The translations under genes were made by a program, and so were the position numbers. A stretch of DNA of 44,077 nucleotides from Shigella phage EP23. The stretch lies in the sequence record JN984867. One strand, given 5' to 3'. Below the pieces are notes generated by a model. That model was not told the origin of the DNA and did no database searches. It was given only the letters and a program-made list of their open reading frames with translations. Positions 1 through 44,077 of the stretch are shown one piece after another; positions within the stretch are counted from its first letter, which is position 1; every line of letters begins with the position of its first letter.

Positions 1-55
1 TATAATCCCCCTTAGATGGCAGGGCCGTCTCCTATGTTGCCGATGGTCGGCGCAT

Positions 56-628
56 ATGAACAAAAGGGCTTATATCATGGCAGAAATCAAAGTTAAGGGC
101 CGACGCGCCAAACTGGACGGACGAGTAGCAGTAACCCCGCGCCGTAAACCAGGCGAGCAAACCGAGCACACCAATCTTGGACCTGAAATCGAGTACGGAA
201 AGCGCCGTAAAGGCGGCAAATGCGGACGCCCTACTGACTACAGATCCGTTTACTGCGATCAGCTTCGCCGCTATTTTGCCGACGCCGACGCCTGGCAGGT
301 CAACTACTCCGATAAAGGCGCTGCGCAAGTAATCCCCCGCAACAAAATGCCAACCTTCGGCCGATTTGCCGCTGAAATCGGCGTGGGCGTAGCTTGCCTG
401 TATCGCTGGGCGCGTGCGCATGAGGAGTTTGCCGAGGCGATGGCGGACGCAATGGAGTTGCAGAAAACCTTCCTGATGGAAGCTGGCGGCGTGACCATCG
501 CGGCGGGCTTCGCTACATTCCTGCTTAAAGCAAACCACGGCGTCCGCGACGATGTACCGCTGGATGACGACGAAGATGATAACGGCGACGTAGTTGTCGA
601 ACCTTCCGGCAAAGGCCAGGGTGAATAA
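56..628 (+). CDS. terminase small subunit (putative, HTH-containing)
   Basis: 190-aa ORF directly upstream of and overlapping (ATGA-type junction at 628) the large terminase; basic N-terminus, acidic C-terminal tail; position-based call. Confidence 0.55.
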   Translation: MNKRAYIMAEIKVKGRRAKLDGRVAVTPRRKPGEQTEHTNLGPEIEYGKRRKGGKCGRPTDYRSVYCDQLRRYFADADAWQVNYSDKGAAQVIPRNKMPTFGRFAAEIGVGVACLYRWARAHEEFAEAMADAMELQKTFLMEAGGVTIAAGFATFLLKANHGVRDDVPLDDDEDDNGDVVVEPSGKGQGE

Positions 629-2013
629 TGCGTAACTATGCGGCAGAACACCGCGCCCTTGAACGAGCGATCGCAAAGCGAAACAGACCTCCGCGCCCGA
701 CACGCGTTGCGCAGGCTGTCCGCCTTTACCAGCCTGATTGCTTGCCGCACCAGGTTGAACTACTGCGCGACACAAAGACTAAAATCCTCGGCCTGTGTTC
801 CGGCTTCGGTGGCGGAAAGTCGTGGGTAGCTGCGCGTAAGGTCATCCAGCTTCTGACACTTAACCCTGGTTATGACGGCATCGTGACCGAACCGACTATT
901 CCACTCCTGGTTAAAATCATGTATCCGGAACTGGAGAAGGCATTCGACGAGGCTGGCTTCCGGTGGAAGTTCAATAAGCAGGATAAGATCTACAATGTGC
1001 TGGTGAAAGGCAAATGGACACGCGTTATCTGTGAATCAATGGAGAACTATACCCGCCTGATCGGGGTCAACGCCGCGTGGATTGTTGCCGATGAATTCGA
1101 CACTACGAAGCAAGACGTCGCGCTGGCGGCATATCACAAATTGCTCGGTCGTCTGCGTGCGGGCTTCGTCCGCCAGTTCGTCATCGTGTCAACGCCTGAA
1201 GGCTACCGGGCGATGTACCAAATTTTCGAGGTGGAGAAAGACAACCAGAAACGCTTGATCCGGGCGAAGACCACGGACAACCACCATTTACCGGCAGACT
1301 TTATCGACACGCTCCGTAGTCAGTACCCAGCTAACCTGATCGACGCGTACCTGAACGGCCTGTTTGTTAACCTTACGTCGGGCGCGGTATACAAGATGTT
1401 CAACCGCGAGGAGAACGCCAGCACCGAAGAAGTGAAGCCGGACGACACGCTGATTATCGGTATGGACTTTAACGTCACGAAGATGGCGGCGGTTGTGTAC
1501 GTCAGACGGCAGCGAGTCACCGAGAACAAGGAGTTCCGCGACGAGATTCACGCGGTGGATGAATTTGTGGACCTGTTTGACACCCCGGCTATGATTGAGG
1601 CGATAGAGGAGCGCTACCCCGATCATTGTGCTGCCGGTCGTGTTGTCGTTTACCCGGATAGCAGCGGCAAATCCCGCAAGACGGTCAACGCGTCGTCGTC
1701 CGATATCGCACAACTGGAAGATGCGGGCTTCGAGGTGGAGTATGACAGCGTTAACCCGCCTGTGAAAGACCGATTGATTGCGATGAATACGATGATGTGC
1801 AACTCGAAGGGCGTGCGCCAGTATTTTGTCAACCTGGATAAATGCCCTACACTAGCGAAATGTCTGGAACAGCAGGTTTACGACCTGAAGAAAGGCGAGC
1901 CGGATAAAACCGCCGGGGTGGACCACATGAACGATGCCGCGGGCTACCCTATTGCGCACTTGTTCCCTGTGATTCGTCCGATCGCAGTTGTTCCAACTGT
2001 AGACTTCTACTAA
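628..2013 (+). CDS. terminase large subunit
   Basis: 461 aa; Walker A-like GLCSGFGGGKS near N-terminus, ATPase plus nuclease-sized protein immediately upstream of portal. Confidence 0.85.
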   Translation: MRNYAAEHRALERAIAKRNRPPRPTRVAQAVRLYQPDCLPHQVELLRDTKTKILGLCSGFGGGKSWVAARKVIQLLTLNPGYDGIVTEPTIPLLVKIMYPELEKAFDEAGFRWKFNKQDKIYNVLVKGKWTRVICESMENYTRLIGVNAAWIVADEFDTTKQDVALAAYHKLLGRLRAGFVRQFVIVSTPEGYRAMYQIFEVEKDNQKRLIRAKTTDNHHLPADFIDTLRSQYPANLIDAYLNGLFVNLTSGAVYKMFNREENASTEEVKPDDTLIIGMDFNVTKMAAVVYVRRQRVTENKEFRDEIHAVDEFVDLFDTPAMIEAIEERYPDHCAAGRVVVYPDSSGKSRKTVNASSSDIAQLEDAGFEVEYDSVNPPVKDRLIAMNTMMCNSKGVRQYFVNLDKCPTLAKCLEQQVYDLKKGEPDKTAGVDHMNDAAGYPIAHLFPVIRPIAVVPTVDFY

Positions 2014-2024
2014 GGAAACCGACC

Positions 2025-3545
2025 ATGACCGTTAACGTTGACAACCAGCACCCACTCTATGCGCGCATCGCGCCAGAGTGGAAAATGATTCGCGATTGTG
2101 TAGCAGGGGAGCGCGCCGTGAAGGCGTGCGGACCATTGTATCTGCCACACCCAGCCAGCGGCGACACCACAGACCCGAAATCGCGTGCGCGCTATAAGGC
2201 ATATAAGCAACGCGCTGTCTTCCTGAACGCCACCGCCCGCACACTGAATGCCTTGTTAGGCGTCGCCTTCGCCAAACCGGTGAGTATGGACCTTTCCGGG
2301 GCAATGGCTGACCTGATCGAAGACGTAGACGGCAGCGGGATGCCCCTGGCGCAACTCCTGCGCGGCGCTATGTCGGAAGTGCTGCAATCGGGCCGCGCAG
2401 GCTTTATGGTGGACTATGACCGCCAGGCGCATTTTGACGAACTGGGTAACGTAGTGCCGCAGACAGCCGCTGAAATGGCGGCACACCGCCCGCTTATCCG
2501 CCTGTATACGGCTGAACAGATCATCAACTGGCGGCAGACCCACGGGGTCGACACGCTAATCGTGCTGAAGGAAACGGACGAAATCAGCACCGAAGACCAG
2601 GACGACTTCGCAAACCACGAGGTGACCATCTGGACCGAGCTTCGCATGATTGACGGCAAGGCACACGCCCGCCGCTGGTTTTACAATGCGGACACGTCAG
2701 AAGTGCAAATGGACTTGCCGCGGGGATTCACCCGAACCGACCTTGTTCCACTGGTGGATGCTGACGGTAACGCGCTTACTCAACTGCCATTTTGCTGGTG
2801 TGGTGCTGTGGACAACAACGCGACGCCGGACGCCGCACCGCTGGCGGATATTGCATCCATCAACATTAAGCACTACAACGCCGAAGCAGACGTCGCCGAG
2901 ATTGCGCACATTGTGGGCCAACCTACACTTATTGCGACCGGTCTTACCCAATCATGGGCTGATAAAAACCTGAAGGGTGGCATCGCACTAGGCGCGACTA
3001 AGGGCGTTATCCTGGGCCAGAACATGGACGCTAAACTGCTTCAGGCTGAGGAGAGAAACCTGTCAGTTGCGCTGTGTGAGCGACGCGAATTGCAAATGGC
3101 TAAACTGGGCGCGGCCCTGGTCGAGAAGGGGACCGCACCTAAGACGGCAACTGAAGCGGCCTACGATGCGCAGACTGATAACAGTATCCTGTCACTGATT
3201 GCCGGTAACGTTGAGAAGGCATTCAACCGTGCGCTGCAAATCGTCAAACTGTTCACTGGCGACACCGCAGATCAACGCGTAACGCTGAATAAGTTCTACA
3301 CCGAAATCACGGTTGACGCACAGCTTATGACCGCGATGATGGCTGGTGTGCAGACCGGTACGGTCCGTCTGGCGGACTTTATCAAGTGGATGATGGCCCA
3401 GGGCGTCATTGATGACTCGCAAACCGTTGAGCAGGTGGAAGACGAATTGCGAAATCAGAATCCATTGCCTCAAATGTCCCCGGATGCGGTAGAATCTACC
3501 GAAGAAGACCCGGACAAGGTAGCGGACAATGGCGAAGACAATTAA
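2025..3545 (+). CDS. portal protein
   Basis: 506 aa ORF following terminase, acidic C-terminal tail, typical size and position. Confidence 0.8.
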   Translation: MTVNVDNQHPLYARIAPEWKMIRDCVAGERAVKACGPLYLPHPASGDTTDPKSRARYKAYKQRAVFLNATARTLNALLGVAFAKPVSMDLSGAMADLIEDVDGSGMPLAQLLRGAMSEVLQSGRAGFMVDYDRQAHFDELGNVVPQTAAEMAAHRPLIRLYTAEQIINWRQTHGVDTLIVLKETDEISTEDQDDFANHEVTIWTELRMIDGKAHARRWFYNADTSEVQMDLPRGFTRTDLVPLVDADGNALTQLPFCWCGAVDNNATPDAAPLADIASINIKHYNAEADVAEIAHIVGQPTLIATGLTQSWADKNLKGGIALGATKGVILGQNMDAKLLQAEERNLSVALCERRELQMAKLGAALVEKGTAPKTATEAAYDAQTDNSILSLIAGNVEKAFNRALQIVKLFTGDTADQRVTLNKFYTEITVDAQLMTAMMAGVQTGTVRLADFIKWMMAQGVIDDSQTVEQVEDELRNQNPLPQMSPDAVESTEEDPDKVADNGEDN

Positions 3546-4632
3546 TCAATATATGGCGGATCGAATGATTCGCCGTCACATATTCACCCAGCGCCTGAGC
3601 AATGACCAGGCGCGGAGGGTGCTGGCTATGTGGGAGAAGTTCCGTCCCTCGTTACTTGGTAAGCTGACCGAGTTACTTGATGGCAAAAAATCCATGAATA
3701 ACAAGGCACTATCCACGCTGTTAACGCAACTCGACAAGACAGTTAAAGCAGAATTGCGCACCGAGTTTAAGGCGTTGGCTGAAAGCCTTCAGGAGTTTGC
3801 CGACACGGAGGCCGATTATCTCGCCGACACATTAACGGCAGCGATCCAGCCGGTGGTCGCTGTACCTGCGATCGAGGTGGTTGGCGTAGTGACCGGTGCG
3901 CAGATCGCAGCGACTGCGATGAAAAACCCGTTCCAGGGAAATACCATGATGCAATGGCCCGATTCATTGTCTGAGTGGACCAGGACGCAGATCGGGAATC
4001 AGGTGCGCGCTGGATTCATCCAGGGTAAGCCGACTATGGAAATTATAGCGGACGTGAGGCGCGCGCTCGGCGGTCGTAGTGCGCAAGCTATCTCAAGCGT
4101 TGTTAAGTCCGCAGTCAACCACTATGCGGCGACAGCCCGCGAATTAATGGTAAAAGCTAATGACGATATTCTCGAAGGTCGCCAATGGTTATCTACATTG
4201 GACACGCATACTTCTCCCATGTGCCAGCTACGCGATCGCCTGTTTTATCCGGTTGATGTTACTCCCGACACCAAAGGAAAGCGCGGCGGGAAAATGGTGG
4301 CTGGGTCACAATATGGCGCTGGTCCGGGAAAGTTGCATTATTGTTGCCGGTCGACGGAGACGTGGAAGGTTAAAGGCATGGAAGATTGGCCCAGTGGTAA
4401 GCGTCCGGCACTGAAGGCTGACGCGGGTCGATTGCTGAGTGAGCAGGTCGACGCGCAGACTGATTTCTTCTCATGGGTGCAGCGCCAGCCGCGCCATATC
4501 CTGGAAGAATTATACGGAGTGCAACGCGCCGACCAGATTATGCGCGGCGTGAAAGTGCCGAAGATGTTCACCGATTCAGGCGAACTAATGACTATTGCGC
4601 AGCTTAAAAACCGGGGGTTATGGCGTGATTAA
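3529..4632 (+). CDS. head morphogenesis / minor head protein (Mu gpF / SPP1 gp7-like)
   Basis: 367 aa ORF overlapping portal 3' end; conserved order terminase-portal-F-like. Confidence 0.7.
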   Translation: MAKTINQYMADRMIRRHIFTQRLSNDQARRVLAMWEKFRPSLLGKLTELLDGKKSMNNKALSTLLTQLDKTVKAELRTEFKALAESLQEFADTEADYLADTLTAAIQPVVAVPAIEVVGVVTGAQIAATAMKNPFQGNTMMQWPDSLSEWTRTQIGNQVRAGFIQGKPTMEIIADVRRALGGRSAQAISSVVKSAVNHYAATARELMVKANDDILEGRQWLSTLDTHTSPMCQLRDRLFYPVDVTPDTKGKRGGKMVAGSQYGAGPGKLHYCCRSTETWKVKGMEDWPSGKRPALKADAGRLLSEQVDAQTDFFSWVQRQPRHILEELYGVQRADQIMRGVKVPKMFTDSGELMTIAQLKNRGLWRD

Positions 4633-4954
4633 ATATGCAGCGATTGGACTGGGTGTCGGTCTGGCGGTAGGATTCTGGCTAGGTGACTCCTATCGCGCTG
4701 GCGTAGTGGCGGAGGCGGCGCAAGAAGCGCAAGCCCAAGCCCAACGGCAGCAAACTAAAGTTGTTGAGCGCTCCGTGCAGGCCGAACAGGCCCGCGACGT
4801 AGAATACCGGACTATCACGAAAGAGGTTGTTAAATATGTTACGCGCCCTAACCGCCCTGATTGTAGTTTTGATGCTGAGCGCGTGCGGATCAAGCAACGT
4901 GCCGTTGATGCCGCTAACGGAGTCGGCGCTGCGACCGCCGTGCAAGTTCGATAG
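4625..4954 (+). CDS. Rz: i-spanin (Rz-like): N-terminal TM helix plus periplasmic coiled coil
   Basis: In-frame GTG at 4625 preceded by GGGGG RBS; IKYAAIGLGVGLAVGFWLG TM segment then Q/A/E-rich helix; overlaps the Rz1-like ORF out of frame. Confidence 0.6.
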   Translation: MIKYAAIGLGVGLAVGFWLGDSYRAGVVAEAAQEAQAQAQRQQTKVVERSVQAEQARDVEYRTITKEVVKYVTRPNRPDCSFDAERVRIKQRAVDAANGVGAATAVQVR

Positions 4955-5066
4955 CCCGTCCGCAGACCCCGACGAGGATTTGATGATTGACGTGAAAAAT
5001 ATGGAATGCGGGGCGAAGCTGAGGGCGCAGGTCCTGGAGTTGCAGCAAATAATTAAGGGGCCGTAA
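4836..5066 (+). CDS. Rz1: o-spanin (Rz1-like outer-membrane lipoprotein)
   Basis: ATG at 4836 after AAGAGG RBS; signal peptide MLRALTALIVVLMLSAC with lipobox L-S-A-C, Pro-rich mature part; begins inside the Rz-like ORF in another frame. Confidence 0.65.
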   Translation: MLRALTALIVVLMLSACGSSNVPLMPLTESALRPPCKFDSPSADPDEDLMIDVKNMECGAKLRAQVLELQQIIKGP

Positions 5067-5077
5067 TGGCCCCTTTT
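5057..5077 (+). terminator. rho-independent terminator after spanin genes
   Basis: GGGGCC-gtaat-GGCCCC hairpin followed by TTTT; Rz1 stop codon lies in the loop. Confidence 0.6.
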
Positions 5078-5079
5078 CG

Positions 5080-5844
5080 TCAGCGCGGAATACCGCAAAT
5101 CTCGTTGAGAGTTTTCACATCCAGCGCCACCGCCGTGGATTTTGGCTTGTCCGGGTATGGTATGAATTGCTCAACTTCAGGCCATGCCTTAATCAGCTTC
5201 TTGTCAGTATTGTGCAGGTCCAGCACACCGGTAACGGTGAGTTTGAACGCATCATACTTCGCGCGTAACTCGCGACGGGCTTTGTCGTTGCGGTCCAGGC
5301 GTTTACAGAAATCATGATCTGCCGGGTAGTCTACGCGACCGCGTGGAAGATATATCGGCAGCGCTTTCCCGTCCTCGTCCACTTCGCACACTGACGCGAG
5401 CATAACCGTCTCGAACCCCGGAACGATATCGCCGAGATCAGGCGCGAGCATATTCATATATTTCTCTTCCCAGTACCCGCGATGTACGCGGTATTGGCGA
5501 CCGTCACCGCTCAAGGACAAGGTGCGAACATTTCCGCCTGCGTTGATTTCGAAAGTGGCGTCGTAAACGCTGCCGATACCCTTCGGACGGTCGGTGTTAT
5601 AACTATACGTCGCCTTGTTGGTGTATACGCTGACGCCGTACATCTGCGACTGGTCATCGAGGATTAACAGGATATGCTCGCGTAGCGCGGCGAATGTGCG
5701 AATGCCGTCCGGCATACAGTCCAGCGTGATTGCGTACGCCAGATCGCGGGAGTCCATCATGATTGATTTGGCTTCGGTTGCGATTTCGTGGTCGCGCAGG
5801 ATGTTAGCCAGGATCTGATTTTTAATGTCTTTCGTCAGTCTCAT
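5080..5844 (-). CDS. hypothetical protein (reverse-strand accessory gene inside structural module)
   Basis: 254 aa ORF, GAGGA RBS before ATG at 5844; no motif recognised. Confidence 0.5.
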   Translation of the reverse strand: MRLTKDIKNQILANILRDHEIATEAKSIMMDSRDLAYAITLDCMPDGIRTFAALREHILLILDDQSQMYGVSVYTNKATYSYNTDRPKGIGSVYDATFEINAGGNVRTLSLSGDGRQYRVHRGYWEEKYMNMLAPDLGDIVPGFETVMLASVCEVDEDGKALPIYLPRGRVDYPADHDFCKRLDRNDKARRELRAKYDAFKLTVTGVLDLHNTDKKLIKAWPEVEQFIPYPDKPKSTAVALDVKTLNEICGIPR

Positions 5845-5925
5845 TTTTGTGTCCTCGTTGTTGGGGCTTTCGCCCCGTTTGGTTTAGTTGAATTTGATGC
5901 CGCCACCAACAGGCCGCTTTGTTCG

Positions 5926-6438
5926 CTACAAACGCATCGGCATGATAACAAGGAAGGCCCCACCTTTGAACGACACACGTGTCGCCTTGTCGACCCCCCG
6001 GAATTCCAGTTTTAAGCTATCAAACTTACGGTCGAACAATTTAGCAATTTTGAAGGCGTCGGATAGGTATGCCCCATTAAACCCGATAGCCTCCACTTTA
6101 GCGCTGGCGAAAGACGAAACTCTACGCCAGTCTGGGAATCGTCCGTCTATGTTCTCTACGGGCAGGGTCCCTATTAATACGTCTTTACTATCAAAGAACG
6201 CTGCGGAGGTGTCGTCAATGTTGCAGTATTCGAATTTAGCAGGTAAGCGGCCTTTAATTGATACTATTTTACTTTCACCTTCGGGAACAACCGCGGACCC
6301 TAAGAACAAACGATGTCCGTCGGAGGCCACAATGAAGCCTTTCTCGTCGAAAAATACACCATTCAGATAGTATCGCACGTCATTAGTTGCGGCGCACATC
6401 ATAGCGGCTTTAAGATCGGCATAGTTAACTTTAATCAT
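5926..6438 (-). CDS. beta sliding clamp (DnaN)-like protein, half-size (about 170 aa)
   Basis: Motifs VRYYLNGVFF, IVASDGHRLF, DGRFPDWRRV, IGFNGAYLSDAF and C-terminal VIMPMRL parallel DnaN domain II-III landmarks (from memory of E. coli DnaN); start taken as second ATG after GAGGA RBS (track ORF extends to 6492). Confidence 0.6.
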   Translation of the reverse strand: MIKVNYADLKAAMMCAATNDVRYYLNGVFFDEKGFIVASDGHRLFLGSAVVPEGESKIVSIKGRLPAKFEYCNIDDTSAAFFDSKDVLIGTLPVENIDGRFPDWRRVSSFASAKVEAIGFNGAYLSDAFKIAKLFDRKFDSLKLEFRGVDKATRVSFKGGAFLVIMPMRL

Positions 6439-6462
6439 TATCATTTCCTCGTTGTTGGTGTG

Positions 6463-6532
6463 CAACCAATATAATGCAACCAACATCTGCAATGCAAGCG
6501 AATTTTGCGATTATTTTTATCGCTGATAATAT
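6463..6532. promoter_or_regulatory. divergent promoter region: leftward TTGCAT-N18-TATATT (clamp-like gene) and rightward TTGCGA-N16-TAATAT (scaffold gene), with two TGCAACCAA motifs
   Basis: Hexamers read directly; shares an extended block (TGCAAG-C/T-GAATTTTGC) with the 24.9 kb promoter. Confidence 0.5.
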
Positions 6533-6586
6533 TAAGGCGTGAAGTCAAGCGGGTGGCCCGCTTTGCCACAATCCCAGGGGGATAGC

Positions 6587-7291
6587 ATGAAACTTACTAA
6601 AGCAGAATATGACGCGTTGCCAGAAGGCATGAAGGCTTTATTTGTTGCCGATGGCGATGGGTATAAATCCACGTTCATGACCGCCGAAGAAGTACAGGCG
6701 GAGATCAAGGGTCTGAAAGACAACAACGCGAAGCTGGTTAGCGAGAAGAAAGCAGAAGCCGAACGTCGCGCCGAAGCCGAGCGCCTTGCGAAAGAGAAAG
6801 AGGAAGCCGCCGCGCGCAAAAATGGTGACCTCGAAGCAATCGACAAATCCTGGAAAGATAAGTTCGCAAAACATGAAGCGGACACATCGGGGAAAATCGA
6901 AGCCTACCGCAAGCAGATCCACGACCTGACCATCGGCAGCGCCGCCAAAGATCTGGCGTCGAAGCTGTTCGGTAAGAACGCCGGAATCATGCAACGTCAC
7001 GTTATGGACCGCCTGACGCTGGAAGACGGCGAAGACGGCAGCTTGAAAGTGCGGGTCTTGCAGGATGGCAAACCGTCCGCGCTGACTATGGAAGAGCTTG
7101 AAAAAGAGTTCCGTAATAACGCCGATTTTGCATCCGTCCTGGCTGGCACGCCAGCAGGCGGCGCTCCTAGCAAACCGACGCAGGTTGTCGAAGATGTGAA
7201 GTCAAAAATCACTATGGGCCACAGCTTCGGTATCACTGACTTAACGAAACAGGCAGGGGATATCATCGCTAAAATGGGCGACGACGAGTAA
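6587..7291 (+). CDS. scaffolding-like protein (coiled-coil, charged)
   Basis: ATG at 6587 after GGGGGA RBS; K/E/A-rich helical sequence immediately upstream of major capsid gene. Confidence 0.5.
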   Translation: MKLTKAEYDALPEGMKALFVADGDGYKSTFMTAEEVQAEIKGLKDNNAKLVSEKKAEAERRAEAERLAKEKEEAAARKNGDLEAIDKSWKDKFAKHEADTSGKIEAYRKQIHDLTIGSAAKDLASKLFGKNAGIMQRHVMDRLTLEDGEDGSLKVRVLQDGKPSALTMEELEKEFRNNADFASVLAGTPAGGAPSKPTQVVEDVKSKITMGHSFGITDLTKQAGDIIAKMGDDE

Positions 7292-7388
7292 GCAGATCGC
7301 CCGCGAAAGCGGGCGATTTTGCGAGCGCGTAAATCTAAGGTAACATTAACGACACTGAGCGAATGCTCACAACTCAAAGGATTCTAAT

Positions 7389-8483
7389 ATGTCTTTAACA
7401 GTGTTCCAGCGTAAACTCGTCACCGCGGTTACGCAAATGATTCCCGATAACCTGAACGTGTTCAACGCTGCCGCTAACGGTGCTGTTGTTCTCGGCACGG
7501 GTGAAGTTCTGAAGGACGTTGTAGAAAAAATGTCCGTAGGCTTGATCGCCAACCTCGTTACCGACCGTAACGCCTACGCCCCTGTCGGTACTCCGGCGAC
7601 CGCAAAAGTGCTGGCGCGTATGCTGACCAACTCGGTTAACCTGTCCGCGAAAGTGGGTCCGGTGGCAATCACTAAGGCCATGATGGCTAAGATCGAAACC
7701 AACGTTAATAGCGTTGCGGCTGAGATTGCGGCACAGGCTACTCAAGCGATTATGCTGCATTACCTCAAAGCGGGTATCGGTGCGGGCAAAGCCGCTATTG
7801 AAAGCAACGCAGCGGCAAACTACACCCAACCTGCGCGCGTTGACGGCGTTGGCGGTCGTACCTTCCCGACCCTGGCAGACTTCCCGCTGGCGGCTTCTAA
7901 GTTCGGCGATCAGGCTGCTTTGATTAAGTCCTGGTTTATGGACGGCGTTACCTGGGCAAACTTCATCGCTTACCAGGCGCTTCCATCTGCCGAGCAGGTA
8001 TTCGCGATCGGCGATCTGCAGGTAATGGGCGATGGCCTGGGCCGCCGTTTCATTATCTCCGATGCCGCTGCCGATGCAATGGGCGCGGGTAAAATGCTGG
8101 GTCTGGTCCCTGGCGCGGTTGCAGTTACCACCAACGGCCTAGATATGCTGGCGCAGGAAAAAGGCGGTAACGAGAACATTGAGCGCTGGTGGCAGGGCGA
8201 GTTCGACTTCAACGTGGCTGTTAAAGGCTATCGTCTGAAGGCGTCCGCTCGTACTCCGGTCGAAGGCGTTCGCTCGTTCAAGCTGTCCGATATCACCGAT
8301 AAGGCCAACTGGGAACTGGACCAGGGCCAGGTAGACAACGCACCGGCAACCGTGCAGGATGTTGGCAGCGATAGCGATACCAAAGGCCGCCGCCGTACGC
8401 AGACAGCGCAGGCAGTGCCTACCCGTAACATCAAGGAAACCGCGGGCGTACTGGTTACGCTGACTGCTACCACCGCGTCGTAA
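7389..8483 (+). CDS. major capsid protein
   Basis: 364 aa, A/G/V-rich, follows scaffold-like gene and is followed by a strong terminator; HK97-fold capsid size range. Confidence 0.75.
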   Translation: MSLTVFQRKLVTAVTQMIPDNLNVFNAAANGAVVLGTGEVLKDVVEKMSVGLIANLVTDRNAYAPVGTPATAKVLARMLTNSVNLSAKVGPVAITKAMMAKIETNVNSVAAEIAAQATQAIMLHYLKAGIGAGKAAIESNAAANYTQPARVDGVGGRTFPTLADFPLAASKFGDQAALIKSWFMDGVTWANFIAYQALPSAEQVFAIGDLQVMGDGLGRRFIISDAAADAMGAGKMLGLVPGAVAVTTNGLDMLAQEKGGNENIERWWQGEFDFNVAVKGYRLKASARTPVEGVRSFKLSDITDKANWELDQGQVDNAPATVQDVGSDSDTKGRRRTQTAQAVPTRNIKETAGVLVTLTATTAS

Positions 8484-8502
8484 CAGGCGCACATCCCAAA
8501 TG

Positions 8503-8527
8503 GGCGGGCTTATGCCCGCCTTTTTTA
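8503..8527 (+). terminator. rho-independent terminator after major capsid gene
   Basis: GGGCGGGC-ttat-GCCCGCC hairpin followed by TTTTTT. Confidence 0.7.
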
Positions 8528-8541
8528 TAGGAGTGAATACA

Positions 8542-9042
8542 ATGTATGGCGACCCGCAAACCTTTGTTGATTATGCCGCAACGCGAGGCGTTGAAGTCAC
8601 GCTGGGCGATGCAACGCGACACCTCACCGTCGTTAATGACTTCCTTAACGGCATCAACTGGATCGGCGAACCCGCAGACCAGACCGGCATCGACGCATGG
8701 CCCCGCCTTAATTACCAGTCGGACGGTAAGCCGGTGCGAGACACGCTCACTGAAGTTTTGGCAGTAGTGCCTGCAGGGCAAATCGTAGACTTCGCATCAA
8801 TCCCCGTTGCCGTTGAGCAAGCCGTTTACAGGTTGGCGATGTTGGTGGCGGACGAGGTTGATATTTCTCCTGTGGGTAGCGGTAAGGAGACTATCCGCGA
8901 AACTGTTGGCCCGATCACGATGGAATATGACCCCGCGACGATTGGTAGCGGTGTCTCGTTCCCGTGGTGGGATGGCTTGCTGGGCCACTGGATTGATTCA
9001 GACGGCAACGCAGCGGGTAATTTTGACGTATTCCGGGGGTGA
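8542..9042 (+). CDS. head-tail connector / adaptor-like protein (putative)
   Basis: ATG at 8542 after AGGAG RBS; position between capsid and tail genes; no specific motif. Confidence 0.4.
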   Translation: MYGDPQTFVDYAATRGVEVTLGDATRHLTVVNDFLNGINWIGEPADQTGIDAWPRLNYQSDGKPVRDTLTEVLAVVPAGQIVDFASIPVAVEQAVYRLAMLVADEVDISPVGSGKETIRETVGPITMEYDPATIGSGVSFPWWDGLLGHWIDSDGNAAGNFDVFRG

Positions 9043-9043
9043 T

Positions 9044-9160
9044 ATGAATCCTGCATTACTGGCGGCTATTATCGCCGCAAATACTAAACGCCAACCAGAA
9101 CCGGAACCAGCGCCAGAACCGGAACCACCGGTACAGGAGGATGATAATGGCGGGCTTTAA
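9044..9160 (+). CDS. small protein with PEPEPAPEPEPP repeat (38 aa)
   Basis: ATG 9044 after GGGGG; short direct nucleotide repeat ccagaaccggaacca x2; below track size cut-off. Confidence 0.3.
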   Translation: MNPALLAAIIAANTKRQPEPEPAPEPEPPVQEDDNGGL

Positions 9161-9500
9161 TTACTCGGGCTTAAAGCGGAAAGTTAATCCGTTGATTAAA
9201 AAGTTTGGCATGACGGCTACGGTGACGCGCCCCGGTACAGTCGACCGCGTAGACGGCGACGAAGTGGTCATCCCTCCGACCTCGTTTAACGTCATCGGAC
9301 TTCGCGAGGAGTACAAGCCAAGCGAGATCGACGGGACGCGTATCGTTGCCGGGGATGTGAAGTTTTTGTGTCAGGCCGTCAAGCAGGTGAAGGTCGGGGA
9401 TTTGGTTAGCCTGAACAATACAGACTACAGGGTTATCAATCCCAACCCCCTGCAACCGGCGGGCCAGACCATGCTGTTTCAACTACAGCTAAGGGGCTAA
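9147..9500 (+). CDS. head-tail joining / head closure protein (putative)
   Basis: 117 aa ORF, CAGGAGG RBS 6 nt upstream; position. Confidence 0.4.
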   Translation: MAGFNYSGLKRKVNPLIKKFGMTATVTRPGTVDRVDGDEVVIPPTSFNVIGLREEYKPSEIDGTRIVAGDVKFLCQAVKQVKVGDLVSLNNTDYRVINPNPLQPAGQTMLFQLQLRG

Positions 9501-9501
9501 C

Positions 9502-10095
9502 GTGGCTGAAGTCTACTCATTCGCCGCCACTATTGCTACATGGGTGGATAAGACGAAGGAGAACAACGATAAGGCGGTGCGGGCGTACGGGATGCAAATA
9601 CTCGGACGCCTTATTGAGATCTCCCCGGTGGGCGACCCTCGCCGGTGGAAGATTAACAAGGCTTATGCAATGGCCCGCCAGCACGCGAACAAGGTTAACG
9701 CCGCACAGCGTCGCAAGAATGGCGGCAAACTGAAGCGCGGGCAGAAGAAGCACGCCAGTGTGCTGGTATCATTCAAGACTAAAAACGGCAACGTCACGTT
9801 CCGCCAGCGCGGCTGGGCCGCGAAGAACTACACCGGGGGGCGCTTCCGGGGTAACTGGCAGGTGACATTTGATCGACCAGCTGTCGGTGCTATTGACCGC
9901 GTTGACAAGGCCGGAACGGCAACATTAGCCGCTGGGCGTGAAGTGCTGGCGCATTACGATTCGAGTGAATACGGGTCGATCTGGTTTACTAACAACGTGC
10001 CATACGCGCAGCGACTTGAGTATGGCTGGAGTAAACAAGCGCCCGCGGGGATTGTTCGCGTCGTAGCGGCAGAAATTAATTCGAAGGTGAAATAA
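9502..10095 (+). CDS. tail completion / neck protein (putative)
   Basis: 197 aa ORF with GTG start after AAGGGG; position. Confidence 0.4.
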   Translation: MAEVYSFAATIATWVDKTKENNDKAVRAYGMQILGRLIEISPVGDPRRWKINKAYAMARQHANKVNAAQRRKNGGKLKRGQKKHASVLVSFKTKNGNVTFRQRGWAAKNYTGGRFRGNWQVTFDRPAVGAIDRVDKAGTATLAAGREVLAHYDSSEYGSIWFTNNVPYAQRLEYGWSKQAPAGIVRVVAAEINSKVK

Positions 10096-10517
10096 TGAGC
10101 AATACCGCAATCCGCAAAGCGCTTAACAGCGTGGTAGAAGAGTTATCGGTAAGCCTGAGCACTAGCCAGCGCCCGATCCAGGTTAACTGGGAGAACGTGA
10201 GCGGCGACCACGCAAACGGCAGCGGTGTCTACCTGGAGCCGTACCTGCTACCGGCCCCGACCCAGTTTGTGGGCTTCCAGCAGAAGGGCCGGATCTATGC
10301 TGGCGTATATCAGGTTGCCGTAGTGTTTCCCGCGGGCACGGGTACACAGTATGCGAGCGAACTGGCGGACGCCATCGCGACGTCGGATAAATGGCAGGCC
10401 GTAAGGATTTCCGGAGCGGCCTTCCAGCTTCAGGACTCGCCTTATACCAGTTCAGTGGTTGAGGACGTTGATCGCGCCCGCATCGTGGTTACAGTCCCCT
10501 ACACCTGTTGCGCCTGA
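10095..10517 (+). CDS. tail terminator-like protein (putative)
   Basis: 140 aa ORF, start overlaps previous stop; position upstream of major tail protein. Confidence 0.4.
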   Translation: MSNTAIRKALNSVVEELSVSLSTSQRPIQVNWENVSGDHANGSGVYLEPYLLPAPTQFVGFQQKGRIYAGVYQVAVVFPAGTGTQYASELADAIATSDKWQAVRISGAAFQLQDSPYTSSVVEDVDRARIVVTVPYTCCA

Positions 10518-10578
10518 TTTGGCGCTATTCTGCGCGTGCTGTATCATTGAACCGTATATCTAAACAGGAGCGTTCATT

Positions 10579-11304
10579 ATGGGTTATCAACTTCCTAACG
10601 GGTCCAGCGTCCAGATTGGGTCCGTACTTGGCACCGGCATCGCTGTTACAGCAGCTACCAACGCCGCCGCGTCGATCTCTGATCTTACGAAAGGTTGCGT
10701 TATCACCTGCGCGGCTTCTCATGGCCTGCAAGTTGGTGACGTGGTTATGTTCACTAAAACCCCGTGGGTCCGTGCGCTGAACCGCGCGTTTATCGTAGGT
10801 AAAGTAGCCGAGAACGCCGTTACGCTGGCGCGCTTCGACACCTCGGACGTCACCAAATATCCTGCCGGTGCTTTTGGGGCGGGAACCCCAGGCGAAGTGG
10901 TGAAAGTGTCGAATTTTATCGACTTCCCGTTTATCACTAACGTTGCCGTGTCGGGTGGTGACCAGCAGACCACTACCTTCCAGCCGTTGCAGGTGAATAC
11001 CGCGATCAGTCTGAACACCACGAAAAACCCGTTGGTACAGACCTACACTTTCACCCACGACGAAGAAGACCCGATCCGCCCGATTCTGGAAGACCTGGAC
11101 GACACACAGAAAACCACTGTGATTAAGTTCACTAACCCGGCAGCGGCAAGCGGCAAAGGTGAAATCCGTATTTACCCGGCTAAGGTGTCTTTCCGCAAGA
11201 TTCCGTCGGCTGAAGTAAACAACGTGGAGACGGTGGAGTCCACCCTCACTATGCAATCCGATATGGTTATTTACCGTAAGGACCTGGTTGAAGCGCGGTC
11301 GTGA
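10579..11304 (+). CDS. major tail (tube) protein
   Basis: 241 aa ORF with strong AGGAG RBS, followed by terminator and tail chaperone gene. Confidence 0.6.
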   Translation: MGYQLPNGSSVQIGSVLGTGIAVTAATNAAASISDLTKGCVITCAASHGLQVGDVVMFTKTPWVRALNRAFIVGKVAENAVTLARFDTSDVTKYPAGAFGAGTPGEVVKVSNFIDFPFITNVAVSGGDQQTTTFQPLQVNTAISLNTTKNPLVQTYTFTHDEEDPIRPILEDLDDTQKTTVIKFTNPAAASGKGEIRIYPAKVSFRKIPSAEVNNVETVESTLTMQSDMVIYRKDLVEARS

Positions 11305-11334
11305 TTTGGTCGCTTAAATAGCGGGTGTTAATAT

Positions 11335-11357
11335 GGGGCCGTACTGGCCCTTTTTTT
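11335..11357 (+). terminator. rho-independent terminator after major tail protein gene
   Basis: GGGCC-gtact-GGCCC hairpin followed by T7. Confidence 0.65.
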
Positions 11358-11373
11358 ATTGGAGAATACTACA

Positions 11374-11736
11374 ATGGCTAAAGCACCACTCTTTACACTT
11401 GACCCTAAGCCGACTTTTAAGCTGCCGATTGAAATCCCGCGCCCAGGCGAAAACGAACCGGGCAAAATGACGTTTACCGTGCGCCACCGTCCGATCGACG
11501 AGTTTTCGCAGACCATGCAGGATACTGAGCGCAAGTTATCGGAATATGACGACAATGACCCGGACGGCTTTAACGTTATGGTCGAGGCCATCATGCACGT
11601 AGCAGAAGGCTGGAATCTGCCGGACGAATTTAACGCGGAGAACGTCCGCCGCCTGGTGGTCAACTATCCGCGCGCGTTCGGCGTGTTCCACACTTCGTAC
11701 TATCTCGAACTGATGGGATTGCGTGAAAAAAACTAA
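11374..11736 (+). CDS. tail assembly chaperone (lambda gpG-like)
   Basis: ATG 11374 after GGAGA; small acidic protein immediately upstream of tape measure gene; ends with slippery A-AAA-AAC. Confidence 0.6.
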   Translation: MAKAPLFTLDPKPTFKLPIEIPRPGENEPGKMTFTVRHRPIDEFSQTMQDTERKLSEYDDNDPDGFNVMVEAIMHVAEGWNLPDEFNAENVRRLVVNYPRAFGVFHTSYYLELMGLREKN

Positions 11737-12050
11737 TTGAGGCGGCGCGACGCTTTTATGGCCCGCCGCCACCCTCCGAAGATTTAGCCGCGAGTTTATG
11801 GGGGGCGACCCCGGAAGATGTTTGCCCCCCGGTTGCACTATGGCCCGACAATGCGAAGGTAGTCGCAGTCTTCACAGATTGCTCCACGCAATGGCGCACC
11901 GGATTCGGTGGTGCATACGGCATTGACTACGGCGTACTGGAATGGCTTTTTAAGATGCACGGCATCGAAAACGCGCAGCGTGCGTTTAAAGATATTAAGC
12001 TAATGGAACGCATTGCGCTGGACGAAATGGCGCGGCATAACCCCGCATAG
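11374..12050 (+). CDS. tail assembly chaperone -1 frameshift fusion product (gpGT-like), predicted
   Basis: Heptamer A AAA AAC at 11727-11733 in the zero frame of the chaperone; the -1 frame is open for 105 codons from 11733 to TAG at 12048-12050 (checked codon by codon). Confidence 0.5.
11727..11733 (+). other. candidate -1 programmed ribosomal frameshift slippery site (A_AAA_AAC)
   Basis: Read directly; conserved position 3 codons before chaperone stop. Confidence 0.5.
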
Positions 12051-12380
12051 CAAATCGGGACAGGCGGGACGTCCCGATTTATCCCGTTCTGTCCCGCACA
12101 TCTAAAAACTGCATATTTACCCACTACGATTGCATAAACTAAAAGCGGGACAGGGGTGCTGTCCCGATCTGTCCCGCCCCTCAAAAGTGAATGGCTATGC
12201 GGTTTTTCTGCATAAAACAAACGGGACAGAAAGCGGGACAGAATGAGGCGGGACAAAGCGGGACAGCACCCCTGTCCCAGTCAGTGCTGCCGCGGGTTTT
12301 GACCGATCGGGACAGGCGGGACAACTCCCAGTCTTTCAGACTAGACGGGGGTCAGCGGCCCCCCTCGTCTGAGACTGAAT
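12040..12380. repeat. iteron-rich non-coding region, copy 1 (GCGGGACA / TGTCCCG direct and inverted repeats, CTGCATAAA motifs, 70-bp shared hairpin-containing block at 12308-12377)
   Basis: At least 10 GGGACA-type half-sites, palindromes CGGGACGTCCCG and GGGACAG-N6-CTGTCCC; block identical to 39263-39332. Confidence 0.8.
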
Positions 12381-12446
12381 AAGGTTTGTTTTAAATTCGC
12401 TGATACAATGACCGACGGCAACTGCATAAAAAAGGGGGACTGCATA

Positions 12447-15089
12447 ATGGCAGATCAGGCAGCGGGCATCACGCTCAAGGCGGACGTCGCGCAAATTAAA
12501 ACGGCTAATACTGTGCTGGACACATTTGCGCAGAAATCCGAGAACACAGAACAGAAAGTAAAGAAATTAAACGACACCCTCGGCAAGTCGAAAAAGGTTA
12601 CTGGCGACGCCGCGGGCGGAATGGAAAAGTTAGCGACTGAATCGCAGCGTGCCGCCGATGGCATGACGAAACAGGAGCGACTCGCCAGCCGATTAGGCAT
12701 GTCGACCAAAAACCTGGGATTCGCATCGCGGAACGCCGCATTCCAGTTACAGGATATTGCGGTGACGCTTGAGATGGGTATGCCGGTGCACCGCGTTATG
12801 CTTCAGCAGTTACCGCAGCTTACTGGGGCGTTTGGCGGACTGGGTAACACGCTGCGATATGTTGCGGGCTTTCTCGGCCCAGTAGGGATCGGCCTTTCAG
12901 CATTAACGGCGACGTTAGGCGTAGGGGTGGCAATTACGACCCGCGCAGAGAACCAGGTGGCGGCGCTTAATAAGACGCTGGCGCTGTCCGGTAATATTTC
13001 AGGCCTCACAGCTAACCAGATCCTTGTGCTGTCCGAGAACGCCGAGCGCATGGGCGGGTCATTTCGCAAGACGCGTGACACAATCCAGGCGCTGGCGGCG
13101 GCGGGTGTGAAAGCGGGTGGTGACTTCGGCGCATTGGCTAAGGTAGTTAATGACTTTGCGAAGGTGTCCAGCCAGCCGATCGAGGATGTGGTAGCGGCGG
13201 TGGCGAAGCTGTCAACAGACCCCGTTGGCGGACTGCGTGCGCTGGCGGATAAGTATCACGTCGTAAACGAAGCGCAGATCCAGCAGGTACAGTCGCTCGT
13301 TGATGCGGGTCGTGAGACAGACGCGGTTGCGTTGGCTAACAAAACAGCCGCTGCGTCGTTCACCAGCATGACCAATGAGATCAAGGCGAACATGGGTACG
13401 CTTGAGCGATCTATGAACGTCGTCACATCGGCAGCCAAATCAATGTGGGACGCCATCCTGGATGTGGGCCGCGCGCAGTCCTCCAATGAGTCCGAGATGA
13501 AAGCGCGCGAATCACTACAGCGCATGACCACGGCTTACTATGCCGAGATGAAAGCGGTAAACGCTGCCGGTGGGGTAATGACTGAAGCGCAGAAAGCACG
13601 TATTAACATGCTTTACAGCGAACTGGTCGCCCAGGAAAAAGTGGTGGCGTCGCTCACCCTGCGTAACCGTGCTGAGCGAGACAACGCCCGCGCCGCAGAC
13701 GAATCCGCAAAGGCGAACGAGGAGGCCAACCGCACCGCCCGCGACCGCGCTGCGTTCGAGAAGGAGTACGCAACTAACGCGAAGAAGCGCGCCGACGAGA
13801 TCGCCCGCCTCAATTTGCTGAATAAGCGCGGCGTTATTGATGAGAAAGAGCTTGCCGAGGCGGTGAAGCAGGTAAACGAGCGTTATAAAGACCCCGCCCC
13901 GAAGAAGGCCGCCGCTGTACGAGTCGATGCCGGTATGAAAATGCTGGAAGTCGCACGGAGCGAACTGGCCCAGCTTCGAGAATCCGGCAAGCAGATCGAA
14001 GCCAACGCGTCTACGCAGACCCGCACGCAACGCGCTCAAGCGGCCTTAAACAAGCTGATCGCCGACAATGAGCAGTTAATCGCGGCGAGCAAAGAAAGGG
14101 CGCTAACGGCAGCAGAGAAGCAGCAGATGGTAGAATTCGGACGCGTGAAGGAAGTGCGCGAGCAGATTGTCGAAGAAGCCAAACTACTGGACGCGAAAGA
14201 GAAGCAGGTTAAGGCGCACGCGCAGATCGACGCCTTCGTTAAGAACCAGAATGCCGAGCTAAAAGCCACCGCGGCGGGCTATGCGCTTTCTACTCGAGAA
14301 GCGGCAAACCTGCGTGAAGAATTGCAGCTAATCGACCGCCTGAAGCGTGTAGGCGCTAACGATACCGATATTGACAAGGCGGTGTCTAAGCTGCGGGAAG
14401 TGCAGGAGGCGCAGACCGGCGCTAACGCCTCGCTATGGGATGGATTCAGTCGCGGGCTTAAGGATAGCGTGGATGAAATGGGTAACGGATATACGCAGAT
14501 GGCGTCGCTCACGAAATTCACGTTCAGCGCTATGCAGGACACAATGAACGAGTTTTTCGAGACGGGCAAGTTGAACGCAAAGGATATGGTTAAATCCATC
14601 CTGAGCGAGTTAATCAAGCTGGCTACCTCGCAGGCGTTCAAGTCTATCGTTAGCGCTTTCGGTGGTGACGGCGGCAAAAACGGATTGTTCGGCGCTATCT
14701 TCTCTGGCCTCACTAAGAATGCGGACGGCGGAGCGTACGCAGGAGGCAATCTCGCGGCCTATTCGGGGAAAGTGGTAAGCCAGCCTACCTTCTTTAGTTA
14801 TGGCGTCCAGGCGTTCGCTAAGGGTGCGGGATTGATGGGCGAGGCTGGACCAGAGGCCATCATGCCACTGAAGCGCGGGCCGGACGGGAAACTGGGCGTT
14901 GCCGCGTCGGGCGCAGGCGGTGGTATGGTCGTGACGACTAACGTTTACACGGGGACTGGTAAAACGGATACCAGTGTCAGCGGGCCGGACCCCCGTACTG
15001 CGCAAGCGTTCGGCAAGCAAATCACCGAGGCGGTGAAGGCCGAGATCGTGAAAGCGACGAAACCGGGTGGTGTACTTTACAAACGATGA
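12447..15089 (+). CDS. tail tape measure protein
   Basis: About 880 aa, long A/Q/K/E-rich helical protein with Gly-rich C-terminal region; ATG 12447 chosen (track ORF starts 12408). Confidence 0.85.
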   Translation: MADQAAGITLKADVAQIKTANTVLDTFAQKSENTEQKVKKLNDTLGKSKKVTGDAAGGMEKLATESQRAADGMTKQERLASRLGMSTKNLGFASRNAAFQLQDIAVTLEMGMPVHRVMLQQLPQLTGAFGGLGNTLRYVAGFLGPVGIGLSALTATLGVGVAITTRAENQVAALNKTLALSGNISGLTANQILVLSENAERMGGSFRKTRDTIQALAAAGVKAGGDFGALAKVVNDFAKVSSQPIEDVVAAVAKLSTDPVGGLRALADKYHVVNEAQIQQVQSLVDAGRETDAVALANKTAAASFTSMTNEIKANMGTLERSMNVVTSAAKSMWDAILDVGRAQSSNESEMKARESLQRMTTAYYAEMKAVNAAGGVMTEAQKARINMLYSELVAQEKVVASLTLRNRAERDNARAADESAKANEEANRTARDRAAFEKEYATNAKKRADEIARLNLLNKRGVIDEKELAEAVKQVNERYKDPAPKKAAAVRVDAGMKMLEVARSELAQLRESGKQIEANASTQTRTQRAQAALNKLIADNEQLIAASKERALTAAEKQQMVEFGRVKEVREQIVEEAKLLDAKEKQVKAHAQIDAFVKNQNAELKATAAGYALSTREAANLREELQLIDRLKRVGANDTDIDKAVSKLREVQEAQTGANASLWDGFSRGLKDSVDEMGNGYTQMASLTKFTFSAMQDTMNEFFETGKLNAKDMVKSILSELIKLATSQAFKSIVSAFGGDGGKNGLFGAIFSGLTKNADGGAYAGGNLAAYSGKVVSQPTFFSYGVQAFAKGAGLMGEAGPEAIMPLKRGPDGKLGVAASGAGGGMVVTTNVYTGTGKTDTSVSGPDPRTAQAFGKQITEAVKAEIVKATKPGGVLYKR

Positions 15090-15096
15090 TAAAATG

Positions 15097-15126
15097 GCCC
15101 TCACATCCATCGTGGGGGCTTTTTTA
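15097..15126 (+). terminator. putative terminator after tape measure gene
   Basis: GCCCTCAC-atccatc-GTGGGGGC hairpin (one G-U pair) then TTTTTT. Confidence 0.45.
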
Positions 15127-15725
15127 TGTCACAAGGTACAATCACATTAACTAAGGGGAGTAAGACCGTTACGGGCGTGGGGACGGCGTTCCTTAGCGAG
15201 ATCGGGAAGGTACGCGTATTCACCCACATCGACGGCAACGACTACACCGGCAAAATTGCAGCATTCAACTCGAATACGGTCATTACACTGAAAGATAACT
15301 GGGCCGGTCCAACGAAATCCGGTGCGGCGTATGAGCTAATCGAAGCACACGACCCGCGATCAAACGAATGGCCCTATTACTGGCACATGCAATTGCAGGG
15401 CGGTGGCGACGTGCAGTTAGCTTTCCGGTCGGAGGAATTGCAATTCGGTAATGGCTACGGGCAGAACATCGCGGACGGCCCGAACGCCGAAACGAAACAG
15501 TTCCCCGTGCAATTCGTCGGGCTGACTACTGACAAATGGTGCGACCCTAAACTGGTTTACAACTTCCTTCGCGGTCACTTCGTAAAACCGTTTGTCGTCA
15601 CAGCACCGGATGGCGAAACAGGTTTATTCGTTGTCGAGCGTTCGAGCTTGTCGTACACGGACAACGGGCACTACACGGCAACGGTATCAGCCACCCTTAA
15701 AACAGCTATTGGATTCGTGAGATGA
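15126..15725 (+). CDS. distal tail protein, lambda gpM-like C-terminal part with N-terminal extension
   Basis: FGNGYGQNIADGPNAETKQFPV resembles lambda gpM core (from memory); N-terminal GTITLTKGSKTVTGVGTAF resembles N-terminus of the fiber ORF at 22032. Confidence 0.5.
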   Translation: MSQGTITLTKGSKTVTGVGTAFLSEIGKVRVFTHIDGNDYTGKIAAFNSNTVITLKDNWAGPTKSGAAYELIEAHDPRSNEWPYYWHMQLQGGGDVQLAFRSEELQFGNGYGQNIADGPNAETKQFPVQFVGLTTDKWCDPKLVYNFLRGHFVKPFVVTAPDGETGLFVVERSSLSYTDNGHYTATVSATLKTAIGFVR

Positions 15726-16510
15726 ATAAACTATATCGTGAGGCGACGCGCTTTGACCCATCGGGTCGCGTTCGCCTGATTCACATTGACGCGCAGGACG
15801 TGGAACCAGGCGACGGTGCGATCGGCGCGGGCCATCACTATTTCCACTATTGCTTTATTCCACACACTGCCGAGGATATTGCTGCCGCCGGTGGGGACGA
15901 GGACAAGCTAAAGCCAAAATCTATCTTCTTCGGCGGGCAGGAGTTCGAATTTTGGCCCTTCGATTTGTCCGGCCTTAACTTCTCCACATCAACGGCAGCA
16001 GAACCGCAGCTAACTATCGTCGATATTGGCGGGGTCATCACCAGGCTATCACTGAATCACGACCAGCTACTGGGCGCGAAGGTTGAAATCATCGACACGT
16101 TCGCGAAGTTCCTGGACAACGGGCCGGATCCAGACCCAACGCAAAAACGTGTCCAGGAGTTTTACATCGACTCACAGGTGGGCCGCAATCCGGGCAAACA
16201 AATCACCTTCGCATTATCCTCGCCCGCGGATATGGAGGGGCAAGTAGTCCCCCGCCGCCAAATCATGAATATGTGCGAGTGGGCGCTCAATGGGAAGTAC
16301 GCCAGCGGGGACGGATGCACCTGGAACCTTGCAAAGCCGGGTATCAAGTATTACGACGAACGCGGTAATGAGGTCATCGCGATGAACATGGACCGATGCG
16401 GCGGCTGTTTGTCAGACTGTTATCTTCGATTTGGGCAAGGGCTTGCGGATCCTAAAGCGGCGGTGCTGGACTTCGGCGGCTTTCCGGGGTCACGATTAAT
16501 TAAGGGGTAG
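15722..16510 (+). CDS. minor tail protein, lambda gpL-like
   Basis: 262 aa; Cys cluster near C-terminus (CEW...C...C..C) compatible with gpL Fe-S region; order M-L-K-I-J. Confidence 0.65.
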   Translation: MNKLYREATRFDPSGRVRLIHIDAQDVEPGDGAIGAGHHYFHYCFIPHTAEDIAAAGGDEDKLKPKSIFFGGQEFEFWPFDLSGLNFSTSTAAEPQLTIVDIGGVITRLSLNHDQLLGAKVEIIDTFAKFLDNGPDPDPTQKRVQEFYIDSQVGRNPGKQITFALSSPADMEGQVVPRRQIMNMCEWALNGKYASGDGCTWNLAKPGIKYYDERGNEVIAMNMDRCGGCLSDCYLRFGQGLADPKAAVLDFGGFPGSRLIKG

Positions 16511-16512
16511 TC

Positions 16513-17253
16513 ATGTTAACGAAAAAGGTTAAAAGCGATATTGCCGCGCACGTTGCGGCATGTCTGCCGGAGGAAGCCTGCGGCCTGGTTGTCATGGTGG
16601 GCCGCAAACAAGTTTTTGTCCCGTGCATGAACGTATTCGAAGACCCGACCGGAGCGCGATCACGTAGAGACGCGTTTACCATTAGTGATATGGCCTGGAT
16701 GGAGGCCGAGGATATGGGCGACGTTGTTCGCGTTGTCCACTCACACCCAGGCCAGCGCGAGCTAACCCCGTCACTTGGCGACGTTAACGGGTGCAACGGC
16801 AGCGGCGTCGTGTGGACCATTACTAATGAGTACGGCGACTTTATCGAGATTGACCCGGAAGACCCGCCGCTGGTAGGCCGCCGATTTGTTCTCGGAATTA
16901 CGGATTGCTATGGCCTCGTAATGGACTGGCACAAAAAGCAGGGCGTGATTCTGCCAGACTTCCGCGTGCCGTACAACTGGTGGGAGACTGGCGAAAACCT
17001 GTATATGGATAACTGGTACGGAGCAGGCTTCAGGGAATGCGAGGAGAATACACCAGGGGCGATGGTCATCATGCAGATTAGCGCGCCGGTGCCAAACCAT
17101 GCGGGGATCTTCCTTCCAGGCAACCAGCTACTACACCATATCTACGGCAGCTTGTCGAGCGTCGTCCCCTTCCGGGCAGGATTTTTCCGCGACAATGTGG
17201 TTAAATGGGTGCGTCATAAAGACTTACCTGGGGATATTACAGAATGGCAATGA
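16513..17253 (+). CDS. tail tip protein, lambda gpK-like (JAMM/MPN plus NlpC/P60-like)
   Basis: HSHPGQRELTPSLGD fits JAMM motif H-x-H-x7-S-x2-D; size and position. Confidence 0.7.
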   Translation: MLTKKVKSDIAAHVAACLPEEACGLVVMVGRKQVFVPCMNVFEDPTGARSRRDAFTISDMAWMEAEDMGDVVRVVHSHPGQRELTPSLGDVNGCNGSGVVWTITNEYGDFIEIDPEDPPLVGRRFVLGITDCYGLVMDWHKKQGVILPDFRVPYNWWETGENLYMDNWYGAGFRECEENTPGAMVIMQISAPVPNHAGIFLPGNQLLHHIYGSLSSVVPFRAGFFRDNVVKWVRHKDLPGDITEWQ

Positions 17254-17861
17254 CCACGTTTAAATTGTACGGCGTCTTAGGGCGTCGTTTTGGTAAAGTG
17301 CACAAGCTGGACTGCTTCACACCAGGCGAAGGCATCACCGGCCTGTGCGTTAAGTTACCTGGCTTACAGGACTTTCTAATGTCGGCCCACCTGGAAAACA
17401 TTATGTTCAAGGTGCGCAAGGGCAATCACACAATGACCGGATACGACGAGTTGGGCGAGTTCCACGGCGACCGCGTAGTGACCATCGCGCCGGTTATGAC
17501 TGGCGCAAAAAGAGGACTGGGTCAGTTGCTGGCAGGCGTAGCAATCGTGGTGGCGTCATTCTACACCGGCGGGCTTGCTACTGCCGCTTTTGGTGCTTCA
17601 GCCGCGACCGCTGCCGCTATTGGCACAGCAACTTTCTCGTTCGGGATGTCAATGGCGCTGGGCGGCGTTATGCAATTGCTGTCGCCACAGCCGAAAGGAT
17701 TGCAGACACGGCAGGACGTGGACAACAAAGCGTCGTATGCGTTCGGCGGACCGGTAAACACGACAGCGCAAGGTACCGCACTTGGTGTATTATGGGGCGA
17801 GCGTGAGATCGGCGGCGCTATTATTTCAGCCGGAATTGTAACCGAGGATTTTAACGAATGA
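17244..17861 (+). CDS. tail assembly protein, lambda gpI-like
   Basis: 205 aa with Gly/Ala-rich hydrophobic C-terminal half; overlaps K-like stop and J-like start. Confidence 0.6.
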   Translation: MAMTTFKLYGVLGRRFGKVHKLDCFTPGEGITGLCVKLPGLQDFLMSAHLENIMFKVRKGNHTMTGYDELGEFHGDRVVTIAPVMTGAKRGLGQLLAGVAIVVASFYTGGLATAAFGASAATAAAIGTATFSFGMSMALGGVMQLLSPQPKGLQTRQDVDNKASYAFGGPVNTTAQGTALGVLWGEREIGGAIISAGIVTEDFNE

Positions 17862-20800
17862 CGATTATCTACGACGTCACGGGCCATAAAGGCGGCGGCG
17901 CAAAACCGCACACCCCACAGGAGACGCCTGACAGCCTGCATTCACTGGCTAAAGCCCGCATCTTGCTAGCACTGGGTGAAGGTGAGTTTGAAGGCATCCC
18001 GACCGACAACGAATTACGGCAGCGCGTTTATTTGGACGGCACGCCGATCCAGAACGCCGACCGATCCGAAAACTTCCCCGGCGCGCGCGTGGAGTTCCGC
18101 CCAGGCACACAGCACCAGGACGTTATTCACGGATTTTCCGCGGTGGAAAGCGAGCAGACAGTGGGTGTAAAACTGGAATACGGCACGCCGTGGGTGCGCC
18201 AGATTAACGACACCAGTTTGGACGCCGTGCGCATTCGAGTCGGTATACCGGCCCTGTACACTAACGAAGATAATGGCGACCTGGTGGGCGGGCGCATCGA
18301 CTATAAAATCGTTGTGTATACGGATAACGCCGATCCGCGCGAGTTCCGCTTCGCTGCCGTTGGAAAAACAATGTCGCTGTACGAGCGCGACCACCGCATC
18401 GAGCTACCGTCTAACGTGAATACCGGCTGGCGCGTGGAGGTGCACCGCTTAACGGCTGATTCCACCTCTGCGAAAGTGGTCAATGATATCCGGGTGCAAT
18501 CCATTACGGAGATTATCGACGCCCGCCTGCGATACCCGCTAACCGCGCTGTTGTTCGTGGAGTTCGACGCTAAGGCTTTCCAGAATATCCCGCGCGTGTC
18601 AATCAAGTGCAAAGGTCGCAAGGTGTTGGTCCCGAACAACTACGACCCGATTAATCACACCTATTCGGGGGACTGGGATGGCACGTTTAAACGCGCATGG
18701 ACGGATAACCCTGCGTGGCACTGGTACGATATTTGTATTACTGAGCGCTTTGGCCTCGGTCGTCGTATCAAACCGCAAATGCTAAACCGATACGCGCTTT
18801 ACCAGGTTGCGCAGCGCTGCGATCAGCTGGTCAGCGACGGCAACGGCGGGCAGGAAATCCGATTTAAGAATGATATGTACATCCAGTCGCAGACCGACGC
18901 CTGGACCGTGCTTAAGGATTTAGCCGCTATCTTTGCCGGTATGACCTGGTGGGGCAATCAGATGTTAAATATCGTCAGTGACCAGCCGGTAGCCGCGGTA
19001 TCGCACACTATCACAAACGCCTCGGTGATTGATGGTCGATTCGACTACGCATCCGGTAGCCAGAAAACCCGGTATTCCACGTTCGCGGTAGCATACGGCA
19101 ACCCGAAGAACCACTACGAAGACGCCATCGCAACGGGCCAGCGCGTCGAACTGGTGCGCCGCCATAAGATTAACCGCCTCGATATTACGGCGATCGGCTG
19201 TACGCGTGAGTCCGAAGCGCAACGCCGCGGGCACTGGGCGCTAATCTCCAACCAGCTTGACCAGCAAGTTAGCTTTAAGGTTGGCATGGAAGGGCTGTTT
19301 TTTATCCCGGGAAGCGTAGTTGCGATCGCGGATACTAATATTTCCGGCGGCTTCGAGACACGCGGCGGACGCCTGTTGTCAGATCCAGGGACGCGTACTG
19401 TGCTGAACACGGACAGCGAAATCACGTTCCGCCCTGGCGATAAATTCTTGGTGCGCACCGATAGCGGGAATGTGGAGACTCGCGAGATTGCCAGCGTCAA
19501 CGGCAACAAGGTTACGCTGAAAACAGCACTGAACGCTGACCCGATTCCCGATCAACCGTTTTGCGTTGATGGCGACGATATCCAGTTGCAGAAGTTCCGC
19601 ATCACCGACCTGGAATATGACGACGCTACCAGCACTTTCTCGGTGCGCGGGATTGAATACAACGACAGCAAATACGATGCCGTTGATAATGGCGCTCGCC
19701 TTGATCCGGGCATCTTCACGCAAGTTCCTGACGGCGTAATGAAGGGGCCGGAGTCGGTAATCATCACCCCGTCGCAGATCTCATCGCAAGGCCAGCTAAT
19801 CACCAACGTGGATATTGTTTTCCCGCCGGTGAAAGATGCCGTTGTGTACGAAATCCAGTGGCGGCGCACCAGCTTGCAGAATATGGAAATCCAGTGGGGT
19901 AACGACTGGGTGAACCTTCCACGCACGGCATCGAACGGCGCGCACATCCCTAACGTGTTCTCCGGCAACTACCAGGCACGCGTCCGCGCGATCGGTATGG
20001 GTGAGATTTCATCCCCGTGGGTGGAGTCCGCCATCACGCCGGTGGAAGGTCGCCTCGGCGGGCTTAACGCGCCGATCATCACCAACGCGATTTCTGGCCT
20101 CCACCAGATTTTGTGGAAGTGGAACCATAATAACGCCGCGACGGATATCTCATACACCGAGCTTGAAGTGCGCAAGACCGGTGAGACGGAATGGAAATTT
20201 CTTACCAACGTCCCATATCCAGGGGCGGAGTATGCACAAACGTCTCTGGAGTTCGGTATCTATCAGCAGTTGCGCGCCCGCGTAGCGGATAAAATCGGCA
20301 ACCTGTCGGACTGGTCGGCCCCGTTTGAAGGGCAGGTAAGTAACAAAGTTGACGAGTACATGAAGGGGCTTGACGATGAGTTCTTGACTTCTGAGGATGG
20401 TAAACGCTTCCAGGAAGCGATCGACACCATGCCGCAAGGCATTTACGAGGCCATGCTCACCGACGCGCAGCAAATGTTCAACGCCCGCGCTGAGTACCAG
20501 GGGATTTATGCGGAAATCAAGGTGGCGTATAACGTGGCAGCAGACGCCCACCAGGCCGTCGCGCAACTGGAGACGTTGATCGGCACGCGCCTTGACGAAG
20601 CTGAAGCGGCGATTCACACGTTGCAGACGGCGCAGAGTACGCAAGAGCAGGCCTTCGCCCGGTATCAGCAGACTGTTGCCGCTAAGTTCTCGGAGCAGGA
20701 AGCCGCTATCCAGCAGGTACAGACGGCAACGGCGGACGTAGCTGGCGCACTGGCGGAGTATAAGACCCAGGTCGCAGCACAGTTTGGGCAGCAGTCTGCC

Positions 20801-21676
20801 GCTATTGAGCAGAAGATGACGTCTTCGTTTAACCACTCCGGTGGTAGCGCCACGTACAGCCTTAAGGCGGGCGTGACGTATAACGGGACTTACTACGATG
20901 CCGGTATGCAGCTTTCCGTCGTGACGTCGGGCAACGCGGTTAAATCACGCATCGCATTCAAGGCGGACCAGTTCTACATCATGCACCCGTCCAACGGCAC
21001 GCTGTCATCGGCGTTTATTGTGGATGGGGGACAGGTGTATATAGACACAGCCCGCATCAAGAACGCGTCCATAAACTTCGCGCAGATCACGGACACGCTG
21101 CGGTCAGATAACTTCGTAGCGGGATCACGCGGGTGGAACCTGCCTAAATCTGGTAATGCGGAGCTTAACAATGTGACAGTCCGCGGCACCGTTTATGCGA
21201 ATGATGGTGAGTTCCGGGGCACGGTTTATGCAAGGGATGGGGTATTTACCGGAACGGTCGAAGCCACCAGTTTTGTCGGTGACGTTGCAAATATGTGTGT
21301 TATCGGTGCGAAAGCAATACCCAACACAGCCAGGAATGGATCAAGGTCGTGGTCGGTGACTTTCAACGACTCATCCAATTCAACAAAACTCAAAGACTTT
21401 GTATTGCTGTTAAGCTACTCACTGGTCGGGTACACCGCAAGCCAGTCAAGCCGCATTGCTATTACCGCCAATATTGGCGGGAAAGTAGTCTCAAGGACTA
21501 TTGAACGAGCGGCAAGCGGAAACGCAATCCATACAACGATTCCTTTAGCTGCGAAAGGTGTAACGGCGGGAAGTGTGACAATTACTGTGAAAGAAGAGTA
21601 TACAAACGTCTACGGCAGCACATTGCACCCGTCTGTAATTTTAATGACTCGTGGGACAGGTAGCTGGTCGCAATAA
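17858..21676 (+). CDS. central tail fiber / host specificity protein, lambda gpJ-like
   Basis: 1272 aa, largest virion ORF, follows I-like gene; C-terminal ~130 aa distinct and Ser/Thr-rich. Confidence 0.85.
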   Translation: MTIIYDVTGHKGGGAKPHTPQETPDSLHSLAKARILLALGEGEFEGIPTDNELRQRVYLDGTPIQNADRSENFPGARVEFRPGTQHQDVIHGFSAVESEQTVGVKLEYGTPWVRQINDTSLDAVRIRVGIPALYTNEDNGDLVGGRIDYKIVVYTDNADPREFRFAAVGKTMSLYERDHRIELPSNVNTGWRVEVHRLTADSTSAKVVNDIRVQSITEIIDARLRYPLTALLFVEFDAKAFQNIPRVSIKCKGRKVLVPNNYDPINHTYSGDWDGTFKRAWTDNPAWHWYDICITERFGLGRRIKPQMLNRYALYQVAQRCDQLVSDGNGGQEIRFKNDMYIQSQTDAWTVLKDLAAIFAGMTWWGNQMLNIVSDQPVAAVSHTITNASVIDGRFDYASGSQKTRYSTFAVAYGNPKNHYEDAIATGQRVELVRRHKINRLDITAIGCTRESEAQRRGHWALISNQLDQQVSFKVGMEGLFFIPGSVVAIADTNISGGFETRGGRLLSDPGTRTVLNTDSEITFRPGDKFLVRTDSGNVETREIASVNGNKVTLKTALNADPIPDQPFCVDGDDIQLQKFRITDLEYDDATSTFSVRGIEYNDSKYDAVDNGARLDPGIFTQVPDGVMKGPESVIITPSQISSQGQLITNVDIVFPPVKDAVVYEIQWRRTSLQNMEIQWGNDWVNLPRTASNGAHIPNVFSGNYQARVRAIGMGEISSPWVESAITPVEGRLGGLNAPIITNAISGLHQILWKWNHNNAATDISYTELEVRKTGETEWKFLTNVPYPGAEYAQTSLEFGIYQQLRARVADKIGNLSDWSAPFEGQVSNKVDEYMKGLDDEFLTSEDGKRFQEAIDTMPQGIYEAMLTDAQQMFNARAEYQGIYAEIKVAYNVAADAHQAVAQLETLIGTRLDEAEAAIHTLQTAQSTQEQAFARYQQTVAAKFSEQEAAIQQVQTATADVAGALAEYKTQVAAQFGQQSAAIEQKMTSSFNHSGGSATYSLKAGVTYNGTYYDAGMQLSVVTSGNAVKSRIAFKADQFYIMHPSNGTLSSAFIVDGGQVYIDTARIKNASINFAQITDTLRSDNFVAGSRGWNLPKSGNAELNNVTVRGTVYANDGEFRGTVYARDGVFTGTVEATSFVGDVANMCVIGAKAIPNTARNGSRSWSVTFNDSSNSTKLKDFVLLLSYSLVGYTASQSSRIAITANIGGKVVSRTIERAASGNAIHTTIPLAAKGVTAGSVTITVKEEYTNVYGSTLHPSVILMTRGTGSWSQ

Positions 21677-21682
21677 GCAAAT

Positions 21683-21709
21683 AGCCCCTCGCTTGAGGGG
21701 CTATCTTTT
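21683..21709. terminator. bidirectional rho-independent terminator between J-like gene and convergent lipoprotein gene
   Basis: AGCCCCTC-gctt-GAGGGGCT hairpin flanked by A/T runs on both sides. Confidence 0.7.
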
Positions 21710-21950
21710 AATAATCAATGACGCAGTTTGATGGGGAACCAATCCTGCGGTGTTCGTGGCTAATCTCCTGGCACCACTGACCGGTATATGGTAGCTTTTC
21801 GGTATCGTAAACCAAAGACCCGTCCTCATGTCGCTCAATAGGCTGAGGTATTACACCGGAATTTGGAACGCCTGTGCTTAAGCCGCTGCCACATGCCGTC
21901 ATCAGAAGGCACGCCGCGGGTATTATCAGATTTTTGATTAAAGTTTTCAT
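21708..21950 (-). CDS. small lipoprotein, candidate receptor-blocking superinfection-exclusion protein (Llp/Cor-like by position)
   Basis: ATG 21950 after AGGAG RBS; signal peptide MKTLIKNLIIPAACLLMTAC with lipobox L-M-T-A-C; 80 aa; sits between J-like and fiber genes on opposite strand. Confidence 0.55.
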   Translation of the reverse strand: MKTLIKNLIIPAACLLMTACGSGLSTGVPNSGVIPQPIERHEDGSLVYDTEKLPYTGQWCQEISHEHRRIGSPSNCVIDY

Positions 21951-22031
21951 GTTATCATCTCCTGTATTGGGTTGAGTTTTAGTATTACACCGCTCAACCA
22001 AGAATGCAACCAATTTTATGAGGATTTAGCT

Positions 22032-23660
22032 ATGGCAGCGGGTACGCTCTCCGTAACGAACAATAGCAAGGCTGTAGTAGGGGTTGGCACAACGTTTACC
22101 GAGTACAAGGCTGGTGACTTCTTATCGCTGGTGGTTGGGCAAGTGCCTTACACCGTGGCGATCGCGTCCATCGAAAGCGCAACCGCGCTCACACTGGTGT
22201 TGCCGTTCGACGGCCCAACGGCGACGGGTCTGGCCTGGGACGGCATCAAACGTGACACCATGTCATTGGCGACGATGGGCGTAACCGTCCAGGCGCAAAA
22301 AGCATTGCGATTGATGATCGCAGATGAGAACAACTGGCGCGCAATCTTCGGAGAAGAAGAGGAAATAACAGTGACGTTACCTAACGGGCAGGTTATGCAG
22401 GGCATGTCATGGGGCTATCTGTCGCAGCTAATGAAGCAGATCGACCCCGTAGAAATGCGCAACCTGCAACAACAGGCCGAGACGGCAAAAAACCAGGCTG
22501 TTACTGCGAAGGGCCAGGCAGAATCAGCGCGCGATGCGGCTAATACAGCAAAAACTGGCGCGGAGAACGCCCGCAACCAGGCCAACACCGCACGTGATCA
22601 GGCCAACACCGCCAAAACAGGCGCAGAATCAGCGCGCGATGCGGCTAATACAGCAAAAACTGGTGCGGAGAACGCCCGCAGCCAGGCGCAAGGGTATCGC
22701 GACGAAGCAGAGCAGTTTAAAAACCAAATCAACCCATCACAGTTCATGCTTAAGTCGCAAAACCTTAGCGACGTAGCGAACAAAGATACGGCGCGGGACA
22801 ATCTGTCACTAGGCCGCACTCAGCGTGCGCAATTTGAGGGGGTTGACCTGTCTAAAAGCGACTGGCCCGGCTTAAGGTTTATTACAACCAGCATGTCACC
22901 AACAGAGGTCGGCTATCGCGTTGTCTTTGAGCATGATTCGAGTGATAACCGCATGGCGCTCTACTGGCGAAATGGCTCAGATGCCAATGGGCAGGCCGCC
23001 GTCCACTTCACCGCGCCTGCCAGCGGGCAGACGCGATTTATTGCATACAAGGAAGAAGTAAACCTTCCAGAAATTACAGGCTGGGGCGTAGCGGCTCCCT
23101 CGCAAGGACCGAGGGCGACGAACGCCACAAACCTTGCGCCGGGGCTTTATTGGGGTACCGTCGCTGACGTCGGCAATCCAATTTCAGGAACACTCGGCAT
23201 GTCGATGCTTCAAACATCAGGATCATCCGCCAATTACCGCTGCCAGTTGGTGTTTCAGGATAGCGCGGGCGGGGCGATGTATCTCCGTTCCAGTAATAGT
23301 AGCGTTTTTGGTAACTACAAGCAGGTAACTACCTCTGCGGTGTCGGATGAGCGCCTGAAAACTGTCCGGGGAAATCTTAATCTAGAAGGTGCGCTGGATA
23401 ACATAAACCGAATGGATTTTAAAATTTTCTCGTTCCTGAGTGATGGGCCGGAACGTAGCTACCGACGCGGCGTTATCTCGCAGCAGATCCGCCAGATTGA
23501 TAAGCAGTACACGAAAGAGATCGGCGGGTACTATCATCTTGATCAGACACCAATGCTACTGGACGCCCTAGCGGCAATTAAAGCATTGCGGGCGCGTGAC
23601 GAGGCTAATAAAGCAGAGATTGCAGAGTTAAAAGCGGCGATTGCAGAATTGAAAAAATAA
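22032..23660 (+). CDS. L-shaped-type tail fiber with internal repeats and C-terminal intramolecular chaperone (peptidase S74-like) domain
   Basis: ATG 22032 after GAGGA; repeated ANTAKTGAENAR units; C-terminus SDERLKTVRGNLNLEG...NRMDFKIFSF resembles S74 autoproteolytic chaperone region. Confidence 0.75.
   Translation: MAAGTLSVTNNSKAVVGVGTTFTEYKAGDFLSLVVGQVPYTVAIASIESATALTLVLPFDGPTATGLAWDGIKRDTMSLATMGVTVQAQKALRLMIADENNWRAIFGEEEEITVTLPNGQVMQGMSWGYLSQLMKQIDPVEMRNLQQQAETAKNQAVTAKGQAESARDAANTAKTGAENARNQANTARDQANTAKTGAESARDAANTAKTGAENARSQAQGYRDEAEQFKNQINPSQFMLKSQNLSDVANKDTARDNLSLGRTQRAQFEGVDLSKSDWPGLRFITTSMSPTEVGYRVVFEHDSSDNRMALYWRNGSDANGQAAVHFTAPASGQTRFIAYKEEVNLPEITGWGVAAPSQGPRATNATNLAPGLYWGTVADVGNPISGTLGMSMLQTSGSSANYRCQLVFQDSAGGAMYLRSSNSSVFGNYKQVTTSAVSDERLKTVRGNLNLEGALDNINRMDFKIFSFLSDGPERSYRRGVISQQIRQIDKQYTKEIGGYYHLDQTPMLLDALAAIKALRARDEANKAEIAELKAAIAELKK
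22519..22686 (+). repeat. two near-identical ~64-bp direct repeats (period 104 bp) inside the fiber gene
   Basis: gcagaatcagcgcgcgatgcggctaatacagcaaaaactgg(c/t)gcggagaacgcccgca(a/g)ccaggc at 22519 and 22623. Confidence 0.85.
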
Positions 23661-23665
23661 AAGAG

Positions 23666-23687
23666 GGGGCCACACGGCCCCTTTTTT
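23666..23687. terminator. bidirectional rho-independent terminator after fiber gene
   Basis: GGGGCC-acac-GGCCCC hairpin, T6 downstream and A-run upstream. Confidence 0.7.
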
Positions 23688-24261
23688 AGTTTGAGTTTTC
23701 CCAGTCCATTTTGCGCCGCACCAGCGGGCTTTCGTAATATTCCTTCCCCTCCACTTCCAACAAGGGCCAATCGTTCACAATCACGTAGGGTTCCGCAATG
23801 TCCTCAATTACGCCGTGCGCGCTGTGCTGCCCGAATGACACACCAACCAGGATAACACCGGCAACTCGACGTGTGAGGTACTCGTGCGCGCAACGTGCCT
23901 CAACCAGTCCGCGACGGATGCCGCTGGTGGCTTTCACCTCGTAGGTCCAAACGGCATCGATCATGTGCTCACGGTAGTCGGGGCCGGATTTAACCTTGCG
24001 CTTACCGACCATAATAATATCGCCGCGGTCGATGGTGTTGGCGCTAAACAGGCCAGTACGCATTAGCAAGCCTTGCGGTATGCAACTACGCCCGCCTGCC
24101 TGCCCCTCAAGGTACATGCCCGCAAACATCTCGCCAAGCACACCGACGAGACGGCTTTGTTTGCACGCGTCTGACTTTAAACGCCATTGATCAAACTCGA
24201 TGCTTGCTAACATTGCCGCCAGGTGGAATTGTTTACCGGTTATTTCAAATTCTCCGAACAT
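23686..24261 (-). CDS. hypothetical protein
   Basis: 191 aa ORF, GGGGGA RBS before ATG 24261; last gene of leftward early operon. Confidence 0.45.
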   Translation of the reverse strand: MFGEFEITGKQFHLAAMLASIEFDQWRLKSDACKQSRLVGVLGEMFAGMYLEGQAGGRSCIPQGLLMRTGLFSANTIDRGDIIMVGKRKVKSGPDYREHMIDAVWTYEVKATSGIRRGLVEARCAHEYLTRRVAGVILVGVSFGQHSAHGVIEDIAEPYVIVNDWPLLEVEGKEYYESPLVRRKMDWENSN

Positions 24262-24303
24262 TGTGAATCCCCCATTGCTGCGGGCCGAAGCCCGCGATTA
24301 GTG

Positions 24304-24858
24304 TTATTTCAGTGCGCTACGCACCAGTGTTTTTTCCATGTTGCGGAAGTCTTCCGGCGTCATGCAGATTTTCGGTCCGTCTTCGCCGGTGAGCACGACC
24401 ATAGGCTGGGCGTCCTGATCTGCGATGCCAAAATCGCCGGCCTTAACAGTCTTGCCGAACGAGGCTACCGTGTCCTCCGCAACGCGAATTGCGCTGTTAT
24501 ACGCATTAATCTCACCGTCCAGGCGCACGGACAGGCCTTTGAGGCTTTCAAACTGTTCTGCCGTTGTATCGATCTGAATCTCGTCATGCACGGTCATGTA
24601 AGACTCGCCCAGCAGGGAGGCATACGCCACCAGATCCACGATGTTATCTTCCTGGTGCTTACGGTGCTGGCGCACCAGCTTCAGGCAGATTAGGAAGGTC
24701 CAGGCTTCTTGCTCTGTCAAGTCGCGACCGGTAAGCGCGTTAAACACGGCAGCGATTTGTTTAGCGCTGCGTTCTTCTTTCGCGTTGTCATAGCCGTTTT
24801 CTTTCCCGCGCTGTTCCATAGTGGTGGCGGCGTTTTTGCAGTATTCGTATGCTTTCAC
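24304..24858 (-). CDS. hypothetical protein
   Basis: 184 aa ORF, apparent GTG start at 24858; downstream of promoter with palindromic operator. Confidence 0.45.
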   Translation of the reverse strand: MKAYEYCKNAATTMEQRGKENGYDNAKEERSAKQIAAVFNALTGRDLTEQEAWTFLICLKLVRQHRKHQEDNIVDLVAYASLLGESYMTVHDEIQIDTTAEQFESLKGLSVRLDGEINAYNSAIRVAEDTVASFGKTVKAGDFGIADQDAQPMVVLTGEDGPKICMTPEDFRNMEKTLVRSALK

Positions 24859-24904
24859 AGTATTACCCTTTTAGCGAGGGGGCTGTATTGCCCCCGACAC
24901 GTTT

Positions 24905-24947
24905 ACTATAGTGCAACCAACCTATTGGTTGCAAGTGAATTTTGCAA
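24905..24947 (-). promoter_or_regulatory. leftward promoter TTGCAA-N18-TATAGT overlapping perfect inverted repeat TGCAACCAA-ccta-TTGGTTGCA (24912-24933)
   Basis: Hexamers and palindrome read directly on minus strand. Confidence 0.55.
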
Positions 24948-25392
24948 CGTTTATTGCGTAAATTTTCGGGACCAAATCACCACACGCCCGACGAATTGCC
25001 GCGATGTTCTTCGGGCAGTCCTCAATGATGACCAGTTCCGACACGTCCGCATAGCAGACCATTTTGAACACGGCGCACGCCTTAAACTCAGGCGGCGGGG
25101 TGTCGTCCAGCATGTGGCGCATAAACAACCGGCCTACTGGGAAGACCTCCAATTGCTCGGCGGTGGTGTCCCAACATTCTCGCTGCCGGTTTGTCAGATA
25201 CGCGATCTCGAAGCCTTGCTCTTTATACATGCGCAGCAGCGGCAGCATATCCATGTTCAGGTCTTCGCGGACGTGCGCTTTGTGCCACTTCGCCCAAAAG
25301 GTGGATTTCGTTTTTATCCCCGGCACCAGGTCGGCGCGCGCATCGCTTGATCCATTAATAACGCCATCCAGATCACAAATCAGTAATTTCAT
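24922..25392 (-). CDS. HAD-superfamily phosphatase (putative nucleotidase / 3'-phosphatase)
   Basis: N-terminal LLICDLDGVI matches HAD motif I (DxDG); 156 aa; GAGGA RBS. Confidence 0.55.
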   Translation of the reverse strand: MKLLICDLDGVINGSSDARADLVPGIKTKSTFWAKWHKAHVREDLNMDMLPLLRMYKEQGFEIAYLTNRQRECWDTTAEQLEVFPVGRLFMRHMLDDTPPPEFKACAVFKMVCYADVSELVIIEDCPKNIAAIRRACGDLVPKIYAINVAKFTCNQ

Positions 25393-25613
25393 TTCAATTC
25401 CTCAATCAAATTTGCACGAACAGTACGGGCGGAAAACGTGTCACACACAAGATGACAGCGGGCAGTCATTACAAGCCAGCCAGTAAGGTCCATGCCCAGG
25501 AGGTGTTCTGGCCGTGACACGCGACGCACTTTGTTCTCCCTCGGGTTGATTTGGTAGCGTTTAACAATTTCGTCCACGACGCGCATACTGCGATCAACGA
25601 TTAAGATATTCAC
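25389..25613 (-). CDS. hypothetical small protein
   Basis: 74 aa ORF overlapping neighbours by a few nt; apparent GTG start. Confidence 0.3.
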   Translation of the reverse strand: MNILIVDRSMRVVDEIVKRYQINPRENKVRRVSRPEHLLGMDLTGWLVMTARCHLVCDTFSARTVRANLIEELK

Positions 25614-26079
25614 GTAGTTCTCCCTCGCTCATTATTTCAATTTGTGCGCTGCCGGTGGGCGGCGCTTCGTCGAAGATTATCAATTGCTGGCACTTGTTAT
25701 TGCTCGGCCCGACTTCACCAGTTACAGCGTGAATAAATCGGATACGCCAGTCCAGAAGAATTATCAGGTTTGCAGTCTTCCGGGCCAGCTTCGCCCACTT
25801 AGTCGACGTGTCCTGATTCAGTAGCATGACGGTCCGGCGTCCGTGCGCTGCGCACTTGACCCACGGCAGCGGATCGGAATACGGCGGGTTGCACCACTTC
25901 CACCCTTTCAACTCTGACCAGTCCACCTCAAGCGCGCTGTGCTCTGCCGTGAAGTAACGCGGTAGAAGGTGGTTGGCATCGCTCGCCGCCATATCGTAAC
26001 GGAATCGGTACTTCCGGCGCAGCGGTTTAAATAAAGCTGGCGGCGTGCGCCAGCTATCTTTTTGCTCACTCTTCTGCAT
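25594..26079 (-). CDS. DNA N6-adenine methyltransferase (phage Dam-like, orphan)
   Basis: WRTPPALFKPL...DMAASDANHLLPRYFT...WCNPPYSD: NPPY catalytic motif and Dam-type N-terminus; 161 aa. Confidence 0.7.
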   Translation of the reverse strand: MQKSEQKDSWRTPPALFKPLRRKYRFRYDMAASDANHLLPRYFTAEHSALEVDWSELKGWKWCNPPYSDPLPWVKCAAHGRRTVMLLNQDTSTKWAKLARKTANLIILLDWRIRFIHAVTGEVGPSNNKCQQLIIFDEAPPTGSAQIEIMSEGELREYLNR

Positions 26080-26524
26080 GATCTGGATCTATCGCGTACA
26101 GGGCAATTTTCTTATTACTGTTTAGAACGCGTTGCACGCGCTTTGATTCCTCGGTGCCGAGTGGTCGGCAGTCGGAGTAGTAAGACCCGTTCCCCCGCCA
26201 CGCAACCAGCACCAGGTCTTTCCGGTCAATCTTAGACTGGCGGCCCTTCGGACGCACGTACTCCTCGGCCCGTTTGCAATGCTCACGCAGACCATCGGCA
26301 GTGATGCGGTTTAGTGCAACGCTGGTGGTGTATCCGGTGCGCTGCATAATCCCCATCAATTTGAAAAGCAGTTCGAAGCGCTCCTCTAGCTCCTGGCGCA
26401 CTTTCTTCTCTCCTTCATATAGCGCCTGGTTGGTGTCCACCAACGCGTTAGCCCGTTCGGCCTGTTCGCGGGCTTCGAGGCATTGCGCGGCCCAGTAATC
26501 TTTTTCTTCTTGTAAAATTCTCAT
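26066..26524 (-). CDS. hypothetical protein
   Basis: ATG 26524 (MRILQEEK) after GGAGA RBS; track ORF extends upstream to 26599. Confidence 0.45.
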   Translation of the reverse strand: MRILQEEKDYWAAQCLEAREQAERANALVDTNQALYEGEKKVRQELEERFELLFKLMGIMQRTGYTTSVALNRITADGLREHCKRAEEYVRPKGRQSKIDRKDLVLVAWRGNGSYYSDCRPLGTEESKRVQRVLNSNKKIALYAIDPDHAEE

Positions 26525-26565
26525 CGTGTTGTCTCCAGGTATTAAAAAGGGCGTCCAACCGGACA

Positions 26566-26610
26566 CCCTCAATATAATGCAACCAATATGCTTATGCAAC
26601 CAATTTACGC
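26566..26610 (-). promoter_or_regulatory. leftward promoter region with two TTGGTTGCA motifs (TTGCAT-N17-TATATT)
   Basis: Read on minus strand: ttggttgcataagcatattggttgcattatatt. Confidence 0.5.
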
Positions 26611-26922
26611 ATAAAAATTTGGGTCGCGCGCAACGTCTACCAAGTAAAGGTTACTAATGCGGTTGCCGTAGTGGCCAGGTGTGCGCTGACGGCACACTAC
26701 GGCATAGCCTGGAGGTATTGTATTGCCAGTCTCGATAATCCACGCCACGCGTGCGCCAGACAGCGTCTTGCCGTTGCACTCGATACGAGTACCGCCATCA
26801 GTAGTATTGAGGTTGCCAATCTTGCAGCCGGTGGATTTCAGACGGATGACTCCGGTTTTGCTGTCGTAGGTGAATAGCTGGTTAGTCATTGCGACCGAAA
26901 AATCGATTGGTTCGAATGTCAT
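26605..26922 (-). CDS. HNH-endonuclease-like protein with apparently substituted catalytic residues
   Basis: LFTYDSKTGVIRLK...GKTLSGARVAW...GNRISNLYLV follows the phage HNH_3-type pattern, but the expected His/Asp positions read A and C-R. Confidence 0.45.
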   Translation of the reverse strand: MTFEPIDFSVAMTNQLFTYDSKTGVIRLKSTGCKIGNLNTTDGGTRIECNGKTLSGARVAWIIETGNTIPPGYAVVCRQRTPGHYGNRISNLYLVDVARDPNFYA

Positions 26923-26923
26923 T

Positions 26924-28351
26924 TTAAATTTTCCTCGTTTTCTTAGCTTTCATGTATTCCATCAAGTCGTCCTGGATATCTCGCCTACTGTCGCGACGCT
27001 CGGCGACCAATTCGTCCAGTGTCCCGCGAGCCTGGATAATGTAGACGAATACTGGTCGAGGGTGTCCGGCTTGCATCTGGCGAACCGGCCCGATACGTTC
27101 AACGATCTGCGAAAAGTGCTCAAAGTTCCAGGTATCGGAGAAGATTGCCAGGTGATGTCCGCCGTCCTGCAAGTTAAGGCCGTGGCCTGCCGATGCCGGG
27201 TGTGCAAACATGATGGGGATCTCGCCCCTGTTCCACGCTTCCATATCCTTATTGCCCTGCTTACCCTTACCCAACGCGACGCCGTGCGGAAATTTCTTCT
27301 TAAGACGTGCCAGATCATGCTTGTACTGATACGCAACGAGCAACGGCGCGCCGTTCAACTCCTCCACGATACTTTCCAGCGCGTCCAGCTTCGCGTCGTG
27401 AATCTTCACCCACTCGTCGGTCCGTTCGCCGTCTTCGTCCACCTTATACACAGCGCCGGATGCAAGCTGAAGGCACTTAATTGTCTTCGCCGCGGCGTTC
27501 GCCGCTTCCACTGTTCCGCTTTCCAGTTCGGCAAATAGCTCGCTTTCAAACTGGTCATAAATCTTGCGGGCTTTCTTCGGCAGGTCCACAACAACCGGCG
27601 TATAGATTGGCTTGTCACACCCGAAGTATTCAGCCGCATCAACGGTTAGCGACACGTCGGACAGTCGTTGTTGTATTTCTTTCTCGGAGTTCTTAAGCGG
27701 GGCGTGCTGCATCGTGAAGCTGCCAGGCTTAACAGGCTTGCTAATAAACCAGCGGTCCGTGAACGCCTTATAGCTACTGCCGAGACGTTCGCCGCCGTCG
27801 ACAAACCACGTCTGACCCCATAGGTCTTTCAGCCCGTTCGGTGCGGGTGTGCCAGTCAGGTTAATCCAGCGCTTGACGTGCTTATGTGCGATCGCTGCCA
27901 GCGCACGGGCGCGCTTACTTCCCTGCTTGCTTCTATAGCCTTTCAGCTTAGTGGATTCATCGGCAACCACGACCGTAAAGGGCCACTCGTCGCCGCAATA
28001 CTCAACAAGCCACTCAACTACATCATAGTTAATACAAACCACGTTAGCGTCGCTCTCAAGCGCAGCGATGCGGTCCTTCTCTGGCCCAGTGCCGTCTACT
28101 ACCAGCAAGGCTGGGAAGCGCCATTTCTCCTGTTCCGGGGGCCATGTACCGGACGCAACGCGCAGCGGGGCCAGCACCAGTACGCGGTCATCCTGGTTGG
28201 ACAGGATGCCAGTCTGGAACATTTTATTCAGCGCCCACATGGTCGCGCCGGTTTTACCCGACCCCATTGTCGCCCATATATTGCATCGCTTATGCTTGAG
28301 GATGAACGCGGTTATCAACTTCTGATATTCGCGACGTCGGAAACGTGCCAT
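26924..28351 (-). CDS. SNF2/DEAD-like superfamily-2 helicase
   Basis: Walker A MGSGKTGAT, DExx-like VVADESTK; start taken at ATG 28351 (MARFRRR), track ORF runs to 28441. Confidence 0.7.
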   Translation of the reverse strand: MARFRRREYQKLITAFILKHKRCNIWATMGSGKTGATMWALNKMFQTGILSNQDDRVLVLAPLRVASGTWPPEQEKWRFPALLVVDGTGPEKDRIAALESDANVVCINYDVVEWLVEYCGDEWPFTVVVADESTKLKGYRSKQGSKRARALAAIAHKHVKRWINLTGTPAPNGLKDLWGQTWFVDGGERLGSSYKAFTDRWFISKPVKPGSFTMQHAPLKNSEKEIQQRLSDVSLTVDAAEYFGCDKPIYTPVVVDLPKKARKIYDQFESELFAELESGTVEAANAAAKTIKCLQLASGAVYKVDEDGERTDEWVKIHDAKLDALESIVEELNGAPLLVAYQYKHDLARLKKKFPHGVALGKGKQGNKDMEAWNRGEIPIMFAHPASAGHGLNLQDGGHHLAIFSDTWNFEHFSQIVERIGPVRQMQAGHPRPVFVYIIQARGTLDELVAERRDSRRDIQDDLMEYMKAKKTRKI

Positions 28352-28355
28352 TTCT

Positions 28356-28589
28356 TTATTCCGCCTTTTTCCAGACTTCAGTTTCACTATCCCAGTTCCT
28401 CTTTGTGGCGTCGTAGTTGGTGGCGTGTCCGACGTGGACACCGGTAGCCCGGAAGCTCTTAAATTTTTGCCAGCACACCGTCAACGGCAGTGGGTAATTT
28501 AGGCCCGCGATAAACCACACGCGATCGCCTGGTTTACATTCGCCCAGCTTGGTGAGTCGGTAATGTTCTTTCATCGTCATGTCTCCCAA
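28356..28589 (-). CDS. hypothetical protein
   Basis: 77 aa ORF. Confidence 0.35.
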   Translation of the reverse strand: MGDMTMKEHYRLTKLGECKPGDRVWFIAGLNYPLPLTVCWQKFKSFRATGVHVGHATNYDATKRNWDSETEVWKKAE

Positions 28590-28617
28590 AAATGGCGGGA
28601 CAAGCCCGCCGTATTAA

Positions 28618-28791
28618 TTATTTTTGTTCTGCACGGTAGCGGCGCTGCCGTTCGCGCTCTTTCTTATTGCGGCACGATTTGCACTCTGCCCGATACCCGT
28701 CTGGACTGCGCGCAGTCTTACCGGTGTATTTGTGGAACTGGGATAGCGGCTTTACACAGCCGCAATTACTACAACGTTTTTCTTCAATCAT
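28618..28791 (-). CDS. small zinc-ribbon protein (CxxC...CxxC)
   Basis: MIEEKRCSNCGCVKPLSQF...YRAECKSCRNKKERERQRR; start at internal ATG 28791. Confidence 0.4.
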   Translation of the reverse strand: MIEEKRCSNCGCVKPLSQFHKYTGKTARSPDGYRAECKSCRNKKERERQRRYRAEQK

Positions 28792-28831
28792 CTCTAAAAT
28801 CCTCGATATGGCTAACCGGCACACTATACCG

Positions 28832-29110
28832 CTATGCGACCAATTCAGCAACCAATAAATCGCAGTCGGATATGTTGTCGATAACGCGAACGTCAGCACC
28901 GCGGCGGGCCATTCGCTCATGTTCACGTACCTGGTGCGGCTTCGGTTTTCCTCCGGGGCGCTTCACTTCGACGAACACTATTTTGCCGTTGATGATAATA
29001 ATCAGGTCGGGCGCACCTGCGCGCCCCTCCCATGCCAGTTTTCGGCAGAATCCGCCAACATCTTTCACCCGTCTCATCAGGTGGCTTTGAATCTTGCCTT
29101 CTGGTGTCAT
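28832..29110 (-). CDS. VRR-NUC domain nuclease (PD-(D/E)XK)
   Basis: GAPDLIIIINGKIVFVEVKRPGGK core; start ATG 29110 overlapping polymerase stop. Confidence 0.55.
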   Translation of the reverse strand: MTPEGKIQSHLMRRVKDVGGFCRKLAWEGRAGAPDLIIIINGKIVFVEVKRPGGKPKPHQVREHERMARRGADVRVIDNISDCDLLVAELVA

Positions 29111-32100
29111 TACTTGCGGTAGCGATACATGCAATCGCCCTCTGCGGCAAGTGGGAAGCCTTTCGCCCAAACCGGCAGGTCGCACATCAGCGCGCACAAC
29201 TCCTCGGTTGTGTAGTCGTCGGTATCCGGCACTTCGGTTATCAGCTCATCGTGTACGGAAAGTACGATCTCATACCCCGCAGCTTCAACGCCAGGCATGG
29301 ACCATGCGAGAATATCGCGGCACAACGCCTGTACGATGTTTTCCGTCAGTTTGCCGCCGTAGGTATACTGGAATCCCCACTGGCGCGTCGTCTGATTCTC
29401 GCCCTGATATTTAATGCGTGTGCTGGTGCGCTTCTTGCCGGTGTCTTCGTCGATCTCGGTCGTGACAGACAGCGCGATGCCAGGGTAGCTCATGATGCGC
29501 CCTGACGGCAACTCAATTTTAAGCCACCACCCCGCCGCGTTCGGGTCGTCGCGCTCCTCGTCGAAGGTCGGGTCATGCTTCGCCTTCGTTCGAACAATTT
29601 TGAGCGCTTTCCTGCCATCCGGGCGAACGTTCGCGCCAGCCCAGTACGCTTTGCCCGGATTGCGGATCGCGCAGAGCACCGCGTCCTCCAGTTCGGCCCA
29701 AAAGGCTACCGTCATCGGGTGAGACTCACGCCACATACGTTTGATCGCGTCACACGTCAGCCACACGTTTTTCGGCAGTATGTAAGTTGGGCGCTCGTCT
29801 TTCTTGCCAGGCTTCGGCGGGCGCTTCTCCTCGTTAATGCGAGCGTACTCATAACCCCGCTTCGCCGCCGCCCAAATGTGATCCGGGAATGTGCCCTTCA
29901 TGACGTCAGCCATAGTGTAAAGGTCGAGGCCCAGGTTTTTAGCGAACTGCAAGAACGCCGCGACGCCGCCACCATAGCCCAGGCCAAGCTCGCAGTTATG
30001 CGCCACCAGAAAACCAGACTTAGACGCAATAAGGAACCGGTTTCCGTCTTCCACATCAATCAGGTCGTAAACCGGCTCGCAATAGGTTAACTTCCCGTTC
30101 CAGTTCAGCAATGCGGGTAAGGGCTTCATCGTACTTTCTCTGAAGCTCGGGCACGCTGCGCCGGTTACGGCAGTTTTCCGAACGGCTGACAAACCGAAGG
30201 TTTCCAGGCTCATAGTCGCCGTCTGTATCGATCCTGTCCATTTCGAAGTCTGGCTTATCCCAGCCGTCCAGCGTTTGAACGTAGAGAAGAAACGACCTTT
30301 TATCTCTCTTCCATTCGTCACATACGGCAATCCCACGACCGCCGTAGTTTTTATACCCTTTGGCGCGGGGGTTTGTCGTTCGTGATATTGCCGCTGACAG
30401 CCGGTTGAGTAGCCGCGTTCTGTGCGCATCGTCTGGCATTGCGTCATCGTAGCAAAAATACTGTTTACGATACCGCTTTGTCGCTTCAATTGCGCAGAGG
30501 TTGCATTGGGATGTTTTACCCCTTCGGACGTTGTCATACCCGACGCGTCCTGGCATCGCTCCGCAATCACATTGGGCCAGCAGTTGTCTGTGACCCTGTC
30601 GTTTTGGTAATTCGCGCAGGATAACCAGGCGTCCATACCTCTCGCCAGGGCGCGGACCATCGTGCACCTGTCTGAAACGAGTTGCCTTGCCTCCTTCCAT
30701 GAATGCGTCAAGATTTTGTGGTCTTCTGTCATCAAGACCCCGTCCACGTCTATCACTGGTTTCCACCCCATAAGGTGCGCGCCTTTTGTACTCACCCATT
30801 TTTCGCCGTTCCATACTTTATCCGTTGATGTTACGGCCATAATATCCTTGAACCCGCCATTGGTCAATACTTGGGTATGGCGGTGCAAGCAAGCCTTACC
30901 GATCTGGCGTAAGTCCTTGCGGTTGGCTTTAATGTAATCCGGGTCAAGGCCGAACATCTTACCGGCAGTCTCGCAATAGATATCGCGACCGGCCTTAAAG
31001 ACCATTAACGCTGTTTTCTCGCCAGCGATCCAGGCAAGTCCACGCCCTTCCACATTGGAGTAGTCCGCTACGACAAACTTCTTGCCCTTCGCCGGAATAA
31101 TGCACCCGCGAACGGTCGAGGCCGTTAGCTTCGATATGTCATACGCCCAGTGTGCGGTCCCGCGTAACAGGGAGTTGATGCCGTTGGTGAGCATGTGCGA
31201 CCGGACCCAAAACGAGACGTCGCTTTCACCCTCGCGGCGTTTAATCTTCCCTTCGTGGTCGTCGCTGTACTCGCCACGCGCCAGGTTTTGAGGCTGGAAG
31301 CCTTTGCCCGCCCAGCGCAGCGTGCGCTTTGCGCCGCCATACTGAAGACACCCACGGCGGCGACCATCTGCGGATAAGCCGTTAACTAGCGGATTGTACT
31401 TAGTCGATGCCGTTGATGACGCCCCGAGGCGCATTTCGATAAGCGCTTTGCCTTCGTCGGGGAAGTCCGGGTCTTCAAGCAGGTCGTTAAGCGTGGATTT
31501 CTGCGCGTTGTGGATCGTGAACGCCGGGGCGATATCACGCAGGATTGGCAGGAAGTCATTGCCTGTCAGCTTACCGCCAAATCGCTCCCAGGCTTCTTCC
31601 TTCAATTCTTCCTTATGCGCCTGCACCGCTTTGATCGCGGCGTTCGCCAGGTCAACGTCGACGTAGAAGCCGCGGTCGTTAATCAACTGGTCGATGAGCA
31701 GGATTTCATCTTCCTTAGGCGAGTTTCCCCAGTCCGGTATGCGCCAGTAGACTTCACGCATTGCGATAATATCCAGCGCGGCATAGCGCAGAAATTTGGC
31801 CCATTCTTCCGGGTGAGTCTCGCGAGTGTAGCGGCGGATTTTGTAGGTCTTAGGGGTAGGCTTACAGAATCGGTTAATCAGCGCCTTGCCTGCCTTATCC
31901 TTCGCGTGCTCTGCGTCAACGCCCAGAACCTGGCACTGCATATCGAGGCTACCGGGCAGCGCGTGGCGAAAGGCCATAATCATAGTGTCTTCGATCTGGC
32001 TTACCGGCAGGTCAATACCCCACTTCTCGCGGATAACCAGGCGGTCAAACAGGAGGCCGTTAGCCATCACTATTTTAGCCTTCTTGCGGGATACCCGGCG

Positions 32101-32298
32101 GAGCGCCTTGCGCAGTTCACGCGGCATTGTGGGGGATTCAGTGGCATCCCATGTCTGCACGCGGCCCTCGTCTATGGCGTAGGTGCAAATCATAATCTCT
32201 GTGGTTGGGTGCTCCGCGTAGGCGTACGCCCCAACTTTCTTCAGGTCCACCCCGCTAAATGTCTCGGTGTCGAGAAACAGGCGTTCGAAGTCTTTCAT
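29110..32298 (-). CDS. family A DNA polymerase with 3'-5' exonuclease domain, interrupted by an intein in motif B
   Basis: Exo motif FLDTETFSG, motif A ADYSNVEGR, motif C LSVHDEL; motif B split as RQIGKA / intein / CELGLGYGG. Confidence 0.9.
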   Translation of the reverse strand: MKDFERLFLDTETFSGVDLKKVGAYAYAEHPTTEIMICTYAIDEGRVQTWDATESPTMPRELRKALRRVSRKKAKIVMANGLLFDRLVIREKWGIDLPVSQIEDTMIMAFRHALPGSLDMQCQVLGVDAEHAKDKAGKALINRFCKPTPKTYKIRRYTRETHPEEWAKFLRYAALDIIAMREVYWRIPDWGNSPKEDEILLIDQLINDRGFYVDVDLANAAIKAVQAHKEELKEEAWERFGGKLTGNDFLPILRDIAPAFTIHNAQKSTLNDLLEDPDFPDEGKALIEMRLGASSTASTKYNPLVNGLSADGRRRGCLQYGGAKRTLRWAGKGFQPQNLARGEYSDDHEGKIKRREGESDVSFWVRSHMLTNGINSLLRGTAHWAYDISKLTASTVRGCIIPAKGKKFVVADYSNVEGRGLAWIAGEKTALMVFKAGRDIYCETAGKMFGLDPDYIKANRKDLRQIGKACLHRHTQVLTNGGFKDIMAVTSTDKVWNGEKWVSTKGAHLMGWKPVIDVDGVLMTEDHKILTHSWKEARQLVSDRCTMVRALARGMDAWLSCANYQNDRVTDNCWPNVIAERCQDASGMTTSEGVKHPNATSAQLKRQSGIVNSIFATMTQCQTMRTERGYSTGCQRQYHERQTPAPKGIKTTAVVGLPYVTNGREIKGRFFSTFKRWTAGISQTSKWTGSIQTATMSLETFGLSAVRKTAVTGAACPSFRESTMKPLPALLNWNGKLTYCEPVYDLIDVEDGNRFLIASKSGFLVAHNCELGLGYGGGVAAFLQFAKNLGLDLYTMADVMKGTFPDHIWAAAKRGYEYARINEEKRPPKPGKKDERPTYILPKNVWLTCDAIKRMWRESHPMTVAFWAELEDAVLCAIRNPGKAYWAGANVRPDGRKALKIVRTKAKHDPTFDEERDDPNAAGWWLKIELPSGRIMSYPGIALSVTTEIDEDTGKKRTSTRIKYQGENQTTRQWGFQYTYGGKLTENIVQALCRDILAWSMPGVEAAGYEIVLSVHDELITEVPDTDDYTTEELCALMCDLPVWAKGFPLAAEGDCMYRYRK
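29995..30891 (-). mobile_element. intein (299 aa) in DNA polymerase motif B
   Basis: Insert starts with Cys (codon 30889-30891), ends ...LVAHN followed by Cys (+1); Hint-like blocks CLHRHTQVLTNGG, TEDHKIL, VYDLIDVEDGNRFLIASKSGFLVAHN; excision restores R-x3-K-x3-LG-x2-YG. Confidence 0.8.
30056..30814 (-). CDS. HNH homing endonuclease encoded in an alternative frame inside the intein
   Basis: YGRLVIL...CDCG...RGKTSQCNLC and GYKNYGGRGIAVCDEW...DRIDTDGDYEPGNLRFVSRSENCRNR match phage HNH/His-Me finger proteins; frame differs from polymerase (30814 mod 3 = 1 vs 32298 mod 3 = 0); true start may be an internal Met (~30700). Confidence 0.7.
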   Translation of the reverse strand: MERRKMGEYKRRAPYGVETSDRRGRGLDDRRPQNLDAFMEGGKATRFRQVHDGPRPGERYGRLVILRELPKRQGHRQLLAQCDCGAMPGRVGYDNVRRGKTSQCNLCAIEATKRYRKQYFCYDDAMPDDAHRTRLLNRLSAAISRTTNPRAKGYKNYGGRGIAVCDEWKRDKRSFLLYVQTLDGWDKPDFEMDRIDTDGDYEPGNLRFVSRSENCRNRRSVPELQRKYDEALTRIAELEREVNLLRAGLRPD

Positions 32299-32465
32299 TG
32301 CTTTATCCTCACTACGGCGTCAGCGCTGCCGATCATGGAGAAGATGCCGTCGGACAGGGCGATCTCTTCGCCGTTGTTGCGAATCTCGGCAACTGTGAAA
32401 TATTCCCCCAGTAGCTTGGACCATACTTGCATTCCGACTTTTACTTCGCTGGCTTTAATACGCAT
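32295..32465 (-). CDS. small protein (56 aa) translationally coupled to DNA polymerase
   Basis: ATG 32465 after AGGA; stop TGA overlaps polymerase ATG (ATGA); translated by hand, not in ORF track (below size cut-off). Confidence 0.35.
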   Translation of the reverse strand: MRIKASEVKVGMQVWSKLLGEYFTVAEIRNNGEEIALSDGIFSMIGSADAVVRIKQ

Positions 32466-32523
32466 TTTTCATTGTCCTGTTAAAAAGCCCGCATTAAGCG
32501 GGCTTGAATAGTGGGCTTTGCCC

Positions 32524-33198
32524 TTAACGGCGGCGACGTTTACGTGGCGCTTCGTCTTCGTCGTCGTCTTCGTCATCGTCATCACGACGTTTTGACTTTT
32601 TGGACTTACGCGGGCTTTCATCTTCGTCATCGTCGCCCAGGTCTTCGTCGGAACATGAAGACCCGCCACCGCCGAAGGCTTCGCCGTCATCACGGAAGCG
32701 CATACCCAGCAGACCACAGCCTAAGCCTTTGCCGTTGGTATTGTTCCAGGCCCAAATATCTAAGGAAACGTTGCAATAGCAACCGGAATAGATTTCCTTC
32801 CCTTCGATTTCGTCGCCGTCGATGGTCAGACCCTGCTCCGTCTGCTTCTCGCCTTCGGAAGTCTGGATGATCGGCTGTTTGAACGATTTGGCGTTGATGT
32901 ACAACATGCCTTCGAATTCTTCGGTTACTTCGTCGCGCTCGTCACCGTCGCGAACTGCGCATTCCTTAGAATCCTGGGCGTAGTGGCGGTCCATCCACTT
33001 ATCAGCATTCTTCTCGGATTTCAGCTTGTCGGTTAGCACTGCGCGCGCTGCCGCTTCCACTTTGTCCACCTGCGGATCTTCTTTATCAAGAAGAATCACT
33101 GCACGGTATGCCGGTTTTTGTCCATCCTGTTTAGGGGTATCACGTTCCCAAATTTTAAGGAAACATACGCGCACATTTTTCAGGTTGACTTTAGCCAT
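32524..33198 (-). CDS. ssDNA-binding-like protein (DUF2815-like, putative) with poly-acidic/basic C-terminal tail
   Basis: ATG 33198 after GAGGA; C-terminus DEDLGDDDEDESPRKSKKSKRRDDDDEDDDEDEAPRKRRRR; adjacent to Cas4-like nuclease and polymerase. Confidence 0.45.
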   Translation of the reverse strand: MAKVNLKNVRVCFLKIWERDTPKQDGQKPAYRAVILLDKEDPQVDKVEAAARAVLTDKLKSEKNADKWMDRHYAQDSKECAVRDGDERDEVTEEFEGMLYINAKSFKQPIIQTSEGEKQTEQGLTIDGDEIEGKEIYSGCYCNVSLDIWAWNNTNGKGLGCGLLGMRFRDDGEAFGGGGSSCSDEDLGDDDEDESPRKSKKSKRRDDDDEDDDEDEAPRKRRRR

Positions 33199-33254
33199 TT
33201 TCCAATTCCTCATTTTCACATGTATCGGGGTTATTGGAAGCCACCCCGTTCGGC

Positions 33255-33285
33255 TTGGTTGCTAATTTACTTGGTTGCGCCTGAG
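33255..33285 (-). promoter_or_regulatory. pair of TTGGTTGC motifs 18 bp apart upstream of SSB-like gene
   Basis: cttggttgctaatttacttggttgcg read directly. Confidence 0.35.
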
Positions 33286-33288
33286 CGG

Positions 33289-33531
33289 TCAAGCATTTTC
33301 ATTAAAAAGATTTCGGGTAACGTAGTTGGTCGCGTTCTCGATCCAGCTTAACGGCGGGCGGTTGATGTTCTTCTCCACCCAATCGACGGCAGCTTCGCTA
33401 TAGCCGTCATCCAGCCAGCGGGTCGGATGTCTAATCATCCATGCCACCATTAACACGCCTTGCACACAATGCAGGATAAAGCCCAGCGCGCCGATAACAA
33501 ACATCAATAAGATTGCGAATACTTTATTCAT
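33289..33531 (-). CDS. small membrane protein
   Basis: 80 aa, hydrophobic segment AILLMFVIGALGFILHCVQGVLMVAWMI. Confidence 0.4.
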   Translation of the reverse strand: MNKVFAILLMFVIGALGFILHCVQGVLMVAWMIRHPTRWLDDGYSEAAVDWVEKNINRPPLSWIENATNYVTRNLFNENA

Positions 33532-34954
33532 TGCTTAAGTCCTCGTCAGTAGCTACAGACCACGCAGGGCGCGGGTCGTCGATGGGTGCTAATACCGGTT
33601 TAGCTGGTGCGCGCGTGATTTTATCACACAGCTTCGCCCATACTTTCGGCTTCTCGTCCTTCAATACCTTCTCGGCATCAGTAGGGCTGAGTAATGTTTC
33701 TTTGTACATCACATCGCGCTTGATCCGGGCCTTCGTGAAGATTTCAATCACTTCGCTTTCGTCCGCCCACTTGCGAATCCCTTCCTTACCTGCAACCATC
33801 TTGAGGCCCAGCGATTCGCCGTCGCCCGCCATCACAGCCTTGAATACCGCGGACTCGATAGCCTTGATGTGCTGGCGCATTGCGTCCAGGCCTTCATAAG
33901 CCTTGCGCAGTTCCGCGGCGGTCATAGCGCCGGGGGCCGCTTCTTTCTTGCCACGCTTCGCACGTCGTGCCGCTTTGCGGGCTTCGCGGGCCATATTGCG
34001 GTCGTGATTGGCGCATTCTTCCTCTGTCGCAATACTCACGTCGTCGCCCAGGTCTTCGTCTGTTGCCGTTGGTGGGGTCATCGTGCCGATTGCAGCCTTA
34101 GCGCGGGCGCTACACTGATCCGCAAATCTGCACCACTGACACGCATCAACGCTCGGTCGGAAGTCGGCGCGGGTGAGTCCCTTTTTTCCGCGGGAGTACG
34201 CTTCCAGGGCGGCGATAGCACGCTTGGACGCAAACTTAGCGAATATCTCCAGGGCTTCTACCGAAATATCCCACTCCGACGCCCCGCCGCAATACGGCTG
34301 GAAGATAACAAGGCGCACGGTTGTAATGTCGTACATAGTTTTCAGCTTGCGCAGCAAGCCCAGCGCATACAACATAAGCTGTTTGTTTTCTTTCGCCTCG
34401 ACCTTATGCCGCCCCGTCTTCAGGTCGCCAACAATCAGCATGTACGTGCCGTCGGTCTTCTTCATGACCATGACCATATCGGCAGTACCGAACGTCTTAA
34501 CCCGGTTGCCGTCGATCTCGAAGCCTGAGTGAAGGACGCGGGTCAGATCGGCGCGCATCTCAAGCTGAACAAACTCCGCCACTTCGAGGAGCGGTCGCCA
34601 GTGGTCGATGTACGCGTCGCACTGTTTCACCATGTCGTCGTTGACCAGTACGCCGCCTTTCGGTGCTTTCGGGTGGGCCTTTACCGGCCCCTTACCTTCG
34701 TTCTCTACGTAGCACCCTTTGTACGTCTTAGCGGTTATCAGCTTCTCCCCGGCAATGATGCGGTTTAGCACCACTTCAGATACGGTGTGCATACTCGTAC
34801 CGTTAATCGCCGCTTGCCCGGATTCGTTCGGGATATCTTTTTCCACCACCAGGGCGGCGGGACACCCCATCCATTTTTTAGCACCGGATGGGCCAAGTAA
34901 TGAGTGTTCCGTATTACTACCGGATTGCGTTTTACGTTTTGGTTTAATCGCCAT
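33524..34954 (-). CDS. PD-(D/E)XK exonuclease, Cas4/RecB-like with C-terminal Cys cluster (DUF2800-like)
   Basis: IVGDLKTGRHKVEAKENKQLMLYALGL (D-x-K, QxxxY) and DACQWCRFADQCS cysteine motif; 476 aa. Confidence 0.6.
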   Translation of the reverse strand: MAIKPKRKTQSGSNTEHSLLGPSGAKKWMGCPAALVVEKDIPNESGQAAINGTSMHTVSEVVLNRIIAGEKLITAKTYKGCYVENEGKGPVKAHPKAPKGGVLVNDDMVKQCDAYIDHWRPLLEVAEFVQLEMRADLTRVLHSGFEIDGNRVKTFGTADMVMVMKKTDGTYMLIVGDLKTGRHKVEAKENKQLMLYALGLLRKLKTMYDITTVRLVIFQPYCGGASEWDISVEALEIFAKFASKRAIAALEAYSRGKKGLTRADFRPSVDACQWCRFADQCSARAKAAIGTMTPPTATDEDLGDDVSIATEEECANHDRNMAREARKAARRAKRGKKEAAPGAMTAAELRKAYEGLDAMRQHIKAIESAVFKAVMAGDGESLGLKMVAGKEGIRKWADESEVIEIFTKARIKRDVMYKETLLSPTDAEKVLKDEKPKVWAKLCDKITRAPAKPVLAPIDDPRPAWSVATDEDLSNE

Positions 34955-35133
34955 TATTCCACCCGTGTAAACTGGACAATTACATATTTCACATTCGCCA
35001 AGCCCGCTTTTTCGACACGGCTGCGCACTTCATGCTGCGCATCGGTCCAGCACATCGAGGCGTCCTTGTTAACAACAAGAAAAGAGAAATGGTCGTTTAA
35101 TTCGTGGCAAGTTGCCAGCACGAAAAATTTCAT
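34954..35133 (-). CDS. small protein (59 aa), translationally coupled
   Basis: ATG 35133, stop TAA overlapping nuclease ATG (TAATG); hand-translated. Confidence 0.3.
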   Translation of the reverse strand: MKFFVLATCHELNDHFSFLVVNKDASMCWTDAQHEVRSRVEKAGLANVKYVIVQFTRVE

Positions 35134-35384
35134 TATTTTGTCTCCCAGCGGTCAATTGTTTTTGCTTCGGATGCAACGGCGAAGCGAACATATTCCAGAT
35201 TGGAGTCAGCCCAAATATAAAAATCGGGGTTAGTAAAGGTGGTGCGCTTAATTTGCGCGGGGGTGTTGCGGCGTTTATCTATTACGGCAACGCGGGATTG
35301 AAAGCTGCCGATGCGTTCGAATAGCCAATAGTACGGGCGCTGGTCGCGGGAATCCACCGCCTCGATTAGCGTGAATCGTGCCAT
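35133..35384 (-). CDS. hypothetical protein
   Basis: 83 aa ORF with GAGGA RBS. Confidence 0.4.
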   Translation of the reverse strand: MARFTLIEAVDSRDQRPYYWLFERIGSFQSRVAVIDKRRNTPAQIKRTTFTNPDFYIWADSNLEYVRFAVASEAKTIDRWETK

Positions 35385-35396
35385 TGTCTCGTCCTC

Positions 35397-35424
35397 TAAA
35401 AAGAGGCCCGCTAATATGCGGGCC
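35397..35424 (-). terminator. intra-operon terminator / attenuator
   Basis: On minus strand GGCCCGC-atatta-GCGGGCC hairpin followed by CUUUUU. Confidence 0.45.
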
Positions 35425-35426
35425 GG

Positions 35427-35552
35427 ATAATATTAATCTTCACCGCCGAGTTGTTTATAAACCTCGTCCGGGTCGTCGCCTCTTTCTTCGCAGAAGGCGG
35501 TGAATGCCGCCCAATTTTCTGCTATGAAATCGAGCATGATTCTCATTTCATA
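35427..35552 (-). CDS. small acidic protein (41 aa)
   Basis: ATG 35552; hand-translated MDYEMRIMLDFIAENWAAFTAFCEERGDDPDEVYKQLGGED. Confidence 0.25.
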
Positions 35553-35562
35553 GTCCATGATA

Positions 35563-36081
35563 TTAATCTTCCAGTTCGAAATAAGTTTCGACGATTTCTT
35601 TTAGCTCTTTGTGGAAGTCTTCGACGTCGTCATCTTCCAGCTTAGCGATTGATTTGATCTCGAACGATTCCAGAAGGTCGTCGAATTCGTCGTTCGCATC
35701 GTCGTCATCGCCACCGGCGATAATCGCGGCATACTGTTTGATTTCGTCGCGCATCTCCGCCAGCGGATCGGCATCTTTCTTACCTTTGCCTTTCGCCGGT
35801 GCTTTCTTAGACTTAGCCGGTTTTTCGTCTTCGGCATCGGCATCGTCGTCGTCATCTTCTACGACTTCTTTTTTGGCCTTACCTTTCGCCGGTGCTTTTT
35901 TGGTTTTCGCCGGGGCTTCGTCTTCAGCGTCGTCATCTTCTACGACTTCTTTTTTGGCCTTAGACGGCTTCTTGTCTTCCTGTTTACCAACGGCAGCGCC
36001 AACGGTTTCATAATGCTTAGCGATGATTTCCAGTGCTACTACGCCGCGAGTGATCAGGTTTACGATTTGCTCAAACATGGT
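35563..36081 (-). CDS. highly charged repeat protein (alternating poly-acidic and KKAPAKGK blocks), first gene of leftward early operon
   Basis: Start ATG 36081 (MFEQIVNL); internal ~70-bp tandem DNA repeat near 35780-35960; track ORF extends to 36306 through the leader. Confidence 0.5.
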   Translation of the reverse strand, partial: TMFEQIVNLITRGVVALEIIAKHYETVGAAVGKQEDKKPSKAKKEVVEDDDAEDEAPAKTKKAPAKGKAKKEVVEDDDDDADAEDEKPAKSKKAPAKGKGKKDADPLAEMRDEIKQYAAIIAGGDDDDANDEFDDLLESFEIKSIAKLEDDDVEDFHKELKEIVETYFELED

Positions 36082-36274
36082 ATATCTCCGATTGGTTAAG
36101 TTTAGGTGTCGACCATTAACTTCGTCGGTGGCCTTAACATAGTGCCAGGTTACGCGTTCTCCCGTTCGGGTAGTGGACCTGGTTATATAATCACGGTTGG
36201 GAATCCTGACACTTCGATCCGGCCCCTGCGTTGCCCCTCTCCAGTTTGCGTCCTGCATCCTGTCGACGAGGTGA

Positions 36275-36303
36275 ATATTAGATTGGTTGCAGAAGGGAGT
36301 CAA
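36275..36303 (-). promoter_or_regulatory. leftward promoter TTGACT-N17-TAATAT with TGCAACCAA in the spacer
   Basis: Read on minus strand: TTGACTcccttctgcaaccaatcTAATAT; ~190-nt leader before ATG 36081. Confidence 0.55.
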
Positions 36304-36313
36304 CAACTAATTT

Positions 36314-36350
36314 AAAAAAAAAAAGCGCCGAAGCAAAATGCGACGGCGCT
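36314..36350 (-). terminator. strong rho-independent terminator on minus strand in divergent intergenic region
   Basis: AGCGCCG...CGGCGCT hairpin followed (minus strand) by ~11 U. Confidence 0.65.
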
Positions 36351-36372
36351 AACCAATAAGAGACAATGAGAC
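36314..36372 (-). ncRNA. candidate ~55-nt small RNA (promoter TTGAAA-N16-TAATAA to terminator)
   Basis: Minus-strand promoter-like hexamers at ~36380-36407 immediately upstream of the terminator; no coding potential. Confidence 0.25.
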
Positions 36373-36420
36373 GGGAGTATTATTACACGCGTGCGCGCCC
36401 GTTTCAATATCCCAAAGGAG

Positions 36421-36449
36421 TTGACACCCTGCGGTTTTAGGTGTAGTTT
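36421..36449 (+). promoter_or_regulatory. rightward promoter TTGACA-N17-TAGTTT
   Basis: Consensus -35 read directly upstream of gene at 36481. Confidence 0.55.
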
Positions 36450-36480
36450 CATTGGTCATTAACCAACCGGAGACAGAATA

Positions 36481-36810
36481 ATGAATATCAACGACGCAAT
36501 CGAAATGCTAACGAAGACTGTCTGCAGTGAGACTAGCCGGTCCTGGGCGTATACCGATGCCGTGGGGGCGGTGCTATTTGAAATCGAACGTCTGCGACTT
36601 ACCGAAAAAGAATTGCGCGCGAAGCTGGAATTACTCAACGGTACGGCAGCCAGCAAGCTGCAAAAGCACAATGAAGAAATGGAAGAATACAAAAAACAGG
36701 TTATCCGTTTGCGCGCCGAGGGAAAATCCTGGGCGATGATCGCTGAGTTGACAGGAATTAATCAGAGCACCGTGCGCTCCTGGGTACGCAATAACAAAAC
36801 TTCGAAGTAA
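36481..36810 (+). CDS. HTH DNA-binding protein (putative transcriptional regulator)
   Basis: C-terminal KSWAMIAELTGINQSTVRSWVRN helix-turn-helix; GGAGA RBS; first rightward gene. Confidence 0.5.
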   Translation: MNINDAIEMLTKTVCSETSRSWAYTDAVGAVLFEIERLRLTEKELRAKLELLNGTAASKLQKHNEEMEEYKKQVIRLRAEGKSWAMIAELTGINQSTVRSWVRNNKTSK

Positions 36811-36820
36811 GGCAACGGCA

Positions 36821-39085
36821 ATGAGCTTAATTAAATTCGCTGTAACACGACCCGCTAAAAAAGGCGAAAAAGCCAGGGCGGAAAACTTCCAGATGACCAC
36901 CGATGAATTTTTCGAATTTATCAATGACGCGAAAGAAATATCATCGGTGCATATCAACAAGACCGAGGATAAAGCGGAGTATGCGCGCCGCAAGCGTAAG
37001 GCCGATGGCATCGTAGCGTATACCAGTGACGGCTTACGCCGCAAGACCAGCGCGGTGGACCGCTCGATCCTGTTCTTTGATATTGACCGCACCGACACTC
37101 GCACCTTACGCCGCTGCCGTAAGGCGTTCATTGACGCGGGTCTGGAACACGTATTCCACACAACCACCGGCGACCGCCACCCGCTTAAAGGCGGCACGCG
37201 TTGCGCTCGCTTCCTGGTACTCACTGATAAGCCGGTCCCGGCTGAAGACCTGGGCCGTGTCCAGTATGCGCTATTACATCAACTTGGTCTGTCGGATGTG
37301 GACTTCGACGATTGCACGAAAGACACAAACCGCCTGATGTACCTGCCGCACCAGCAATCGGTTATTAAGTGCCACTACGGCAAACGTGCCCGCGTCCGTC
37401 GTCTGCTTCGCCTGGCGGATACGCTTGGCGTGGAGAAGGAAGAAGTACGCCGCGAGCTTACCCAGGGCGACGACGCAGTGGCGGACGGGATTCTGGACTG
37501 GTGCTTCCAGGCAGGATTTGAGGAGTTATCTTCCGGTCGCGGTTATGAAGTGCCATGCCCGAACGAACATCTGCACAGCGGCGAAGGGTCGACGGCTATC
37601 ATGGTCAAGGATGGCGAGATCCGTTTCAAGTGTATGCACACAGGCAACGAGTGTTGCTCTGAGCTAAATAGACACCAGCACCTGGCGCTACGTCTTATCG
37701 GGATACCGGACCACCTGAACGTCGAGCCGCACAACATGTCGCGTAAGCAAATCGCCGCCATCCTGCCAGGTCTGGACGACGAGGAAGTCGAATCCTTATA
37801 TGATCATATTGTTGATGCAGTTGGCGACGGCGAAGAATACGGCGTGTGCACCGATGCGGATCTGGATAACGAGCCGGTCGCACTATTCAGTAAGCACGAC
37901 CCGATCATCGAAGGCCTGGTCAACTTCAAATCGACCTGGTACATGGCTGGCGAGTCGAACATCGGTAAATCGTTCTACGTGCTGGGCCAAATGGGCGCGG
38001 TTGCCGCGGGGATTCCGTTCGGCGGTGCGAAGGTCGTCCAGTCTCATTGCTTCTATTTCGACGCGGAAGGTGGCGAAGCCTCCAACCAGCGTAAGGAAGC
38101 ATTGCAGATCAAATATGAGCACGACCTGGACAAGCTGCACATTATTGACCTGCAATCACGCGGCTGGGATATCACCAGCAAATCAGGCTTGCGTGAAGTT
38201 ATCAGCTTCATCAACCGCACCGCTAACGGCGAGCCGGTTGGCCTGGTGGCGTTCGACTCACTCAACCAGACTGTTGCGCTGCGGTCCGCCGATGCAAAAC
38301 CGTTCGACGAGAACAACGCCAGCGATATGGGCGAAGTGGTCAAAGCGCTGAAGGCCATTGCGGAAAATACAGGCGGCAGTGCGGGCGTCATCCACCACCC
38401 GGCGAAAGGTGCAAACGGCCGCAGATCTCCCCGTGGGTCCGGCGCGCTGCATGGTGCTGTCGATTCTGCGTTCTTCCTGGAGCAACCGGACGACAACCAG
38501 CCAGGTCAATTGAACCTGTATCACGAAAAGGCACGTAACGGCATCAAGCAAGCGCCGCGCGGCTTCGTCCTGCTCAAGTGCAAGGTTAAGGTGGATCTCC
38601 GCAAGTCCGAAGCGTTCGAAGCCCACCAGTCCACCAGCACCGGGCCAGACTTCGGCGATGTGGTTGCCGGTTGGGACGTCAAACCAATTGCGTCCACCCC
38701 GCGCGACGAGACTCTATACCTCGTACCGGTAGCCCTGGCACCGTTCGCGATAGAACAGGCGAAGGCGGCGGGCAAAGCCGCAGTTAAGGAAGAGAACACC
38801 GCCGGTCCGCGCAACGAAAAAGAGAAAGTGCTTTATGCGGCCCTGGAAAAACTGATGGCAGATAACCCTGACCATACTGGATTCAGTAAATCGGCAATTG
38901 TACGCCAGGCGGGACTCGCTAAGGGTGGCACTTCGACGAAGGCAATCGACGATATGGTCGAGCGCGGCGTGATTGGTTTCTATACAGACCCGCACACCGG
39001 GGCCATATATGGGTCGTCGAATTTAGTCATCAAATCGGAGATCCCCATAACGCTTTCGGCGACCGATGACGACCTGAAAGACTAA
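36821..39085 (+). CDS. DNA primase-helicase (prim-pol-like N-terminus plus RecA/DnaB-like ATPase)
   Basis: SILFFDIDRTD acidic motif, Cys/His cluster CPNEHLHSGEG...CMHTGNECC, Walker A GESNIGKSFYVLGQ; 754 aa. Confidence 0.75.
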   Translation: MSLIKFAVTRPAKKGEKARAENFQMTTDEFFEFINDAKEISSVHINKTEDKAEYARRKRKADGIVAYTSDGLRRKTSAVDRSILFFDIDRTDTRTLRRCRKAFIDAGLEHVFHTTTGDRHPLKGGTRCARFLVLTDKPVPAEDLGRVQYALLHQLGLSDVDFDDCTKDTNRLMYLPHQQSVIKCHYGKRARVRRLLRLADTLGVEKEEVRRELTQGDDAVADGILDWCFQAGFEELSSGRGYEVPCPNEHLHSGEGSTAIMVKDGEIRFKCMHTGNECCSELNRHQHLALRLIGIPDHLNVEPHNMSRKQIAAILPGLDDEEVESLYDHIVDAVGDGEEYGVCTDADLDNEPVALFSKHDPIIEGLVNFKSTWYMAGESNIGKSFYVLGQMGAVAAGIPFGGAKVVQSHCFYFDAEGGEASNQRKEALQIKYEHDLDKLHIIDLQSRGWDITSKSGLREVISFINRTANGEPVGLVAFDSLNQTVALRSADAKPFDENNASDMGEVVKALKAIAENTGGSAGVIHHPAKGANGRRSPRGSGALHGAVDSAFFLEQPDDNQPGQLNLYHEKARNGIKQAPRGFVLLKCKVKVDLRKSEAFEAHQSTSTGPDFGDVVAGWDVKPIASTPRDETLYLVPVALAPFAIEQAKAAGKAAVKEENTAGPRNEKEKVLYAALEKLMADNPDHTGFSKSAIVRQAGLAKGGTSTKAIDDMVERGVIGFYTDPHTGAIYGSSNLVIKSEIPITLSATDDDLKD

Positions 39086-39169
39086 ATCCTATTTTGAGTG
39101 TTTTTAGCTGGTCGCATTGGTTGCCGTGCAGTATAAATATAGTGAATAGTTATGCAATAAAACTGCATA

Positions 39170-39335
39170 AAGTAAGCGGGACAAAAAGCGGGACAAACTT
39201 GGGGCGGGACAAAGCGGGACAGCACCCCCGTCCCGCCCCGGATGACGCGGCCTGGAGAGGAGCGGGACAGGCGGGACAACTCCCAGTCTTTCAGACTAGA
39301 CGGGGGTCAGCGGCCCCCCTCGTCTGAGACTGCAT
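39170..39335. repeat. iteron-rich non-coding region, copy 2 (GCGGGACA repeats, CTGCATAAA motifs, 70-bp block 39263-39332 identical to 12308-12377); candidate origin
   Basis: Direct read; lies just downstream of primase-helicase gene. Confidence 0.8.
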
Positions 39336-39484
39336 AAAATCCGGGATTGCAAAATACACGGCAGCACATTGGAAATCGCGGTCGTCGATGAACTGGGCAA
39401 CCAATGCGAGTTGCAGAATGTGGTGTGAAAAATGCAGTTTGCAGTCACAGCTGATAGCGATCAACTTTTTCATGCGCATGATTA

Positions 39485-39535
39485 ATATTGGTTGCATTCA
39501 TGCCAGCACCCTGCTAGATTGGTTGCACACCAACA
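39485..39535 (+). promoter_or_regulatory. rightward promoter region with two TTGGTTGCA motifs
   Basis: attaatattggttgcattc...agattggttgcacacc upstream of gene at 39549. Confidence 0.4.
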
Positions 39536-39548
39536 TGAGGGCTGAACA

Positions 39549-39875
39549 ATGAAAGCGATTATCTGGAATTACGCAATGGCTATGGCGAAGGCACAAGAAG
39601 CGGCGGAGTTCGCCGGGGAGGGGGCGGAAGCAGTAGAGAGACTATCGGCAGCGTGGTCCGTTGTTCGCGTCACGCAGCAGGCCATCGCCTGTATGCTTGA
39701 GCGCCGCTTCGACACGATGGCGGAGATCCAGCCGTTGGCGAACGCTATCCAGGACTACGCGCTTGCATTTGCCCGTGAACGCCTGGCGTATCGCTTCGGG
39801 ATCGGAGAGACGGCAGTGACAAACGTTGCCCGGATTAAAGCCCAGCGTGAGCTATTCGCCCAGCTTGCGAAATAA
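39549..39875 (+). CDS. hypothetical protein
   Basis: 108 aa ORF. Confidence 0.4.
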   Translation: MKAIIWNYAMAMAKAQEAAEFAGEGAEAVERLSAAWSVVRVTQQAIACMLERRFDTMAEIQPLANAIQDYALAFARERLAYRFGIGETAVTNVARIKAQRELFAQLAK

Positions 39876-39884
39876 GAGGCCAAA

Positions 39885-40154
39885 ATGACCCGTAGACGCG
39901 CAAAACAGCTTTCGTGGCATATCCCCCTGCATTGCATACGAATATGGGCTAAGAATGCGAATGCGGGGGACTCTGTGTACTGGTGCTATCGCGACGACGT
40001 TAAGCCGTTGACGCAGACTCGCTACTTGCACCAGTTCGCCGCGCAACATGATTTCTATGTGCGGACCTCCTTGCAACCAATGGGGATCCGTATTACATTA
40101 CGCCGGAAGCCCGCAGTCGAGCGGGTAGGCAAACACTGGAGACTGAGCAAATGA
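39885..40154 (+). CDS. hypothetical protein
   Basis: 89 aa ORF. Confidence 0.4.
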   Translation: MTRRRAKQLSWHIPLHCIRIWAKNANAGDSVYWCYRDDVKPLTQTRYLHQFAAQHDFYVRTSLQPMGIRITLRRKPAVERVGKHWRLSK

Positions 40155-40693
40155 AATTACTATTCCGCCGAAAATCAGATGGCCGCATTCTTAAGCCAAT
40201 ACAGACCCTTGACACCCATGTGCGACTTCACCACGCCGCAAGCGATCGTGTCTGGTGGGCGAATAAGGCAAAGCTGCCGGAGAAATACGAAATCCTCACG
40301 CATGATATTGAGCGCGGCGATGTGCTGCGTGATATTCGCGACGGGCAATTGTGGGTCGTTGAGCACACCAGCCAGCACGGCTTGCGTATGCAAACCCGCA
40401 AGGGCGGAGTAGTGGGTAACATACAGAGGGTTATGACGTACTTCGGGCTAATCCACTACGAGCGCGTGGGGCGCAAATACTGCCTGCGCAACCGCCAGCC
40501 TCATGAGCGCGCAACCTACGACTCCCACCAGGTGCAAGCGAAGATGGGCCGCGCCGTACACCAAATCGTCAATCGCTTTGATGCCGTGACGAACGCACAA
40601 CGCCATGCGCAGGAATACGGTGTTGGATTCATCCAGGTGGAACGAGACGGCAGCATGAAAGCCATCGACCCGCGCTCGGTGATTCTGAAATGA
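40151..40693 (+). CDS. hypothetical protein
   Basis: 180 aa ORF overlapping previous stop. Confidence 0.45.
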   Translation: MKLLFRRKSDGRILKPIQTLDTHVRLHHAASDRVWWANKAKLPEKYEILTHDIERGDVLRDIRDGQLWVVEHTSQHGLRMQTRKGGVVGNIQRVMTYFGLIHYERVGRKYCLRNRQPHERATYDSHQVQAKMGRAVHQIVNRFDAVTNAQRHAQEYGVGFIQVERDGSMKAIDPRSVILK

Positions 40694-40900
40694 GTGCGAC
40701 GATCCGTGATATGCTTCAGCACAACCGCTTTGAAATAGGCGGTCGGGTATTTCGAAATTACTTCGTGGCGCGTGCATGGGCGCGCCATATTGGCAAACCG
40801 GAAGGGGAAATTCGATGCTATACGTCTTCGCGGTAGTATGTGGCGGTAGTCTGGCGGCCCTGGTGCTGTTGGCGTCGGTTATTAGTCTGGTTAAATACCT

Positions 40901-41200
40901 ATGGGGCAGATTATGATTCATGATGTGATTTATTGGTTTGGTATGGCCAGCATGTTATGCCTGGTTACGGGAGTGCTGGGCGCAATATGGGTATTCCTGG
41001 TATGGCCTGCGGTGGAAGCTGCCAGCATTACCCGGATGACATTCGAGATCTACAAGCGCCGTGGAATAACGGAGCACCCGACCAGGCTTCGGATGTGGTG
41101 GCTGTGGTATCGGGATATGATAGGCGGTCGAACATTCGAAGCCGTCCGCTCATCCGGGTGGGAGTGGAAAGCCGTCGGCAAGTGGTCCGTTTTCGATTAA
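40901..41200 (+). CDS. small membrane protein
   Basis: 99 aa, hydrophobic N-terminus WFGMASMLCLVTGVLGAIWVFLVW. Confidence 0.4.
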   Translation: MGQIMIHDVIYWFGMASMLCLVTGVLGAIWVFLVWPAVEAASITRMTFEIYKRRGITEHPTRLRMWWLWYRDMIGGRTFEAVRSSGWEWKAVGKWSVFD

Positions 41201-41217
41201 TTATGCAAGCGTGATAT

Positions 41218-41253
41218 AGTCCCAGTGAGCTAAAACTTACTGGGACTTTTTTA
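41218..41253 (+). terminator. rho-independent terminator just upstream of holin gene
   Basis: AGTCCCAGT...ACTGGGACT hairpin followed by TTTTTT. Confidence 0.6.
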
Positions 41254-41543
41254 TGGATAAGCTAAACGAGTGGCTATTCGCCCTGGCATGTCTGGCGGGT
41301 GGCTTCGTAGGCGCACGCATTCATGGTGAGGCTACGAAGGGGCCACTAAACTTCGTTTTGTATGTTGTAGTTGGCTTCTTGTGTGCCATATTTGGCGCAC
41401 CGGCTATTGCCGAGTGGGCTGGTTTGTCGGGTGAGCGCACTGTCGCCGGTTTAGGCTTCGTAACCGCAATCTTCTGGATGCCAATCGCCGACCGGATCAG
41501 GGAGACTATTGCGTCGTTCCGACTTCCGGGGGGCGCAAAATGA
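41253..41543 (+). CDS. holin (putative, multi-TM)
   Basis: 96 aa, several hydrophobic helices, directly upstream of lysozyme. Confidence 0.55.
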   Translation: MDKLNEWLFALACLAGGFVGARIHGEATKGPLNFVLYVVVGFLCAIFGAPAIAEWAGLSGERTVAGLGFVTAIFWMPIADRIRETIASFRLPGGAK

Positions 41544-41785
41544 TTATCTCCGTCCTGTTGTTTGTTATCATCGGGGCTTCGTCCCTGTTTAACGTGTATG
41601 CGCCGTCCGTCCGGGATGGCATTTTCGGTCGGGTGCTGTATCTGTTAACGGCAATGGTCTGTATTATCGGATTGCTGCAAACAGGAGACGTATCTGATAC
41701 CACATGGACCGCGTTAATCTGGCTGTTTGCATTGCGCACCCTGCGTAATGCTGTTTTGAATGGGGTAAAACATGCGATTCAGTGA
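41540..41785 (+). CDS. second small membrane protein (holin/antiholin-like)
   Basis: 81 aa, two hydrophobic segments; overlaps holin stop and endolysin start. Confidence 0.45.
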   Translation: MIISVLLFVIIGASSLFNVYAPSVRDGIFGRVLYLLTAMVCIIGLLQTGDVSDTTWTALIWLFALRTLRNAVLNGVKHAIQ

Positions 41786-42263
41786 TAACGGTCTACGATT
41801 TACGGCAGCCTGGGAGGCTTTCAGCCCGGTGCCGTATTTCGCGACCAAGAAAGAGCAGGCCCGCGGCCTGTACACCTGGGGTTATGGTCATACCGGCACT
41901 AATCCGCCTCGAAGCATTACCCGCGAGGAAGCGCTGGCACTGCTCAAGCGCGATGTGGCGTATGCTGAGGACTGGGTTAACAAATACGCACATCCGAGCA
42001 TTAACCAGGCGCAATTCGACGCGCTGGTGGACCTGGTAATCAACGCCGGTCCTGGTCCGATCGTACCGGATGACGTCGCGAATGATTTCGATGATGCGGT
42101 ACGGTTGGGCGACTGGGCGAAGGTCCGTGCTACGCTGCCGCAGTTCCGCAAGCAAGGCGGCGAAGTGCTTAAGGGTCTGGTACGCCGTGCAATCGGCAGA
42201 CAGGCGTTGTTTGATGGTAAGCAGTGGGACGTTGCCGAACGAATCGGTCGTAACGCTGCATAA
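41772..42263 (+). CDS. endolysin, lysozyme-like
   Basis: 163 aa; TWGYGHTG and overall pattern of phage lysozyme family; position after holins. Confidence 0.7.
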   Translation: MRFSDNGLRFTAAWEAFSPVPYFATKKEQARGLYTWGYGHTGTNPPRSITREEALALLKRDVAYAEDWVNKYAHPSINQAQFDALVDLVINAGPGPIVPDDVANDFDDAVRLGDWAKVRATLPQFRKQGGEVLKGLVRRAIGRQALFDGKQWDVAERIGRNAA

Positions 42264-42280
42264 TACGAGGTAACACAGTA

Positions 42281-42446
42281 TGTTAAAAAGCATTCTTGAT
42301 CATAATGCGGACGCGCTTGCCGCACTGGCTAAAACCGAAGACCCAGGCGCACGCGCTATCATAGCGGACTCTATCAACCACGCTGGGGTCTTCGATGCGA
42401 AGCTGCCAAGCCCACCACCGCAGGAGGAATCTGGTCCTGCAGCGTA
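42281..42446 (+). CDS. small hypothetical protein (55 aa)
   Basis: ATG after GAGG; hand-translated; below track cut-off. Confidence 0.3.
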
Positions 42447-42454
42447 AACAATCA

Positions 42455-42479
42455 AGCCCGGAATTAACCGGGCTTTTTA
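42455..42479 (+). terminator. rho-independent terminator after lysis genes
   Basis: AGCCCGG-aattaa-CCGGGCT hairpin followed by TTTTT. Confidence 0.65.
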
Positions 42480-42483
42480 TTGC

Positions 42484-42513
42484 TTGACTTGCAACCAACA
42501 TAGACTCTATACT
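42484..42513 (+). promoter_or_regulatory. promoter TTGACT-N18-TATACT with TGCAACCAA in spacer
   Basis: Read directly; followed by 26-codon micro-ORF (42543-42623) and gene at 42685. Confidence 0.55.
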
Positions 42514-42684
42514 GCGACCAATCAACGAGAGGAGTAATCAAGATGGCACGTAAAGATATTTGGGTATTAGCGATCTGGACCACCACGGCTTTTATCGACA
42601 TGGTTATTTGCGAATTGATATAGCCCGCCGCCATACGGACCGTGGTATATTGTCCGCGGTCCACTAATCAGGAATTAATTAAAT

Positions 42685-43827
42685 ATGCACCCGCAAACTA
42701 AAATTACCGATGAGCAATTGATCGCAGAAATTCAGGAAGGGACTACAGTTAAAGAGATTGCGAAGAAGTACGGCATCGCACTTCGAAATGTCTATATGCG
42801 CAAAGCCCGCCTGTCTAAAAAGGGGATTGGTCACGGCAATGATGCAGTGATCCGTAAGCGCGTTGCCGATGGTTTTGGGGTTAAGCGCGTATCGGCCCTG
42901 GTGCGCGGCAATGGCGAAGAGGTCATGTCGTGGGTCATCACTGAGCAGGACAAAGAGCGCCAACTCGAAGCTATGCGCGCTGTTGTCGATGGTATGAACA
43001 GCGAAATCACACCGGCAGCGCCAGTAAAAGCCCCGCCAGTCCCAGTCCAGGCACTCGACTTGCTCAACCTGTACACCGTGTCAGACTTTCACCTGGGAAT
43101 GCTGGCATGGGGTGAGGAGACTGGCGAAGACTGGGATATGGCGATTGCTGAAGACCTGTTCTACCGCTGGTTTGTCGAAGCCTTCGCCCGCGCACCGGAC
43201 GCAGGAACTGCCGTTATCAATATCCTCGGGGATATGGCCCACTTTGATAGCCTTGATGCCGTCACACCGGCAAGCGGTCACGTACTGGACGCCGACACAC
43301 GATACCAGAAGTTGGTCCGCTATATGATTCGCATGGTGCGCAACGTGGTAGACCTGGCGCTGCAAAAACACCACAAAGTAAAACTGCTAATCGTCCAGGG
43401 TAATCATGACGAATCTGGTATGATTTGGCTTGCTGAGATGTTCAATACCTTGTATGAGAACGAGCCGCGCGTCGATGTGGACACGTCACCGGACGTCTAC
43501 AAAATGGTGCAGCACGGTAAGACTACGCTATTTTTCCACCACGGGCACAAAGCGCGATTCGATGTTATCGAGCAGGTTATGATCGCTAAATTCAGACAGG
43601 CGTTCGGGGCGAGCGAATACAGCTACGCGCACGTAGGCCATTTGCACCACCAGAAGATTGTTGAATCCCGCAACATGATTGTCGAACAGCACAGGACGCT
43701 CGCAGCGAAAGACGCCTACGCCAGTCGTGGCGGCTGGATGAGCGGTCGCAGCGCAAACGTCATCACCTATAGCGCCAACTACGGAGAAGTAGCGCGCTTA
43801 ACCATTAGCCCGGAAATGTTGAAATGA
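42685..43827 (+). CDS. N-terminal HTH fused to calcineurin-like metallophosphoesterase
   Basis: HTH-like TTVKEIAKKYGIALRNVYMRKARL; phosphoesterase motifs VSDFHLG, ILGDMAHFD, VQGNHDE, FHHGHK, HVGHLHH. Confidence 0.6.
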   Translation: MHPQTKITDEQLIAEIQEGTTVKEIAKKYGIALRNVYMRKARLSKKGIGHGNDAVIRKRVADGFGVKRVSALVRGNGEEVMSWVITEQDKERQLEAMRAVVDGMNSEITPAAPVKAPPVPVQALDLLNLYTVSDFHLGMLAWGEETGEDWDMAIAEDLFYRWFVEAFARAPDAGTAVINILGDMAHFDSLDAVTPASGHVLDADTRYQKLVRYMIRMVRNVVDLALQKHHKVKLLIVQGNHDESGMIWLAEMFNTLYENEPRVDVDTSPDVYKMVQHGKTTLFFHHGHKARFDVIEQVMIAKFRQAFGASEYSYAHVGHLHHQKIVESRNMIVEQHRTLAAKDAYASRGGWMSGRSANVITYSANYGEVARLTISPEMLK

Positions 43828-44036
43828 TCAGACAAGTATTCATGAGCACGCAGGCCGCACGCCTGAAAGAACTACGCAAACAACTGGAAGGATTGCGCCG
43901 ATTCGAACGAACGGCAGCGGCAGTCGGTATGTCGATGGATGAGCGAATCGAGATACTGTCGCAAATACGCTACACAGAGGGCGCTATACGCGAAGTACAA
44001 AGCATGTCAACCCGATACTACGGGCGCGACGTTTAA
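43824..44036 (+). CDS. hypothetical protein
   Basis: 70 aa ORF overlapping previous stop. Confidence 0.4.
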   Translation: MIRQVFMSTQAARLKELRKQLEGLRRFERTAAAVGMSMDERIEILSQIRYTEGAIREVQSMSTRYYGRDV

Positions 44037-44077
44037 ACCGCATAGCCTGCCGATTTGGTGGGCTTTTTTGTGCCTGT

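Follow-up and report, generated by a model that had tools for sequence, protein, structure and literature searches.

An invariant 8-bp word in the predicted promoters of a Dhillonvirus genome: a putative operator network with a link to the replication origin

Nearly all predicted internal promoters in the genome of a virulent E. coli phage of the genus Dhillonvirus, which are of the sigma-70 type, carry the same short word, GCAACCAA (extended form tGCAACCAAt), at fixed registers. We infer that the word is the site of a sequence-specific DNA-binding protein, that its copies act as operators at which binding represses, and that the likeliest reader in Dhillonviruses is the HTH protein encoded at 36481-36810; to this reading as a whole we give a probability of roughly 0.45. 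Coordinates refer to the window, that is, the whole stretch of 44,077 nucleotides that was analysed.

On both strands of the window, 17 copies of GCAACCAA were counted against 1.70 ± 1.36 in dinucleotide shuffles, where the largest count was 6 and 17 was reached in none of 100; the 9-mer TGCAACCAA has 12 exact occurrences. By our own gene map, 14 of the 17 copies fall within the 3,542 bases of non-coding DNA (8% of the window; binomial P = 2.5e-13), a density 53-fold above that in coding DNA, and shuffled intergenic DNA held 0.24 copies on average and 3 at most (2000 shuffles). Two of the three "coding" copies lie within the final codons of one gene, immediately before the next. An earlier note on this DNA had reported at least 14 copies, essentially all intergenic, and had named lack of enrichment, or an equal frequency within coding regions, as grounds against a network; both its count and its view of the placement are borne out by the figures above. 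Its coordinates were right to within 1-5 bases (the sites given as 33258 and 33276 occupy 33255-33262 and 33271-33278), and its list was incomplete, missing those at 39117, 39397 and 40073. The statement that such a word is expected well under once by chance was an overstatement, since 1.7 copies are expected; the enrichment is still about tenfold.

Most sites are paired, 12-31 bp apart, in direct or inverted arrangement, and reading along the local genes about half of the copies appear as GCAACCAA and about half as TTGGTTGC. The perfect palindrome previously noticed around 24912 is present at 24912-24933 as the everted TGCAACCAA-ccta-TTGGTTGCA, and it is the sole palindrome among the sites. 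The longer block said to be common to two promoters, TGCAAG[CT]GAATTTTGC[GA]A, has exactly two occurrences (Table 1). No structured RNA was found by an Rfam scan of the window, and a structured RNA reading was rejected for the early-left leader, whose folding does not surpass that of shuffles (z = -0.04). No description of the word was found in the literature searched by genus, by phage names and by the sequence itself.

The promoters in the window are all consensus predictions, of a kind that overall is no commoner there than in shuffles, and five of the seven consensus promoter-like matches in non-coding DNA overlap a site and aim at the downstream gene. One site-overlapping predicted promoter is annotated as a promoter in the HK578 record. 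The word takes at least three registers: it may be the -35 itself (TTGG-TTGCNN-17-TAnnnT), abut the -10 upstream, or follow the -10. A TAnnnT starts 0-2 nt past the word at 6 of 17 sites, against 0.9 expected, and TTGG[TTGCNN]-17-TAnnnT is found three times in the window and, among 57 sites from other lineages, seven times, with about 1 expected. Three word-bearing predicted promoters keep a near-consensus -35 (TTGACT, TTGACC), and the two examples in which the word had earlier been placed in a spacer, TTGACT-18-TATACT (42484-42513) and TTGACT-17-TAATAT (36303-36275), were recovered by the consensus scan. TATAAT at 6470-6475 is a perfect -10 with no -35, and the two predicted early promoters beside the HTH gene lack full sites. 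As in operators, the sites overlap the -35, the spacer, the -10 or +1 of predicted promoters; this geometry, in either orientation, gives the word an operator-like look, suited to a DNA-binding protein, and since orientation relative to transcription is mixed, a steric operator is a better fit than an element recognised by polymerase.

Table 1. Copies of the word, variants and associated features in the window (promoters are consensus predictions).
Feature	Position	Strand	Context
GCAACCAA	6462-6469	+	Directly upstream of TATAAT 6470-6475; divergent region between leftward RusA-like/Nmad5 genes and rightward scaffold/capsid genes
GCAACCAA	6476-6483	+	Directly downstream of TATAAT 6470-6475, same region; this -10 is thus sandwiched, with one copy on each side
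Shared block TGCAAGCGAATTTTGCGA	6493-6510	+	Imperfect inverted repeat of the word's TTGCAA half; 10 nt after the motif pair
Variant TCAACCAA	21994-22001	+	Overlaps -10-like AAGAAT 22000-22005 (partly read by eye); between leftward lipoprotein-like gene and rightward tail-fibre gene
GCAACCAA	22006-22013	+	Just upstream of the fibre-gene ribosome-binding site
Palindrome left arm	24913-24920	+	Spacer of predicted leftward promoter TTGCAA-18-TATAGT (24934 to 24905)
Palindrome right arm	24925-24932	-	Overlaps -35 TTGCAA of the predicted 24934 to 24905 promoter and the last codons of gene 24922-25392
Shared block, second copy TGCAAGTGAATTTTGCAA	24930-24947	+	Inverted repeat GTTGCAA-N7-TTGCAAC
GCAACCAA	26579-26586	+	Minus-strand spacer, abuts -10 TATATT (26576 to 26571); register partly by eye
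GCAACCAA	26596-26603	+	Minus-strand TTGG-TTGCAT is the -35 (26599 to 26594); 17-nt spacer to TATATT
Variant GCGACCAA	28836-28843	+	Spacer of predicted leftward promoter TTGCTG-17-TATAGT (28851 to 28823)
GCAACCAA	28848-28855	+	Supplies -35 of the predicted 28851 to 28823 promoter; last codons of VRR-NUC gene
GCAACCAA	33255-33262	-	1 nt downstream of -10 TAAATT, predicted promoter upstream of SSB gene
GCAACCAA	33271-33278	-	Spacer of predicted TTGACC-17-TAAATT (33292 to 33264), 1 nt from the -10
GCAACCAA	36283-36290	-	Spacer of predicted early-left promoter TTGACT-17-TAATAT; homologous promoter annotated in HK578 GenBank record
Weak inverted half-sites ATTGGT-catta-ACCAAC	36451-36467		Read from sequence; just downstream of predicted rightward early promoter TTGACA-17-TAGTTT (36421-36449) of HTH gene
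Candidate binder, 109-aa HTH protein	36481-36810	+	Domain matches and predicted structure
GCAACCAA	39117-39124	-	32 bp past primase-helicase stop, GCGACCAG variant directly after; left flank of iteron element
GCAACCAA	39397-39404	+	Right flank of iteron element
GCAACCAA	39488-39495	-	Plus-strand TTGG-TTGCAT is the -35 (39492-39497), 17-nt spacer to TAGATT (39515-39520); predicted promoter of operon starting at 39549
GCAACCAA	39519-39526	-	Overlaps end of -10 TAGATT (39515-39520) and +1 position
GCAACCAA	40073-40080	+	Sole copy well within a gene (39885-40154); conserved in HK578
GCAACCAA	42491-42498	+	1 nt past -35 of predicted TTGACT-18-TATACT; promoter lies after bidirectional terminator, before phosphoesterase gene
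Variant GCGACCAA	42514-42521	+	Directly downstream of -10 of the predicted 42484-42513 promoter

Across 12-17 Dhillon-like genomes or loci the columns of the word are 99.9% identical, against 89.4% in neighbouring intergenic columns, and 99% of word columns, versus 63% of flank columns, are conserved at 95% or more in Dhillon-like loci. The word is thus conserved above its surrounding non-coding DNA, as an operator would be, and the alignments support strong purifying selection on it. In Pubbukkers and HK578 the sites hold their places while the inter-site spacers change. The word is also enriched at equivalent gene boundaries in Eiauvirus and some Guernseyvirinae; the identical 8-mer is found in phages of Escherichia, Klebsiella, Serratia and Edwardsiella, and the core proteins of the genera that carry it are only 45-70% identical. 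The base that follows it is T in Dhillonvirus and C elsewhere. It is absent from Salmonella, Enterobacter and many E. coli relatives of the same genome plan. In a sample of IMG/VR, dispersed non-tandem copies were seen only in Dhillon-like contigs; a scan for word pairs was dominated by chance pairs and coding tandem repeats, and loci with at least four copies numbered 52 for the word versus 24 for a permuted-word control, the excess of origin-like arrays being small. The everted palindrome gave 69 matches in scattered taxa among 185,579 species genomes, approximately the chance level, with none in E. coli, Klebsiella or Salmonella. Longer blocks are common to some sites, namely the shared block of the window and L003 19001 and 34812.

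Judging from domain matches and a predicted structure, the best candidate and most likely reader of the word in Dhillonviruses is the 109-aa protein, whose gene is the first of the rightward early operon. It matches HTH_23, HTH_28 and Sigma70_r4_2 above the Pfam cut-off, and its HTH is of the sigma-70-region-4/LuxR/resolvase type. In the AF2 model (pLDDT 84) a long helix (residues 21-79), which is probably a coiled-coil dimer, is combined with a C-terminal HTH (84-107); besides the HTH there is this helix only, with no receiver, ligand-binding or catalytic domain. Foldseek superimposes the HTH at about 1 Å over 34-40 residues on those of SdiA/GerE/NarL, IstA and resolvases; as the domain is short, every E-value exceeds 0.6. 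NarL/LuxR- and resolvase-type proteins, which this HTH resembles in fold, read 7-9-bp half-sites in direct or inverted pairs of varied spacing. In every Dhillon-like phage the last 60 residues are all but invariant, which matches an invariant DNA target, and the N-terminus is hypervariable. The gene's own predicted promoter has no full site but weak half-sites only (36451-36467), which may form a low-affinity autoregulatory site.

The family of the 109-aa protein is confined to Dhillon-like phages: no homologue was detected in Eiauvirus, in VLCpiS11a-like phages or in Otaku, all of which have the identical 8-mer, and for this reason we treat the protein as a candidate binder. Proteins of about 110 aa with a C-terminal HTH are also encoded in two other motif-bearing lineages, as eiAU gp54 and Otaku gp37. 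The former has a weak HTH_7 match, and copies of the word lie 214-290 nt upstream of its start, in a divergent intergenic region shared with the tape-measure gene. Remote homology of the 109-aa protein to these two was rejected, as BLASTP and phmmer returned nothing and hhalign aligned the HTH only (for eiAU gp54, with a probability of 8.6% and differing recognition helices). In VLCpiS11a-like phages no reader candidate was found. The earlier suggestion of this protein as the binder therefore remains reasonable for Dhillonviruses, given its early operon, HTH type and near-invariant C-terminus, and does not extend to Eiauvirus and some Guernseyvirinae. Similarly, the idea of a single co-regulating factor gains from sites that are promoter-embedded, beyond chance and apparently under purifying selection, and is weakened by the presence of the same word where no homologue of the HTH protein is detected.

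Other proteins were weighed as readers. The phosphoesterase at 42685-43827, earlier described as an HTH-phosphoesterase, has a calcineurin-like phosphoesterase domain only and is anti-correlated with the word; it is disfavoured, a homologue of 70% identity being present in motif-free St162 and none in motif-bearing VLCpiS11a and Otaku. Neither the C-terminus of the primase-helicase nor other shared replication proteins hold a 25-residue window whose conservation is specific to motif-bearing phages. In Guernseyvirinae and Eiauvirus, Cro-like HTH_3 proteins are found in motif-bearing and motif-free phages alike, and those of the motif-bearing ones have no common recognition helix. The Nmad5 protein (5080-5844) has a phyletic pattern of 7/10 versus 1/19, yet it is absent from word-carrying HK578 and Otaku. 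The Dam-type methyltransferase (25594-26079) co-occurs with the word in five complete genomes, yet its family is far wider, with over 1000 phage records, among them those of lambdoid, Stx and Vibrio phages. In Pubbukkers, HK578, eiAU-183, VLCpiS11a and Otaku the annotation includes neither an RNA polymerase nor a sigma factor, and the approximately 20 window proteins scanned yielded none, their sole sigma-like match being the region-4-type HTH of the 109-aa protein. A lineage-spanning dedicated transcription factor was not found among the motif-bearing phages.

The word also adjoins the replication origin and clusters there, a tie that the earlier note had missed. In each motif-bearing lineage, copies lie at or just past the primase-helicase stop, beside lineage-specific iterons (39117 and 39397 in the window, nine at 26870-27635 in eiAU, four in Otaku and five in L018). 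Kagunavirus-type relatives have no dispersed copies; what they keep is two or three copies of GCAGCCAA, all of them around the primase-helicase stop, and the left copy corresponds in position to 39117 of the window and lies just before GAATAGTTATGC. In the IMG/VR contig L133, which is distantly related (pol, SNF2 helicase, VRR-NUC, SSB and exonuclease show 28-39% identity; PrimPol N-terminus), the primase-helicase gene is directly followed by 9-10 tandem copies of TTGGTTGCAC, phased at 10 bp, and an AT-rich stretch; the word itself was the query by which L133 and the other arrays were detected. The tandem origin iterons of the window are GCGGGACA, with GCAACCAA as single flanking copies; the tandem phased arrangement is partly seen in eiAU. 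The duplicated, ori/crr-like iteron element at 12183-12378 has no GCAACCAA beside it, so that the word flanks only one of the two element copies, and 13 of the 17 copies of GCAACCAA lie 0.9-17 kb from the origin region, at predicted promoters of other genes. The clustering at the origin and the origin-confined variant of Kagunavirus-type relatives suggest an older, replication-linked role. A part in replication polarity was rejected, as VLCpiS11a and eiAU do not show the change of site orientation at the origin that is seen in Dhillonviruses, and so was a priming-site geometry, the flanking copies being oppositely arranged in different lineages.

If the 109-aa protein does read the word as an operator, one HTH would occupy each 8-9-bp site, and because two HTHs could pair flexibly, sites of differing distance and orientation would be accommodated. 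Since paired sites cover the -35, the -10-side spacer or +1, a bound dimer or higher oligomer would compete with RNA polymerase. Most internal transcription units would then be switched jointly: the replication genes, the SSB gene, the 39549 operon, which leads into the lysis genes, the scaffold/capsid unit and the fibre unit. The distribution of the word points to one hitherto undescribed DNA-binding regulator that may control most phage genes through it. As to why a virulent phage would repress nearly every promoter, our guess is temporal shut-off.

There are parallels for such a network. Cluster A mycobacteriophages (L5/Bxb1) are temperate and have stoperators/operators, 13-bp sites strongly oriented with transcription, for the repressor gp71/gp69. 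Like the word, stoperators are short and asymmetric, number about twenty, lie almost all in short intergenic regions and fall in some cases on promoters; one phage protein reads all copies with one HTH per site, which we count as a likeness to the proposed reading. Unlike them, the word is 8-9 bp long, has mixed rather than uniform orientation relative to transcription, belongs to a virulent group and sits on core promoter hexamers. No temperate-phage immunity repressor is indicated, no integrase or CI-type repressor being annotated in the relatives examined, and Dhillonviruses are lytic according to the literature. The KorA/KorB circuit of IncP-1 plasmids ties together replication, maintenance and transfer genes. 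Its regulons also place a fixed operator at many promoters of a mobile genome, overlapping the -35/-10 or nearby, although KorA/KorB operators are 12-13-bp palindromes read by known dimers, and the word is a single asymmetric site in variable pairs with one palindrome.

The word could instead be primarily a replication-origin element, read by a conserved replication protein from the shared pol/helicase/SSB/exonuclease module, such as the PrimPol-helicase; promoter copies of the word would then couple transcription to the amount or state of that protein, in the manner of DnaA or SV40 T antigen. This is a serious contender that we nevertheless consider doubtful. It accounts for the copies near the primase-helicase stop of every motif-bearing lineage, for the confinement of GCAGCCAA to that place in Kagunavirus-type relatives and for the tandem TTGGTTGCAC array of distant L133, and it predicts that no lineage-spanning dedicated transcription factor exists, as none was found. 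Yet no segment of the primase-helicase or of another shared protein is specifically conserved in motif-bearing phages, the iteron duplicate lacks adjoining GCAACCAA, site polarity about the origin is inconsistent across lineages, L133 and the arrays came to light via the word itself with a permuted-word control only modestly different, and replication alone leaves the sharp -35/-10 registers unexplained. Origin iterons whose readers, primase-helicases or initiators, regulate transcription as well (P4 alpha with ori/crr, plasmid Rep proteins, DnaA, SV40 T antigen) resemble the word in clustering by the primase-helicase gene and an AT-rich/iteron region, with further promoter copies. Unlike such systems, the window has GCGGGACA as its tandem iterons and in the ori/crr-like duplicate, and GCAACCAA is not confined to the origin and the initiator's own promoter, most copies being at promoters far from the origin. 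A bolder version, rather improbable in our view, is that an ancient origin-linked signal of the PrimPol-helicase/family-A polymerase module, read by a conserved protein of replication, has come to occupy nearly all promoters of Dhillonvirus, Eiauvirus and part of Guernseyvirinae by spreading. If true, one and the same protein would initiate replication and switch transcription globally in a virulent phage, a logic like that of DnaA or T antigen which to our knowledge is not described for siphophages, and the depth of L133 together with the change from GCAACCAA to GCAGCCAA would mark a co-evolving protein-DNA pair.

The registers could also reflect a phage-specific promoter class, in which RNA polymerase, aided or redirected by a phage factor of the MotA/AsiA or lambda CII kind, reads TTGG-TTGCNN as a special -35, or the word beside a -10, and the sites activate a temporal gene class rather than repress it. 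The occurrence in several lineages of a -35-like TTGCA[AT] spaced exactly 17 nt from a TAnnnT, word-bearing promoters with a perfect -10 but no -35 such as that at 6470-6475, the early promoters beside the HTH gene without full sites and the match of the candidate's HTH to sigma-70 region 4 all agree with this, and T4 MotA boxes, which work by sigma appropriation with AsiA, are likewise a phage-specific 9-bp word that replaces or overlaps the -35 of host-type promoters; T4 origins also contain MotA-box promoters. MotA boxes and sigma elements, however, keep one register (about -30 for MotA) and one orientation, whereas the word takes at least three registers in both orientations relative to the -10; the three promoters that retain a TTGACT/TTGACC -35 should fire unaided, tandem origin arrays are unlike promoters, no homologue of MotA or AsiA was seen, and a phage RNA polymerase or sigma factor is neither annotated in the relatives nor found among the proteins scanned. 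We therefore hold this promoter class to be unlikely, though worth keeping in view. The phage might also borrow a protein of its host, such as a nucleoid protein or a regulator of the GntR/FadR or LacI type, that is conserved in Enterobacterales; this would explain one 8-mer in phages of four host genera with no obvious common dedicated regulator. Host boxes include the PdhR/UxuR-type ATTGGT-N2-3-ACCAAT and the GTTGCATT pairs of CytR, and we take the ACCAAT end of the word to resemble PdhR/UxuR half-sites and TGCAAC the CytR octamer. The dyads of these regulators are not matched by the word, which forms an everted palindrome or direct pairs, the former at chance level in species genomes and without recurrence in Enterobacterales; moreover, the word is missing from many relatives of the same genome plan, its dispersed copies are limited to Dhillon-like contigs in the IMG/VR sample, and the base after it depends on the lineage. 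A host regulator is accordingly disfavoured as quite improbable. That the word has no function, being a remnant of promoter duplication or recombination at module boundaries or a chance effect of composition, is very improbable indeed: the sites do lie at gene-module boundaries and some share longer blocks, but the word stays invariant while flanks and inter-copy spacers diverge, it is conserved across genera with strongly diverged core proteins, and shuffles never came near the observed count.

Dhillonviruses are among the commonest small virulent coliphages, with at least 159 matching GenBank records that include members of the BASEL collection and many therapy candidates, and next to nothing of their gene regulation is annotated: three consensus promoters are given in the HK578 record, and the authors on eiAU report that they detected no phage transcription factor. 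Through one invariant word shared by nearly all internal promoters the transcription units can be mapped, and together with the candidate protein the word provides a directly testable regulator-operator pair. It may also serve as an engineering handle, for synchronised switching of phage genes and as orthogonal operator parts. Finally, the occurrence of the word in three taxa with no common recognisable regulator, and its link to the origin, would mean either that very different small HTH proteins have one target or that a conserved replication protein is the reader.

The 8-mer GCAACCAA (hereafter the word) occurs 17 times in the window against 1.70 +/- 1.36 times in shuffles, and an unbiased word count places it at or near the top of the over-represented 8-mers and 9-mers. 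On a gene map drawn from ORFs, the annotation of relatives and PHROG boundaries, 14 of the 17 copies fall in non-coding DNA (3,542 bases, 8% of the window; binomial P = 2.5e-13; 0.24 copies in shuffled intergenic DNA), at a density 53-fold higher than in coding DNA, and two of the three "coding" copies lie within a gene's last few codons. The variants GCGACCAA and TCAACCAA (21994, 28836 and 42514) stand 11-23 bp from exact copies. The enrichment and the avoidance of coding DNA expected by the earlier note are borne out, and so are its perfect palindrome, its examples in promoter spacers and the 18-bp block common to two promoters. A second 8-mer, ACGGCAGC, is a strand-polar word with 24 copies (1506, 2329, 3835 ... 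43911) against ~2.9 expected, 21 on the plus and 3 on the minus strand; since it is found in every reading frame and in genes of either orientation, it is not codon-driven, and most Guernseyvirinae and Eiauvirus relatives likewise have it as their most enriched 8-mer.

The window covers almost the whole genome of a Dhillonvirus, an HK578-like virulent siphophage of E. coli. Its nucleotide identity with over 130 GenBank phages is 91-93%, and its gene layout agrees with that of annotated Pubbukkers and HK578. Its closest relative, Escherichia phage P-GXEC-L2P5 (GenBank PQ843332.1), is 99% identical over part of the length; that record is 88.6 kb, about twice the genus genome, and, as several places match the query, may be a concatenated or chimeric assembly. 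The DNA polymerase ORF, 29110-32298 (-), encodes 1062 aa vs ~730-760 aa in HK578, VLCpiS11a and eiAU, and an intein-containing polymerase is annotated in relatives, so the window's polymerase probably carries an intein. Two leftward genes, 5080-6438 (-), lie within the rightward structural module and would be driven from a divergent region with the word pair 6462/6476; one encodes an Nmad5 (nucleotide-modification-associated) protein, where HK578 has another gene, and the other matches a PHROG family annotated as RusA-like resolvase, a DNA-polymerase-beta-clamp match being weak.

When the motif regions were aligned to 12-17 Dhillon-like loci, identity was 99.9% in word columns vs 89.4% in neighbouring columns, and 99% vs 63% of columns were at least 95% conserved. 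Paired copies are fixed in place while the intervening spacer varies (e.g. tatgcttat, tacggttac, ctagttat). In Dhillonviruses the preferred base on both sides of the word is T; outside the genus the following base is C. The word is a real feature under strong selection, embedded in predicted promoters.

A consensus promoter scan of the whole window returned promoter-like sites no commoner than in shuffles; five of the seven non-coding matches overlap a word copy and face the next gene (Table). In the positional profile the word favours three registers relative to promoter hexamers. In the first, TAnnnT begins 0-2 nt past the word end, as it does at 6 of the 17 sites where 0.9 would be expected; in the second, a TAnnnT hexamer runs right up to the word; in the third, the word itself, as TTGG-TTGCNN, forms a -35-like hexamer with a spacer of exactly 17 nt to TAnnnT (three cases in the window and seven in the 57 sites taken from four other lineages; ~1 expected). 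Two layouts are typical: -35 / word / -10 / word (36303, 33292, 42484, 6462-6483) and word-as--35 / word / -10 (26603, 28855, 39488). A serious, though less probable, alternative to operators is that the word is part of a factor-dependent promoter class. Word pairs are 12-31 bp apart, six direct and one inverted, and copies point both along and against transcription. Neither of the two early promoters beside the HTH gene has a full copy; weak inverted half-sites, ATTGGT-N5-ACCAAC, lie downstream of the rightward one. The 5' leader of the early-left operon (36200-36282; ~190 nt between the predicted start and the gene at 36078) is nearly invariant among Dhillonviruses, and a 43-57-bp piece of it is ~90% identical to unannotated intergenic DNA of the Drexlerviridae phages sortkaff, tunus and PHB17; the leader matches nothing in Rfam and folds no more stably than shuffles do (z = -0.04).

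Table. Features of the window and of related phages, loci and IMG/VR contigs (L numbers: loci and contigs)
Feature	Source	Position	Direction	Remark
Structural genes	window	1-23.7 kb	rightward	
Replication genes	window	23.7-36.1 kb	leftward	
Divergent early control region	window	36.1-36.5 kb		
Small HTH gene, primase-helicase, small genes, lysis genes, phosphoesterase	window	after the early control region	rightward	
Predicted promoter overlapping word	window	36303->36275	leftward	consensus scan; annotated promoter in HK578 too
Predicted promoter overlapping word	window	33292->33264	leftward	consensus scan; upstream of SSB gene
Predicted promoter overlapping word	window	42484-42513	rightward	consensus scan
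Predicted promoter overlapping word	window	24934->24905	leftward	consensus scan
Predicted promoter overlapping word	window	6464->6437	leftward	consensus scan
Iteron word GCGGGACA	window			
Iteron word ACTCGCAA	VLCpiS11a			
Iteron word TCCGCACA	Otaku			
Iteron word GGGGGAGA	St162			
GCAGCCAA	St162 (L005)	12650-12990		
GCAGCCAA	L027, L038-L041, L044-L046			around primase-helicase stop
Origin-like array of TTGGTTGCA[C/A]	L133	6300-6640		
Origin-like array of TTGGTTGCA[C/A]	L117	9039-9266		
Origin-like array of TTGGTTGCA[C/A]	L138	3405-3489		
Origin-like array of TTGGTTGCA[C/A]	L065	2754-3181		

The presence of the word outside the genus was unexpected. Klebsiella phage VLCpiS11a (Guernseyvirinae), whose nucleotide similarity to the window (~70%) is limited to part of the primase-helicase gene, holds 13 copies (1.25 expected), Serratia phage Otaku 12 (1.85 expected) and Edwardsiella phage eiAU-183 (Eiauvirus) 23, of which 16 are intergenic; Salmonella phage St162 has zero. 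The 41 loci collected by a primase-helicase profile search fall into two groups, one with 3-7 copies per 10 kb and the other with 0-1. Equivalent positions recur across lineages: upstream of the SSB gene and of scaffold/capsid genes, in the divergent early region, near lysis genes and directly after the primase-helicase gene. In VLCpiS11a, TTGG-TTGCAA-17-TATAGT at 19001 is among the strongest predicted word-bearing promoters and would drive a gene (19078-19326) with a Tad2-like (anti-Thoeris) domain. A host regulator reading the word is disfavoured, since close relatives on similar hosts are without it and dispersed copies are seen in this phage lineage only; moreover, the everted palindrome gave 69 scattered matches in 185,579 species genomes, about chance, and does not recur in Enterobacterales chromosomes.

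Tandem iterons after the primase-helicase gene are lineage-specific, one kind per lineage, and word copies flank or join them (39117 and 39397 in the window; nine in eiAU). The "motif-free" Kagunavirus-type relatives keep two or three copies of the one-base variant GCAGCCAA, all of them near the primase-helicase stop and origin; the left copy occupies the position homologous to 39117. A second serious, though less probable, alternative is that an origin-linked replication protein reads the word and has a second role at promoters. A ~200-bp element occurs twice, 27 kb apart, at 12183-12378, in the gap preceding the tape-measure gene, and at 39137-39335, after the primase-helicase gene, the latter being the putative origin. 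Both copies contain GTGAAT(A/G)G(T/C)TATGC, CTGCATAAA, several GCGGGACA iterons (of the 17 in the window, where ~1.8 are expected, 13 belong to these two clusters) and a hairpin, and their final 73 bp are identical; this layout resembles the P4 ori/crr pair.

Scanning IMG/VR for word pairs returned mostly chance pairs and coding repeats. One distant contig, L133 (65% GC), carries distant homologues of the window's replication module (pol, SNF2 helicase, VRR-NUC, SSB, exonuclease) and 9-10 phased TTGGTTGCAC repeats with an AT-rich stretch directly after its PrimPol-VapE gene. In L117, L138 and L065 similar arrays adjoin primase or helicase genes that are unrelated; the array contigs are unrelated (41-65% GC), and the neighbouring gene families are four: PrimPol-VapE, DUF3987, DnaG-type and unknown. 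Since it was the query that picked out these arrays, and a control with the permuted word gave only a moderate difference, they are a lead, not proof.

In Dhillonviruses the best candidate reader is the 109-aa product of 36481-36810, which matches Pfam HTH_23, HTH_28 and Sigma70_r4_2 above cut-offs. Its AF2 model (pLDDT 84) has a 59-residue helix followed by an HTH that superimposes on LuxR/GerE/NarL, IS21 transposase and resolvase HTHs, with E-values non-significant for a domain so short. The family is found only in ~45-kb contigs resembling Dhillonviruses. Its C-terminal 60 residues, LELLNGTAASKLEKHN...GKSWAMIAELTGIN.STVRSWVRN, are almost invariant among the homologues (P0010-P0024, L002, L018), and the N-terminal half is hypervariable and repeatedly replaced (81-142 aa variants), which points to an exchangeable sensor or interaction module joined to a constant DNA-binding module. 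Proteins of ~110 aa and like layout occur in two other motif-bearing lineages (eiAU gp54, with a weak HTH_7 match, and Otaku gp37), of which the HTH alone aligns, and weakly, to the Dhillonvirus protein; word copies lie 214-290 nt upstream of the gp54 start, in a divergent region common to gp54 and the tape-measure gene. No comparable protein was found in VLCpiS11a. Cro-like proteins, segments of the primase-helicase and other replication proteins, Nmad5 and Dam methyltransferase were tested as readers and set aside, as was the phosphoesterase, a binding candidate of the earlier note.

A description of the word was not found in the searchable literature, and the eiAU paper did not detect a phage transcription factor. 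Enrichment, selection and promoter embedding give partial support to the single co-regulating factor proposed at the outset; against it, BLAST, phmmer and profile searches found no homologue of the HTH protein in other motif-bearing lineages. The most economical mechanism would be that the copies serve as operators bound by a sequence-specific protein, which in Dhillonviruses would be the early coiled-coil/HTH protein, a model to which we assign a probability of about 0.45; the protein's own part in it is likely, at a confidence below that of the model. Such a protein would compete with RNA polymerase at most internal promoters.

What the first reader, a model, noticed from the sequence alone, without database searches (positions are those of the whole stretch)
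26605..26922. HNH-like protein with apparently substituted catalytic residues
The 105-aa protein follows the phage HNH pattern (LFTYDSKTGVIRLK ... GKTLSGARVAWII ... GNRISNLYLV) but where the His-Me finger normally has HR...DH...N the sequence reads AR...CR...H. It may be a domesticated, inactive endonuclease used as a DNA-binding protein. It lies in a different part of the early region from the intein-embedded HNH.
Basis: partly seen in the sequence, partly recalled or inferred. Interest (0 to 1): 0.4.

Follow-up and report, generated by a model that had tools for sequence, protein, structure and literature searches.

The report
Dead, truncated HNH nuclease kept by phage
This small phage gene, labelled "HNH endonuclease" in more than 150 related genomes, descends from a homing nuclease but has lost its cutting residues and its usual DNA-binding tail, yet is conserved as tightly as the helicase next to it, so it probably has a non-cutting job, most likely DNA binding.

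Summary
The ORF is real: 26605-26922 on the minus strand, 105 aa. The window is a Dhillonvirus (HK578-like coliphage).

The protein is a true homologue of I-HmuI-type HNH_3/HNH-AP2 phage endonucleases:
- profile-profile probability 98.9%
- PHROG_99 E=2.8e-16

It is below Pfam's HNH_3 threshold. Mapped onto I-HmuI, the metal-ligand Asp74 and general-base His75 are Val76-Cys77, and His56 is Ala57. The motif helix is not predicted and the AP2 domain is missing. The structural Asn residues remain (N87, N91).

Its register is off by one (VC, not CR), and the claimed N-to-H change is wrong.

The gene is not decaying. It is present in about 156 Dhillonvirus records. It sits after the SNF2 helicase in three diverged lineages (37-40% identity), all lacking Asp-His. 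Its dN/dS is 0.04, equal to the helicase.

Best reading: a domesticated, catalytically dead endonuclease remnant that works by binding, probably to DNA through its retained beta-sheet. DNA binding is inferred, not shown.

A 9-mer, TTGGTTGCA, is strongly over-represented in phages that carry the gene. It is a candidate target but untested.

Interest is modest: a new variant of a known kind.

The parts
26605..26922 (-). CDS of the 105-aa gp31-like protein (orthologue of Sodalis phage SO-1 gp31 and Oekolampad bas18_0035), a degenerate, truncated HNH_3/I-HmuI-like protein
   Evidence: ORF. PHROG_99 E=2.8e-16. hhalign probability 98.9% against active HNH-AP2 proteins. AF2 pLDDT 90. I-HmuI is the best PDB match. 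dN/dS 0.042.
26692..26697 (-). Codons V76-C77, at the positions of the metal-ligand Asp and general-base His (I-HmuI D74-H75)
   Evidence: In the column table, 67/69 active relatives have D and 69/69 have H. The subfamily has V/T/R at the first position and C (7/8) or P at the second. hhalign. I-HmuI numbering. Role of H75 from PMC3384342.
26752..26754 (-). Codon A57, replacing the family-invariant His of the 'HR' dipeptide (I-HmuI H56)
   Evidence: 69/69 active relatives have H. The subfamily has A/P/L.
26647..26664 (-). Codons N87-L92 (NRISNL): the retained structural Asn, Arg and Asn-Leu of the HNH_3 motif (I-HmuI N83, N87)
   Evidence: N87, N91 and L92 fall in columns that are 69/69 conserved in active relatives.
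26671..26679 (-). Codons P82-G83-H84: a subfamily-specific 2-residue insertion plus the subfamily-invariant His84, in the loop between beta-1 and beta-2
   Evidence: Gap in 69/69 active sequences. H84 is invariant in 8/8. It aligns with an R/K column in the active family.
26932..26936 (-). Shine-Dalgarno GAGGA, 10 nt upstream of the ATG, lying within the last codons of the helicase gene
   Evidence: Sequence read directly. The same SD sits at the dcm 3' end in relatives.
26924..28348 (-). SNF2-family helicase gene immediately upstream. Its stop codon is 1 nt before the gp31-like ATG. It is the conserved syntenic neighbour.
   Evidence: Pfam SNF2-rel_dom E=4.6e-11. Synteny in Oekolampad, eiAU and metagenomic contig L004.
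26544..26570 (-). Intrinsic-terminator-like hairpin (10-bp stem, GGUU loop, U run) that closes the helicase/gp31-like transcription unit
   Evidence: RNA fold -17.9 kcal/mol, z=-4.0. Annotated as a terminator at the same place in PTXU06 and WF5505.
26577..26604 (-). Two copies of ATTGGTTGCAT directly after the stop codon, forming a TTGCAT-N17-TATATT promoter-like site. Candidate regulatory site; its link to the protein is untested.
   Evidence: The pair sits 5 and 22 nt after the stop in nearly all Dhillonvirus loci examined.

Best explanation
The gene encodes a catalytically dead, C-terminally truncated descendant of a free-standing HNH-AP2 (I-HmuI-like, Pfam HNH_3) homing endonuclease.

Origin and retention:
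- The ancestral endonuclease gene settled just downstream of the SNF2-family helicase, in an ancestor of Dhillonvirus, Eiauvirus and a related uncultured phage.
- It lost the Asp-His catalytic pair, the metal-binding helix and the AP2 DNA-binding domain.
- It has since been kept as a core gene of the replication/DNA-modification module.
- It is translated as the last gene of the helicase operon.

What remains is the N-terminal antiparallel beta-sheet, one helix and the beta-hairpin of the old active site.

Most likely mechanism (inferred): it binds DNA without cutting. It would use the beta-sheet surface that reads the major groove in I-HmuI, plus conserved basic residues (R27, K52, R58, H84, R88). 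In this respect it would resemble the Smad MH1 domain, a degraded homing endonuclease. Its role would be regulatory or protective during early/middle infection.

Shown: homology, loss of the catalytic residues, truncation, fold, purifying selection, synteny.
Inferred: DNA binding, target and biological role.
For: Homology and fold:
- PHROG_99 E=2.8e-16.
- hhalign probability 98.9%, E=1.4e-17 against 68 active HNH-AP2 proteins.
- AF2 model pLDDT 90, pTM 0.82.

Loss of catalysis:
- D to V76, H to C77 and H to A57, against 67-69 of 69 active relatives.
- Mapped to I-HmuI D74/H75/H56. H75 is the general base (PMC3384342).
- No helix is predicted after beta-2.
- No AP2 domain, although most of the closest relatives carry PF00847.

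Retention:
- About 156 Dhillonvirus records at 81-97% aa identity, plus Edwardsiella eiAU-type phages at 40%.
- Always follows the SNF2 helicase, with at most one gene between.
- dN/dS is 0.042, against 0.040 for helicase, 0.081 for Dam and 0.19 for the downstream gene.
- The unique dcm deletion in this window kept the gene, its SD and its ATG intact.

DNA-binding hints:
- The beta-sheet reads the major groove in I-HmuI (PMC3384342).
- The eiAU homologue has a NUMOD-like motif (E=3e-4) and the L004 homologue has an HTH-like tail (E=0.04). Both are sub-threshold.
- Other proteins carry a degenerate module in front of an active HNH module or an AP2 domain (P0013, P0014, P0017, P0018).
- pI is 8.9.
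Against: - No experiment or direct computation shows DNA binding.
- The AP2 domain, the main specificity module of the parent family, is gone.
- The protein is only mildly basic.
- The SSL-2009a orthologue is frameshifted after residue ~72. Either the C-terminal third is dispensable there, or the record has a sequencing error.
- Subfamily-invariant His84 and near-invariant Cys77 lie near the former active site. They have no explanation in a pure DNA-binding model.
- Conserved adjacency to the helicase would fit a protein-protein role equally well.
Confidence: 0.55

Rival explanations
1. Protein-binding accessory factor. The dead HNH scaffold acts through protein-protein contacts, for example as a subunit or regulator of the adjacent SNF2-family helicase, or of a host factor. 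It does not bind DNA specifically.
For: - Immediate adjacency to the SNF2 helicase is the one context feature conserved in all three lineages, while the methyltransferases come and go.
- The stop and start codons are 1 nt apart in this window.
- The AP2 DNA-binding domain is lost.
- dN/dS is identical to that of the helicase.
Against: - Helicase orthologues at 65% identity in Jerseyvirus and Kagunavirus function without this protein.
- The retained part is exactly the DNA-contacting half of I-HmuI (PMC3384342).
- The homologues gained DNA-binding-like motifs, not protein-interaction motifs.
Confidence: 0.2
2. Still a nuclease, using a non-canonical active site. Cys77, His84 and Asn102 (or a partner protein) would replace the lost Asp-His.
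For: - His84 is invariant in 8/8 and Cys77 is present in 7/8 subfamily members, close to the old active site.
- N102 can be aligned with the metal-binding Asn in Dhillonviruses.
- Some His-Me nucleases use a different residue, for example Tyr in R.PacI (PMC3384342, PMC5714182).
Against: - The metal-ligand Asp is Val/Thr/Arg.
- N102 is not conserved in the three diverged homologues (D/I/D).
- No helix is predicted to present a metal ligand.
- His84 falls in a column that is Arg/Lys in active enzymes, so it looks like a phosphate contact rather than a base.
- I know of no His-Me nuclease that uses Cys as the general base (own knowledge).
Confidence: 0.07
3. Partner of the phage Dcm C5-cytosine methyltransferase. 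In nearly all Dhillonviruses the gene overlaps the dcm stop codon by 4 nt, recalling dcm-vsr in E. coli. It could target or modulate methylation, or handle its consequences.
For: - A 4-nt overlap with dcm in relatives.
- About 155 phage records carry this Dcm at >=80% identity, and all 14 IMG/VR Dhillonvirus loci have it between the helicase and this gene.
- eiAU has a methyltransferase right after the homologue.
Against: - This window has lost dcm yet keeps an intact gene with an unchanged degenerate-motif region (VVCRQRTPGHYGNR).
- The L004 phage has the homologue with no methyltransferase nearby.
- There is no homology to Vsr or other repair nucleases.
Confidence: 0.06
4. Functionless decaying remnant of a homing endonuclease gene.
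For: - Catalytic residues and the C-terminal domains are lost.
- The same position in the Jerseyvirus celemicas holds a 59-aa HNH-AP2 remnant.
- SSL-2009a is frameshifted.
- PTXU06 carries a truncated extra copy.
Against: - dN/dS is 0.04 with dS about 0.5.
- The reading frame is intact in about 156 genomes.
- The protein is retained at 37-40% identity across genera at the same position.
- The AF2 fold is confident.
Confidence: 0.03

Closest known systems
I-HmuI (PDB 1U3E) and the Pfam HNH_3 / His-Me finger group 2 homing endonucleases
   Same: - Retained R58, W61, G66, P70, N87, R88, N91 and L92 of the family signature.
   Different: - I-HmuI D74/H75 are V76/C77, and H56 is A57.
- The motif helix carrying N96 is not predicted.
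- There is no C-terminal DNA-binding region.
- Below the Pfam threshold.
- Not sporadically distributed like a mobile endonuclease gene. It is a fixed core gene.
Free-standing phage HNH-AP2 endonucleases (e.g. Xanthomonas phage Xp10 3R = P0130; SETP3 gp37)
   Same: The closest sequence relatives. They share the 'YD..TG' N-terminal motif and the overall module.
   Different: - They are about 160-190 aa with intact HR...DH...N...N and an AP2 domain.
- The window protein is 105 aa, lacks all of these, lacks a 7-residue hairpin extension and has a 2-residue loop insertion.
Smad MH1 and NFI DNA-binding domains (degraded His-Me finger homing endonucleases; Grishin 2001, cited in PMC5714182 and PMC3384342)
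   Same: - A His-Me finger scaffold that lost the catalytic His but is kept for a non-catalytic function.
- MH1 keeps the beta-hairpin DNA-binding surface seen in I-HmuI.
   Different: - No detectable sequence homology.
- Eukaryotic, and zinc-stabilised. No conserved 4-ligand site exists here.
- DNA binding by the phage protein is not demonstrated.
Degenerate HNH_3 modules fused to an active module or to AP2 (P0013, P0017, P0018; P0014)
   Same: The same kind of Asp-His-less module, found by exhaustive HMMER among the 15 significant hits. This shows that inactivation recurs in this family and that the dead module is tolerated as an accessory.
   Different: Those modules sit in cis with an active nuclease or an AP2 domain. 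The window protein stands alone, and the window encodes no active paralogue of the same architecture.
I-TevI acting as transcriptional autorepressor (recalled from memory: Edgell et al. 2004, not checked here)
   Same: A precedent for a phage homing endonuclease scaffold doing regulatory DNA binding without cleavage.
   Different: I-TevI is a GIY-YIG enzyme that remains catalytically competent. It has no structural relation to this protein.

Membership tests
Pfam HNH_3 (PF13392) / I-HmuI-like His-Me finger endonucleases | Score above the curated family threshold | tested here: not met
   13.8 bits against a gathering cut-off of 24.8, residues 58-75 only. Homology is nevertheless secure by profile-profile comparison and PHROG_99.
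Pfam HNH_3 (PF13392) / I-HmuI-like His-Me finger endonucleases | General-base His at the end of beta-1 (I-HmuI H75) | tested here: not met
   Cys77. 69/69 active relatives have His, 0/8 in the subfamily.
Pfam HNH_3 (PF13392) / I-HmuI-like His-Me finger endonucleases | Metal-ligand Asp preceding the His (I-HmuI D74) | tested here: not met
   Val76. 67/69 active relatives have Asp. The subfamily has V/T/R.
Pfam HNH_3 (PF13392) / I-HmuI-like His-Me finger endonucleases | Metal-ligand Asn at the start of the motif helix (I-HmuI N96), and the helix itself | tested here: inconclusive
   N102 aligns only with a 2-residue gap, and it is D/I/D in the three diverged homologues. AF2 predicts coil after residue 96, and the protein ends at residue 105.
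Pfam HNH_3 (PF13392) / I-HmuI-like His-Me finger endonucleases | Structural Asn and Asn-Leu of the hairpin (I-HmuI N83, N87-L88) | tested here: met
   N87, N91 and L92 are present.
Pfam HNH_3 (PF13392) / I-HmuI-like His-Me finger endonucleases | N-terminal antiparallel beta-sheet packed on the beta-hairpin | tested here: met
   AF2 strands at 17-19, 26-28, 44-49, 52-55, 73-77 and 92-96. Superposes on I-HmuI over 88 residues.
Pfam HNH_3 (PF13392) / I-HmuI-like His-Me finger endonucleases | Endonuclease activity | not testable with these tools
   Needs a biochemical assay.
Free-standing HNH-AP2 homing endonuclease genes | C-terminal AP2 (PF00847) or NUMOD/HTH DNA-binding module | tested here: not met
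   The protein ends at residue 105 and no such domain is detected. The relatives carry it.
Free-standing HNH-AP2 homing endonuclease genes | Sporadic, mobile distribution among closely related genomes | tested here: not met
   Present at the same position in about 156 Dhillonvirus records, in eiAU-type phages and in contig L004.
Degraded His-Me finger DNA-binding domains (Smad MH1-like, functional analogy only) | Fold retained with the catalytic His lost | tested here: met
Degraded His-Me finger DNA-binding domains (Smad MH1-like, functional analogy only) | Sequence-specific DNA binding through the beta-sheet/hairpin | not testable with these tools
   Inferred only from I-HmuI (PMC3384342).
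Terminase-associated phage HNH proteins (HK97 gp74-like) | Intact HNH motif and a gene next to the terminase/cos region | tested here: not met
   The motif is degenerate. The gene lies in the replication module, and in Oekolampad the terminase genes are about 25 kb away at the start of the record.

The most novel reading that the evidence does not exclude
The dead HNH remnant is the dedicated reader of the TTGGTTGCA element.
- The 9-mer occurs 12 times in this window and 14 times in Edwardsiella phage eiAU, about 30-fold over chance. It occurs zero times in the Jerseyvirus SETP3, which lacks the gene.
- It sits in -35 and -10/+1 positions of promoter-like sites in front of non-structural operons. 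It also clusters next to the primase-helicase gene.
- A pair lies directly after the gene's own stop codon.

On this reading, a homing endonuclease has been converted into a phage transcription (or origin) regulator.
Probability: 0.15. Interest if true: 0.6.

Novelty: new variant of a known kind. Interest (0 to 1): 0.33.

Why it matters
- **Annotation.** More than 150 deposited Dhillonvirus genomes call this gene a "putative HNH/homing endonuclease". The evidence says it cannot cut by the HNH mechanism and is not mobile, so those annotations mislead.
- **Biology.** It is a clean prokaryotic-virus example of a homing endonuclease scaffold that was stripped of catalysis and of its AP2 domain, yet kept under selection as strong as a replication helicase. 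It parallels the Smad MH1 story on a much shorter timescale.
- **Next step.** It gives a concrete candidate to test as the missing regulator of Dhillonvirus early/middle promoters. No transcription factor is annotated for these phages.

Tried and rejected
- AF2 with the shallow 5-sequence alignment gave pLDDT 42 and was discarded. It was redone with 77 sequences.
- phmmer against PDB sequences gave only a chance GFP hit.
- NCBIfam gave no hit.
- The afdb50 fold library was unavailable. BFVD returned only other HNH proteins and the orthologues.
- The word-indexed protein search and the IMG/VR scan found no lineages beyond Dhillonvirus and eiAU. Exhaustive HMMER added only P0006 and P0008 as stand-alone degenerate relatives.
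- I looked for an active HNH-AP2 paralogue in the window that the dead copy might partner with or inhibit. There is none.
- I considered whether it replaces the VRR-NUC nuclease that often accompanies this helicase. I rejected this because, in the related Jerseyviruses examined, the VRR-NUC gene is a separate gene upstream of the helicase.
- I considered a structural Zn site built from Cys/His. I rejected this because only C77 and H84 are conserved.
- Literature: no paper discusses this gene. The Dhillonvirus trigger of Retron-Eco7 is an unnamed protein of unknown function and could not be identified because no supplement is held. Other Dhillonvirus/HNH and Dhillonvirus/Dcm hits were irrelevant.

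Full report
**1. What is there**

The minus strand carries an ATG-started ORF at 26605-26922. It encodes 105 aa: MTFEPIDFSVAMTNQLFTYDSKTGVIRLKSTGCKIGNLNTTDGGTRIECNGKTLSGARVAWIIETGNTIPPGYAVVCRQRTPGHYGNRISNLYLVDVARDPNFYA.

- A GAGGA Shine-Dalgarno lies 10 nt upstream of the ATG. The ATG follows the stop codon of a 474-aa SNF2-family helicase by one nucleotide.
- After the stop codon come two copies of ATTGGTTGCAT, and then a strong hairpin with a U run (-17.9 kcal/mol, z=-4.0). Two relatives annotate that hairpin as a terminator.
- The gene is therefore the last cistron of the helicase transcription unit.

The window is a Dhillonvirus, an HK578-like coliphage. The 2.5 kb around the gene matches 159 phage records, the best at 93.7% (EK99P-1). 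Orthologues are annotated variously as "putative HNH endonuclease", "putative homing endonuclease" or "hypothetical protein".

**2. Is it HNH-like, and which residues are replaced?**

Pfam HNH_3 gives only a sub-threshold partial hit (E=0.048, 13.8 bits against a cut-off of 24.8, residues 58-75). Homology is nevertheless secure:
- PHROG_99 "HNH endonuclease": E=2.8e-16 over residues 8-97.
- A profile of the 8 subfamily sequences aligns to a profile of 68 active HNH-AP2 proteins with probability 98.9%, E=1.4e-17.
- An AlphaFold2 model built on a 77-sequence alignment is confident (pLDDT 90, pTM 0.82).

Column-by-column comparison with 69 active relatives, and with I-HmuI through the family profile, gives this map:

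| I-HmuI residue | Window residue | Active relatives | Note |
|---|---|---|---|
| H56 | A57 | 69/69 His | lost |
| R57 | R58 | 68/69 Arg | kept |
| D74 | V76 | 67/69 Asp | lost |
| H75 | C77 | 69/69 His | lost |
| N83 | N87 | 69/69 Asn | kept |
| N87-L88 | N91-L92 | 69/69 | kept |
| R89 | Y93 | 68/69 Arg | changed |
| N96 | possibly N102 | 68/69 Asn | needs a 2-residue gap; D/I/D in the three diverged homologues |
| N99 | A105, the last residue | 69/69 Asn | lost |

H75 is the general base of I-HmuI. The Asn at the start of the motif helix holds the metal ion (PMC3384342).

AF2 predicts beta-strands at 73-77 and 92-96, which form the old hairpin, and no helix after them.

The subfamily also differs from the active family in four ways:
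- it lacks a 7-residue hairpin extension;
- it has Gly44 where 67/69 active proteins have Tyr;
- it has a 2-residue insertion next to an invariant His84;
- it lacks the AP2 domain, which many of the nearest relatives carry.

The register is V76-C77 rather than C77-R78, and the "N replaced by H" statement is incorrect.

**3. Is it a decaying remnant?**

No.
- tblastn finds the protein in 156 Dhillonvirus records at 81-97% identity. That is the same number that carry the helicase at >=90% identity.
- It is also found in 4 Edwardsiella eiAU-type phages at 40% identity.
- Exhaustive HMMER over 1.8 billion representatives adds only two more stand-alone degenerate relatives, P0006 and P0008. IMG/VR adds nothing new.
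- In eiAU and on the P0008 contig the gene again lies just downstream of the SNF2 helicase, with at most one small gene between.
- All 8 sequences lack Asp-His, so inactivation predates the split of these lineages.
- Nei-Gojobori dN/dS between the window and 18 Dhillonviruses has a median of 0.042 at dS about 0.5. The comparisons are helicase 0.040, Dam 0.081 and the downstream gp30-like gene 0.19.
- The stretch VVCRQRTPGHYGNR, which carries the substitutions, is invariant within the genus.

Exceptions:
- a C-terminal frameshift in the old SSL-2009a record;
- a truncated extra copy in PTXU06.

**4. Origin**

The nearest active relatives are 160-190-aa free-standing HNH-AP2 endonucleases.
- In the Jerseyvirus celemicas, whose helicase is 65% identical, the slot right after the helicase holds a 59-aa fusion of the N-terminal YDPETG motif to an AP2 domain, with the nuclease core deleted.
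- SETP3 has a full active HNH-AP2 gene elsewhere in the module.

The region is evidently a landing site for such elements. The Dhillonvirus/Eiauvirus protein is the one remnant that became fixed.

Among the 15 significant hits of the exhaustive search:
- several proteins carry an Asp-His-less module in front of an active one (P0013, P0017, P0018);
- one carries it in front of an AP2-like tail (P0014).

Inactivation of this module is therefore recurrent, and the dead module is used as an accessory.

**5. How it probably works**

*Shown:* homologous scaffold, catalytic pair gone, helix and AP2 gone, strong constraint, fixed position.

*Inferred:* it acts by binding. The retained part corresponds to the half of I-HmuI whose small antiparallel beta-sheet makes base contacts in the major groove (PMC3384342). 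Smad MH1 is the textbook case of a His-Me finger that "completely devolved" its catalytic region but kept that DNA-binding surface (PMC3384342, PMC5714182).

Weak support for DNA binding:
- conserved basic residues (R27, K52, R58, H84, R88) and a pI of 8.9;
- a sub-threshold NUMOD-like motif in the eiAU protein and an HTH-like tail in P0008.

I put DNA binding at roughly one in two. The main rival is a protein-protein role with the helicase.

- A Dcm-accessory role is unlikely. This window has cleanly lost dcm while keeping the gene and its ribosome-binding site.
- A non-canonical nuclease (Cys77/His84) cannot be excluded, but it lacks a metal site.

**6. A possible target (untested)**

ATTGGTTGCAT occurs 11 times in the window with at most one mismatch, against 0.87 expected. 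For the 9-mer TTGGTTGCA the counts are:

| Genome | Carries the gene? | Occurrences | Expected by chance |
|---|---|---|---|
| This window | yes | 12 | 0.45 |
| eiAU | yes | 14 | 0.35 |
| SETP3 | no | 0 | 0.27 |
| L004 | yes | 8 within one mismatch (0 exact) | 2.8 |

- In L004, one of the one-mismatch sites lies 18 nt after the homologue's stop codon.
- The sites form TTGCAT-N17-TATATT/TAGATT promoter-like arrangements in front of non-structural operons. They also cluster beside the primase-helicase gene.
- In nearly all Dhillonvirus loci examined, a pair sits 5 and 22 nt after this gene's stop.
- No transcription regulator is annotated in the well-curated relative Oekolampad.

The co-occurrence is confounded by phylogeny. 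I therefore rate the link at about 15%.

**7. Novelty and verdict**

The concept of a degraded His-Me finger kept for binding is known. No paper in the library discusses this gene.

The finding is a new variant of a known kind: a stand-alone, truncated, catalytically dead HNH_3 derivative fixed as a core phage gene and widely mis-annotated as an endonuclease. Interest is modest (0.33).

Noticed in passing
window 6460-6484(-), 22004-22014(-), 24912-24934(both strands), 26577-26604(-), 28834-28844(-), 36282-36292(+), 39487-39528(+), 40071-40081(-), 42490-42498(-); L019 (eiAU) 14 sites: The 9-mer TTGGTTGCA (11-mer ATTGGTTGCAT) is about 30-fold over-represented. It occurs 12 times in the window and 14 times in Edwardsiella phage eiAU, and 0 times in the Jerseyvirus SETP3. 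The sites make TTGCAT-N17-TATATT-like promoters, a palindrome at 24912-24933, and a shared 18-mer ATTGGTTGCACACCAACA just upstream of two ribosome-binding sites. It looks like a phage-specific promoter, operator or iteron family whose reader is unknown.
   Followed up: partly
window 26920-26940 (junction between helicase stop and gp31-like start): This phage lacks the ~700-bp Dcm-like C5-cytosine methyltransferase gene. That gene lies between the helicase and this gene in all other Dhillonvirus loci examined, and ~155 phage records carry this Dcm at >=80% identity. The junction keeps the dcm 3' end (ACGAGGAAAATTTAAAATG) fused to the helicase 3' end, so it is a derived, clean deletion. The helicase C-terminus is altered to ...KAKKTRKI. 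A paper in the library notes that phage Dcm can trigger retron Eco1 (PMC12916289), a possible selective reason that I did not test.
   Followed up: partly
window 29110-32298(-), insert about 29995-30891; overlapping ORF 30056-30814(-): - The DNA polymerase I ORF is 1062 aa, against 763 aa in Oekolampad.
- A 299-aa in-frame insert has intein ends (GKA|CLHRHTQV... ...FLVAHN|CELG).
- The only endonuclease-like sequence (zinc-ribbon CxC...CxxC, then ...FEMDRIDTDGDYEPGNLRFVSRSEN, with Arg where HNH has His) is read in a different frame, as a 252-aa ORF nested inside the intein.
- The in-frame middle of the intein looks like out-of-frame sequence.
- There are no Pfam hits for either frame.
   Followed up: partly
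L017 (Salmonella phage celemicas) 3919-4095: Directly after the orthologous helicase there is a 59-aa ORF annotated as HNH endonuclease. It is the N-terminal YDPETGIFTW motif fused straight to an AP2 domain, so the whole nuclease core has been deleted. It is a different decay product of the same kind of element at the same genomic slot.
   Followed up: partly
L010 (phage PTXU06) 745-2818: The region is duplicated: dcm, then a 67-aa truncated copy of the gp31-like gene, then a second 696-bp gene, then the full gp31-like gene. This suggests recombination between methyltransferase cassettes using the gp31-like sequence as homology.
   Followed up: no
P0005 (phage SSL-2009a orthologue): The C-terminal third is frameshifted after about residue 72, giving a 111-aa product without the degenerate HNH hairpin. 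This is either a sequencing error in an old record or a natural truncation.
   Followed up: no
window 26544-26604(-): A promoter-like site (TTGCAT-N17-TATATT) lies immediately upstream of the terminator hairpin. Transcripts started there would begin inside the 5' arm of the stem and could escape termination. It is a compact terminator/promoter overlap between the helicase unit and the next gene.
   Followed up: no
P0007 (eiAU-type homologue) residues 38-57; P0008 (L004 3112-3594) residues 120-147: The diverged homologues carry extra segments that weakly resemble DNA-binding motifs. One is an I-HmuI NUMOD-like motif (E=3e-4) in the N-terminal extension of the eiAU protein. The other is an HTH_23/HTH_3-like motif (E=0.04-0.1) in the C-terminal extension of P0008. 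Both are below Pfam thresholds.
   Followed up: partly

Follow-up and report, generated by a model that had tools for sequence, protein, structure and literature searches.

Organization of the polymerase locus

The window, that is, the whole 44,077-nucleotide stretch of Shigella phage EP23 (JN984867) analyzed here, codes on its minus strand for a family-A DNA polymerase that is interrupted within motif B by an intein, and a second gene lies inside the intein in another reading frame. N-extein, intein, and C-extein form a single open frame in both the ORF list and the translation. The polymerase ORF matches the Pfam DNA_pol_A model (E value of 1.7e-13), and its relatives are annotated as DNA polymerase or as intein-containing precursor. 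The features of the locus are as follows.

29110..32298, minus strand: family-A DNA polymerase precursor gene, 1062 codons plus stop
30892..32298, minus strand: N-extein, 469 codons, ending in ...RKDLRQIGKA (first half of motif B)
29995..30891, minus strand: intein, 299 codons, from Cys1 to His-Asn and followed by Cys+1
30607..30891, minus strand: Hint-N splicing part, intein residues 1 to 95 in the polymerase frame (boundaries approximate)
30718..30729, minus strand: intein block B, T55-E-D-H58, with T55 and H58 invariant in 32 diverse family members
30127..30606, minus strand: "shadow" linker, intein residues ~96 to 255 in the polymerase frame, open and unconserved as protein (boundaries approximate)
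29995..30126, minus strand: C-terminal splicing part, intein residues 256 to 299, with blocks F and G, ...PVYDLIDVEDGNRFLIASKSGFLVAHN
29110..29994, minus strand: C-extein, from CELGLGYGGG (second half of motif B) through the stop codon
30056..30799, minus strand: nested nuclease gene, 247 codons plus stop, in the -1 frame and wholly within the intein
30805..30813, minus strand: Trp-Asn-Gly codons (Trp-Asp-Gly in most relatives), a Shine-Dalgarno (SD)-like sequence upstream of the nested start
30797..30799, minus strand: conserved nested start codon, the second ATG, made of the last base of intein codon 31 and the TG of the Trp32 codon
30494..30571, minus strand: Cys-x-Cys ... Cys-x-x-Cys, putative zinc ribbon, with the four Cys invariant in alignment A1
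30155..30247, minus strand: putative beta-beta-alpha-metal catalytic motif of the nested protein, FEMDRIDTDGDYEPGNLRFVSRSENCRNRRS

In translation, the junctions of the insert read ...DLRQIGKA / CLHRHTQ...TEDHKILTH...FLVAHN / CELGLGYGGG. The first-pass annotation had placed an intein of 299 codons in motif B at 29995-30891, with Cys1, His-Asn, Cys+1, and the TEDHKILTH block, and both the translation and a profile match to solved inteins agree with it. It had also stated that removal of the insert recreates motif B, and in silico this yields RQIGKACELGLGYGGG and a protein of 764 aa. Four intein-less Dhillonvirus polymerases equal the predicted splice product in length (764 aa) and junction, the intein-less site being ...GGTAAGGCG/TGCGAATTGGG... 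in UDS3lw and PaulFeyerabend.

Two reading frames in one insert

The second frame described in the first-pass annotation, 30056-30814 on the same strand, is indeed open as a mechanical ORF of 252 aa. It is five codons longer upstream than the gene counted from the conserved start, which gives a protein of 247 aa with the predicted N terminus MGEYK. The nested frame is -1 (alias +2) relative to the polymerase frame, and the third frame has 22 stops. Both frames had been described as open over roughly 580 nt; this length suits the stretch in which substitutions track the nested frame (about nt 170 to 750 of the insert), but the full two-frame overlap is 744 nt.

Selection acts on the polymerase frame, then on the nested frame, and then again on the polymerase frame along the insert. 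Counted by polymerase codon position (first, second, and third), substitutions number 6, 0, 11 and 1, 0, 11 at the ends and 9, 51, 14 and 11, 56, 27 in the middle, those of the shadow linker falling at position 2. Polymerase-frame dN/dS is 0.05 to 0.16 in the Hint-N part, 0.04 to 0.13 in the C-terminal part, and 1.0 to 1.75 in the middle of the insert. The nested frame has a dN/dS of 0.10 to 0.13 in its core; across 176 codons, each of the tested pairs gives a value of about 0.1. Conservation is also reciprocal between the frames at the family level, with the Hint-N part conserved across 61 members and a family conservation of 0.18 to 0.3 for the polymerase frame of the shadow linker (for example, IVNSIFATMTQCQTMR).

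In the middle of the insert, the amino acids of the polymerase frame are neutral, and stops are never gained. If this frame were unread there, stops would be expected: synonymous shuffling of the nested gene produced a mean of 5.2 to 6.2 polymerase-frame stops, with none of 5,000 shuffles free of them, and the equivalent frame of the truly free-standing relatives of the nuclease has 19. Among the diverged relatives from IMG/VR, all 67 of 67 have 0 stops in the polymerase frame, and the other frame has a mean of 14.5. We also considered selection for a benign composition of the shadow linker and found no support for it, as its T/S/A/R-rich make-up is that of the +1 frame of free-standing relatives.

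The nested protein

The nested protein is homologous to free-standing phage genes. It matches HNH-endonuclease families of PHROG (E value of 2e-47) and, weakly, a PHROG "endonuclease VII" family (3e-5), and a structural comparison matched it to 96 viral proteins that carry the annotation HNH homing endonuclease. Pfam HNH models gave no match, and an NCBIfam scan and a PDB search with the single sequence returned nothing relevant. A profile of the nested protein run against PDB sequences matched zinc-ribbon (weakly) and coiled-coil segments only.

The AlphaFold2 (AF2) model has a pLDDT of 80 to 95 over residues 55 to 250, with a beta-barrel and the zinc ribbon on the N-terminal side and a coiled-coil tail. 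Two predicted strands (residues 190 to 194 and 206 to 210) are followed by a helix from residue 211 (pLDDT of about 90), so that the modeled fold has the beta-beta-alpha-metal topology. The position of the canonical catalytic His is taken by Arg194 (D193-R194-I-D), which is invariant in 16 aligned relatives. N205, N214, and N217 are invariant in the aligned relatives as well and, judging from their position in the model, may be the loop-or-strand Asn and the metal-binding helix residues. Y201, also invariant in the alignment, lies between the two strands of the AF2 model.

PacI-like His-Me fingers are described as having no catalytic His and an omega-loop Tyr between the strands (PMC5714182, group 20), and Tyr201 could putatively play the role of this loop Tyr. 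The similarity between PacI (PDB 3m7k) and the EP23 nuclease is weak and is not picked up by sequence searches, and their domain architectures differ. Because the canonical His is absent and no Pfam HNH model matches, the nested protein would at most qualify as a PacI-like variant among the His-Me finger nucleases and not as a canonical HNH enzyme. The "complete HNH" endonuclease initially proposed is thus too strong a description.

Distribution and mobility

The insert is found, ungapped and 897 nt long, in 161 phage records with 82 to 99% identity, and at least 75 further diverged metagenomic loci have the same frame relation within polymerase motif B. Of 71 loci, diverged to about 40% identity, 69 keep a complete nested ORF; in L068 and L069 it is interrupted, and the polymerase frame is still open. 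Most Jerseyviruses have the insert. In Dhillonvirus, it is present in ~8 of 156 records, and the other ~148 are contiguous at the exact site, so close relatives are polymorphic for its presence at one precise position. These Dhillonvirus alleles are also the intein-less homologs with the same insertion point that had been suggested for comparison.

Inteins are 0.8 to 1.2% diverged, versus 4 to 12% for the exteins, and in the comparison with UDS3lw, divergence goes from 1% to 10% at the insertion site. Synonymous flank markers, GCT/TGCGAGCTT versus GCG/TGCGAATTG, are perfectly linked to the presence or absence of the intein (5/5 and 4/4). With respect to the Jerseyvirus SETP3, the intein is 17% diverged and the exteins 27 to 38%; a lower divergence of the intein is partly expected because of the double coding. 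Taken at the sequence level, these patterns are the signs that lateral transfer and co-conversion of the element would leave.

The best surviving alternative, although an improbable one, is that a free-standing nuclease gene landed in a mini-intein and is now an untranslated or nonfunctional relic, the intein being vertically inherited. Such a relic might look like L068 and L069, might lack the canonical catalytic His, and might have an SD-like site as weak as that in the window. A decayed gene would not be expected to keep a dN/dS of about 0.1 over 176 codons, an intact ORF in nearly all loci, and a conserved start, and vertical inheritance does not fit the sporadic distribution, the near-identical inteins on diverged backgrounds, or the linked flank markers.

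Initiation of the nested gene

A start codon (ATG, GTG, or TTG) occupies the exact Trp32 position in 70 of 71 loci. The codon before it is biased toward a final A. The Jerseyviruses have a stop just upstream of the start, and in many loci the nested frame is closed by a stop 0 to 8 codons upstream. The anti-SD duplex energy has a family mean of -6.8 kcal/mol, versus -2.7 kcal/mol for the background (p of about 1e-32), and in the window the site is weak (-3.9 kcal/mol). At the other end of the gene, the nested stop is formed by the His-Asn codons in some relatives.

The SD-like signal may in part be a by-product of the conserved Trp-Asp-Gly codons.

Programmed frameshifting could instead give access to the nested frame, either by a -1 shift after Hint-N and a +1 shift before Hint-C or by a single -1 shift that would yield a fusion of N-extein, Hint-N, and nuclease. 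The nested frame is -1 and hence reachable in this way, and in the window there is an A-run, GAAAAAT, at the nested start. We consider this slightly less probable still than a relic, as most relatives have GTNGAATGGGT at that place, and no conserved slippery heptamer was found when the nested-start contexts were inspected by eye. The start codon and the SD-like sequence point to initiation, and the upstream stops in many loci also argue against a shift. The double-shift model, moreover, gives no reason for an open polymerase frame in the middle of the insert, yet it is open in every copy. An overlapping nuclease gene, with the overlap used as a linker by the intein, had been the reading of the first-pass annotation, and the frame-switching selection, the stop avoidance, and the conserved start with its SD-like sequence all bear it out. 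These same signals suggest that initiation is independent and that the nuclease is made as a separate product of 247 aa.

Relationship to known inteins

Cys1, His298-Asn299, and Cys+1 are present in EP23, and the same residues are found in 71 relatives, with Ser+1 in two. VYD...NRF...VHN is conserved as well, and among 32 family members, D119, F129, G136, H141, and N142 (construct numbering) are invariant. When the 32 constructs joining the N- and C-terminal parts were used as a profile against PDB sequences, the top of the list consisted of solved inteins only: the NEQ068 intein half (8e-5), the Mtu RecA mini-intein (4e-4 to 1e-3), Spl DnaX (8e-3), and Ssp DnaB (0.02). The Hint-type match expected from a profile search of the splicing blocks was therefore obtained with the family profile; the polymerase-frame intein as a single sequence had no Hint match in Pfam, NCBIfam, or PDB searches. 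A search for homologous proteins with the polymerase-frame intein gave 5 proteins, and its AF2 model from the single sequence is uninformative, with a pLDDT of 33. The linker is probably disordered, since it is unconserved, which is a reading of conservation and not of a structural model. Altogether, these data support the insert as a class-1 intein within motif B of a family-A polymerase, and the conserved catalytic residues and the position inside this essential motif lead us to predict protein splicing.

The 299 residues could also remain in the mature polymerase as a tolerated, nonsplicing loop, which we find very improbable. There is a precedent in ShiLan, an out-of-frame HNH insertion in mycobacteriophage DNA methylases that is read through, lacks any detectable splicing domain, and is proposed to persist as a loop (PMC11855218). 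The single-sequence searches of Pfam and NCBIfam, which lack a Hint match, would be compatible with the same situation. Against it are the intein catalytic residues, all of them present and invariant in the family, and the profile homology to solved inteins. Motif B also corresponds to the O-helix region of family-A polymerases, and this region is unlikely to accommodate a loop of 299 residues.

Two other explanations have next to no probability. A group I intron with an HNH gene, which is how the GenBank/RefSeq notes describe SO-1 gp38 and gp39 and of which examples are known in phage polymerase genes (PMC3428280), is contradicted by a polymerase frame open throughout, by ends that are conserved intein blocks under purifying selection, and by an Rfam scan of 29800-31100 in which neither an intron nor any other RNA family appeared even at E values up to 1. 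Two compensating indels in the assembly, raised in the first-pass annotation, would conceal a canonical intein with an in-frame endonuclease, and the old record of Salmonella phage SS3e, where two single-base homopolymer insertions bring Hint-N and the nuclease into a single frame, might seem to show it; far from repairing the polymerase frame, those insertions disrupt it, and the indels are refuted by the ungapped 897 nt in 161 independent records and the same frame relation in the diverged loci.

Proposed mechanism

The locus is thus very probably occupied by a mobile element of composite nature, in which a homing-nuclease gene is overprinted, in the -1 frame, on the class-1 intein of motif B. 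Ribosomes translating the polymerase would read on through the insert, and the splicing (Hint) domain would consist of the first ~95 and last ~45 residues of the intein, with a meaningless "shadow" of the nuclease gene, ~160 residues long, in between. Other ribosomes would initiate independently at the ATG on the Trp32 codon and release a free nuclease of 247 aa, with a disordered leader of ~50 residues, the zinc ribbon, the beta-beta-alpha-metal core, and the coiled-coil tail. In mixed infections, the likely role of this nuclease is to cleave polymerase alleles that lack the intein, close to where it inserts, its activity and its target being predicted from sequence, and recombinational repair would then copy the whole element into the cut allele (homing).

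We are evenly divided on a more far-reaching version, in which the two-frame module is old and stable. It would descend from one ancestral -1-frame fusion of a free-standing, polymerase-targeting nuclease into an intein and would have spread into three neighboring positions of motif B in hundreds of highly dissimilar family-A polymerases of phages, with a PacI-like, Tyr-dependent nuclease. The two genes would also depend on each other for signals, as the start and the SD-like sequence of the nuclease would be supplied by the Trp-Asp-Gly...Trp block of the intein, and some of its stops by the catalytic His-Asn codons. If this is true, the out-of-frame state could be advantageous in itself, for example because the polymerase precursor would then not carry an active nuclease, whose dose could be set independently, and the family would be direct evidence for the model in which the splicing element comes first and the endonuclease invades later.

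Comparison with other endonuclease-bearing inteins

In canonical inteins, the homing endonuclease is an in-frame domain of the intein polypeptide. They share with the EP23 element the location of the endonuclease DNA between the N- and C-terminal splicing parts and a presumed cycle of splicing and homing, but in EP23 the endonuclease would be a separate polypeptide from another frame and the intein has an unconserved linker.

The closest parallel is found in inteins of actinobacteriophages whose homing endonucleases are out of frame or antisense, one type of which is on the same strand in "frame 3" (bioRxiv 10.1101/2025.01.02.630785). As in EP23, the endonuclease lies on the same DNA but outside the reading frame of the intein. 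According to the same preprint, the in-frame middle has no recognizable structure, and the proposed origin is a free-standing endonuclease invading an intein. The nucleases differ, since that of the actinophages is endonuclease VII-like with a catalytic core at residues 1 to 67 (match to PDB 1E7D), while the putative core in EP23 is C terminal (DRID...Y...N...N at residues 190 to 220). The interrupted genes also differ (Pol III alpha, minor capsid, terminase, and thymidylate synthase, versus PolA motif B in the EP23 family), as do the hosts, actinophages on one side and enterobacterial and many uncultured phages on the other. The EP23 nested ORF starts inside the N-terminal splicing part, at Trp32, and runs into the C-terminal part. 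Finally, the preprint presents the out-of-frame state as rare and possibly transitional, whereas in the EP23 family it is conserved down to ~40% nuclease identity.

ShiLan resembles the EP23 insert in having a hidden HNH-type gene in another frame, an open host frame, and a distribution that suggests homing, and the question of how its nuclease gets translated has been raised (PMC11855218). The difference is that ShiLan has no splicing domain and the EP23 insert is a complete intein. In fractured genes, a free-standing Vsr-like endonuclease gene lies between the halves of a split intein (Dassa et al. 2009, PMC2677866). There too a free-standing type of endonuclease gene, translated on its own, sits between intein halves, but the host gene is split and trans-spliced, while in EP23 the host frame runs through the nuclease gene and the intein would therefore be contiguous and cis-splicing.

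The arrangement was at first taken to be unprecedented. It is unlike canonical inteins, but out-of-frame intein nucleases are already known from the 2025 preprint, and the GenBank record of SO-1 annotates both genes. The EP23 family has a different nuclease family, is large, and is apparently undescribed; our literature search found no description of this polymerase-intein family, in a coverage that leaves most subscription journals and InBase outside, so an earlier mention is possible.

Whatever its age, the element is a natural example of long-term dual coding, with ~740 nt kept while the nuclease diverged to 40% identity. It also bears on the question of how inteins gained their endonucleases: the only truly free-standing relatives of the nuclease, L006 and L105, adjoin intein-less polymerase genes, which is the starting point predicted by the invasion model. 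Of interest for engineering are the tolerance of the intein for a linker of about 160 unconserved residues and a nuclease that may be one of the rare enzymes lacking the His (PacI-like), with a long target in the polymerase gene. The system is accessible, since its carriers are ordinary phages of E. coli and Salmonella, and natural pairs of intein-plus and intein-minus relatives exist. There is also a consequence for annotation, because gene calling either leaves the nuclease out or breaks the polymerase into pieces, and several matches that appeared to be free-standing proved to be nested. L005 and L007, free-standing according to their gene calls, turned out on translation of the other frame to be nested in polymerase inteins.

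Organization of the two frames

The family-A DNA polymerase gene of the window is interrupted by an insert that contains a second ORF on the same strand:

29110-32298, minus strand: DNA polymerase ORF, 1062 codons, family-A DNA polymerase by Pfam
29995-30891, minus strand: insert of exactly 299 codons between ...DLRQIGKA and CELGLGYGGG...
30056-30814, minus strand: second ORF, 252 aa, shifted by -1 from the polymerase frame, wholly within the insert

The insert starts with Cys, has TEDH at residues 55-58 and ends in His-Asn, with Cys as the next residue; its third frame has 22 stops. The first-pass annotation had described the polymerase ORF, the insert with these residues and the same-strand second ORF accurately, and the finding is real. 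The mechanism proposed there, an intein with an out-of-frame nuclease gene, is the best supported of those considered and very probably correct. The alternative offered there, two compensating assembly indels, was not borne out and is ruled out by the presence of the complete 897-nt insert as a single ungapped alignment in 161 records of a phage collection. The window, IMG/VR UViG_2597490041, is the genome of a Dhillonvirus-like phage; seven of the 161 records, at 95-100% identity, are Dhillonviruses, Sodalis phage SO-1 among them, and about 150, at 82-84%, are Jerseyviruses (e.g., SETP3, Ent1, and LP31). Both frames are likewise open in SETP3 and LP31. Only in the record of Salmonella phage SS3e are the frames merged, by two single-base homopolymer insertions that disrupt the polymerase frame, an error or defect of one record; the indel hypothesis would require the reverse. 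These insertions (L017/L031, intein nt 33 and 305, GATGG to GATGGG and GAC to GACC) probably reflect faulty sequencing in an old record, and they yield an annotated 268-aa "HNH endonuclease" consisting of the N-terminal splicing part (Hint-N) fused to the nuclease frame.

Identification of the insert as an intein

Single-sequence searches of the insert against Pfam, NCBIfam, and PDB sequences gave no match. The first 100 and last 42 residues were therefore taken from 32 diverse copies and combined into a profile, in which C1, T55, H58, the block-F Asp, and the terminal His-Asn are invariant, and all 11 top matches among all PDB sequences were inteins, including the Nanoarchaeum NEQ068 split-intein half (E value of 8e-5), Mtu RecA mini-inteins (4e-4 to 1e-3), Spl DnaX (8e-3), and Ssp DnaB (0.02). 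The insert is absent from about 148 of 156 Dhillonvirus records, where the alignment is contiguous over the site, and four such intein-minus polymerases, when translated, are 764 aa long and contain RQIGKACELGLGYGGG, the exact predicted splice product. Conservation of the catalytic residues and the location within motif B suggest that the insert would be removed by protein splicing. Rfam detected neither a group I intron nor any other RNA family at the insert, so the "type I self-splicing intron" noted in the SO-1 record is wrong and was rejected.

Selection on the two frames

Variable sites among 11 distinct copies of the insert were tallied by polymerase codon position, of which position 2 corresponds to position 3 of the nested frame. 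The counts at positions 1, 2, and 3 were 6, 0, and 11 (nt 0-77) and 1, 0, and 11 (nt 836-897) at the insert ends, and 9, 51, and 14 (nt 230-500) and 11, 56, and 27 (nt 500-760) in the middle. The dN/dS ratios were calculated for each frame and insert segment.

dN/dS by frame and insert segment (Nei-Gojobori)
Both splicing parts: polymerase frame, 0.04-0.16; nested frame, 0.5-1.2 (overlapping portion)
Insert middle, nt 231-759: polymerase frame, 1.0-1.75; nested frame, 0.10-0.13

The middle therefore codes for protein in the nested frame, and its polymerase-frame amino acids drift freely. The polymerase frame nevertheless stays open. When the synonymous codons of the nested gene were shuffled in four diverged copies, each with zero real stops, the polymerase frame acquired a mean of 5.2-6.2 stops, and none of 5,000 shuffles of any copy was stop free. 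As a natural control, two truly free-standing nuclease relatives (L006 and L105) have 19 stops in the equivalent (+1) frame. Translation must therefore continue through the insert in the polymerase frame, which excludes two programmed shifts that would take ribosomes out of this frame and back into it.

The nested protein, a putative nuclease

PHROG profiles labelled HNH endonuclease match the nested protein (phrog_374, E value of 2e-47), others among them over as few as 30 residues of the catalytic segment. Pfam gave no match to it, with one relative showing a subthreshold match to HNH_3, and a Foldseek search against the PDB returned none, so it is only weakly tied to curated models and solved nucleases. 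An AlphaFold2 model built on a 16-sequence alignment (pLDDT of 80-95 at residues 55-250 and <50 at residues 1-50) predicts, in order, a small beta domain, a Cys4 segment, helices, a beta hairpin (190-194 and 206-210), and a long helix leading to a coiled coil. Among predicted viral structures, Foldseek found 96 matches at E ≤ 1e-3; the best is the same nested ORF in Salmonella phage LPSE1 ("uncharacterized" in UniProt), and many of the rest are free-standing phage proteins with HNH homing endonuclease or AP2-domain annotations. An invariant Arg, in D193-R194-I-D, takes the place of the canonical catalytic His, and Y201 of the loop, N205, and N214 are also invariant. According to a classification of His-Me finger nucleases, PacI likewise has no such His and relies on a Tyr in a loop (PMC5714182), and because of this shared pattern, together with the weak structural match, the nested protein may be a PacI-like variant of the His-Me finger nucleases.

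Start and stop signals

The nested start codon occupies one fixed place in 70 of 71 loci (ATG in 57, GTG in 11, and TTG in 2), where its first base is the third base of intein codon 31 and the Trp32 codon supplies its TG, and many loci have a nested-frame stop 0-8 codons upstream. The A-ending codon precedes Trp32 in 9/9 (TCA), 5/5 (GCA), 5/5 (AAA), and 25/34 (GAA) cases, far above the 14-38% expected from codon usage, though the counts ignore shared ancestry. The 17 nt upstream of the start, which cover conserved Trp-Asp-Gly codons, pair with the 3' end of 16S rRNA at a mean of -6.8 kcal/mol, compared with -2.7 kcal/mol elsewhere in the same genes (p about 1e-32); the window's own site is weaker, at -3.9 kcal/mol. 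Independent internal initiation thus appears the likeliest route of expression. A -1 frameshift, which would match the displacement of the nested frame, is less likely, as inspection of the start contexts by eye revealed no conserved slippery site.

The terminal His-Asn codons of the intein, CAT AAC, provide the nested stop TAA in some relatives, where the nested ORF spans the entire C-terminal splicing part (L035, L054, L056, L057, L060-L064, L067, L070, L085, L088, L090, L095, and L096). Two other loci (L068 and L069, intein at about 3001-3702, in the polymerase ORF) have the nested ORF broken 4 codons past the conserved start, with the polymerase frame open and the intein boundaries intact, possibly a decaying nuclease within a still-splicing intein.

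A family of two-frame polymerase inteins

A large family with the same two-frame design was an unexpected result. Relatives of the nested protein number 1,707 in a collection of 5.8 billion proteins, nearly all of 235-265 aa, and 280 IMG/VR loci encode one, of which we fetched the best 80. In all 67 diverged loci (38-55% identity), the polymerase-equivalent frame, which translates to full family-A polymerases with a motif-B intein, has zero stops; the other frame averages 14.5. The 71 loci with placeable boundaries have inteins of 277-299 aa with Trp at position 32, bounded as C1...HN|C+1, with Ser+1 instead in two (L058 and L066). Conservation of the two frames is reciprocal: residues 1-60, 81-90, and 271-299 are conserved in the polymerase frame and those between poorly so (0.06-0.39), while the nested frame is conserved at residues ~40-220 and poorly over the first ~40, a leader that overlaps Hint-N and is predicted to be disordered. 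Homologous inteins (L019-L098) occupy at least three motif-B positions, 1 to 4 residues apart: K+2 here (GKA|CELGLGY), K+3 in some (GKIA|CLALGY), and K+6 in many (GKVQELA|CGFAGG).

Four loci (L005, L007, L106, and L107) were free-standing by gene calls, yet nested on inspection. Automatic calls there treat the nuclease like any other gene and fragment or omit the surrounding polymerase, as in the 80-aa "DNA_pol_A" fragment of L107, and nested cases therefore pass as free-standing in protein databases. The nuclease core belongs to a superfamily of 84,123 cluster representatives (E ≤ 1e-3), many with 2-5 repeated matches per protein, that current Pfam models barely detect; no in-frame nuclease fusions were apparent among the best 150 of these.

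Two polymerases contain a second intein. That of L096 (4316-5095, 260 aa, at YGGKL|C...HN|CENATQ) holds a related nuclease (…NYGGRGIAVCDRW…LDRQDNNGGYTPENCRWAT…) in the +1 frame relative to an open polymerase frame, apparently a second, independent case of out-of-frame capture. That of L074 (4103-4573), which accompanies a motif-B intein, is a same-type mini-intein of 157 aa at YGGKxxEN|C with no nested ORF and 5-6 stops in the other frames.

Out-of-frame intein nucleases are not categorically new, because both a precedent and database annotation exist. A 2025 preprint on actinobacteriophage inteins describes antisense LAGLIDADG and Vsr-like endonucleases and a same-strand "frame 3" endonuclease VII-like case, which it calls unreported, and proposes invasion by free-standing endonucleases (bioRxiv 10.1101/2025.01.02.630785). 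The ShiLan insertion in a methylase contains a hidden out-of-frame HNH and has no splicing domain (PMC11855218). In the databases, the two overlapping genes are both annotated for SO-1, as is the intein in several Jerseyvirus records; our literature search, of incomplete coverage, found no description of the polymerase-intein family. Compared with the actinophage inteins, the nuclease family and host gene are different, the overlap reaches into the splicing blocks, intein codons make up the start and stop signals, and the breadth and depth of conservation differ. This family is a distinct, much larger, and better-constrained variant, and it occurs in tractable Escherichia coli and Salmonella phages.

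Signs of mobility and a possible origin

Among five intein-plus Dhillonviruses, the inteins are 0.8-1.2% apart and the flanking polymerase sequence 4-12%. Against the Jerseyvirus SETP3, the divergence is 17% for the intein and 27-38% for the flanks, so double coding alone fails to explain the contrast. Between the window and the intein-minus phage UDS3lw, divergence is 1% in the 400 nt preceding the site but rises to 10% immediately past it. The junction reads GCT|TGC GAG CTT in all five intein-plus Dhillonvirus alleles (GAG CTT also in SETP3) and GCG|TGC GAA TTG in all four intein-minus alleles, every difference being synonymous. Patterns of this kind are what homing with co-conversion, or target-site immunity, usually leaves behind.

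In L006:2047-4798 and L105:2053-4789, the truly free-standing nuclease relatives lie 71 nt downstream of intein-minus family-A polymerase genes, with RQIGKVAHLGLGFG and RQLAKVAQLGLGYG, respectively, as motif B. This arrangement would fit an origin in which a free-standing, polymerase-targeting nuclease lodged in an intein. An extra annotated free-standing HNH endonuclease gene, gp37, with no gene of its size at that spot in the window, Pubbukkers, or intein-less Dhillonviruses, is placed between the polymerase and the VRR-NUC/resolvase gene in SO-1 (L001:242-844) and SETP3 (L003:232-729).

Follow-up and report, generated by a model that had tools for sequence, protein, structure and literature searches.

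The adjacent nuclease and SSB genes of Shigella phage EP23 (sequence record JN984867) probably belong to the replication–recombination operon of a Dhillonvirus and, with the polymerase gene, make up the known duf2800-gp2.5-polA cassette. We regard this overall explanation, including the roles assigned to the proteins, a docking motif and an extension of the SSB tail, as likely. The arrangement of DUF2800 nuclease, gp2.5-like SSB and polymerase is already known from the literature and from RefSeq annotation, and the cassette is ordinary except for a shared TD(D/E)DL peptide and an SSB tail of alternating acidic and basic blocks. What we add to existing annotation is the observation of repeated acid/basic units in this tail and of a motif common to the SSB, the nuclease and the primase-helicase. 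The genes themselves offer little discovery value, as genes, families and arrangement are annotated in more than 100 near-identical phages and the cassette has been published.

The cassette and its surroundings

We analysed a window of 44,077 nt, the whole stretch of DNA available to us. The source phage is a Dhillonvirus (an HK578-like Escherichia coli siphophage), and the region is 90–96% identical to more than 140 sequenced phages, whose records name the cassette genes exonuclease, Gp2.5-like SSB/SSAP and polymerase. According to the ORF list, the nuclease (33524..34954) and the SSB-like protein (32524..33219) are both encoded on the minus strand, at the coordinates given in the earlier note. 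Downstream on the same strand lies a family A DNA polymerase (3'-5' exonuclease plus polymerase; 29110..32298; PF00476 match). The earlier note had placed the pair immediately upstream of the polymerase operon, which is correct except that a 56-aa ORF lies between SSB and PolA, and had guessed at a DUF2800/DUF2815/PolA cassette; families and arrangement are those (Pfam; PMC8093625). The 56-aa ORF (32295..32465, minus strand; PHROG 10102, function unknown, E = 2e-42) has a stop codon that overlaps the PolA start and is 96% identical to SECphi4 QJI52527. Between nuclease and SSB there is an 80-aa ORF with a hydrophobic N-terminal segment (33289..33531, minus strand; PHROG 11211, function unknown, E = 3e-53), which overlaps the nuclease stop by 8 nt and is annotated as hypothetical in relatives.

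In the published description of the duf2800-gp2.5-polA module, DUF2815 is classed with the Gp2.5 SSAP family (PMC8093625). The EP23 locus shares with this module the two Pfam families, the gene order, the strand, the adjacency of a family A polymerase and the lack of a separate ssb gene; it differs in the 80-aa and 56-aa ORFs inserted between the three genes and in the intein carried by the polymerase. Of 85 loci spanning 32–98% SSB identity, 82 have the nuclease directly upstream of the SSB. The Gp2.5 SSAP family is said to have been recognized by Lopes et al. in 2010, and DUF2800 was reportedly assigned to the PD-(D/E)XK nucleases by Steczkiewicz et al. in 2012. A promoter and terminator scan of positions 28500–37000 gave counts at shuffle level, and the operon structure is therefore read solely from the way in which the genes are oriented and overlap.

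The nuclease and the SSB core

Profile matches and the predicted fold identify the 476-aa product as a PD-(D/E)XK nuclease of Cas4/AddB type, in which the catalytic residues are complete and four cysteines are conserved. It matches Pfam DUF2800 (PF10926) with an E value of 2e-66 (225 bits against a cut-off of 21) and PDDEXK_1 with 2e-8; residues 17–463 cover positions 1–368 of the 368 in the DUF2800 profile, an end-to-end family match. PHROG 69, named ‘exonuclease’, is matched at 7e-107, and RefSeq uses the same name in slur05. Comparison with PDB sequences gave no significant match for the whole protein (the sole match was a chance flagellin, E = 0.6). The AlphaFold model, for its part, matches the folds of Cas4-family ACE1, the AdnAB and AddAB nuclease domains, RecE, MGME1, EXO5 and Cas4 SSO0001, and lambda exonuclease is also among the matches. 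These profile and fold matches bear out the PD-(D/E)XK identity proposed in the earlier note.

The catalytic core comprises D159, D177-L-K179 and Q192...Y196 (34367..34480; all nuclease features are on the minus strand), with the translation checked, and corresponds to the D...(D/E)xK and QxxxY residues of RecB-family nucleases. These five residues, together with E132, are present in 150–151 of 151 diverse DUF2800 representatives. CX2CX5C is the cysteine spacing of Cas4 and AddB, and EP23 has the same arrangement of one N-terminal cysteine followed by this cluster. Cys31 (34862..34864), the presumed N-terminal ligand of a 4Fe-4S cluster, is a cysteine in 148 of the 151 representatives, the remaining three rows being gaps, and is invariant in the alignment of relatives. 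The other three presumed ligands, C272-x2-C275-x5-C281 (CQWCRFADQC; 34112..34141; translation checked), are cysteines in 151, 151 and 150 of the 151. Over the D...DxK...QxxxY positions and the four cysteines taken together, conservation is 145–151 of the 151. The earlier note had described a C-terminal CxxC...C motif; the cluster exists, but it lies in the middle of the protein, at the C-terminal edge of the nuclease core. Going by the Cas4, AddB and EXO5 homologues, the protein would bind a 4Fe-4S cluster and have metal-dependent 5'-3' exonuclease activity; its presumed polarity and substrate are likewise those of homologues.

About 195 residues follow the cysteine cluster; they form a charged, disordered linker and then a C-terminal domain that is conserved. 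After the cluster, the motif scan located an internal TATDEDLGDD motif (34040..34069) in a low-confidence, probably disordered stretch (pLDDT below 50 for residues 268–318), in which A297, D301 and L302 are invariant in the alignment of relatives. The linker, acidic then basic (...EEECANHDRNMAREARKAARRAKRGKKE...; 33926..34039; sequence checked), shows indels among relatives and low to moderate pLDDT. The C-terminal domain (aa 344–465; 33560..33925) corresponds to DUF2800 profile positions 252–368 and is modelled with a pLDDT of about 75; a profile of aa 340–476 gave only chance matches to PDB sequences (E about 0.5), and Pfam gave DUF2800 only. The protein ends in an ATDEDLSNE motif (33527..33553), whose D-x-D-L is conserved in clade A (clades A and B were assigned by locus groups).

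In comparison with Cas4 (SSO0001, PDB 4IC1), the AddB and AdnA nuclease domains, EXO5 and MGME1, the PD-(D/E)XK core, QxxxY and the N-terminal Cys plus CX2CX5C are shared, whereas DUF2800 has an extra 120-aa C-terminal domain and two acidic motifs and is linked neither to CRISPR nor to a helicase. The Cas4-like fold and cysteine pattern might suggest a function connected with CRISPR or anti-defence, of the kind proposed for Cas4 carried by phages, instead of one in phage DNA metabolism. We consider this highly improbable, given that the nuclease is fixed beside SSB and PolA in 82 of 85 loci, belongs to a large family of its own (9846 DUF2800 clusters at 50% identity, E<=1e-3), carries both the additional domain and a motif common to replisome proteins, and has no CRISPR context anywhere in the window. 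A literature search found no biochemical study of DUF2800 proteins; in this very large family of phage nucleases, mutagenesis has clear targets in the cysteine cluster, the invariant residues and the acidic peptide conserved at the C-terminus.

The SSB-like ORF encodes 231 aa if counted from a GTG. An ATG at 33198, with GAGGA about 8 nt upstream, is the more probable start and gives 224 aa; P-GXEC-L2P5 is annotated likewise. Profile and model show this 224-aa product to be an OB-fold protein of the Enc34/T7 gp2.5 type whose tail is disordered. Its core (aa 1–171; 32686..33198, minus strand), of the DUF2815/Enc34-type, T7 gp2.5-like kind, matches PF10991 (Enc34_ssDNA-bd; E = 4e-32, 111.6 bits against a cut-off of 26) and PHROG 112 (E = 7.5e-55); RefSeq and PHROG both name it ‘ssDNA binding and annealing protein’. 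Sequence matches in the PDB are 4jg2, 4klk and 5odj. In the AF2 model the core has a pLDDT of about 90, with helices 43–59 and 62–72 after strand 30–38, and the best fold matches are 5odl (Enc34, TM 0.74 normalised to target), 4klk, 4jg2 and 1je5 (T7 gp2.5). The OB barrel with a long capping helix after strand 2, a hallmark of T7-type SSBs (PMC5686142), is thus present in the model, and the SSB identity suspected earlier agrees with both kinds of match.

ORF6 of Enterobacter/Hafnia phage Enc34 binds ssDNA, and its acidic tail confers ssDNA specificity (PMC5686142). The EP23 protein shares with it (5ODJ/5ODK/5ODL), and with the DUF2815 structures 4JG2 and 4KLK, the Pfam family, the OB fold and the long helix after strand 2, and like Enc34 it has a disordered tail that starts acidic; identity to Enc34 is about 21%. 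Two aromatic residues of Enc34, Trp150 and Tyr156, stack on ssDNA. In the 5odj profile alignment, with the residue mapping read by eye, Trp150 aligns with W149 (DIW) of the 224-aa SSB, a second W being at 151, and Tyr156 aligns with N. By analogy with Enc34 ORF6 and T7 gp2.5, the EP23 SSB would be expected to prefer ssDNA and to anneal it; annealing in vivo by DUF2815 proteins is an annotation transferred from T7 gp2.5. The SECphi4 orthologue (QJI52528) is 96% identical and has the same locus layout (SSB, 56-aa gene, PolA). It is a reported trigger of Retron-Eco8, as is T7 gp2.5 (Stokar-Avihail et al., preprint 10.1101/2022.08.27.505566), and has in this way already been used experimentally as a defence-system trigger. 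Dhillonviruses are standard phages of defence research (BASEL and SECphi collections), and a map of SSB core, motif and repeats helps in the interpretation of escape mutants.

Adjacent, co-oriented genes for an exonuclease and an annealing protein are a mark of the two-component recombinase class, and EP23 has this arrangement. It is conceivable, though in our estimate somewhat less than an even chance, that the pair acts mainly as such a recombinase (exonuclease plus SSAP, like lambda Exo/Beta or RecE/RecT), serving homologous recombination and concatemers and not fork replication. DUF2815 belongs to the Gp2.5 SSAP family and the module has been described in those terms (PMC8093625), the SSB carries an annealing-protein name in RefSeq and PHROG, RecE and lambda exonuclease are among the fold matches of the nuclease, and the annotations of the genus contain no second SSB or annealing protein. 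This last point cuts both ways, since the EP23 protein, as the only SSB in the genome, must serve replication. Moreover, T7 gp2.5 is essential for replication, the motif shared with the primase-helicase points to the replisome, and the two roles are compatible. The label ‘recombination-type’ given in the earlier note was drawn from homology, and a role in replication appears at least as likely.

In the replication–recombination operon that we favour, the nuclease would, by homology, hold a 4Fe-4S cluster and work from 5' to 3', resecting either DNA ends or 5' flaps. The exposed single strands would be coated, and possibly annealed, by the SSB, and the coated strands extended by PolA and the primase-helicase. 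The set may work much like T7 gp6, gp2.5, gp5 and gp4 in replication, primer removal and concatemer-forming recombination. Common to EP23 and the T7 replisome (gp2.5, gp4, gp5, gp6) are the gp2.5-like SSB fold, a family A polymerase that lacks a 5' nuclease domain and a separate exonuclease. Unlike the FEN-like gp6, the EP23 nuclease is of Cas4/RecB type and presumably an Fe-S enzyme.

The SSB tail

The C-terminal tail (32527..32685, minus strand) consists of GEAFGGGG, SDEDL and two acid-block/basic-block units, and ends in PRKRRRR. From residue 172 onwards pLDDT falls to 35–50 and AF2 models the chain as disordered. The sequence GGSSCSDEDLGDDDEDE-SPRKSKKSKRR-DDDDEDDDEDE-APRKRRRR contains 20 acidic and 13 basic residues among 47, with a net charge of -7. 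It is a disordered acidic C-terminal tail in variant form, since the acidic blocks alternate with basic blocks. The earlier note had read a 40-residue run of Asp/Glu ending in RKRRRR; the ending is right, but the run is two block units. The purely acidic Enc34 tail (16 of 29 residues D/E), in contrast, has neither the alternation nor the RKRRRR end. Charge segregation is extreme: kappa is 0.70 in EP23 against 0.13 +/- 0.07 in shuffles, a value reached by 0 of 1000, and across EP23 and its relatives it ranges from 0.5 to 0.7 against about 0.12 (0 of 1000).

Unit number varies among relatives: two in EP23, three in Sloth and SECphi4, four in slur05 and PaulFeyerabend. Over lengths of 44–84 aa and one to four basic blocks, the net charge stays between -3 and -9; clade-B tails have 18–22 aa and a net charge of -6 to -8. 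Many lineages, with core identity as low as 44%, retain the first motif, the block pattern and the PRK/RPRRRR ends. Among the sequences compared, the acid/basic pattern is the norm in a large clade of enterobacterial siphophages and not peculiar to EP23. Its description as unusual therefore stands relative to T7, Enc34 and the distant clade, and does not stand within the enterobacterial siphophages. Acid/basic units like those of the tail also occur in the nuclease linker and in a neighbouring 171-aa protein of the same operon.

The tail might have a specific extra function, such as SSB self-association or condensates (replication foci), DNA bridging in annealing, or service as a DNA mimic that decoys host nucleases or the sensors of defence systems. 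The extreme charge segregation and the recurrence of similar units in the linker and the 171-aa protein would fit this, as would the protein–protein contacts made by C-terminal tails in crystals of Enc34, DUF2815 and T7 SSBs (PMC5686142) and the sensing of DUF2815/gp2.5-like SSBs by defence systems. We nevertheless find it doubtful: deletion of the T7 tail leaves Retron-Eco8 activation unaffected (PMC13402713), and the proteins of clade B, Enc34 and T7 function although they lack basic blocks. On the reading that we prefer, the repeats after the motif would form a nearly charge-neutral, expandable and flexible extension, giving a longer tail of the same net charge, with a further role in self-association or DNA bridging being possible.

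A motif common to SSB, nuclease and primase-helicase

One copy of the sequence [ST]D[DE]DL lies in the SSB tail, two lie in the nuclease, and a further one is C-terminal in the primase-helicase. The primase-helicase (AAA_25/RepA-like, AAA_25 E = 6e-19; RefSeq ‘replicative helicase-primase’) is divergently transcribed (36821..39085, plus strand), and motif scans place its terminal ...SATDDDLKD at 39056..39082 (plus strand). In the SSB, SDEDL (32638..32652, minus strand) opens the tail at a fixed position right after GEAFGGxG. A scan of all 279 ORFs of 50 aa or more in the six frames of the window gave five occurrences of D[DE]DL: two in the nuclease, one each in the SSB and the primase-helicase, and one elsewhere. 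In clade A, D-x-D-L is present in 39 of 39 SSB tails and within the last 12 aa of 37 of 37 nucleases. Of 1598 complete ORFs in clade-A loci, only nucleases (32) and primase-helicase-sized proteins (22) carry D[DE]DL at the C-terminus; the motif sits at the extreme ends of two proteins whose termini are otherwise non-acidic, and in the primase-helicase it is kept even where adjoining residues have diverged.

Clade B, the distant clade, has a phenylalanine version. All 45 nucleases end in a [DE]F[DE]D-type motif instead, and 43 of 45 SSB tails contain [DE][DE]F[DE], the other two having SDFDD or GDFDD; the clade-B primase-helicase homologues found, which are weak matches, carry no Phe-type motif at their ends. 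This co-variation is weaker than the counts suggest, because it amounts essentially to one Leu/Phe switch between two clades (phylogenetic non-independence). As for contact between nuclease and SSB, the shared, co-varying acidic motif gives an indirect hint. AlphaFold models of the SSB tail and the internal nuclease motif were of low confidence and gave no docked pose of the SSB motif on the OB core; the internal motif could be part of a cluster-bound fold instead of a free peptide.

We also considered whether slippage or unequal recombination in GA-rich DNA of low complexity gave rise to the repeat tail, which would then be no more than a tolerated spacer, and whether the shared D[DE]DL merely reflects acidic composition. 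Unit number changes between two, three and four among near-identical phages, database entries P0005 and P0008 have frameshifted SSB tails, and DxDL is more likely to arise by chance in acidic stretches. A 54-nt tandem unit is found in the tail DNA solely of relatives with four units, such as slur05; the EP23 tail DNA shows a weak 6-nt period only. Such an origin seems unlikely to us, since block pattern, ends and first motif persist to 44% core identity and net charge is confined to the range given above. Nor would composition explain the fixed place after GEAFGGxG and at extreme C-termini, the Phe switch in both clade-B proteins, or the absence of the C-terminal motif from any other ORF across 40 loci.

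Occurrence in nuclease, SSB and primase-helicase, with a Phe version in the distant clade, suggests instead a T7-like docking on a common hub. In T7, the gp2.5 tail, which ends in ...EEADEDGDF, interacts with polymerase and helicase (PMC10359462; PMC5686142). EP23 has the elements of such tethering: the SSB carries an acidic peptide anchored by a hydrophobic residue (SDEDL), and the helicase-primase (...ATDDDLKD) and the nuclease (...ATDEDLSNE) carry similar ones. The T7 gp4 helicase-primase reportedly carries an acidic C-terminal peptide (Hamdan et al. 2005 PNAS), to which that of the EP23 primase-helicase is similar. An acidic tail with a hydrophobic anchor is common to the EP23 SSB and T7 gp2.5 (...DEDGDF); the T7 anchor is a terminal Phe, whereas that of EP23 is a Leu followed by two or three more residues. 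EP23 differs further in that the nuclease also has the motif and the SSB tail has basic blocks.

From its distribution, the motif would be a docking peptide tethering SSB, nuclease and primase-helicase to one basic hub, for which the polymerase, the DNA-binding cleft of the SSB or both are the likeliest candidates, in a manner resembling the acidic, Phe-ending tails of T7 gp2.5 and gp4. A stronger form of this model, which we put forward tentatively and with less than even confidence, is that in this clade of enterobacterial siphophages replisome and recombination nuclease are assembled through this one motif, with the SSB, the nuclease (through two copies) and the primase-helicase competing for a single hub, and that the polyampholyte SSB tail of one to four units tunes reach, self-association or condensation on ssDNA. 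If true, the T7 acidic-tail mechanism would have a modular and evolvable variant here, of a kind not previously reported for DUF2800/DUF2815 systems. A motif that is shared and co-varies among the three proteins offers a testable model of replisome cohesion.

Lastly, the polymerase gene is interrupted by a 299-aa intein: EP23 PolA is 98% identical to slur05 PolA on either side of an exact 299-aa insertion. A group I intron, as annotated for Sodalis phage SO-1, was rejected, as there is no Rfam match, the insertion is exactly in frame, and the boundaries (Cys...His-Asn|Cys) and the codon-position pattern of substitutions fit an intein. The intein contains an HNH endonuclease gene encoded out of frame. 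Sequencing error was dismissed as the source of this arrangement, the same architecture being found in independent records and in copies down to 51% HNH identity.

The nuclease, the SSB and their gene neighbourhood

The 476-residue protein encoded at 33524..34954(-) belongs to the Pfam family DUF2800, which it matches over its whole length (E 2e-66), and also matches PDDEXK_1 (E 2e-8); its PHROG label is 'exonuclease', the identical name given in RefSeq for slur05. In an alignment of 29 homologues (57-97% identity), residues C31, C272, C275, C281, D159, D177, K179, Q192 and Y196 are invariant. Together with H17, H56 and E132, they are present in 145-151 of the 151 sequences when the best 150 matches (30-71% identity) are taken. 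The family has 9846 members at E<=1e-3 among 1.84 billion cluster representatives. The D...(D/E)xK and QxxxY motifs are those of RecB-family nucleases, and one N-terminal Cys followed by CX2CX5C is the arrangement that ligates a 4Fe-4S cluster in Cas4 and AddB.

In the AlphaFold model of the nuclease, confidence is high over residues 20-265, low over 268-318 and moderate in a C-terminal domain at 344-465. The solved structures that match this model best are Cas4-family ACE1 proteins and the nuclease domains of AdnA/AdnB and AddA/AddB (E 2e-6 to 1e-3), with RecE, MGME1, EXO5, Cas4 SSO0001 and a type I-C Cas4 in the same range. By sequence, no relative of the nuclease was found among solved structures, and the C-terminal domain matched only DUF2800 itself in PDB-sequence and Pfam profile searches. 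The motifs, conserved cysteines and fold matches support the proposal in the earlier note of a Cas4-like nuclease with an Fe-S-type cysteine cluster. The cysteine motif, which had been placed at the C-terminus, is CQWCRFADQC at residues 272-281 of 476 and marks the end of the nuclease core. By analogy with these enzymes, we infer both the 4Fe-4S cluster and the polarity of the nuclease.

The SSB is encoded by the ORF at 32524..33219(-), most likely from the ATG at 33198, which has GAGGA ~8 nt upstream and would give a protein of 224 aa. It belongs to PF10991, the Enc34 ssDNA-binding family formerly called DUF2815 (E 4e-32), and its PHROG label, 'Gp2.5-like ssDNA binding protein and ssDNA annealing protein', is shared by the slur05 RefSeq entry. 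Solved structures matched by sequence are 4jg2 and 4klk (DUF2815 proteins) and 5odj/5odk/5odl (Enc34 ORF6). In the AlphaFold model the core has a pLDDT near 90 and the tail is disordered from residue 172. The best fold matches are the Enc34 SSB with ssDNA (TM 0.74 relative to target), two DUF2815 structures and T7 gp2.5. Both ORFs lie where the earlier note had them, and the description of the second as SSB-like holds on the family match and the OB-fold structures; PD-(D/E)XK and OB-fold similarity are both present, in Pfam (PDDEXK_1 and PF10991) and in the fold matches.

Enc34 ORF6 binds ssDNA, and dsDNA as well once its acidic tail is removed (PMC5686142). The SSB is 96% identical to that of SECphi4, a Dhillonvirus with equal gene order. 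The SECphi4 protein activates the Retron-Eco8 defence, as does T7 gp2.5, and a SECphi4 mutant escaping Retron-Eco8 carries T56P in the SSB (preprint 10.1101/2022.08.27.505566). The triggering of defence by an orthologous SSB has, then, already been investigated. Within the genus Dhillonvirus, the annotations include no further SSB or annealing protein.

The stretch 32200-35200 has 149 full-length matches in phage records at 92-96% identity, nearly all of them Escherichia phages of the genus Dhillonvirus (Sloth, Teewinot, PaulFeyerabend/Bas15, slur05 and others). The nearest relative for the nuclease/SSB region is P-GXEC-L2P5 (PQ843332), whose record of 88,607 bp is ~2x the genome size of the genus and has the nuclease gene split into two CDS of 405 and 1110 nt; faulty assembly or a frameshift in that record is likely. 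Judging by composition and strand skews, the nuclease and SSB genes lie within a minus-strand gene block running from ~36400 to ~23000. In phages of both Gram-positive and Gram-negative hosts, annealing proteins of the Gp2.5 family have been described as usually encoded in a 'duf2800-gp2.5-polA module' with no separate ssb gene (PMC8093625). In agreement with this, a DUF2800 gene lies directly upstream of the SSB homologue in 82 of 85 loci that hold one (SSB identity 32-98%). Because of the described module and this count, we regard the nuclease, SSB and PolA set as a known and common arrangement, already annotated. Its earlier designation as a recombination-type module is too narrow, since this is the only SSB of the phage; replication and recombination roles are not exclusive.

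Two small ORFs are interspersed in the module. An 80-aa ORF with a hydrophobic N-terminal segment (33289..33531(-); PHROG 11211, unknown function) lies between nuclease and SSB, overlaps the nuclease stop by 8 nt and is kept in Dhillonviruses; the distant clade is without it, and there the nuclease and SSB genes abut. A 56-aa ORF (32295..32465(-)) lies between SSB and PolA, and its stop overlaps the PolA start codon. It belongs to a conserved PHROG family of unknown function and is 96% identical to SECphi4 QJI52527. A 56-aa SECphi4 protein, described as having no known function, was cloned in a defence-escape study whose text names neither the gene nor the defence system, and from gene order we take it to be the counterpart of this ORF.

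In the mechanism that we envisage, the nuclease would degrade 5' strands at ends, nicks or flaps, and the SSB would cover and anneal the exposed 3' strands. PolA, in which a 3'-5' proofreading domain is present and a 5' nuclease domain absent, would work with the primase-helicase to copy the strands. As in T7, these steps may lead to fork replication, removal of primers and recombination-dependent formation of concatemers.

Alternating charge blocks in the SSB tail

The tail had been described as a 40-residue run of Asp and Glu. It consists instead of two units in which a basic block comes after an acidic one: ...SDEDLGDDDEDE-SPRKSKKSKRR-DDDDEDDDEDE-APRKRRRR. Two units are also found in P-GXEC-L2P5, three in Sloth and SECphi4, and four in slur05 and PaulFeyerabend; in slur05 the tail DNA has a 54-nt tandem period, equal to an 18-aa unit. 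We compared 120 homologues with identities down to 44%, which come from Salmonella Jersey-like phages, Kagunavirus-like phages and numerous metagenomic contigs. In almost all, a conserved GEAFGGxG..D[DE]DL precedes alternating blocks, and the tails end in ...RPRRRRR or ...RRNYEDDEE. The tail is therefore unusual for an SSB, as had been suggested, but it is conserved in a large clade of enterobacterial siphophages that includes Dhillonvirus (clade A) and is no oddity of EP23.

The 39 clade-A tails are 44-84 residues long and have 12-28 basic residues in 1-4 blocks. For seven clade-A tails we calculated kappa, a measure of charge segregation, which was 0.50-0.70 compared with 0.11-0.14 in composition-preserving shuffles; the observed value was reached by 0 of 1000 shuffles for each tail. 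The net charge of these seven is -3 to -9. In distant loci with SSBs 32-39% identical (clade B), the tails are 18-22 aa long, have no basic residues and carry a net charge of -6 to -8. The T7 gp2.5 tail has 49 aa, 3 basic residues and a net charge of -19. The simplest reading is that roughly neutral units of acid plus base have been added to a short acidic tail, making it longer with its net charge unchanged.

Similar units occur elsewhere. The nuclease linker that follows an internal TDEDL motif (33926..34039(-)) has an acid-then-basic unit, ...EEECANHDRNMAREARKAARRAKRGKKE, and is an indel hot spot: relatives are 438-491 aa long, and some lack the insert or have another one. A 171-aa protein encoded at the head of this operon (35563..36078(-); PHROG 3127, unknown function) contains two KKEVVEDDD(A)EDE.PAK.KKAPAKGK acid/base repeats resembling the SSB tail units, and its N-terminus is hydrophobic. 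Its gene is 516-699 nt long in relatives and is followed by a terminator-like hairpin (35424..35405). In two database proteins, P0005 (phage vB_EcoS-22664B1) and P0008, the SSB tail switches into an alternative frame (32469..32717(-)), ...KTKRHVNVAAVKGKAHYSSPLNAGFL.GQ, probably because the tail DNA, which is repetitive and GA-rich, has undergone indels or was misread in sequencing.

A candidate docking motif in three replication proteins

At the start of the SSB tail stands SDEDL, which is ATDDDL in many relatives. In the nuclease, TATDEDLGDD closely follows the cysteine cluster and ATDEDLSNE forms the C-terminal end, and the divergently encoded primase-helicase (36821..39085(+)) ends in SATDDDLKD; among the peptides bearing the motif are GSSCSDEDLGDDD, PAWSVATDEDLSNE and ITLSATDDDLKD. 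A six-frame search of the window, covering 279 ORFs of 50 aa or longer, gives D[DE]DL five times, and four of these occurrences are in the SSB, the nuclease (twice) and the primase-helicase. Across 40 clade-A loci, D-x-D-L is present in 39/39 SSB tails and within the last 12 residues of 37/37 complete nucleases. The clade-A loci contain 1598 complete ORFs of 80 aa or more; those with a C-terminal D[DE]DL are exclusively nucleases (32) and proteins the size of the primase-helicase (22). The primase-helicase retains the motif even where the preceding residues have fully diverged.

At the 45 clade-B loci the motif has Phe in place of Leu, as ...[DE][DE]F[DE]D[LI]...DLV in the SSB and as ...SDFDDV... 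or ...DEFADV....DLV in the nuclease. This Phe type is present in 45/45 nucleases and in 43/45 SSBs, with two near variants, and the Leu type appears once in the nuclease and once in the SSB; the co-variation amounts to essentially one switch between two clades. Clade-B helicases, identified through weak homologue matches, do not carry the Phe motif. Most of 150 diverse DUF2800 proteins end acidic with Phe, often with a terminal DL[VIL], and the acidic C-terminal part of the 171-aa protein contains NDEFDDLL, resembling the Phe type.

In T7, the gp4 helicase-primase is said to have a Phe-ending acidic tail similar to that of gp2.5, and both tails reportedly bind basic loops of gp5. The gp2.5 tail ends in ...EEADEDGDF and contacts polymerase and helicase (PMC5686142, PMC10359462). 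When the Enc34, DUF2815 and T7 SSBs are crystallized, the tail of one molecule occupies the concave sheet of its neighbour (PMC5686142). On the basis of the motif distribution, the Leu/Phe co-variation and the comparison with T7 tails, we propose that [ST]D[DE]DL is a candidate docking peptide through which the SSB, nuclease and primase-helicase may all dock on one common basic site, which would be on the polymerase and/or the SSB core. In a non-exhaustive literature search, neither the shared motif nor the block-polyampholyte tail turned up as already described. Both refine the acidic-tail principle of T7 and do not constitute a new type of system, and the interest of the nuclease/SSB feature, which we consider low to moderate, rests on these details.

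The insertion in PolA

PolA (29110..32298(-)) has 1062 aa in the window compared with 763 aa in slur05, the difference being an exact 299-aa insertion (29995..30891(-)) placed in ...RQIGKA|CELGLGYGG. Position 1 of the insertion is Cys and its end reads His-Asn|Cys; judged by its sequence, it is a class 1 intein. Inside it, in the -1 frame, is a 252-aa HNH ORF (30056..30814(-); HNH endonuclease PHROGs, E 2e-47). We also considered a group I intron. No Rfam match was obtained for the window copy, and the in-frame Hint boundaries favour an intein. In Sodalis phage SO-1 (NC_013600; 1094..4282 and 2578..3336), RefSeq labels this same insertion a 'type I self-splicing intron' and annotates an HNH gene in it; this public annotation looks wrong.

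The 897-nt insert is found without indels in 164 phage records, of which ~150 are Salmonella phages at 84% identity. Substitutions between the window and Salmonella phage S55, counted at codon positions 1/2/3, were 6/8/19 in the intein frame at the 5' end (nt 0-240), 27/12/56 in the HNH frame in the middle (nt 240-780) and 1/2/13 in the intein frame at the 3' end (nt 780-897). At both ends, substitutions thus fall on third positions of the intein frame; in the middle, they do so in the HNH frame. The two frames are open throughout the insert, and the nested arrangement is kept in copies with HNH proteins only 69% and 51% identical. A sigma-70-like site inside the intein (30867..30839(-); TTGACC, 17 nt, TATTAT; 10/12 matches, in a scan with counts at chance level) lies ~25 nt upstream of the first ATG of the HNH ORF and is only a lead to a route for HNH expression. 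For actinobacteriophages, inteins whose homing endonuclease is encoded in a different frame were described in 2025 (preprint 10.1101/2025.01.02.630785; PMC11855218), and the PolA intein looks like a widespread example from proteobacterial phages.

Follow-up and report, generated by a model that had tools for sequence, protein, structure and literature searches.

A structured leader RNA at the start of a leftward operon of Shigella phage EP23 is shared among unrelated virulent phages of enteric bacteria

What does a virulent phage keep in the long untranslated leader that separates two divergent operons? We addressed this question in Shigella phage EP23 (JN984867; the window is the whole stretch of 44,077 nucleotides that was analysed), a Dhillonvirus and HK578-like E. 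coli siphophage, in which 401 bp without coding (36080-36480) separate two divergent genes, one on the minus strand with its start at 36079 and one on the plus strand with its start at 36481. A first-pass annotation had described ~400 bp of non-coding DNA dividing two divergent gene blocks, in which it placed promoters facing both ways, a promoter and terminator standing by themselves, and, behind the main leftward promoter, a leader of ~190 nt; the stretch and every one of these features are present (Table 1). It had overlooked that the leader holds an element common to several phage genera, which is accessory and begins essentially at the transcription start. Its proposal that the leader "could hold regulatory RNA structure" was borne out beyond what had been suggested, as the leader contains a covariation-supported RNA family found across phage genera.

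The predicted promoters in the gap are conserved among close relatives. The rightward promoter fails the -10 rule of our promoter scan and is kept in eight Dhillonvirus variants, and the extended -35 box GTTGACNCCCT is common to the rightward and leftward promoters. The two minus-strand promoters came from a scan that found four sites against 1.9 +/- 1.5 expected, which alone is not significant; the upstream (P-up) and main leftward (P-left) promoters are conserved in all eight distinct Dhillonvirus intergenic sequences aligned, and P-up is conserved also in variants that do not have the leader element. The HK578 record has annotated equivalents of the rightward and minus-strand promoters. The leader, with its start predicted at about 36268, would extend ~189 nt to position 36080, and in every lineage a sigma70-type -10 box lies 7-11 nt ahead of the closing helix, P1. 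The 69-aa open reading frame across this leader is not coding, as the first-pass annotation had suspected, for the bases conserved in tunus, BUCT618, and PHB17 are read there in shifted frames or are interrupted by stops. Sense-strand reading frames over the element were rejected because they are not conserved, and a 24-aa plus-strand frame (36367-36441) was rejected as a gene because it is frameshifted in lineage L011. Tandem Repeats Finder reported no repeats in 35500-36500, and ARAGORN found no tRNA or tmRNA genes.

Table 1 Features of the divergent control region and leftward operon, in window coordinates.
Feature	Position	Strand	Basis
Rightward early promoter TTGACA-17-TAGTTT, for 109-aa HTH gene and helicase-primase operon	36421..36449	+	Sequence, conservation
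P-up, upstream minus-strand promoter TTGAAA-17-TG-AATAAT	36379..36407	-	10/12 matches plus TG; predicted start ~G36372
Predicted small RNA, ~56 nt	36314..36372	-	Promoter, seed, hairpin and tail read from sequence
Predicted small RNA seed, 5' unstructured, CU-rich, contains UGUCUCUUAUUGGUUA	36350-36372	-	Unpaired in predicted fold
Predicted small RNA terminator hairpin	36325-36350	-	Fold and covariation
Predicted small RNA U11 tail	36314-36324	-	Sequence
Terminator AGCGCCG..CGGCGCT plus 11 T	36314..36350	-	Stem -15.7 kcal/mol, fold z-score -2.5
69-aa ORF, not a gene, antisense to RNA element	36106..36315	+	Frame comparison across lineages
P-left, main leftward promoter TTGACT-17-TAATAT	36275..36303	-	9/12 matches; predicted start ~36267-36269
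Conserved structured leader RNA, P1 5' arm to P1 3' arm, ~160 nt	36108..36267	-	Covariance model R1
P1 5' arm GUCGAC (partner 36108-36113)	36262..36267	-	Lineage comparison
Second CAGGAUG	36256-36262	-	Sequence
P2 hairpin UGC-AGGAC-GCA, loop GGA	36247..36257	-	Lineage comparison
Invariant junction GGAGA	36238-36242	-	Alignment
P3 5' arm GGGGC (pairs with GCC-A-CC at 36127-36132)	36233-36237	-	Helix 4
P3a, ACG 36229-36231 with CGU 36193-36195, enclosing P4	36193..36231	-	Helices 5-6
P4 arm, GGGGCCGGAU 36217-36226 with GUCAGGAUUCCC 36199-36210	within 36193..36231	-	Helices 5-6
P5, CCAGGU 36177-36182 with ACCUGG 36145-36150	36145..36182	-	Helices 8-9
P6, CU-A-CCC-GAAC-GGG-AG, inside P5 with invariant AACGC	36159-36173	-	Helices 8-9
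Near-invariant junction GACGAAG, P3-P1	36120..36126	-	Alignments A4, A5
Unstructured A/C-rich linker and Shine-Dalgarno	36080..36107	-	Lineage sequences
Linker motif TAACCAAUCGGAGAUA	36083-36098	-	Sequence
Intrinsic terminator within leftward operon, after first two ORFs	35405..35424	-	GGCCCGC..GCGGGCC plus UCUUUUU, -15.2 kcal/mol

The fold comprises at least seven helices over 160 nt, in which P1 encloses the P2 hairpin and a three-way junction at P3 that bears two irregular arms, P3a/P4 and P5/P6. Covariance model R1 matches the window once, at 153.5 bits (E = 1.6e-39, match span 36104-36272). P1 differs in sequence between lineages and its pairing is always kept (GUCGAC/GUCGAC, GACGGGC/GCCCGUC, GGGCGGCG/CGCCGCCC, GACGG/CCGUC), and the P2 stem grows on both sides jointly (GCA-GGA-UGC versus GCAA-GGA-UUGC) around a loop that is occupied by GGA in every lineage; GGA also occurs in the junction GGAGAGG and the stem shoulder CAGGAUU, but only that of P2 lies in a hairpin loop. 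P3 is 100% paired, with pair 41-148 being A-U in 19 sequences and G-C in 11, and P3a, being invariant, is uninformative. P4, at 96.7% pairing, has three compensatory pairs, and its three G-U pairs, one invariant and two near-invariant, indicate that the fold is strand-specific and lies on the transcribed strand. P5 is 94.7% paired with three to five different pair types per position, including compensatory changes within a genus (CCAGG/CCUGG, CCUGG/CCAGG, CCCGG/CCGGG), and P6 is 100% paired, with one position divided 15 to 15 between C-G and G-C. A tentative helix P7 is only 70% paired. Approximately 70 positions are invariant across genera, many of them unpaired, and the sole exception to the junction GACGAAG is EK99P-1, which has GACGAGG. 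A candidate contact between AGUG in the P4 loop and CACU is invariant on both sides, and hence could give no covariation signal; pseudoknot pairs beyond the model were not retained, as the covariation search was confounded by the split between Dhillonvirus and the other lineages.

The leader structure is a real, discrete, and horizontally shared module. In an alignment of 30 distinct sequences, 88.4% of paired cells can pair, compared to 30-45% after partners are slid by one to three columns; 20 pairs carry compensatory changes, compared to 3-7 in the slid controls; and none of 500 shuffles reached these values. Family members score 150-194 bits against the model, and the best unrelated match in the 1.8 Mb searched reaches 16.7 bits. 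The first-pass annotation had proposed RNA folding of the leader as a check, but this by itself would have missed the structure: the single-sequence fold (z = -0.6) had a minimum-energy structure without the conserved helices and was discarded as uninformative.

This ~160-nt RNA has a complex, strongly constrained fold that matches no catalogued RNA family (Rfam 15). In the window there were no matches at the gathering threshold and none overlapping the element at E <= 10; in six other lineages nothing fell on the element at E <= 5; and the ribozyme, 6S, CsrB/Rsm, and tRNA-like families of Rfam gave no covariance-model match to it. Conversely, a search of the HK022 early region (24000-33500) with model R1 and filters off returned a best score of 8.4 bits (E = 0.39). 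The leader RNA is annotated in none of the phage records examined, and our literature search found no description of it, nor of leader RNAs from Dhillonvirus or T1-like phages. Fremin et al. 2023 mined IMG/VR viral contigs for covarying intergenic motifs and listed 8,495 unnamed candidates, at most 151 nt long and uncharacterised (PMC10690425); as the same viral contigs were mined, all or part of the leader element may be among them.

The element occurs in ~190 of 50,697 phage records and in at least eight lineages, all virulent phages of enteric bacteria. Its carriers (Dhillonvirus, Warwickvirus, Changchunvirus, Jilinvirus, Sortsnevirus, KA2-1, KMI8, and BUCT618) infect E. coli, Klebsiella, Salmonella, Enterobacter, and Serratia. 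There is one copy per genome, serving one of two divergent operons; in other siphophages it sits in co-oriented intergenic gaps ahead of unrelated genes. Similarity between lineages ends at the edges of the element, and searches of 5,426 complete E. coli genomes and 72,556 plasmids found no copy. A metagenome scan added only eight copies from outside Dhillonvirus, all close to known types, and found no distant relatives; the family as sampled is narrow, with the next match at 17 bits. Matches to a 17-base pattern in genome contigs were discarded as chance hits in GC-rich genomes with the single exception of L202, which is probably a mis-binned phage contig, and a model search indicated that 15-mer matches in viral contigs were mostly due to chance. 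The inner domain is accessory, since two genera include relatives (the minimal variants Ioannina, YD-2008.s, and B1.2) whose element is reduced to a short P1-like hairpin, with promoter, linker, and Shine-Dalgarno sequence retained and P2-P6 absent; variants without the inner domain also retain the downstream terminator. Comparison of tunus with B1.2 shows that the element travels with a small gene, the homologue of which carries the annotation anti-RM (stp1).

The first downstream genes differ between lineages; apart from one Kil-like gene, they have no known function and are spread over at least eight unrelated PHROG families. A search for proteins co-occurring across lineages found none, returning only spurious ORFs that overlap the element; no particular gene thus goes with the element. 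In 11 lineages the start codon follows the P1 3' arm by 25-37 nt, with no intrinsic terminator in the interval between element and start codon, and this spacing, together with the fixed distance from the -10 box, indicates a promoter-proximal cis arrangement. No conserved portion of the element is complementary to the linkers, and no anti-Shine-Dalgarno pairing is conserved. Two motifs were considered and rejected: UUUAAC in the linker resembles boxA too weakly and does not have the GCUCUU part, and the resemblance of GGCGGCAG to the RfaH ops element does not extend to Dhillonvirus. The Dhillonvirus, Arya, BUCT618, L021, and L027 lineages have co-directional intrinsic terminators downstream, and no strong terminator was found in the 2.4-3 kb examined downstream in tunus, PHB17, and KMI8. 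Because Dhillonviruses without the leader element keep both the terminator at 35405-35424 and the genes, the element is probably not required for reading through that terminator.

Upstream of P-left, the isolated promoter-terminator pair plausibly yields a ~55-nt transcript, as the first-pass annotation had proposed; for the insulator that it named as the alternative, nothing counted for or against. A simple terminator scan missed the terminator because of its internal loop; the stem carries compensatory changes in Ioannina (UCCCCG/CGGGGA), and the promoter, body, and terminator of the unit are conserved in the Dhillonvirus intergenic alignment. The sequence TAACCAANNNGAGAYA, complementary to the predicted seed, occurs three times in the window against 0.03 expected by chance, and the sites of this 16-nt motif are the ribosome-binding sites of both first genes and the small-RNA gene, and nowhere else in the window. 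Wobbles included, the seed can pair at 15 of 16 positions at the left ribosome-binding site and at 14 of 16 at the right, with unexceptional duplex energies of -16.4 and -18.6 kcal/mol (only ~2-2.6 SD below the genome background). A-to-G changes in the targets maintain A-U or G-U pairing, the seed itself is invariant, and no compensatory co-variation between seed and target was seen in the Dhillonvirus alignment. The pair may encode a ~56-nt Hfq-type small RNA, which would repress the two divergent first genes by pairing its seed with their ribosome-binding sites; alternatively, the repeated 16-nt motif could be a protein operator rather than a small-RNA target. If the small RNA does shut down both early operons, it could constitute a simple early-to-late switch in a virulent phage.

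Our best guess for the leader element is a cis-acting domain that recruits a host factor, with a trans-acting decoy nearly as likely. The full explanation that we place first, in which a cis-acting, factor-binding P2-P6 leader is accompanied by a separate ~56-nt repressing small RNA, is tentative, and we would expect it to prove wrong more often than right. P1, at the extreme 5' end, would give baseline protection to the early mRNA, and the optional P2-P6, with its invariant purine-rich junctions (GGAGA, AACGC, GACGAAG, and CCCAACCGUGA), would bind a factor conserved among Enterobacteriaceae. Binding would act in cis on the transcript under synthesis, most likely by making RNA polymerase resistant to termination or to Rho, in a manner like that of put but unrelated to it, and/or by raising mRNA stability and translation. 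Either way, the outcome would be a boost of downstream early genes for host takeover, anti-defence, and recombination. Several observations count against this explanation, namely that Dhillonviruses lacking the element retain the downstream terminator and genes, that strong nearby terminators are missing in tunus, PHB17, and KMI8, that there is a single copy, and that there is no homology to put; moreover, the accessory, moron-like behaviour of the element is equally compatible with a function in trans. In such a trans-acting role, a similarly tentative and only slightly less probable reading, the domain would be released from the early mRNA or outlive it and serve as decoy or sponge of a host RNA-binding protein or a defence component, an RNA "moron" for takeover or counter-defence with CsrA (via the GGA hairpin), RNase E, Hfq, or Rho as candidate targets. 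The element is patchy in occurrence, has its own promoter, is confined to phage records, and moves among unrelated phages independently of any protein, and it lies in early regions rich in small genes, where its neighbours include the Kil-like gene and the gene with the stp1-annotated homologue. The P2 hairpin resembles CsrA-binding hairpins and its GGA is invariant; CAGGAUG is present in the window and most lineages, the window also has CAGGACG, and further GGAs occur. Known CsrA sponges, however, carry many GGA hairpin loops, and here there is only one. RNase E could cleave in the A/U-rich single-stranded linker that follows P1. Against the trans-acting role, the element lacks its own terminator and is in every case joined to a downstream ORF at narrow spacing, and we know of no precedent for the release of a domain from such a leader. 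A related and more doubtful proposal is that P2-P6 is a specific binding RNA carried as a mobile cassette, which would sense or sequester a host small molecule (e.g., an immune or stress nucleotide messenger) or serve as a protein decoy.

The remaining explanations are less probable than these. An unlikely one is a riboswitch-like sensor with P2-P6 as the aptamer and a ligand-dependent P1 that controls Rho access, 5'-end decay, or translation: aptamers typically have such a size, a multi-helix junction, and unpaired nucleotides that are invariant, and the extended P1 of the Arya type competes with the outer P2 stem, but PHB17 and Dhillonvirus do not conserve this competing pairing, no expression platform (intrinsic terminator or Shine-Dalgarno sequestration) is present, the downstream genes do not share a pathway, and no Rfam aptamer matches. 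About equally unlikely is a plain 5' stabiliser or expression cassette with no specific partner, which would shield the 5' end against RppH and RNase E and bar Rho from a long untranslated leader. Such a role would suit a compact, GC-rich element with P1 within a few nucleotides of the predicted start, and deletion variants retain a 5' hairpin at the same place; on the other side, a small hairpin is evidently enough, and a stabiliser would not require ~70 invariant and often unpaired positions across genera. Small ribozymes are common in phage intergenic regions and the core is complex and conserved, but a new self-cleaving ribozyme that trims the leader is very unlikely given that no Rfam ribozyme matches even at E <= 10 and no conserved candidate cleavage architecture was identified. 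We consider least probable of all an element acting as DNA, such as an origin of replication, a site of single-strand initiation, or an array of protein operators. It does adjoin helicase or primase genes in Dhillonvirus, Arya, KA2-1, and PHB17, but the copies in tunus and BUCT618 are not near replication genes, phages without it replicate normally, the promoter stands at a fixed distance in all lineages, and on the opposite strand the one invariant and the several near-invariant G-U pairs would become A-C mismatches.

An RNA at the very start of an early transcript that is exchanged among unrelated phages together with a promoter-like -10 region is of interest under several of these explanations. 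Should it modify RNA polymerase, phages would have only their second known class of protein-independent antiterminator RNA; should its partner be a ligand or a host protein, it would add a new RNA of regulation or counter-defence; and if the proposal of a specific binding RNA is true, it would be the first class of aptamer or decoy RNA for host takeover or counter-defence in well-studied lytic coliphages. The carriers include members of the BASEL collection, which is used by many laboratories, and the natural versions with and without the inner domain in two genera provide a ready genetic contrast in a tractable host.

Comparison with known systems places the element among several classes of RNA that it resembles in part. 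Like the P1/P7 C4 and P4 CI RNAs, which are immunity RNAs of temperate elements acting on complementary sites in the same transcript, it is a structured RNA from the 5' part of an early operon transcript with no terminator of its own; unlike them, it shows no such target repeats and its phages are virulent. It shares size, a multi-helix junction, stem covariation, and invariant unpaired bases with riboswitch aptamers and orphan Rfam motifs, but differs in having no Rfam 15 match, no recognisable expression platform, and no common downstream pathway. The separate upstream unit is similar to Hfq-dependent enterobacterial small RNAs in its length of ~56 nt, its own sigma70 promoter, its 5' single-stranded CU-rich seed complementary to Shine-Dalgarno regions, its A/U-rich stretch, and its Rho-independent terminator with a long U tail; in contrast to these, it is a prediction from sequence and sits in a virulent phage between its two putative target operons.

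The put RNA of HK022, which binds the zinc-binding domain of the RNA polymerase beta' subunit and acts without protein factors, invites a functional comparison. Both RNAs start at an early phage promoter (predicted in our case) that the RNA polymerase of the host transcribes, lie upstream of a long operon with intrinsic terminators, and have no dedicated protein partner encoded nearby. Both also fold from their first few nucleotides, with P1 beginning shortly after the -10 box here and base-pairing in putL starting at A3; putL begins at +3 of its transcript (PMC9378689). They differ in that put is ~70 nt long with two stem-loops, whereas the ~160-nt leader RNA has a closing helix, a hairpin, and a three-way junction, and is found once per genome, dispensably, in virulent siphophages. 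Lastly, the 5' stabilising hairpins of the ompA type likewise place a helix near the 5' end, followed by a single-stranded region and a Shine-Dalgarno sequence, and the minimal variants of Ioannina, YD-2008.s, and B1.2 look exactly like them; to this arrangement the full element adds a 140-nt inner domain with invariant junctions for which a stabiliser would have no need.

The leader of the leftward early transcript is very probably a genuine, previously uncatalogued structured RNA that forms the 5′ end of this transcript, with a conserved core of about 160 nt (36108-36267, minus strand). A sensitive BLAST search with the non-coding gap as query recovered Dhillonviruses together with unrelated siphophages, the latter over the leader only: Warwickvirus (tunus, swan01), Changchunvirus PHB17, Jilinvirus Arya, Sortsnevirus IME279, KA2-1, the Drexlerviridae phage KMI8, and BUCT618. 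In these other lineages the element always occupies a gap of 230-270 bp whose flanking genes point the same way as each other and as the element, and sequence similarity between lineages ends at its edges. A second search with the Arya version returned 170 records, including Serratia MQ-4, Salmonella Lumpael, and BASEL phage Bas97; 5,426 complete E. coli genomes and 72,556 plasmids yielded zero matches. An IME279-type copy (181.6 bits) was also present in a 'Cereibacter sphaeroides' MAG, on a 42.7-kb contig (QFQS01000013.1) that probably comes from a Sortsnevirus-like phage and was mis-binned.

The first-pass annotation had supposed that the leader could hold RNA structure, and comparison across lineages bears this out. 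In an alignment of nine lineages, compensatory changes were found in helices P6 (CCC-GAAC-GGG, GCC-GAAA-GGC, CCG-GAAA-CGG, CUC-GAAA-GAG), P5 (CCAGGU/ACCUGG, CUAUC/GAUAG, CAUUGG/CCAAUG, CGCAC/GUGCG, CAUAAC/GUUAUG), and P4 (CUUGAU/GUCAGG, CUUGUU/AACAGG, CUUAAU/GUUAGG), and pair switches also occur inside the genus (CCAGG/CCUGG, CCUGG/CCAGG, CCCGG/CCGGG). A covariance model (168 positions, 43 pairs) gave 150-194 bits on every element copy, with a single match in the window (36104-36272, minus strand, 153.5 bits), and its best score on 1.8 Mb of unrelated sequence was 16.7 bits. Across 30 distinct sequences aligned to the model, 88.4% of cells were paired compared with 30-45% when partners were slid by 1-3 columns, double changes occurred in 20 pairs compared with 3-7 in the slid controls, and 0 of 500 column shuffles reached the observed values. 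Because the sequences share ancestry and their alignment was fitted to the model, the slid controls carry most weight for us, along with the variety of pair types seen in P5, P6, P3, and P1; P3a is uninformative because it is invariant, and the P7 helix is tentative. One G-U pair is invariant (30 of 30 sequences) and others are frequent, which places the fold on the transcribed strand. No conserved reading frame was found on either strand of the element across lineages, and the 69-aa ORF, already suspected of being non-coding, is interrupted or shifted out of frame in tunus, BUCT618, and PHB17. Folding of the single leader sequence, one of the checks originally suggested, did not reveal the conserved structure (z = -0.6).

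Features of the control region, the leader element (helices P1-P6) and the leftward operon in the window
Feature	Position	Strand	Description
Non-coding gap	36080-36480		401 bp, between two divergent early blocks
Leftward block	from 36079	minus	171-aa acidic protein, small ORFs, PD-(D/E)XK nuclease, SSB
Rightward block	from 36481	plus	109-aa HTH protein, 754-aa helicase-primase
P-up (upstream promoter)	36407-36379	minus	TTGAAA-17-AATAAT with TG, 10/12 matches
P-left (main leftward promoter)	36303-36275	minus	TTGACT-17-TAATAT; predicted start ~36267-36269
P-right (rightward promoter)	36421-36449	plus	read directly from sequence; conserved
Terminator	36314-36350	minus	AGCGCCG-UC-GCA-UUU-UGC-UU-CGGCGCU then 11 U
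P1	36262-36267 with 36108-36113	minus	
P2	36247-36257	minus	GGA-loop hairpin
GGAGA	36238-36242	minus	invariant
P3	36233-36237 with 36127-36132	minus	
P3a/P4 arm	36193-36231	minus	
P5/P6 arm	36145-36182	minus	
GACGAAG	36120-36126	minus	near-invariant
Linker	between P1 and ATG at 36079	minus	28 nt, A/C-rich, with Shine-Dalgarno sequence
TAACCAANNNGAGAYA copy 1	36083-36098	minus	ribosome-binding site of leftward first gene
TAACCAANNNGAGAYA copy 2	36460-36475	plus	ribosome-binding site of rightward first gene
TAACCAANNNGAGAYA copy 3	36350-36365	plus	inside small promoter-terminator unit
Operon terminator	35405-35424	minus	intrinsic, strong
Operon terminator	~32480 (~3.6 kb downstream)	minus	intrinsic, strong

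More than 130 genomes of Dhillonvirus, a group of HK578-like virulent E. coli siphophages, match the 1.5 kb around the control region at 90-95% identity. All of the elements claimed by the first-pass annotation (promoters, terminator, leader, and 69-aa ORF) are present, so that its observation is confirmed, and its interpretation is supported in part and considerably extended here. Promoter counts by themselves were not above chance in a promoter scan; the eight distinct Dhillonvirus intergenic sequences aligned keep every one of the three promoters, and the terminator as well, and the depositors of the HK578 record annotated all three equivalent promoters. The terminator (-15.7 kcal/mol, z-score -2.5) carries compensatory changes within its stem in Ioannina. 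P-left and P-right have in common an extended -35 box, GTTGACNCCCT (36294-36304 and 36420-36430), as an inverted repeat, and purines alternate with pyrimidines across the P-up spacer at 36386-36399 (ACACGCGTGCGCGC), a tract that is mostly kept in Dhillonviruses: two of the eight aligned sequences differ from it by single-base changes.

P-up and the terminator would plausibly give an RNA of about 56 nt (~36372 to ~36317, minus strand), in whose predicted fold a CU-rich 5′ region is unpaired and a long U tail follows. The 16-nt motif TAACCAANNNGAGAYA has exactly three copies in 44 kb, all in the control region (0.03 expected by chance), and given the position and plus-strand orientation of the third copy, the predicted small RNA carries the complement of both ribosome-binding sites. 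The predicted pairing spans the Shine-Dalgarno sequences of both genes, and where the targets vary between A and G in the Dhillonvirus alignment, A-U or G-U pairs are preserved; duplex energies are just ~2-2.6 SD below genome background. AACCAA-type motifs are also enriched near other promoter-like sites, which makes a protein operator an alternative to small-RNA pairing for the repeats. The window as a whole has 24 AACCAAY sites compared with 11.4 expected, and a regulator encoded by the phage, for example the 109-aa HTH protein, may use them as its operator. A perfect AACCAAY palindrome, TGCAACCAAC-CT-ATTGGTTGCA, overlaps a promoter-like site at 24912-24933. The P-left spacer contains GCAACCAAT (36282-36291). 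Judged from sequence, the small-RNA idea, now with candidate targets, is plausible and unproven.

The leader element is accessory. In YD-2008.s and Ioannina, two Dhillonviruses that we examined directly, P-left is kept, as are the linker and first gene, but between them only a short hairpin is left of the leader (CGUCG-AAA-CGAC in Ioannina). Sloth, rolling, SP1, and CHD5UKE2 are probably also without the element, as BLAST matches them to the gap only in its promoter-proximal half. In the Warwick-like vB_Eco-B1.2, the tunus promoter is followed by CAUAGGGCGGC-ACGGCGU-CGCCC, the linker, and the Shine-Dalgarno sequence, and P2-P6 are missing. These variants indicate that a 5′ hairpin formed by P1-like arms persists in two genera, and that the inner domain (P2-P6) comes and goes. 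Homologues of the 60-aa gene that immediately follows the element in Warwickvirus (tunus_48, at 2793-2975 of the tunus sequence examined) occur in many Klebsiella phages, and one carries the annotation 'anti-RM protein stp1'; the gene itself is missing from vB_Eco-B1.2, a close relative.

Co-directional intrinsic terminators downstream of the element were also found in Arya, BUCT618, and two further lineages (L021 and L027), and none were seen in the 2.4-3 kb of downstream sequence covered in tunus, PHB17, and KMI8. The one at 35405-35424 is conserved in Dhillonviruses, with variation in the loop and adjacent stem top (GGCCCGCAUAUUAGCGGGCC vs GGCCCGCUAAUCUGCGGGCC). The acidic first gene of the leftward block (35563-36079, minus strand) contains an 81-bp direct duplication at 35848-35946, encoding KKEVVEDDD...KKAPAKGK repeats, which is annotated as a repeat_region in phage welsh and was not reported by Tandem Repeats Finder; its very acidic 171-aa product might be a DNA mimic.

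We tentatively favour a cis-acting leader that recruits a conserved host factor, given the fixed spacings from the -10 box to P1 (7-11 nt across lineages) and from the P1 3′ arm to the start codon (25-37 nt), and the lack of a terminator of the element's own. We infer a mechanism in which P1 would protect the 5′ end of the transcript and the optional inner domain would bring the host factor to the nascent transcript, where it would most plausibly affect elongation or termination, or stability and translation. A trans-acting decoy is nearly as likely: the accessory, moron-like distribution of the element speaks for it, and the fixed spacings for a leader acting in cis. The first downstream genes are unrelated, comprising at least eight PHROG families of unknown function and one Kil-like gene, and no protein co-occurs with the element across lineages, so any cis effect must be generic. 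We regard a riboswitch as doubtful and a plain stabiliser as unlikely; a ribozyme would be quite surprising, and we give almost no weight to a DNA element.

Among known RNAs, zero Rfam 15 families match the element at the gathering threshold, no Rfam match overlaps it at E ≤ 10 in the window or at E ≤ 5 in six other lineages, and neither tRNA nor tmRNA was detected in the window. Kinship to the HK022 antiterminator RNAs putL and putR was rejected, as the covariance model, run with filters off, recovers no match from the early region of HK022, and Dhillonviruses without the element retain an equally strong downstream terminator, which argues against an essential put-like role. Most lineages have a weakly conserved UUAAC/UUUAAC 8-14 nt past P1 (36092-36100 in the window), too weak a match to call as a boxA 3′ half or an RNase E site. 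The GGA in the P2 hairpin loop, found in every lineage, and the sequences CAGGAUG (window and most lineages) and CAGGACG (window) are reminiscent of CsrA-binding sites. We found no description of the element in the literature; it may be among the unnamed structured-RNA candidates contained in an IMG/VR survey (PMC10690425). The element is a conserved, experimentally tractable RNA outside all catalogued families, and we class it with the known promoter-proximal phage leader RNAs.
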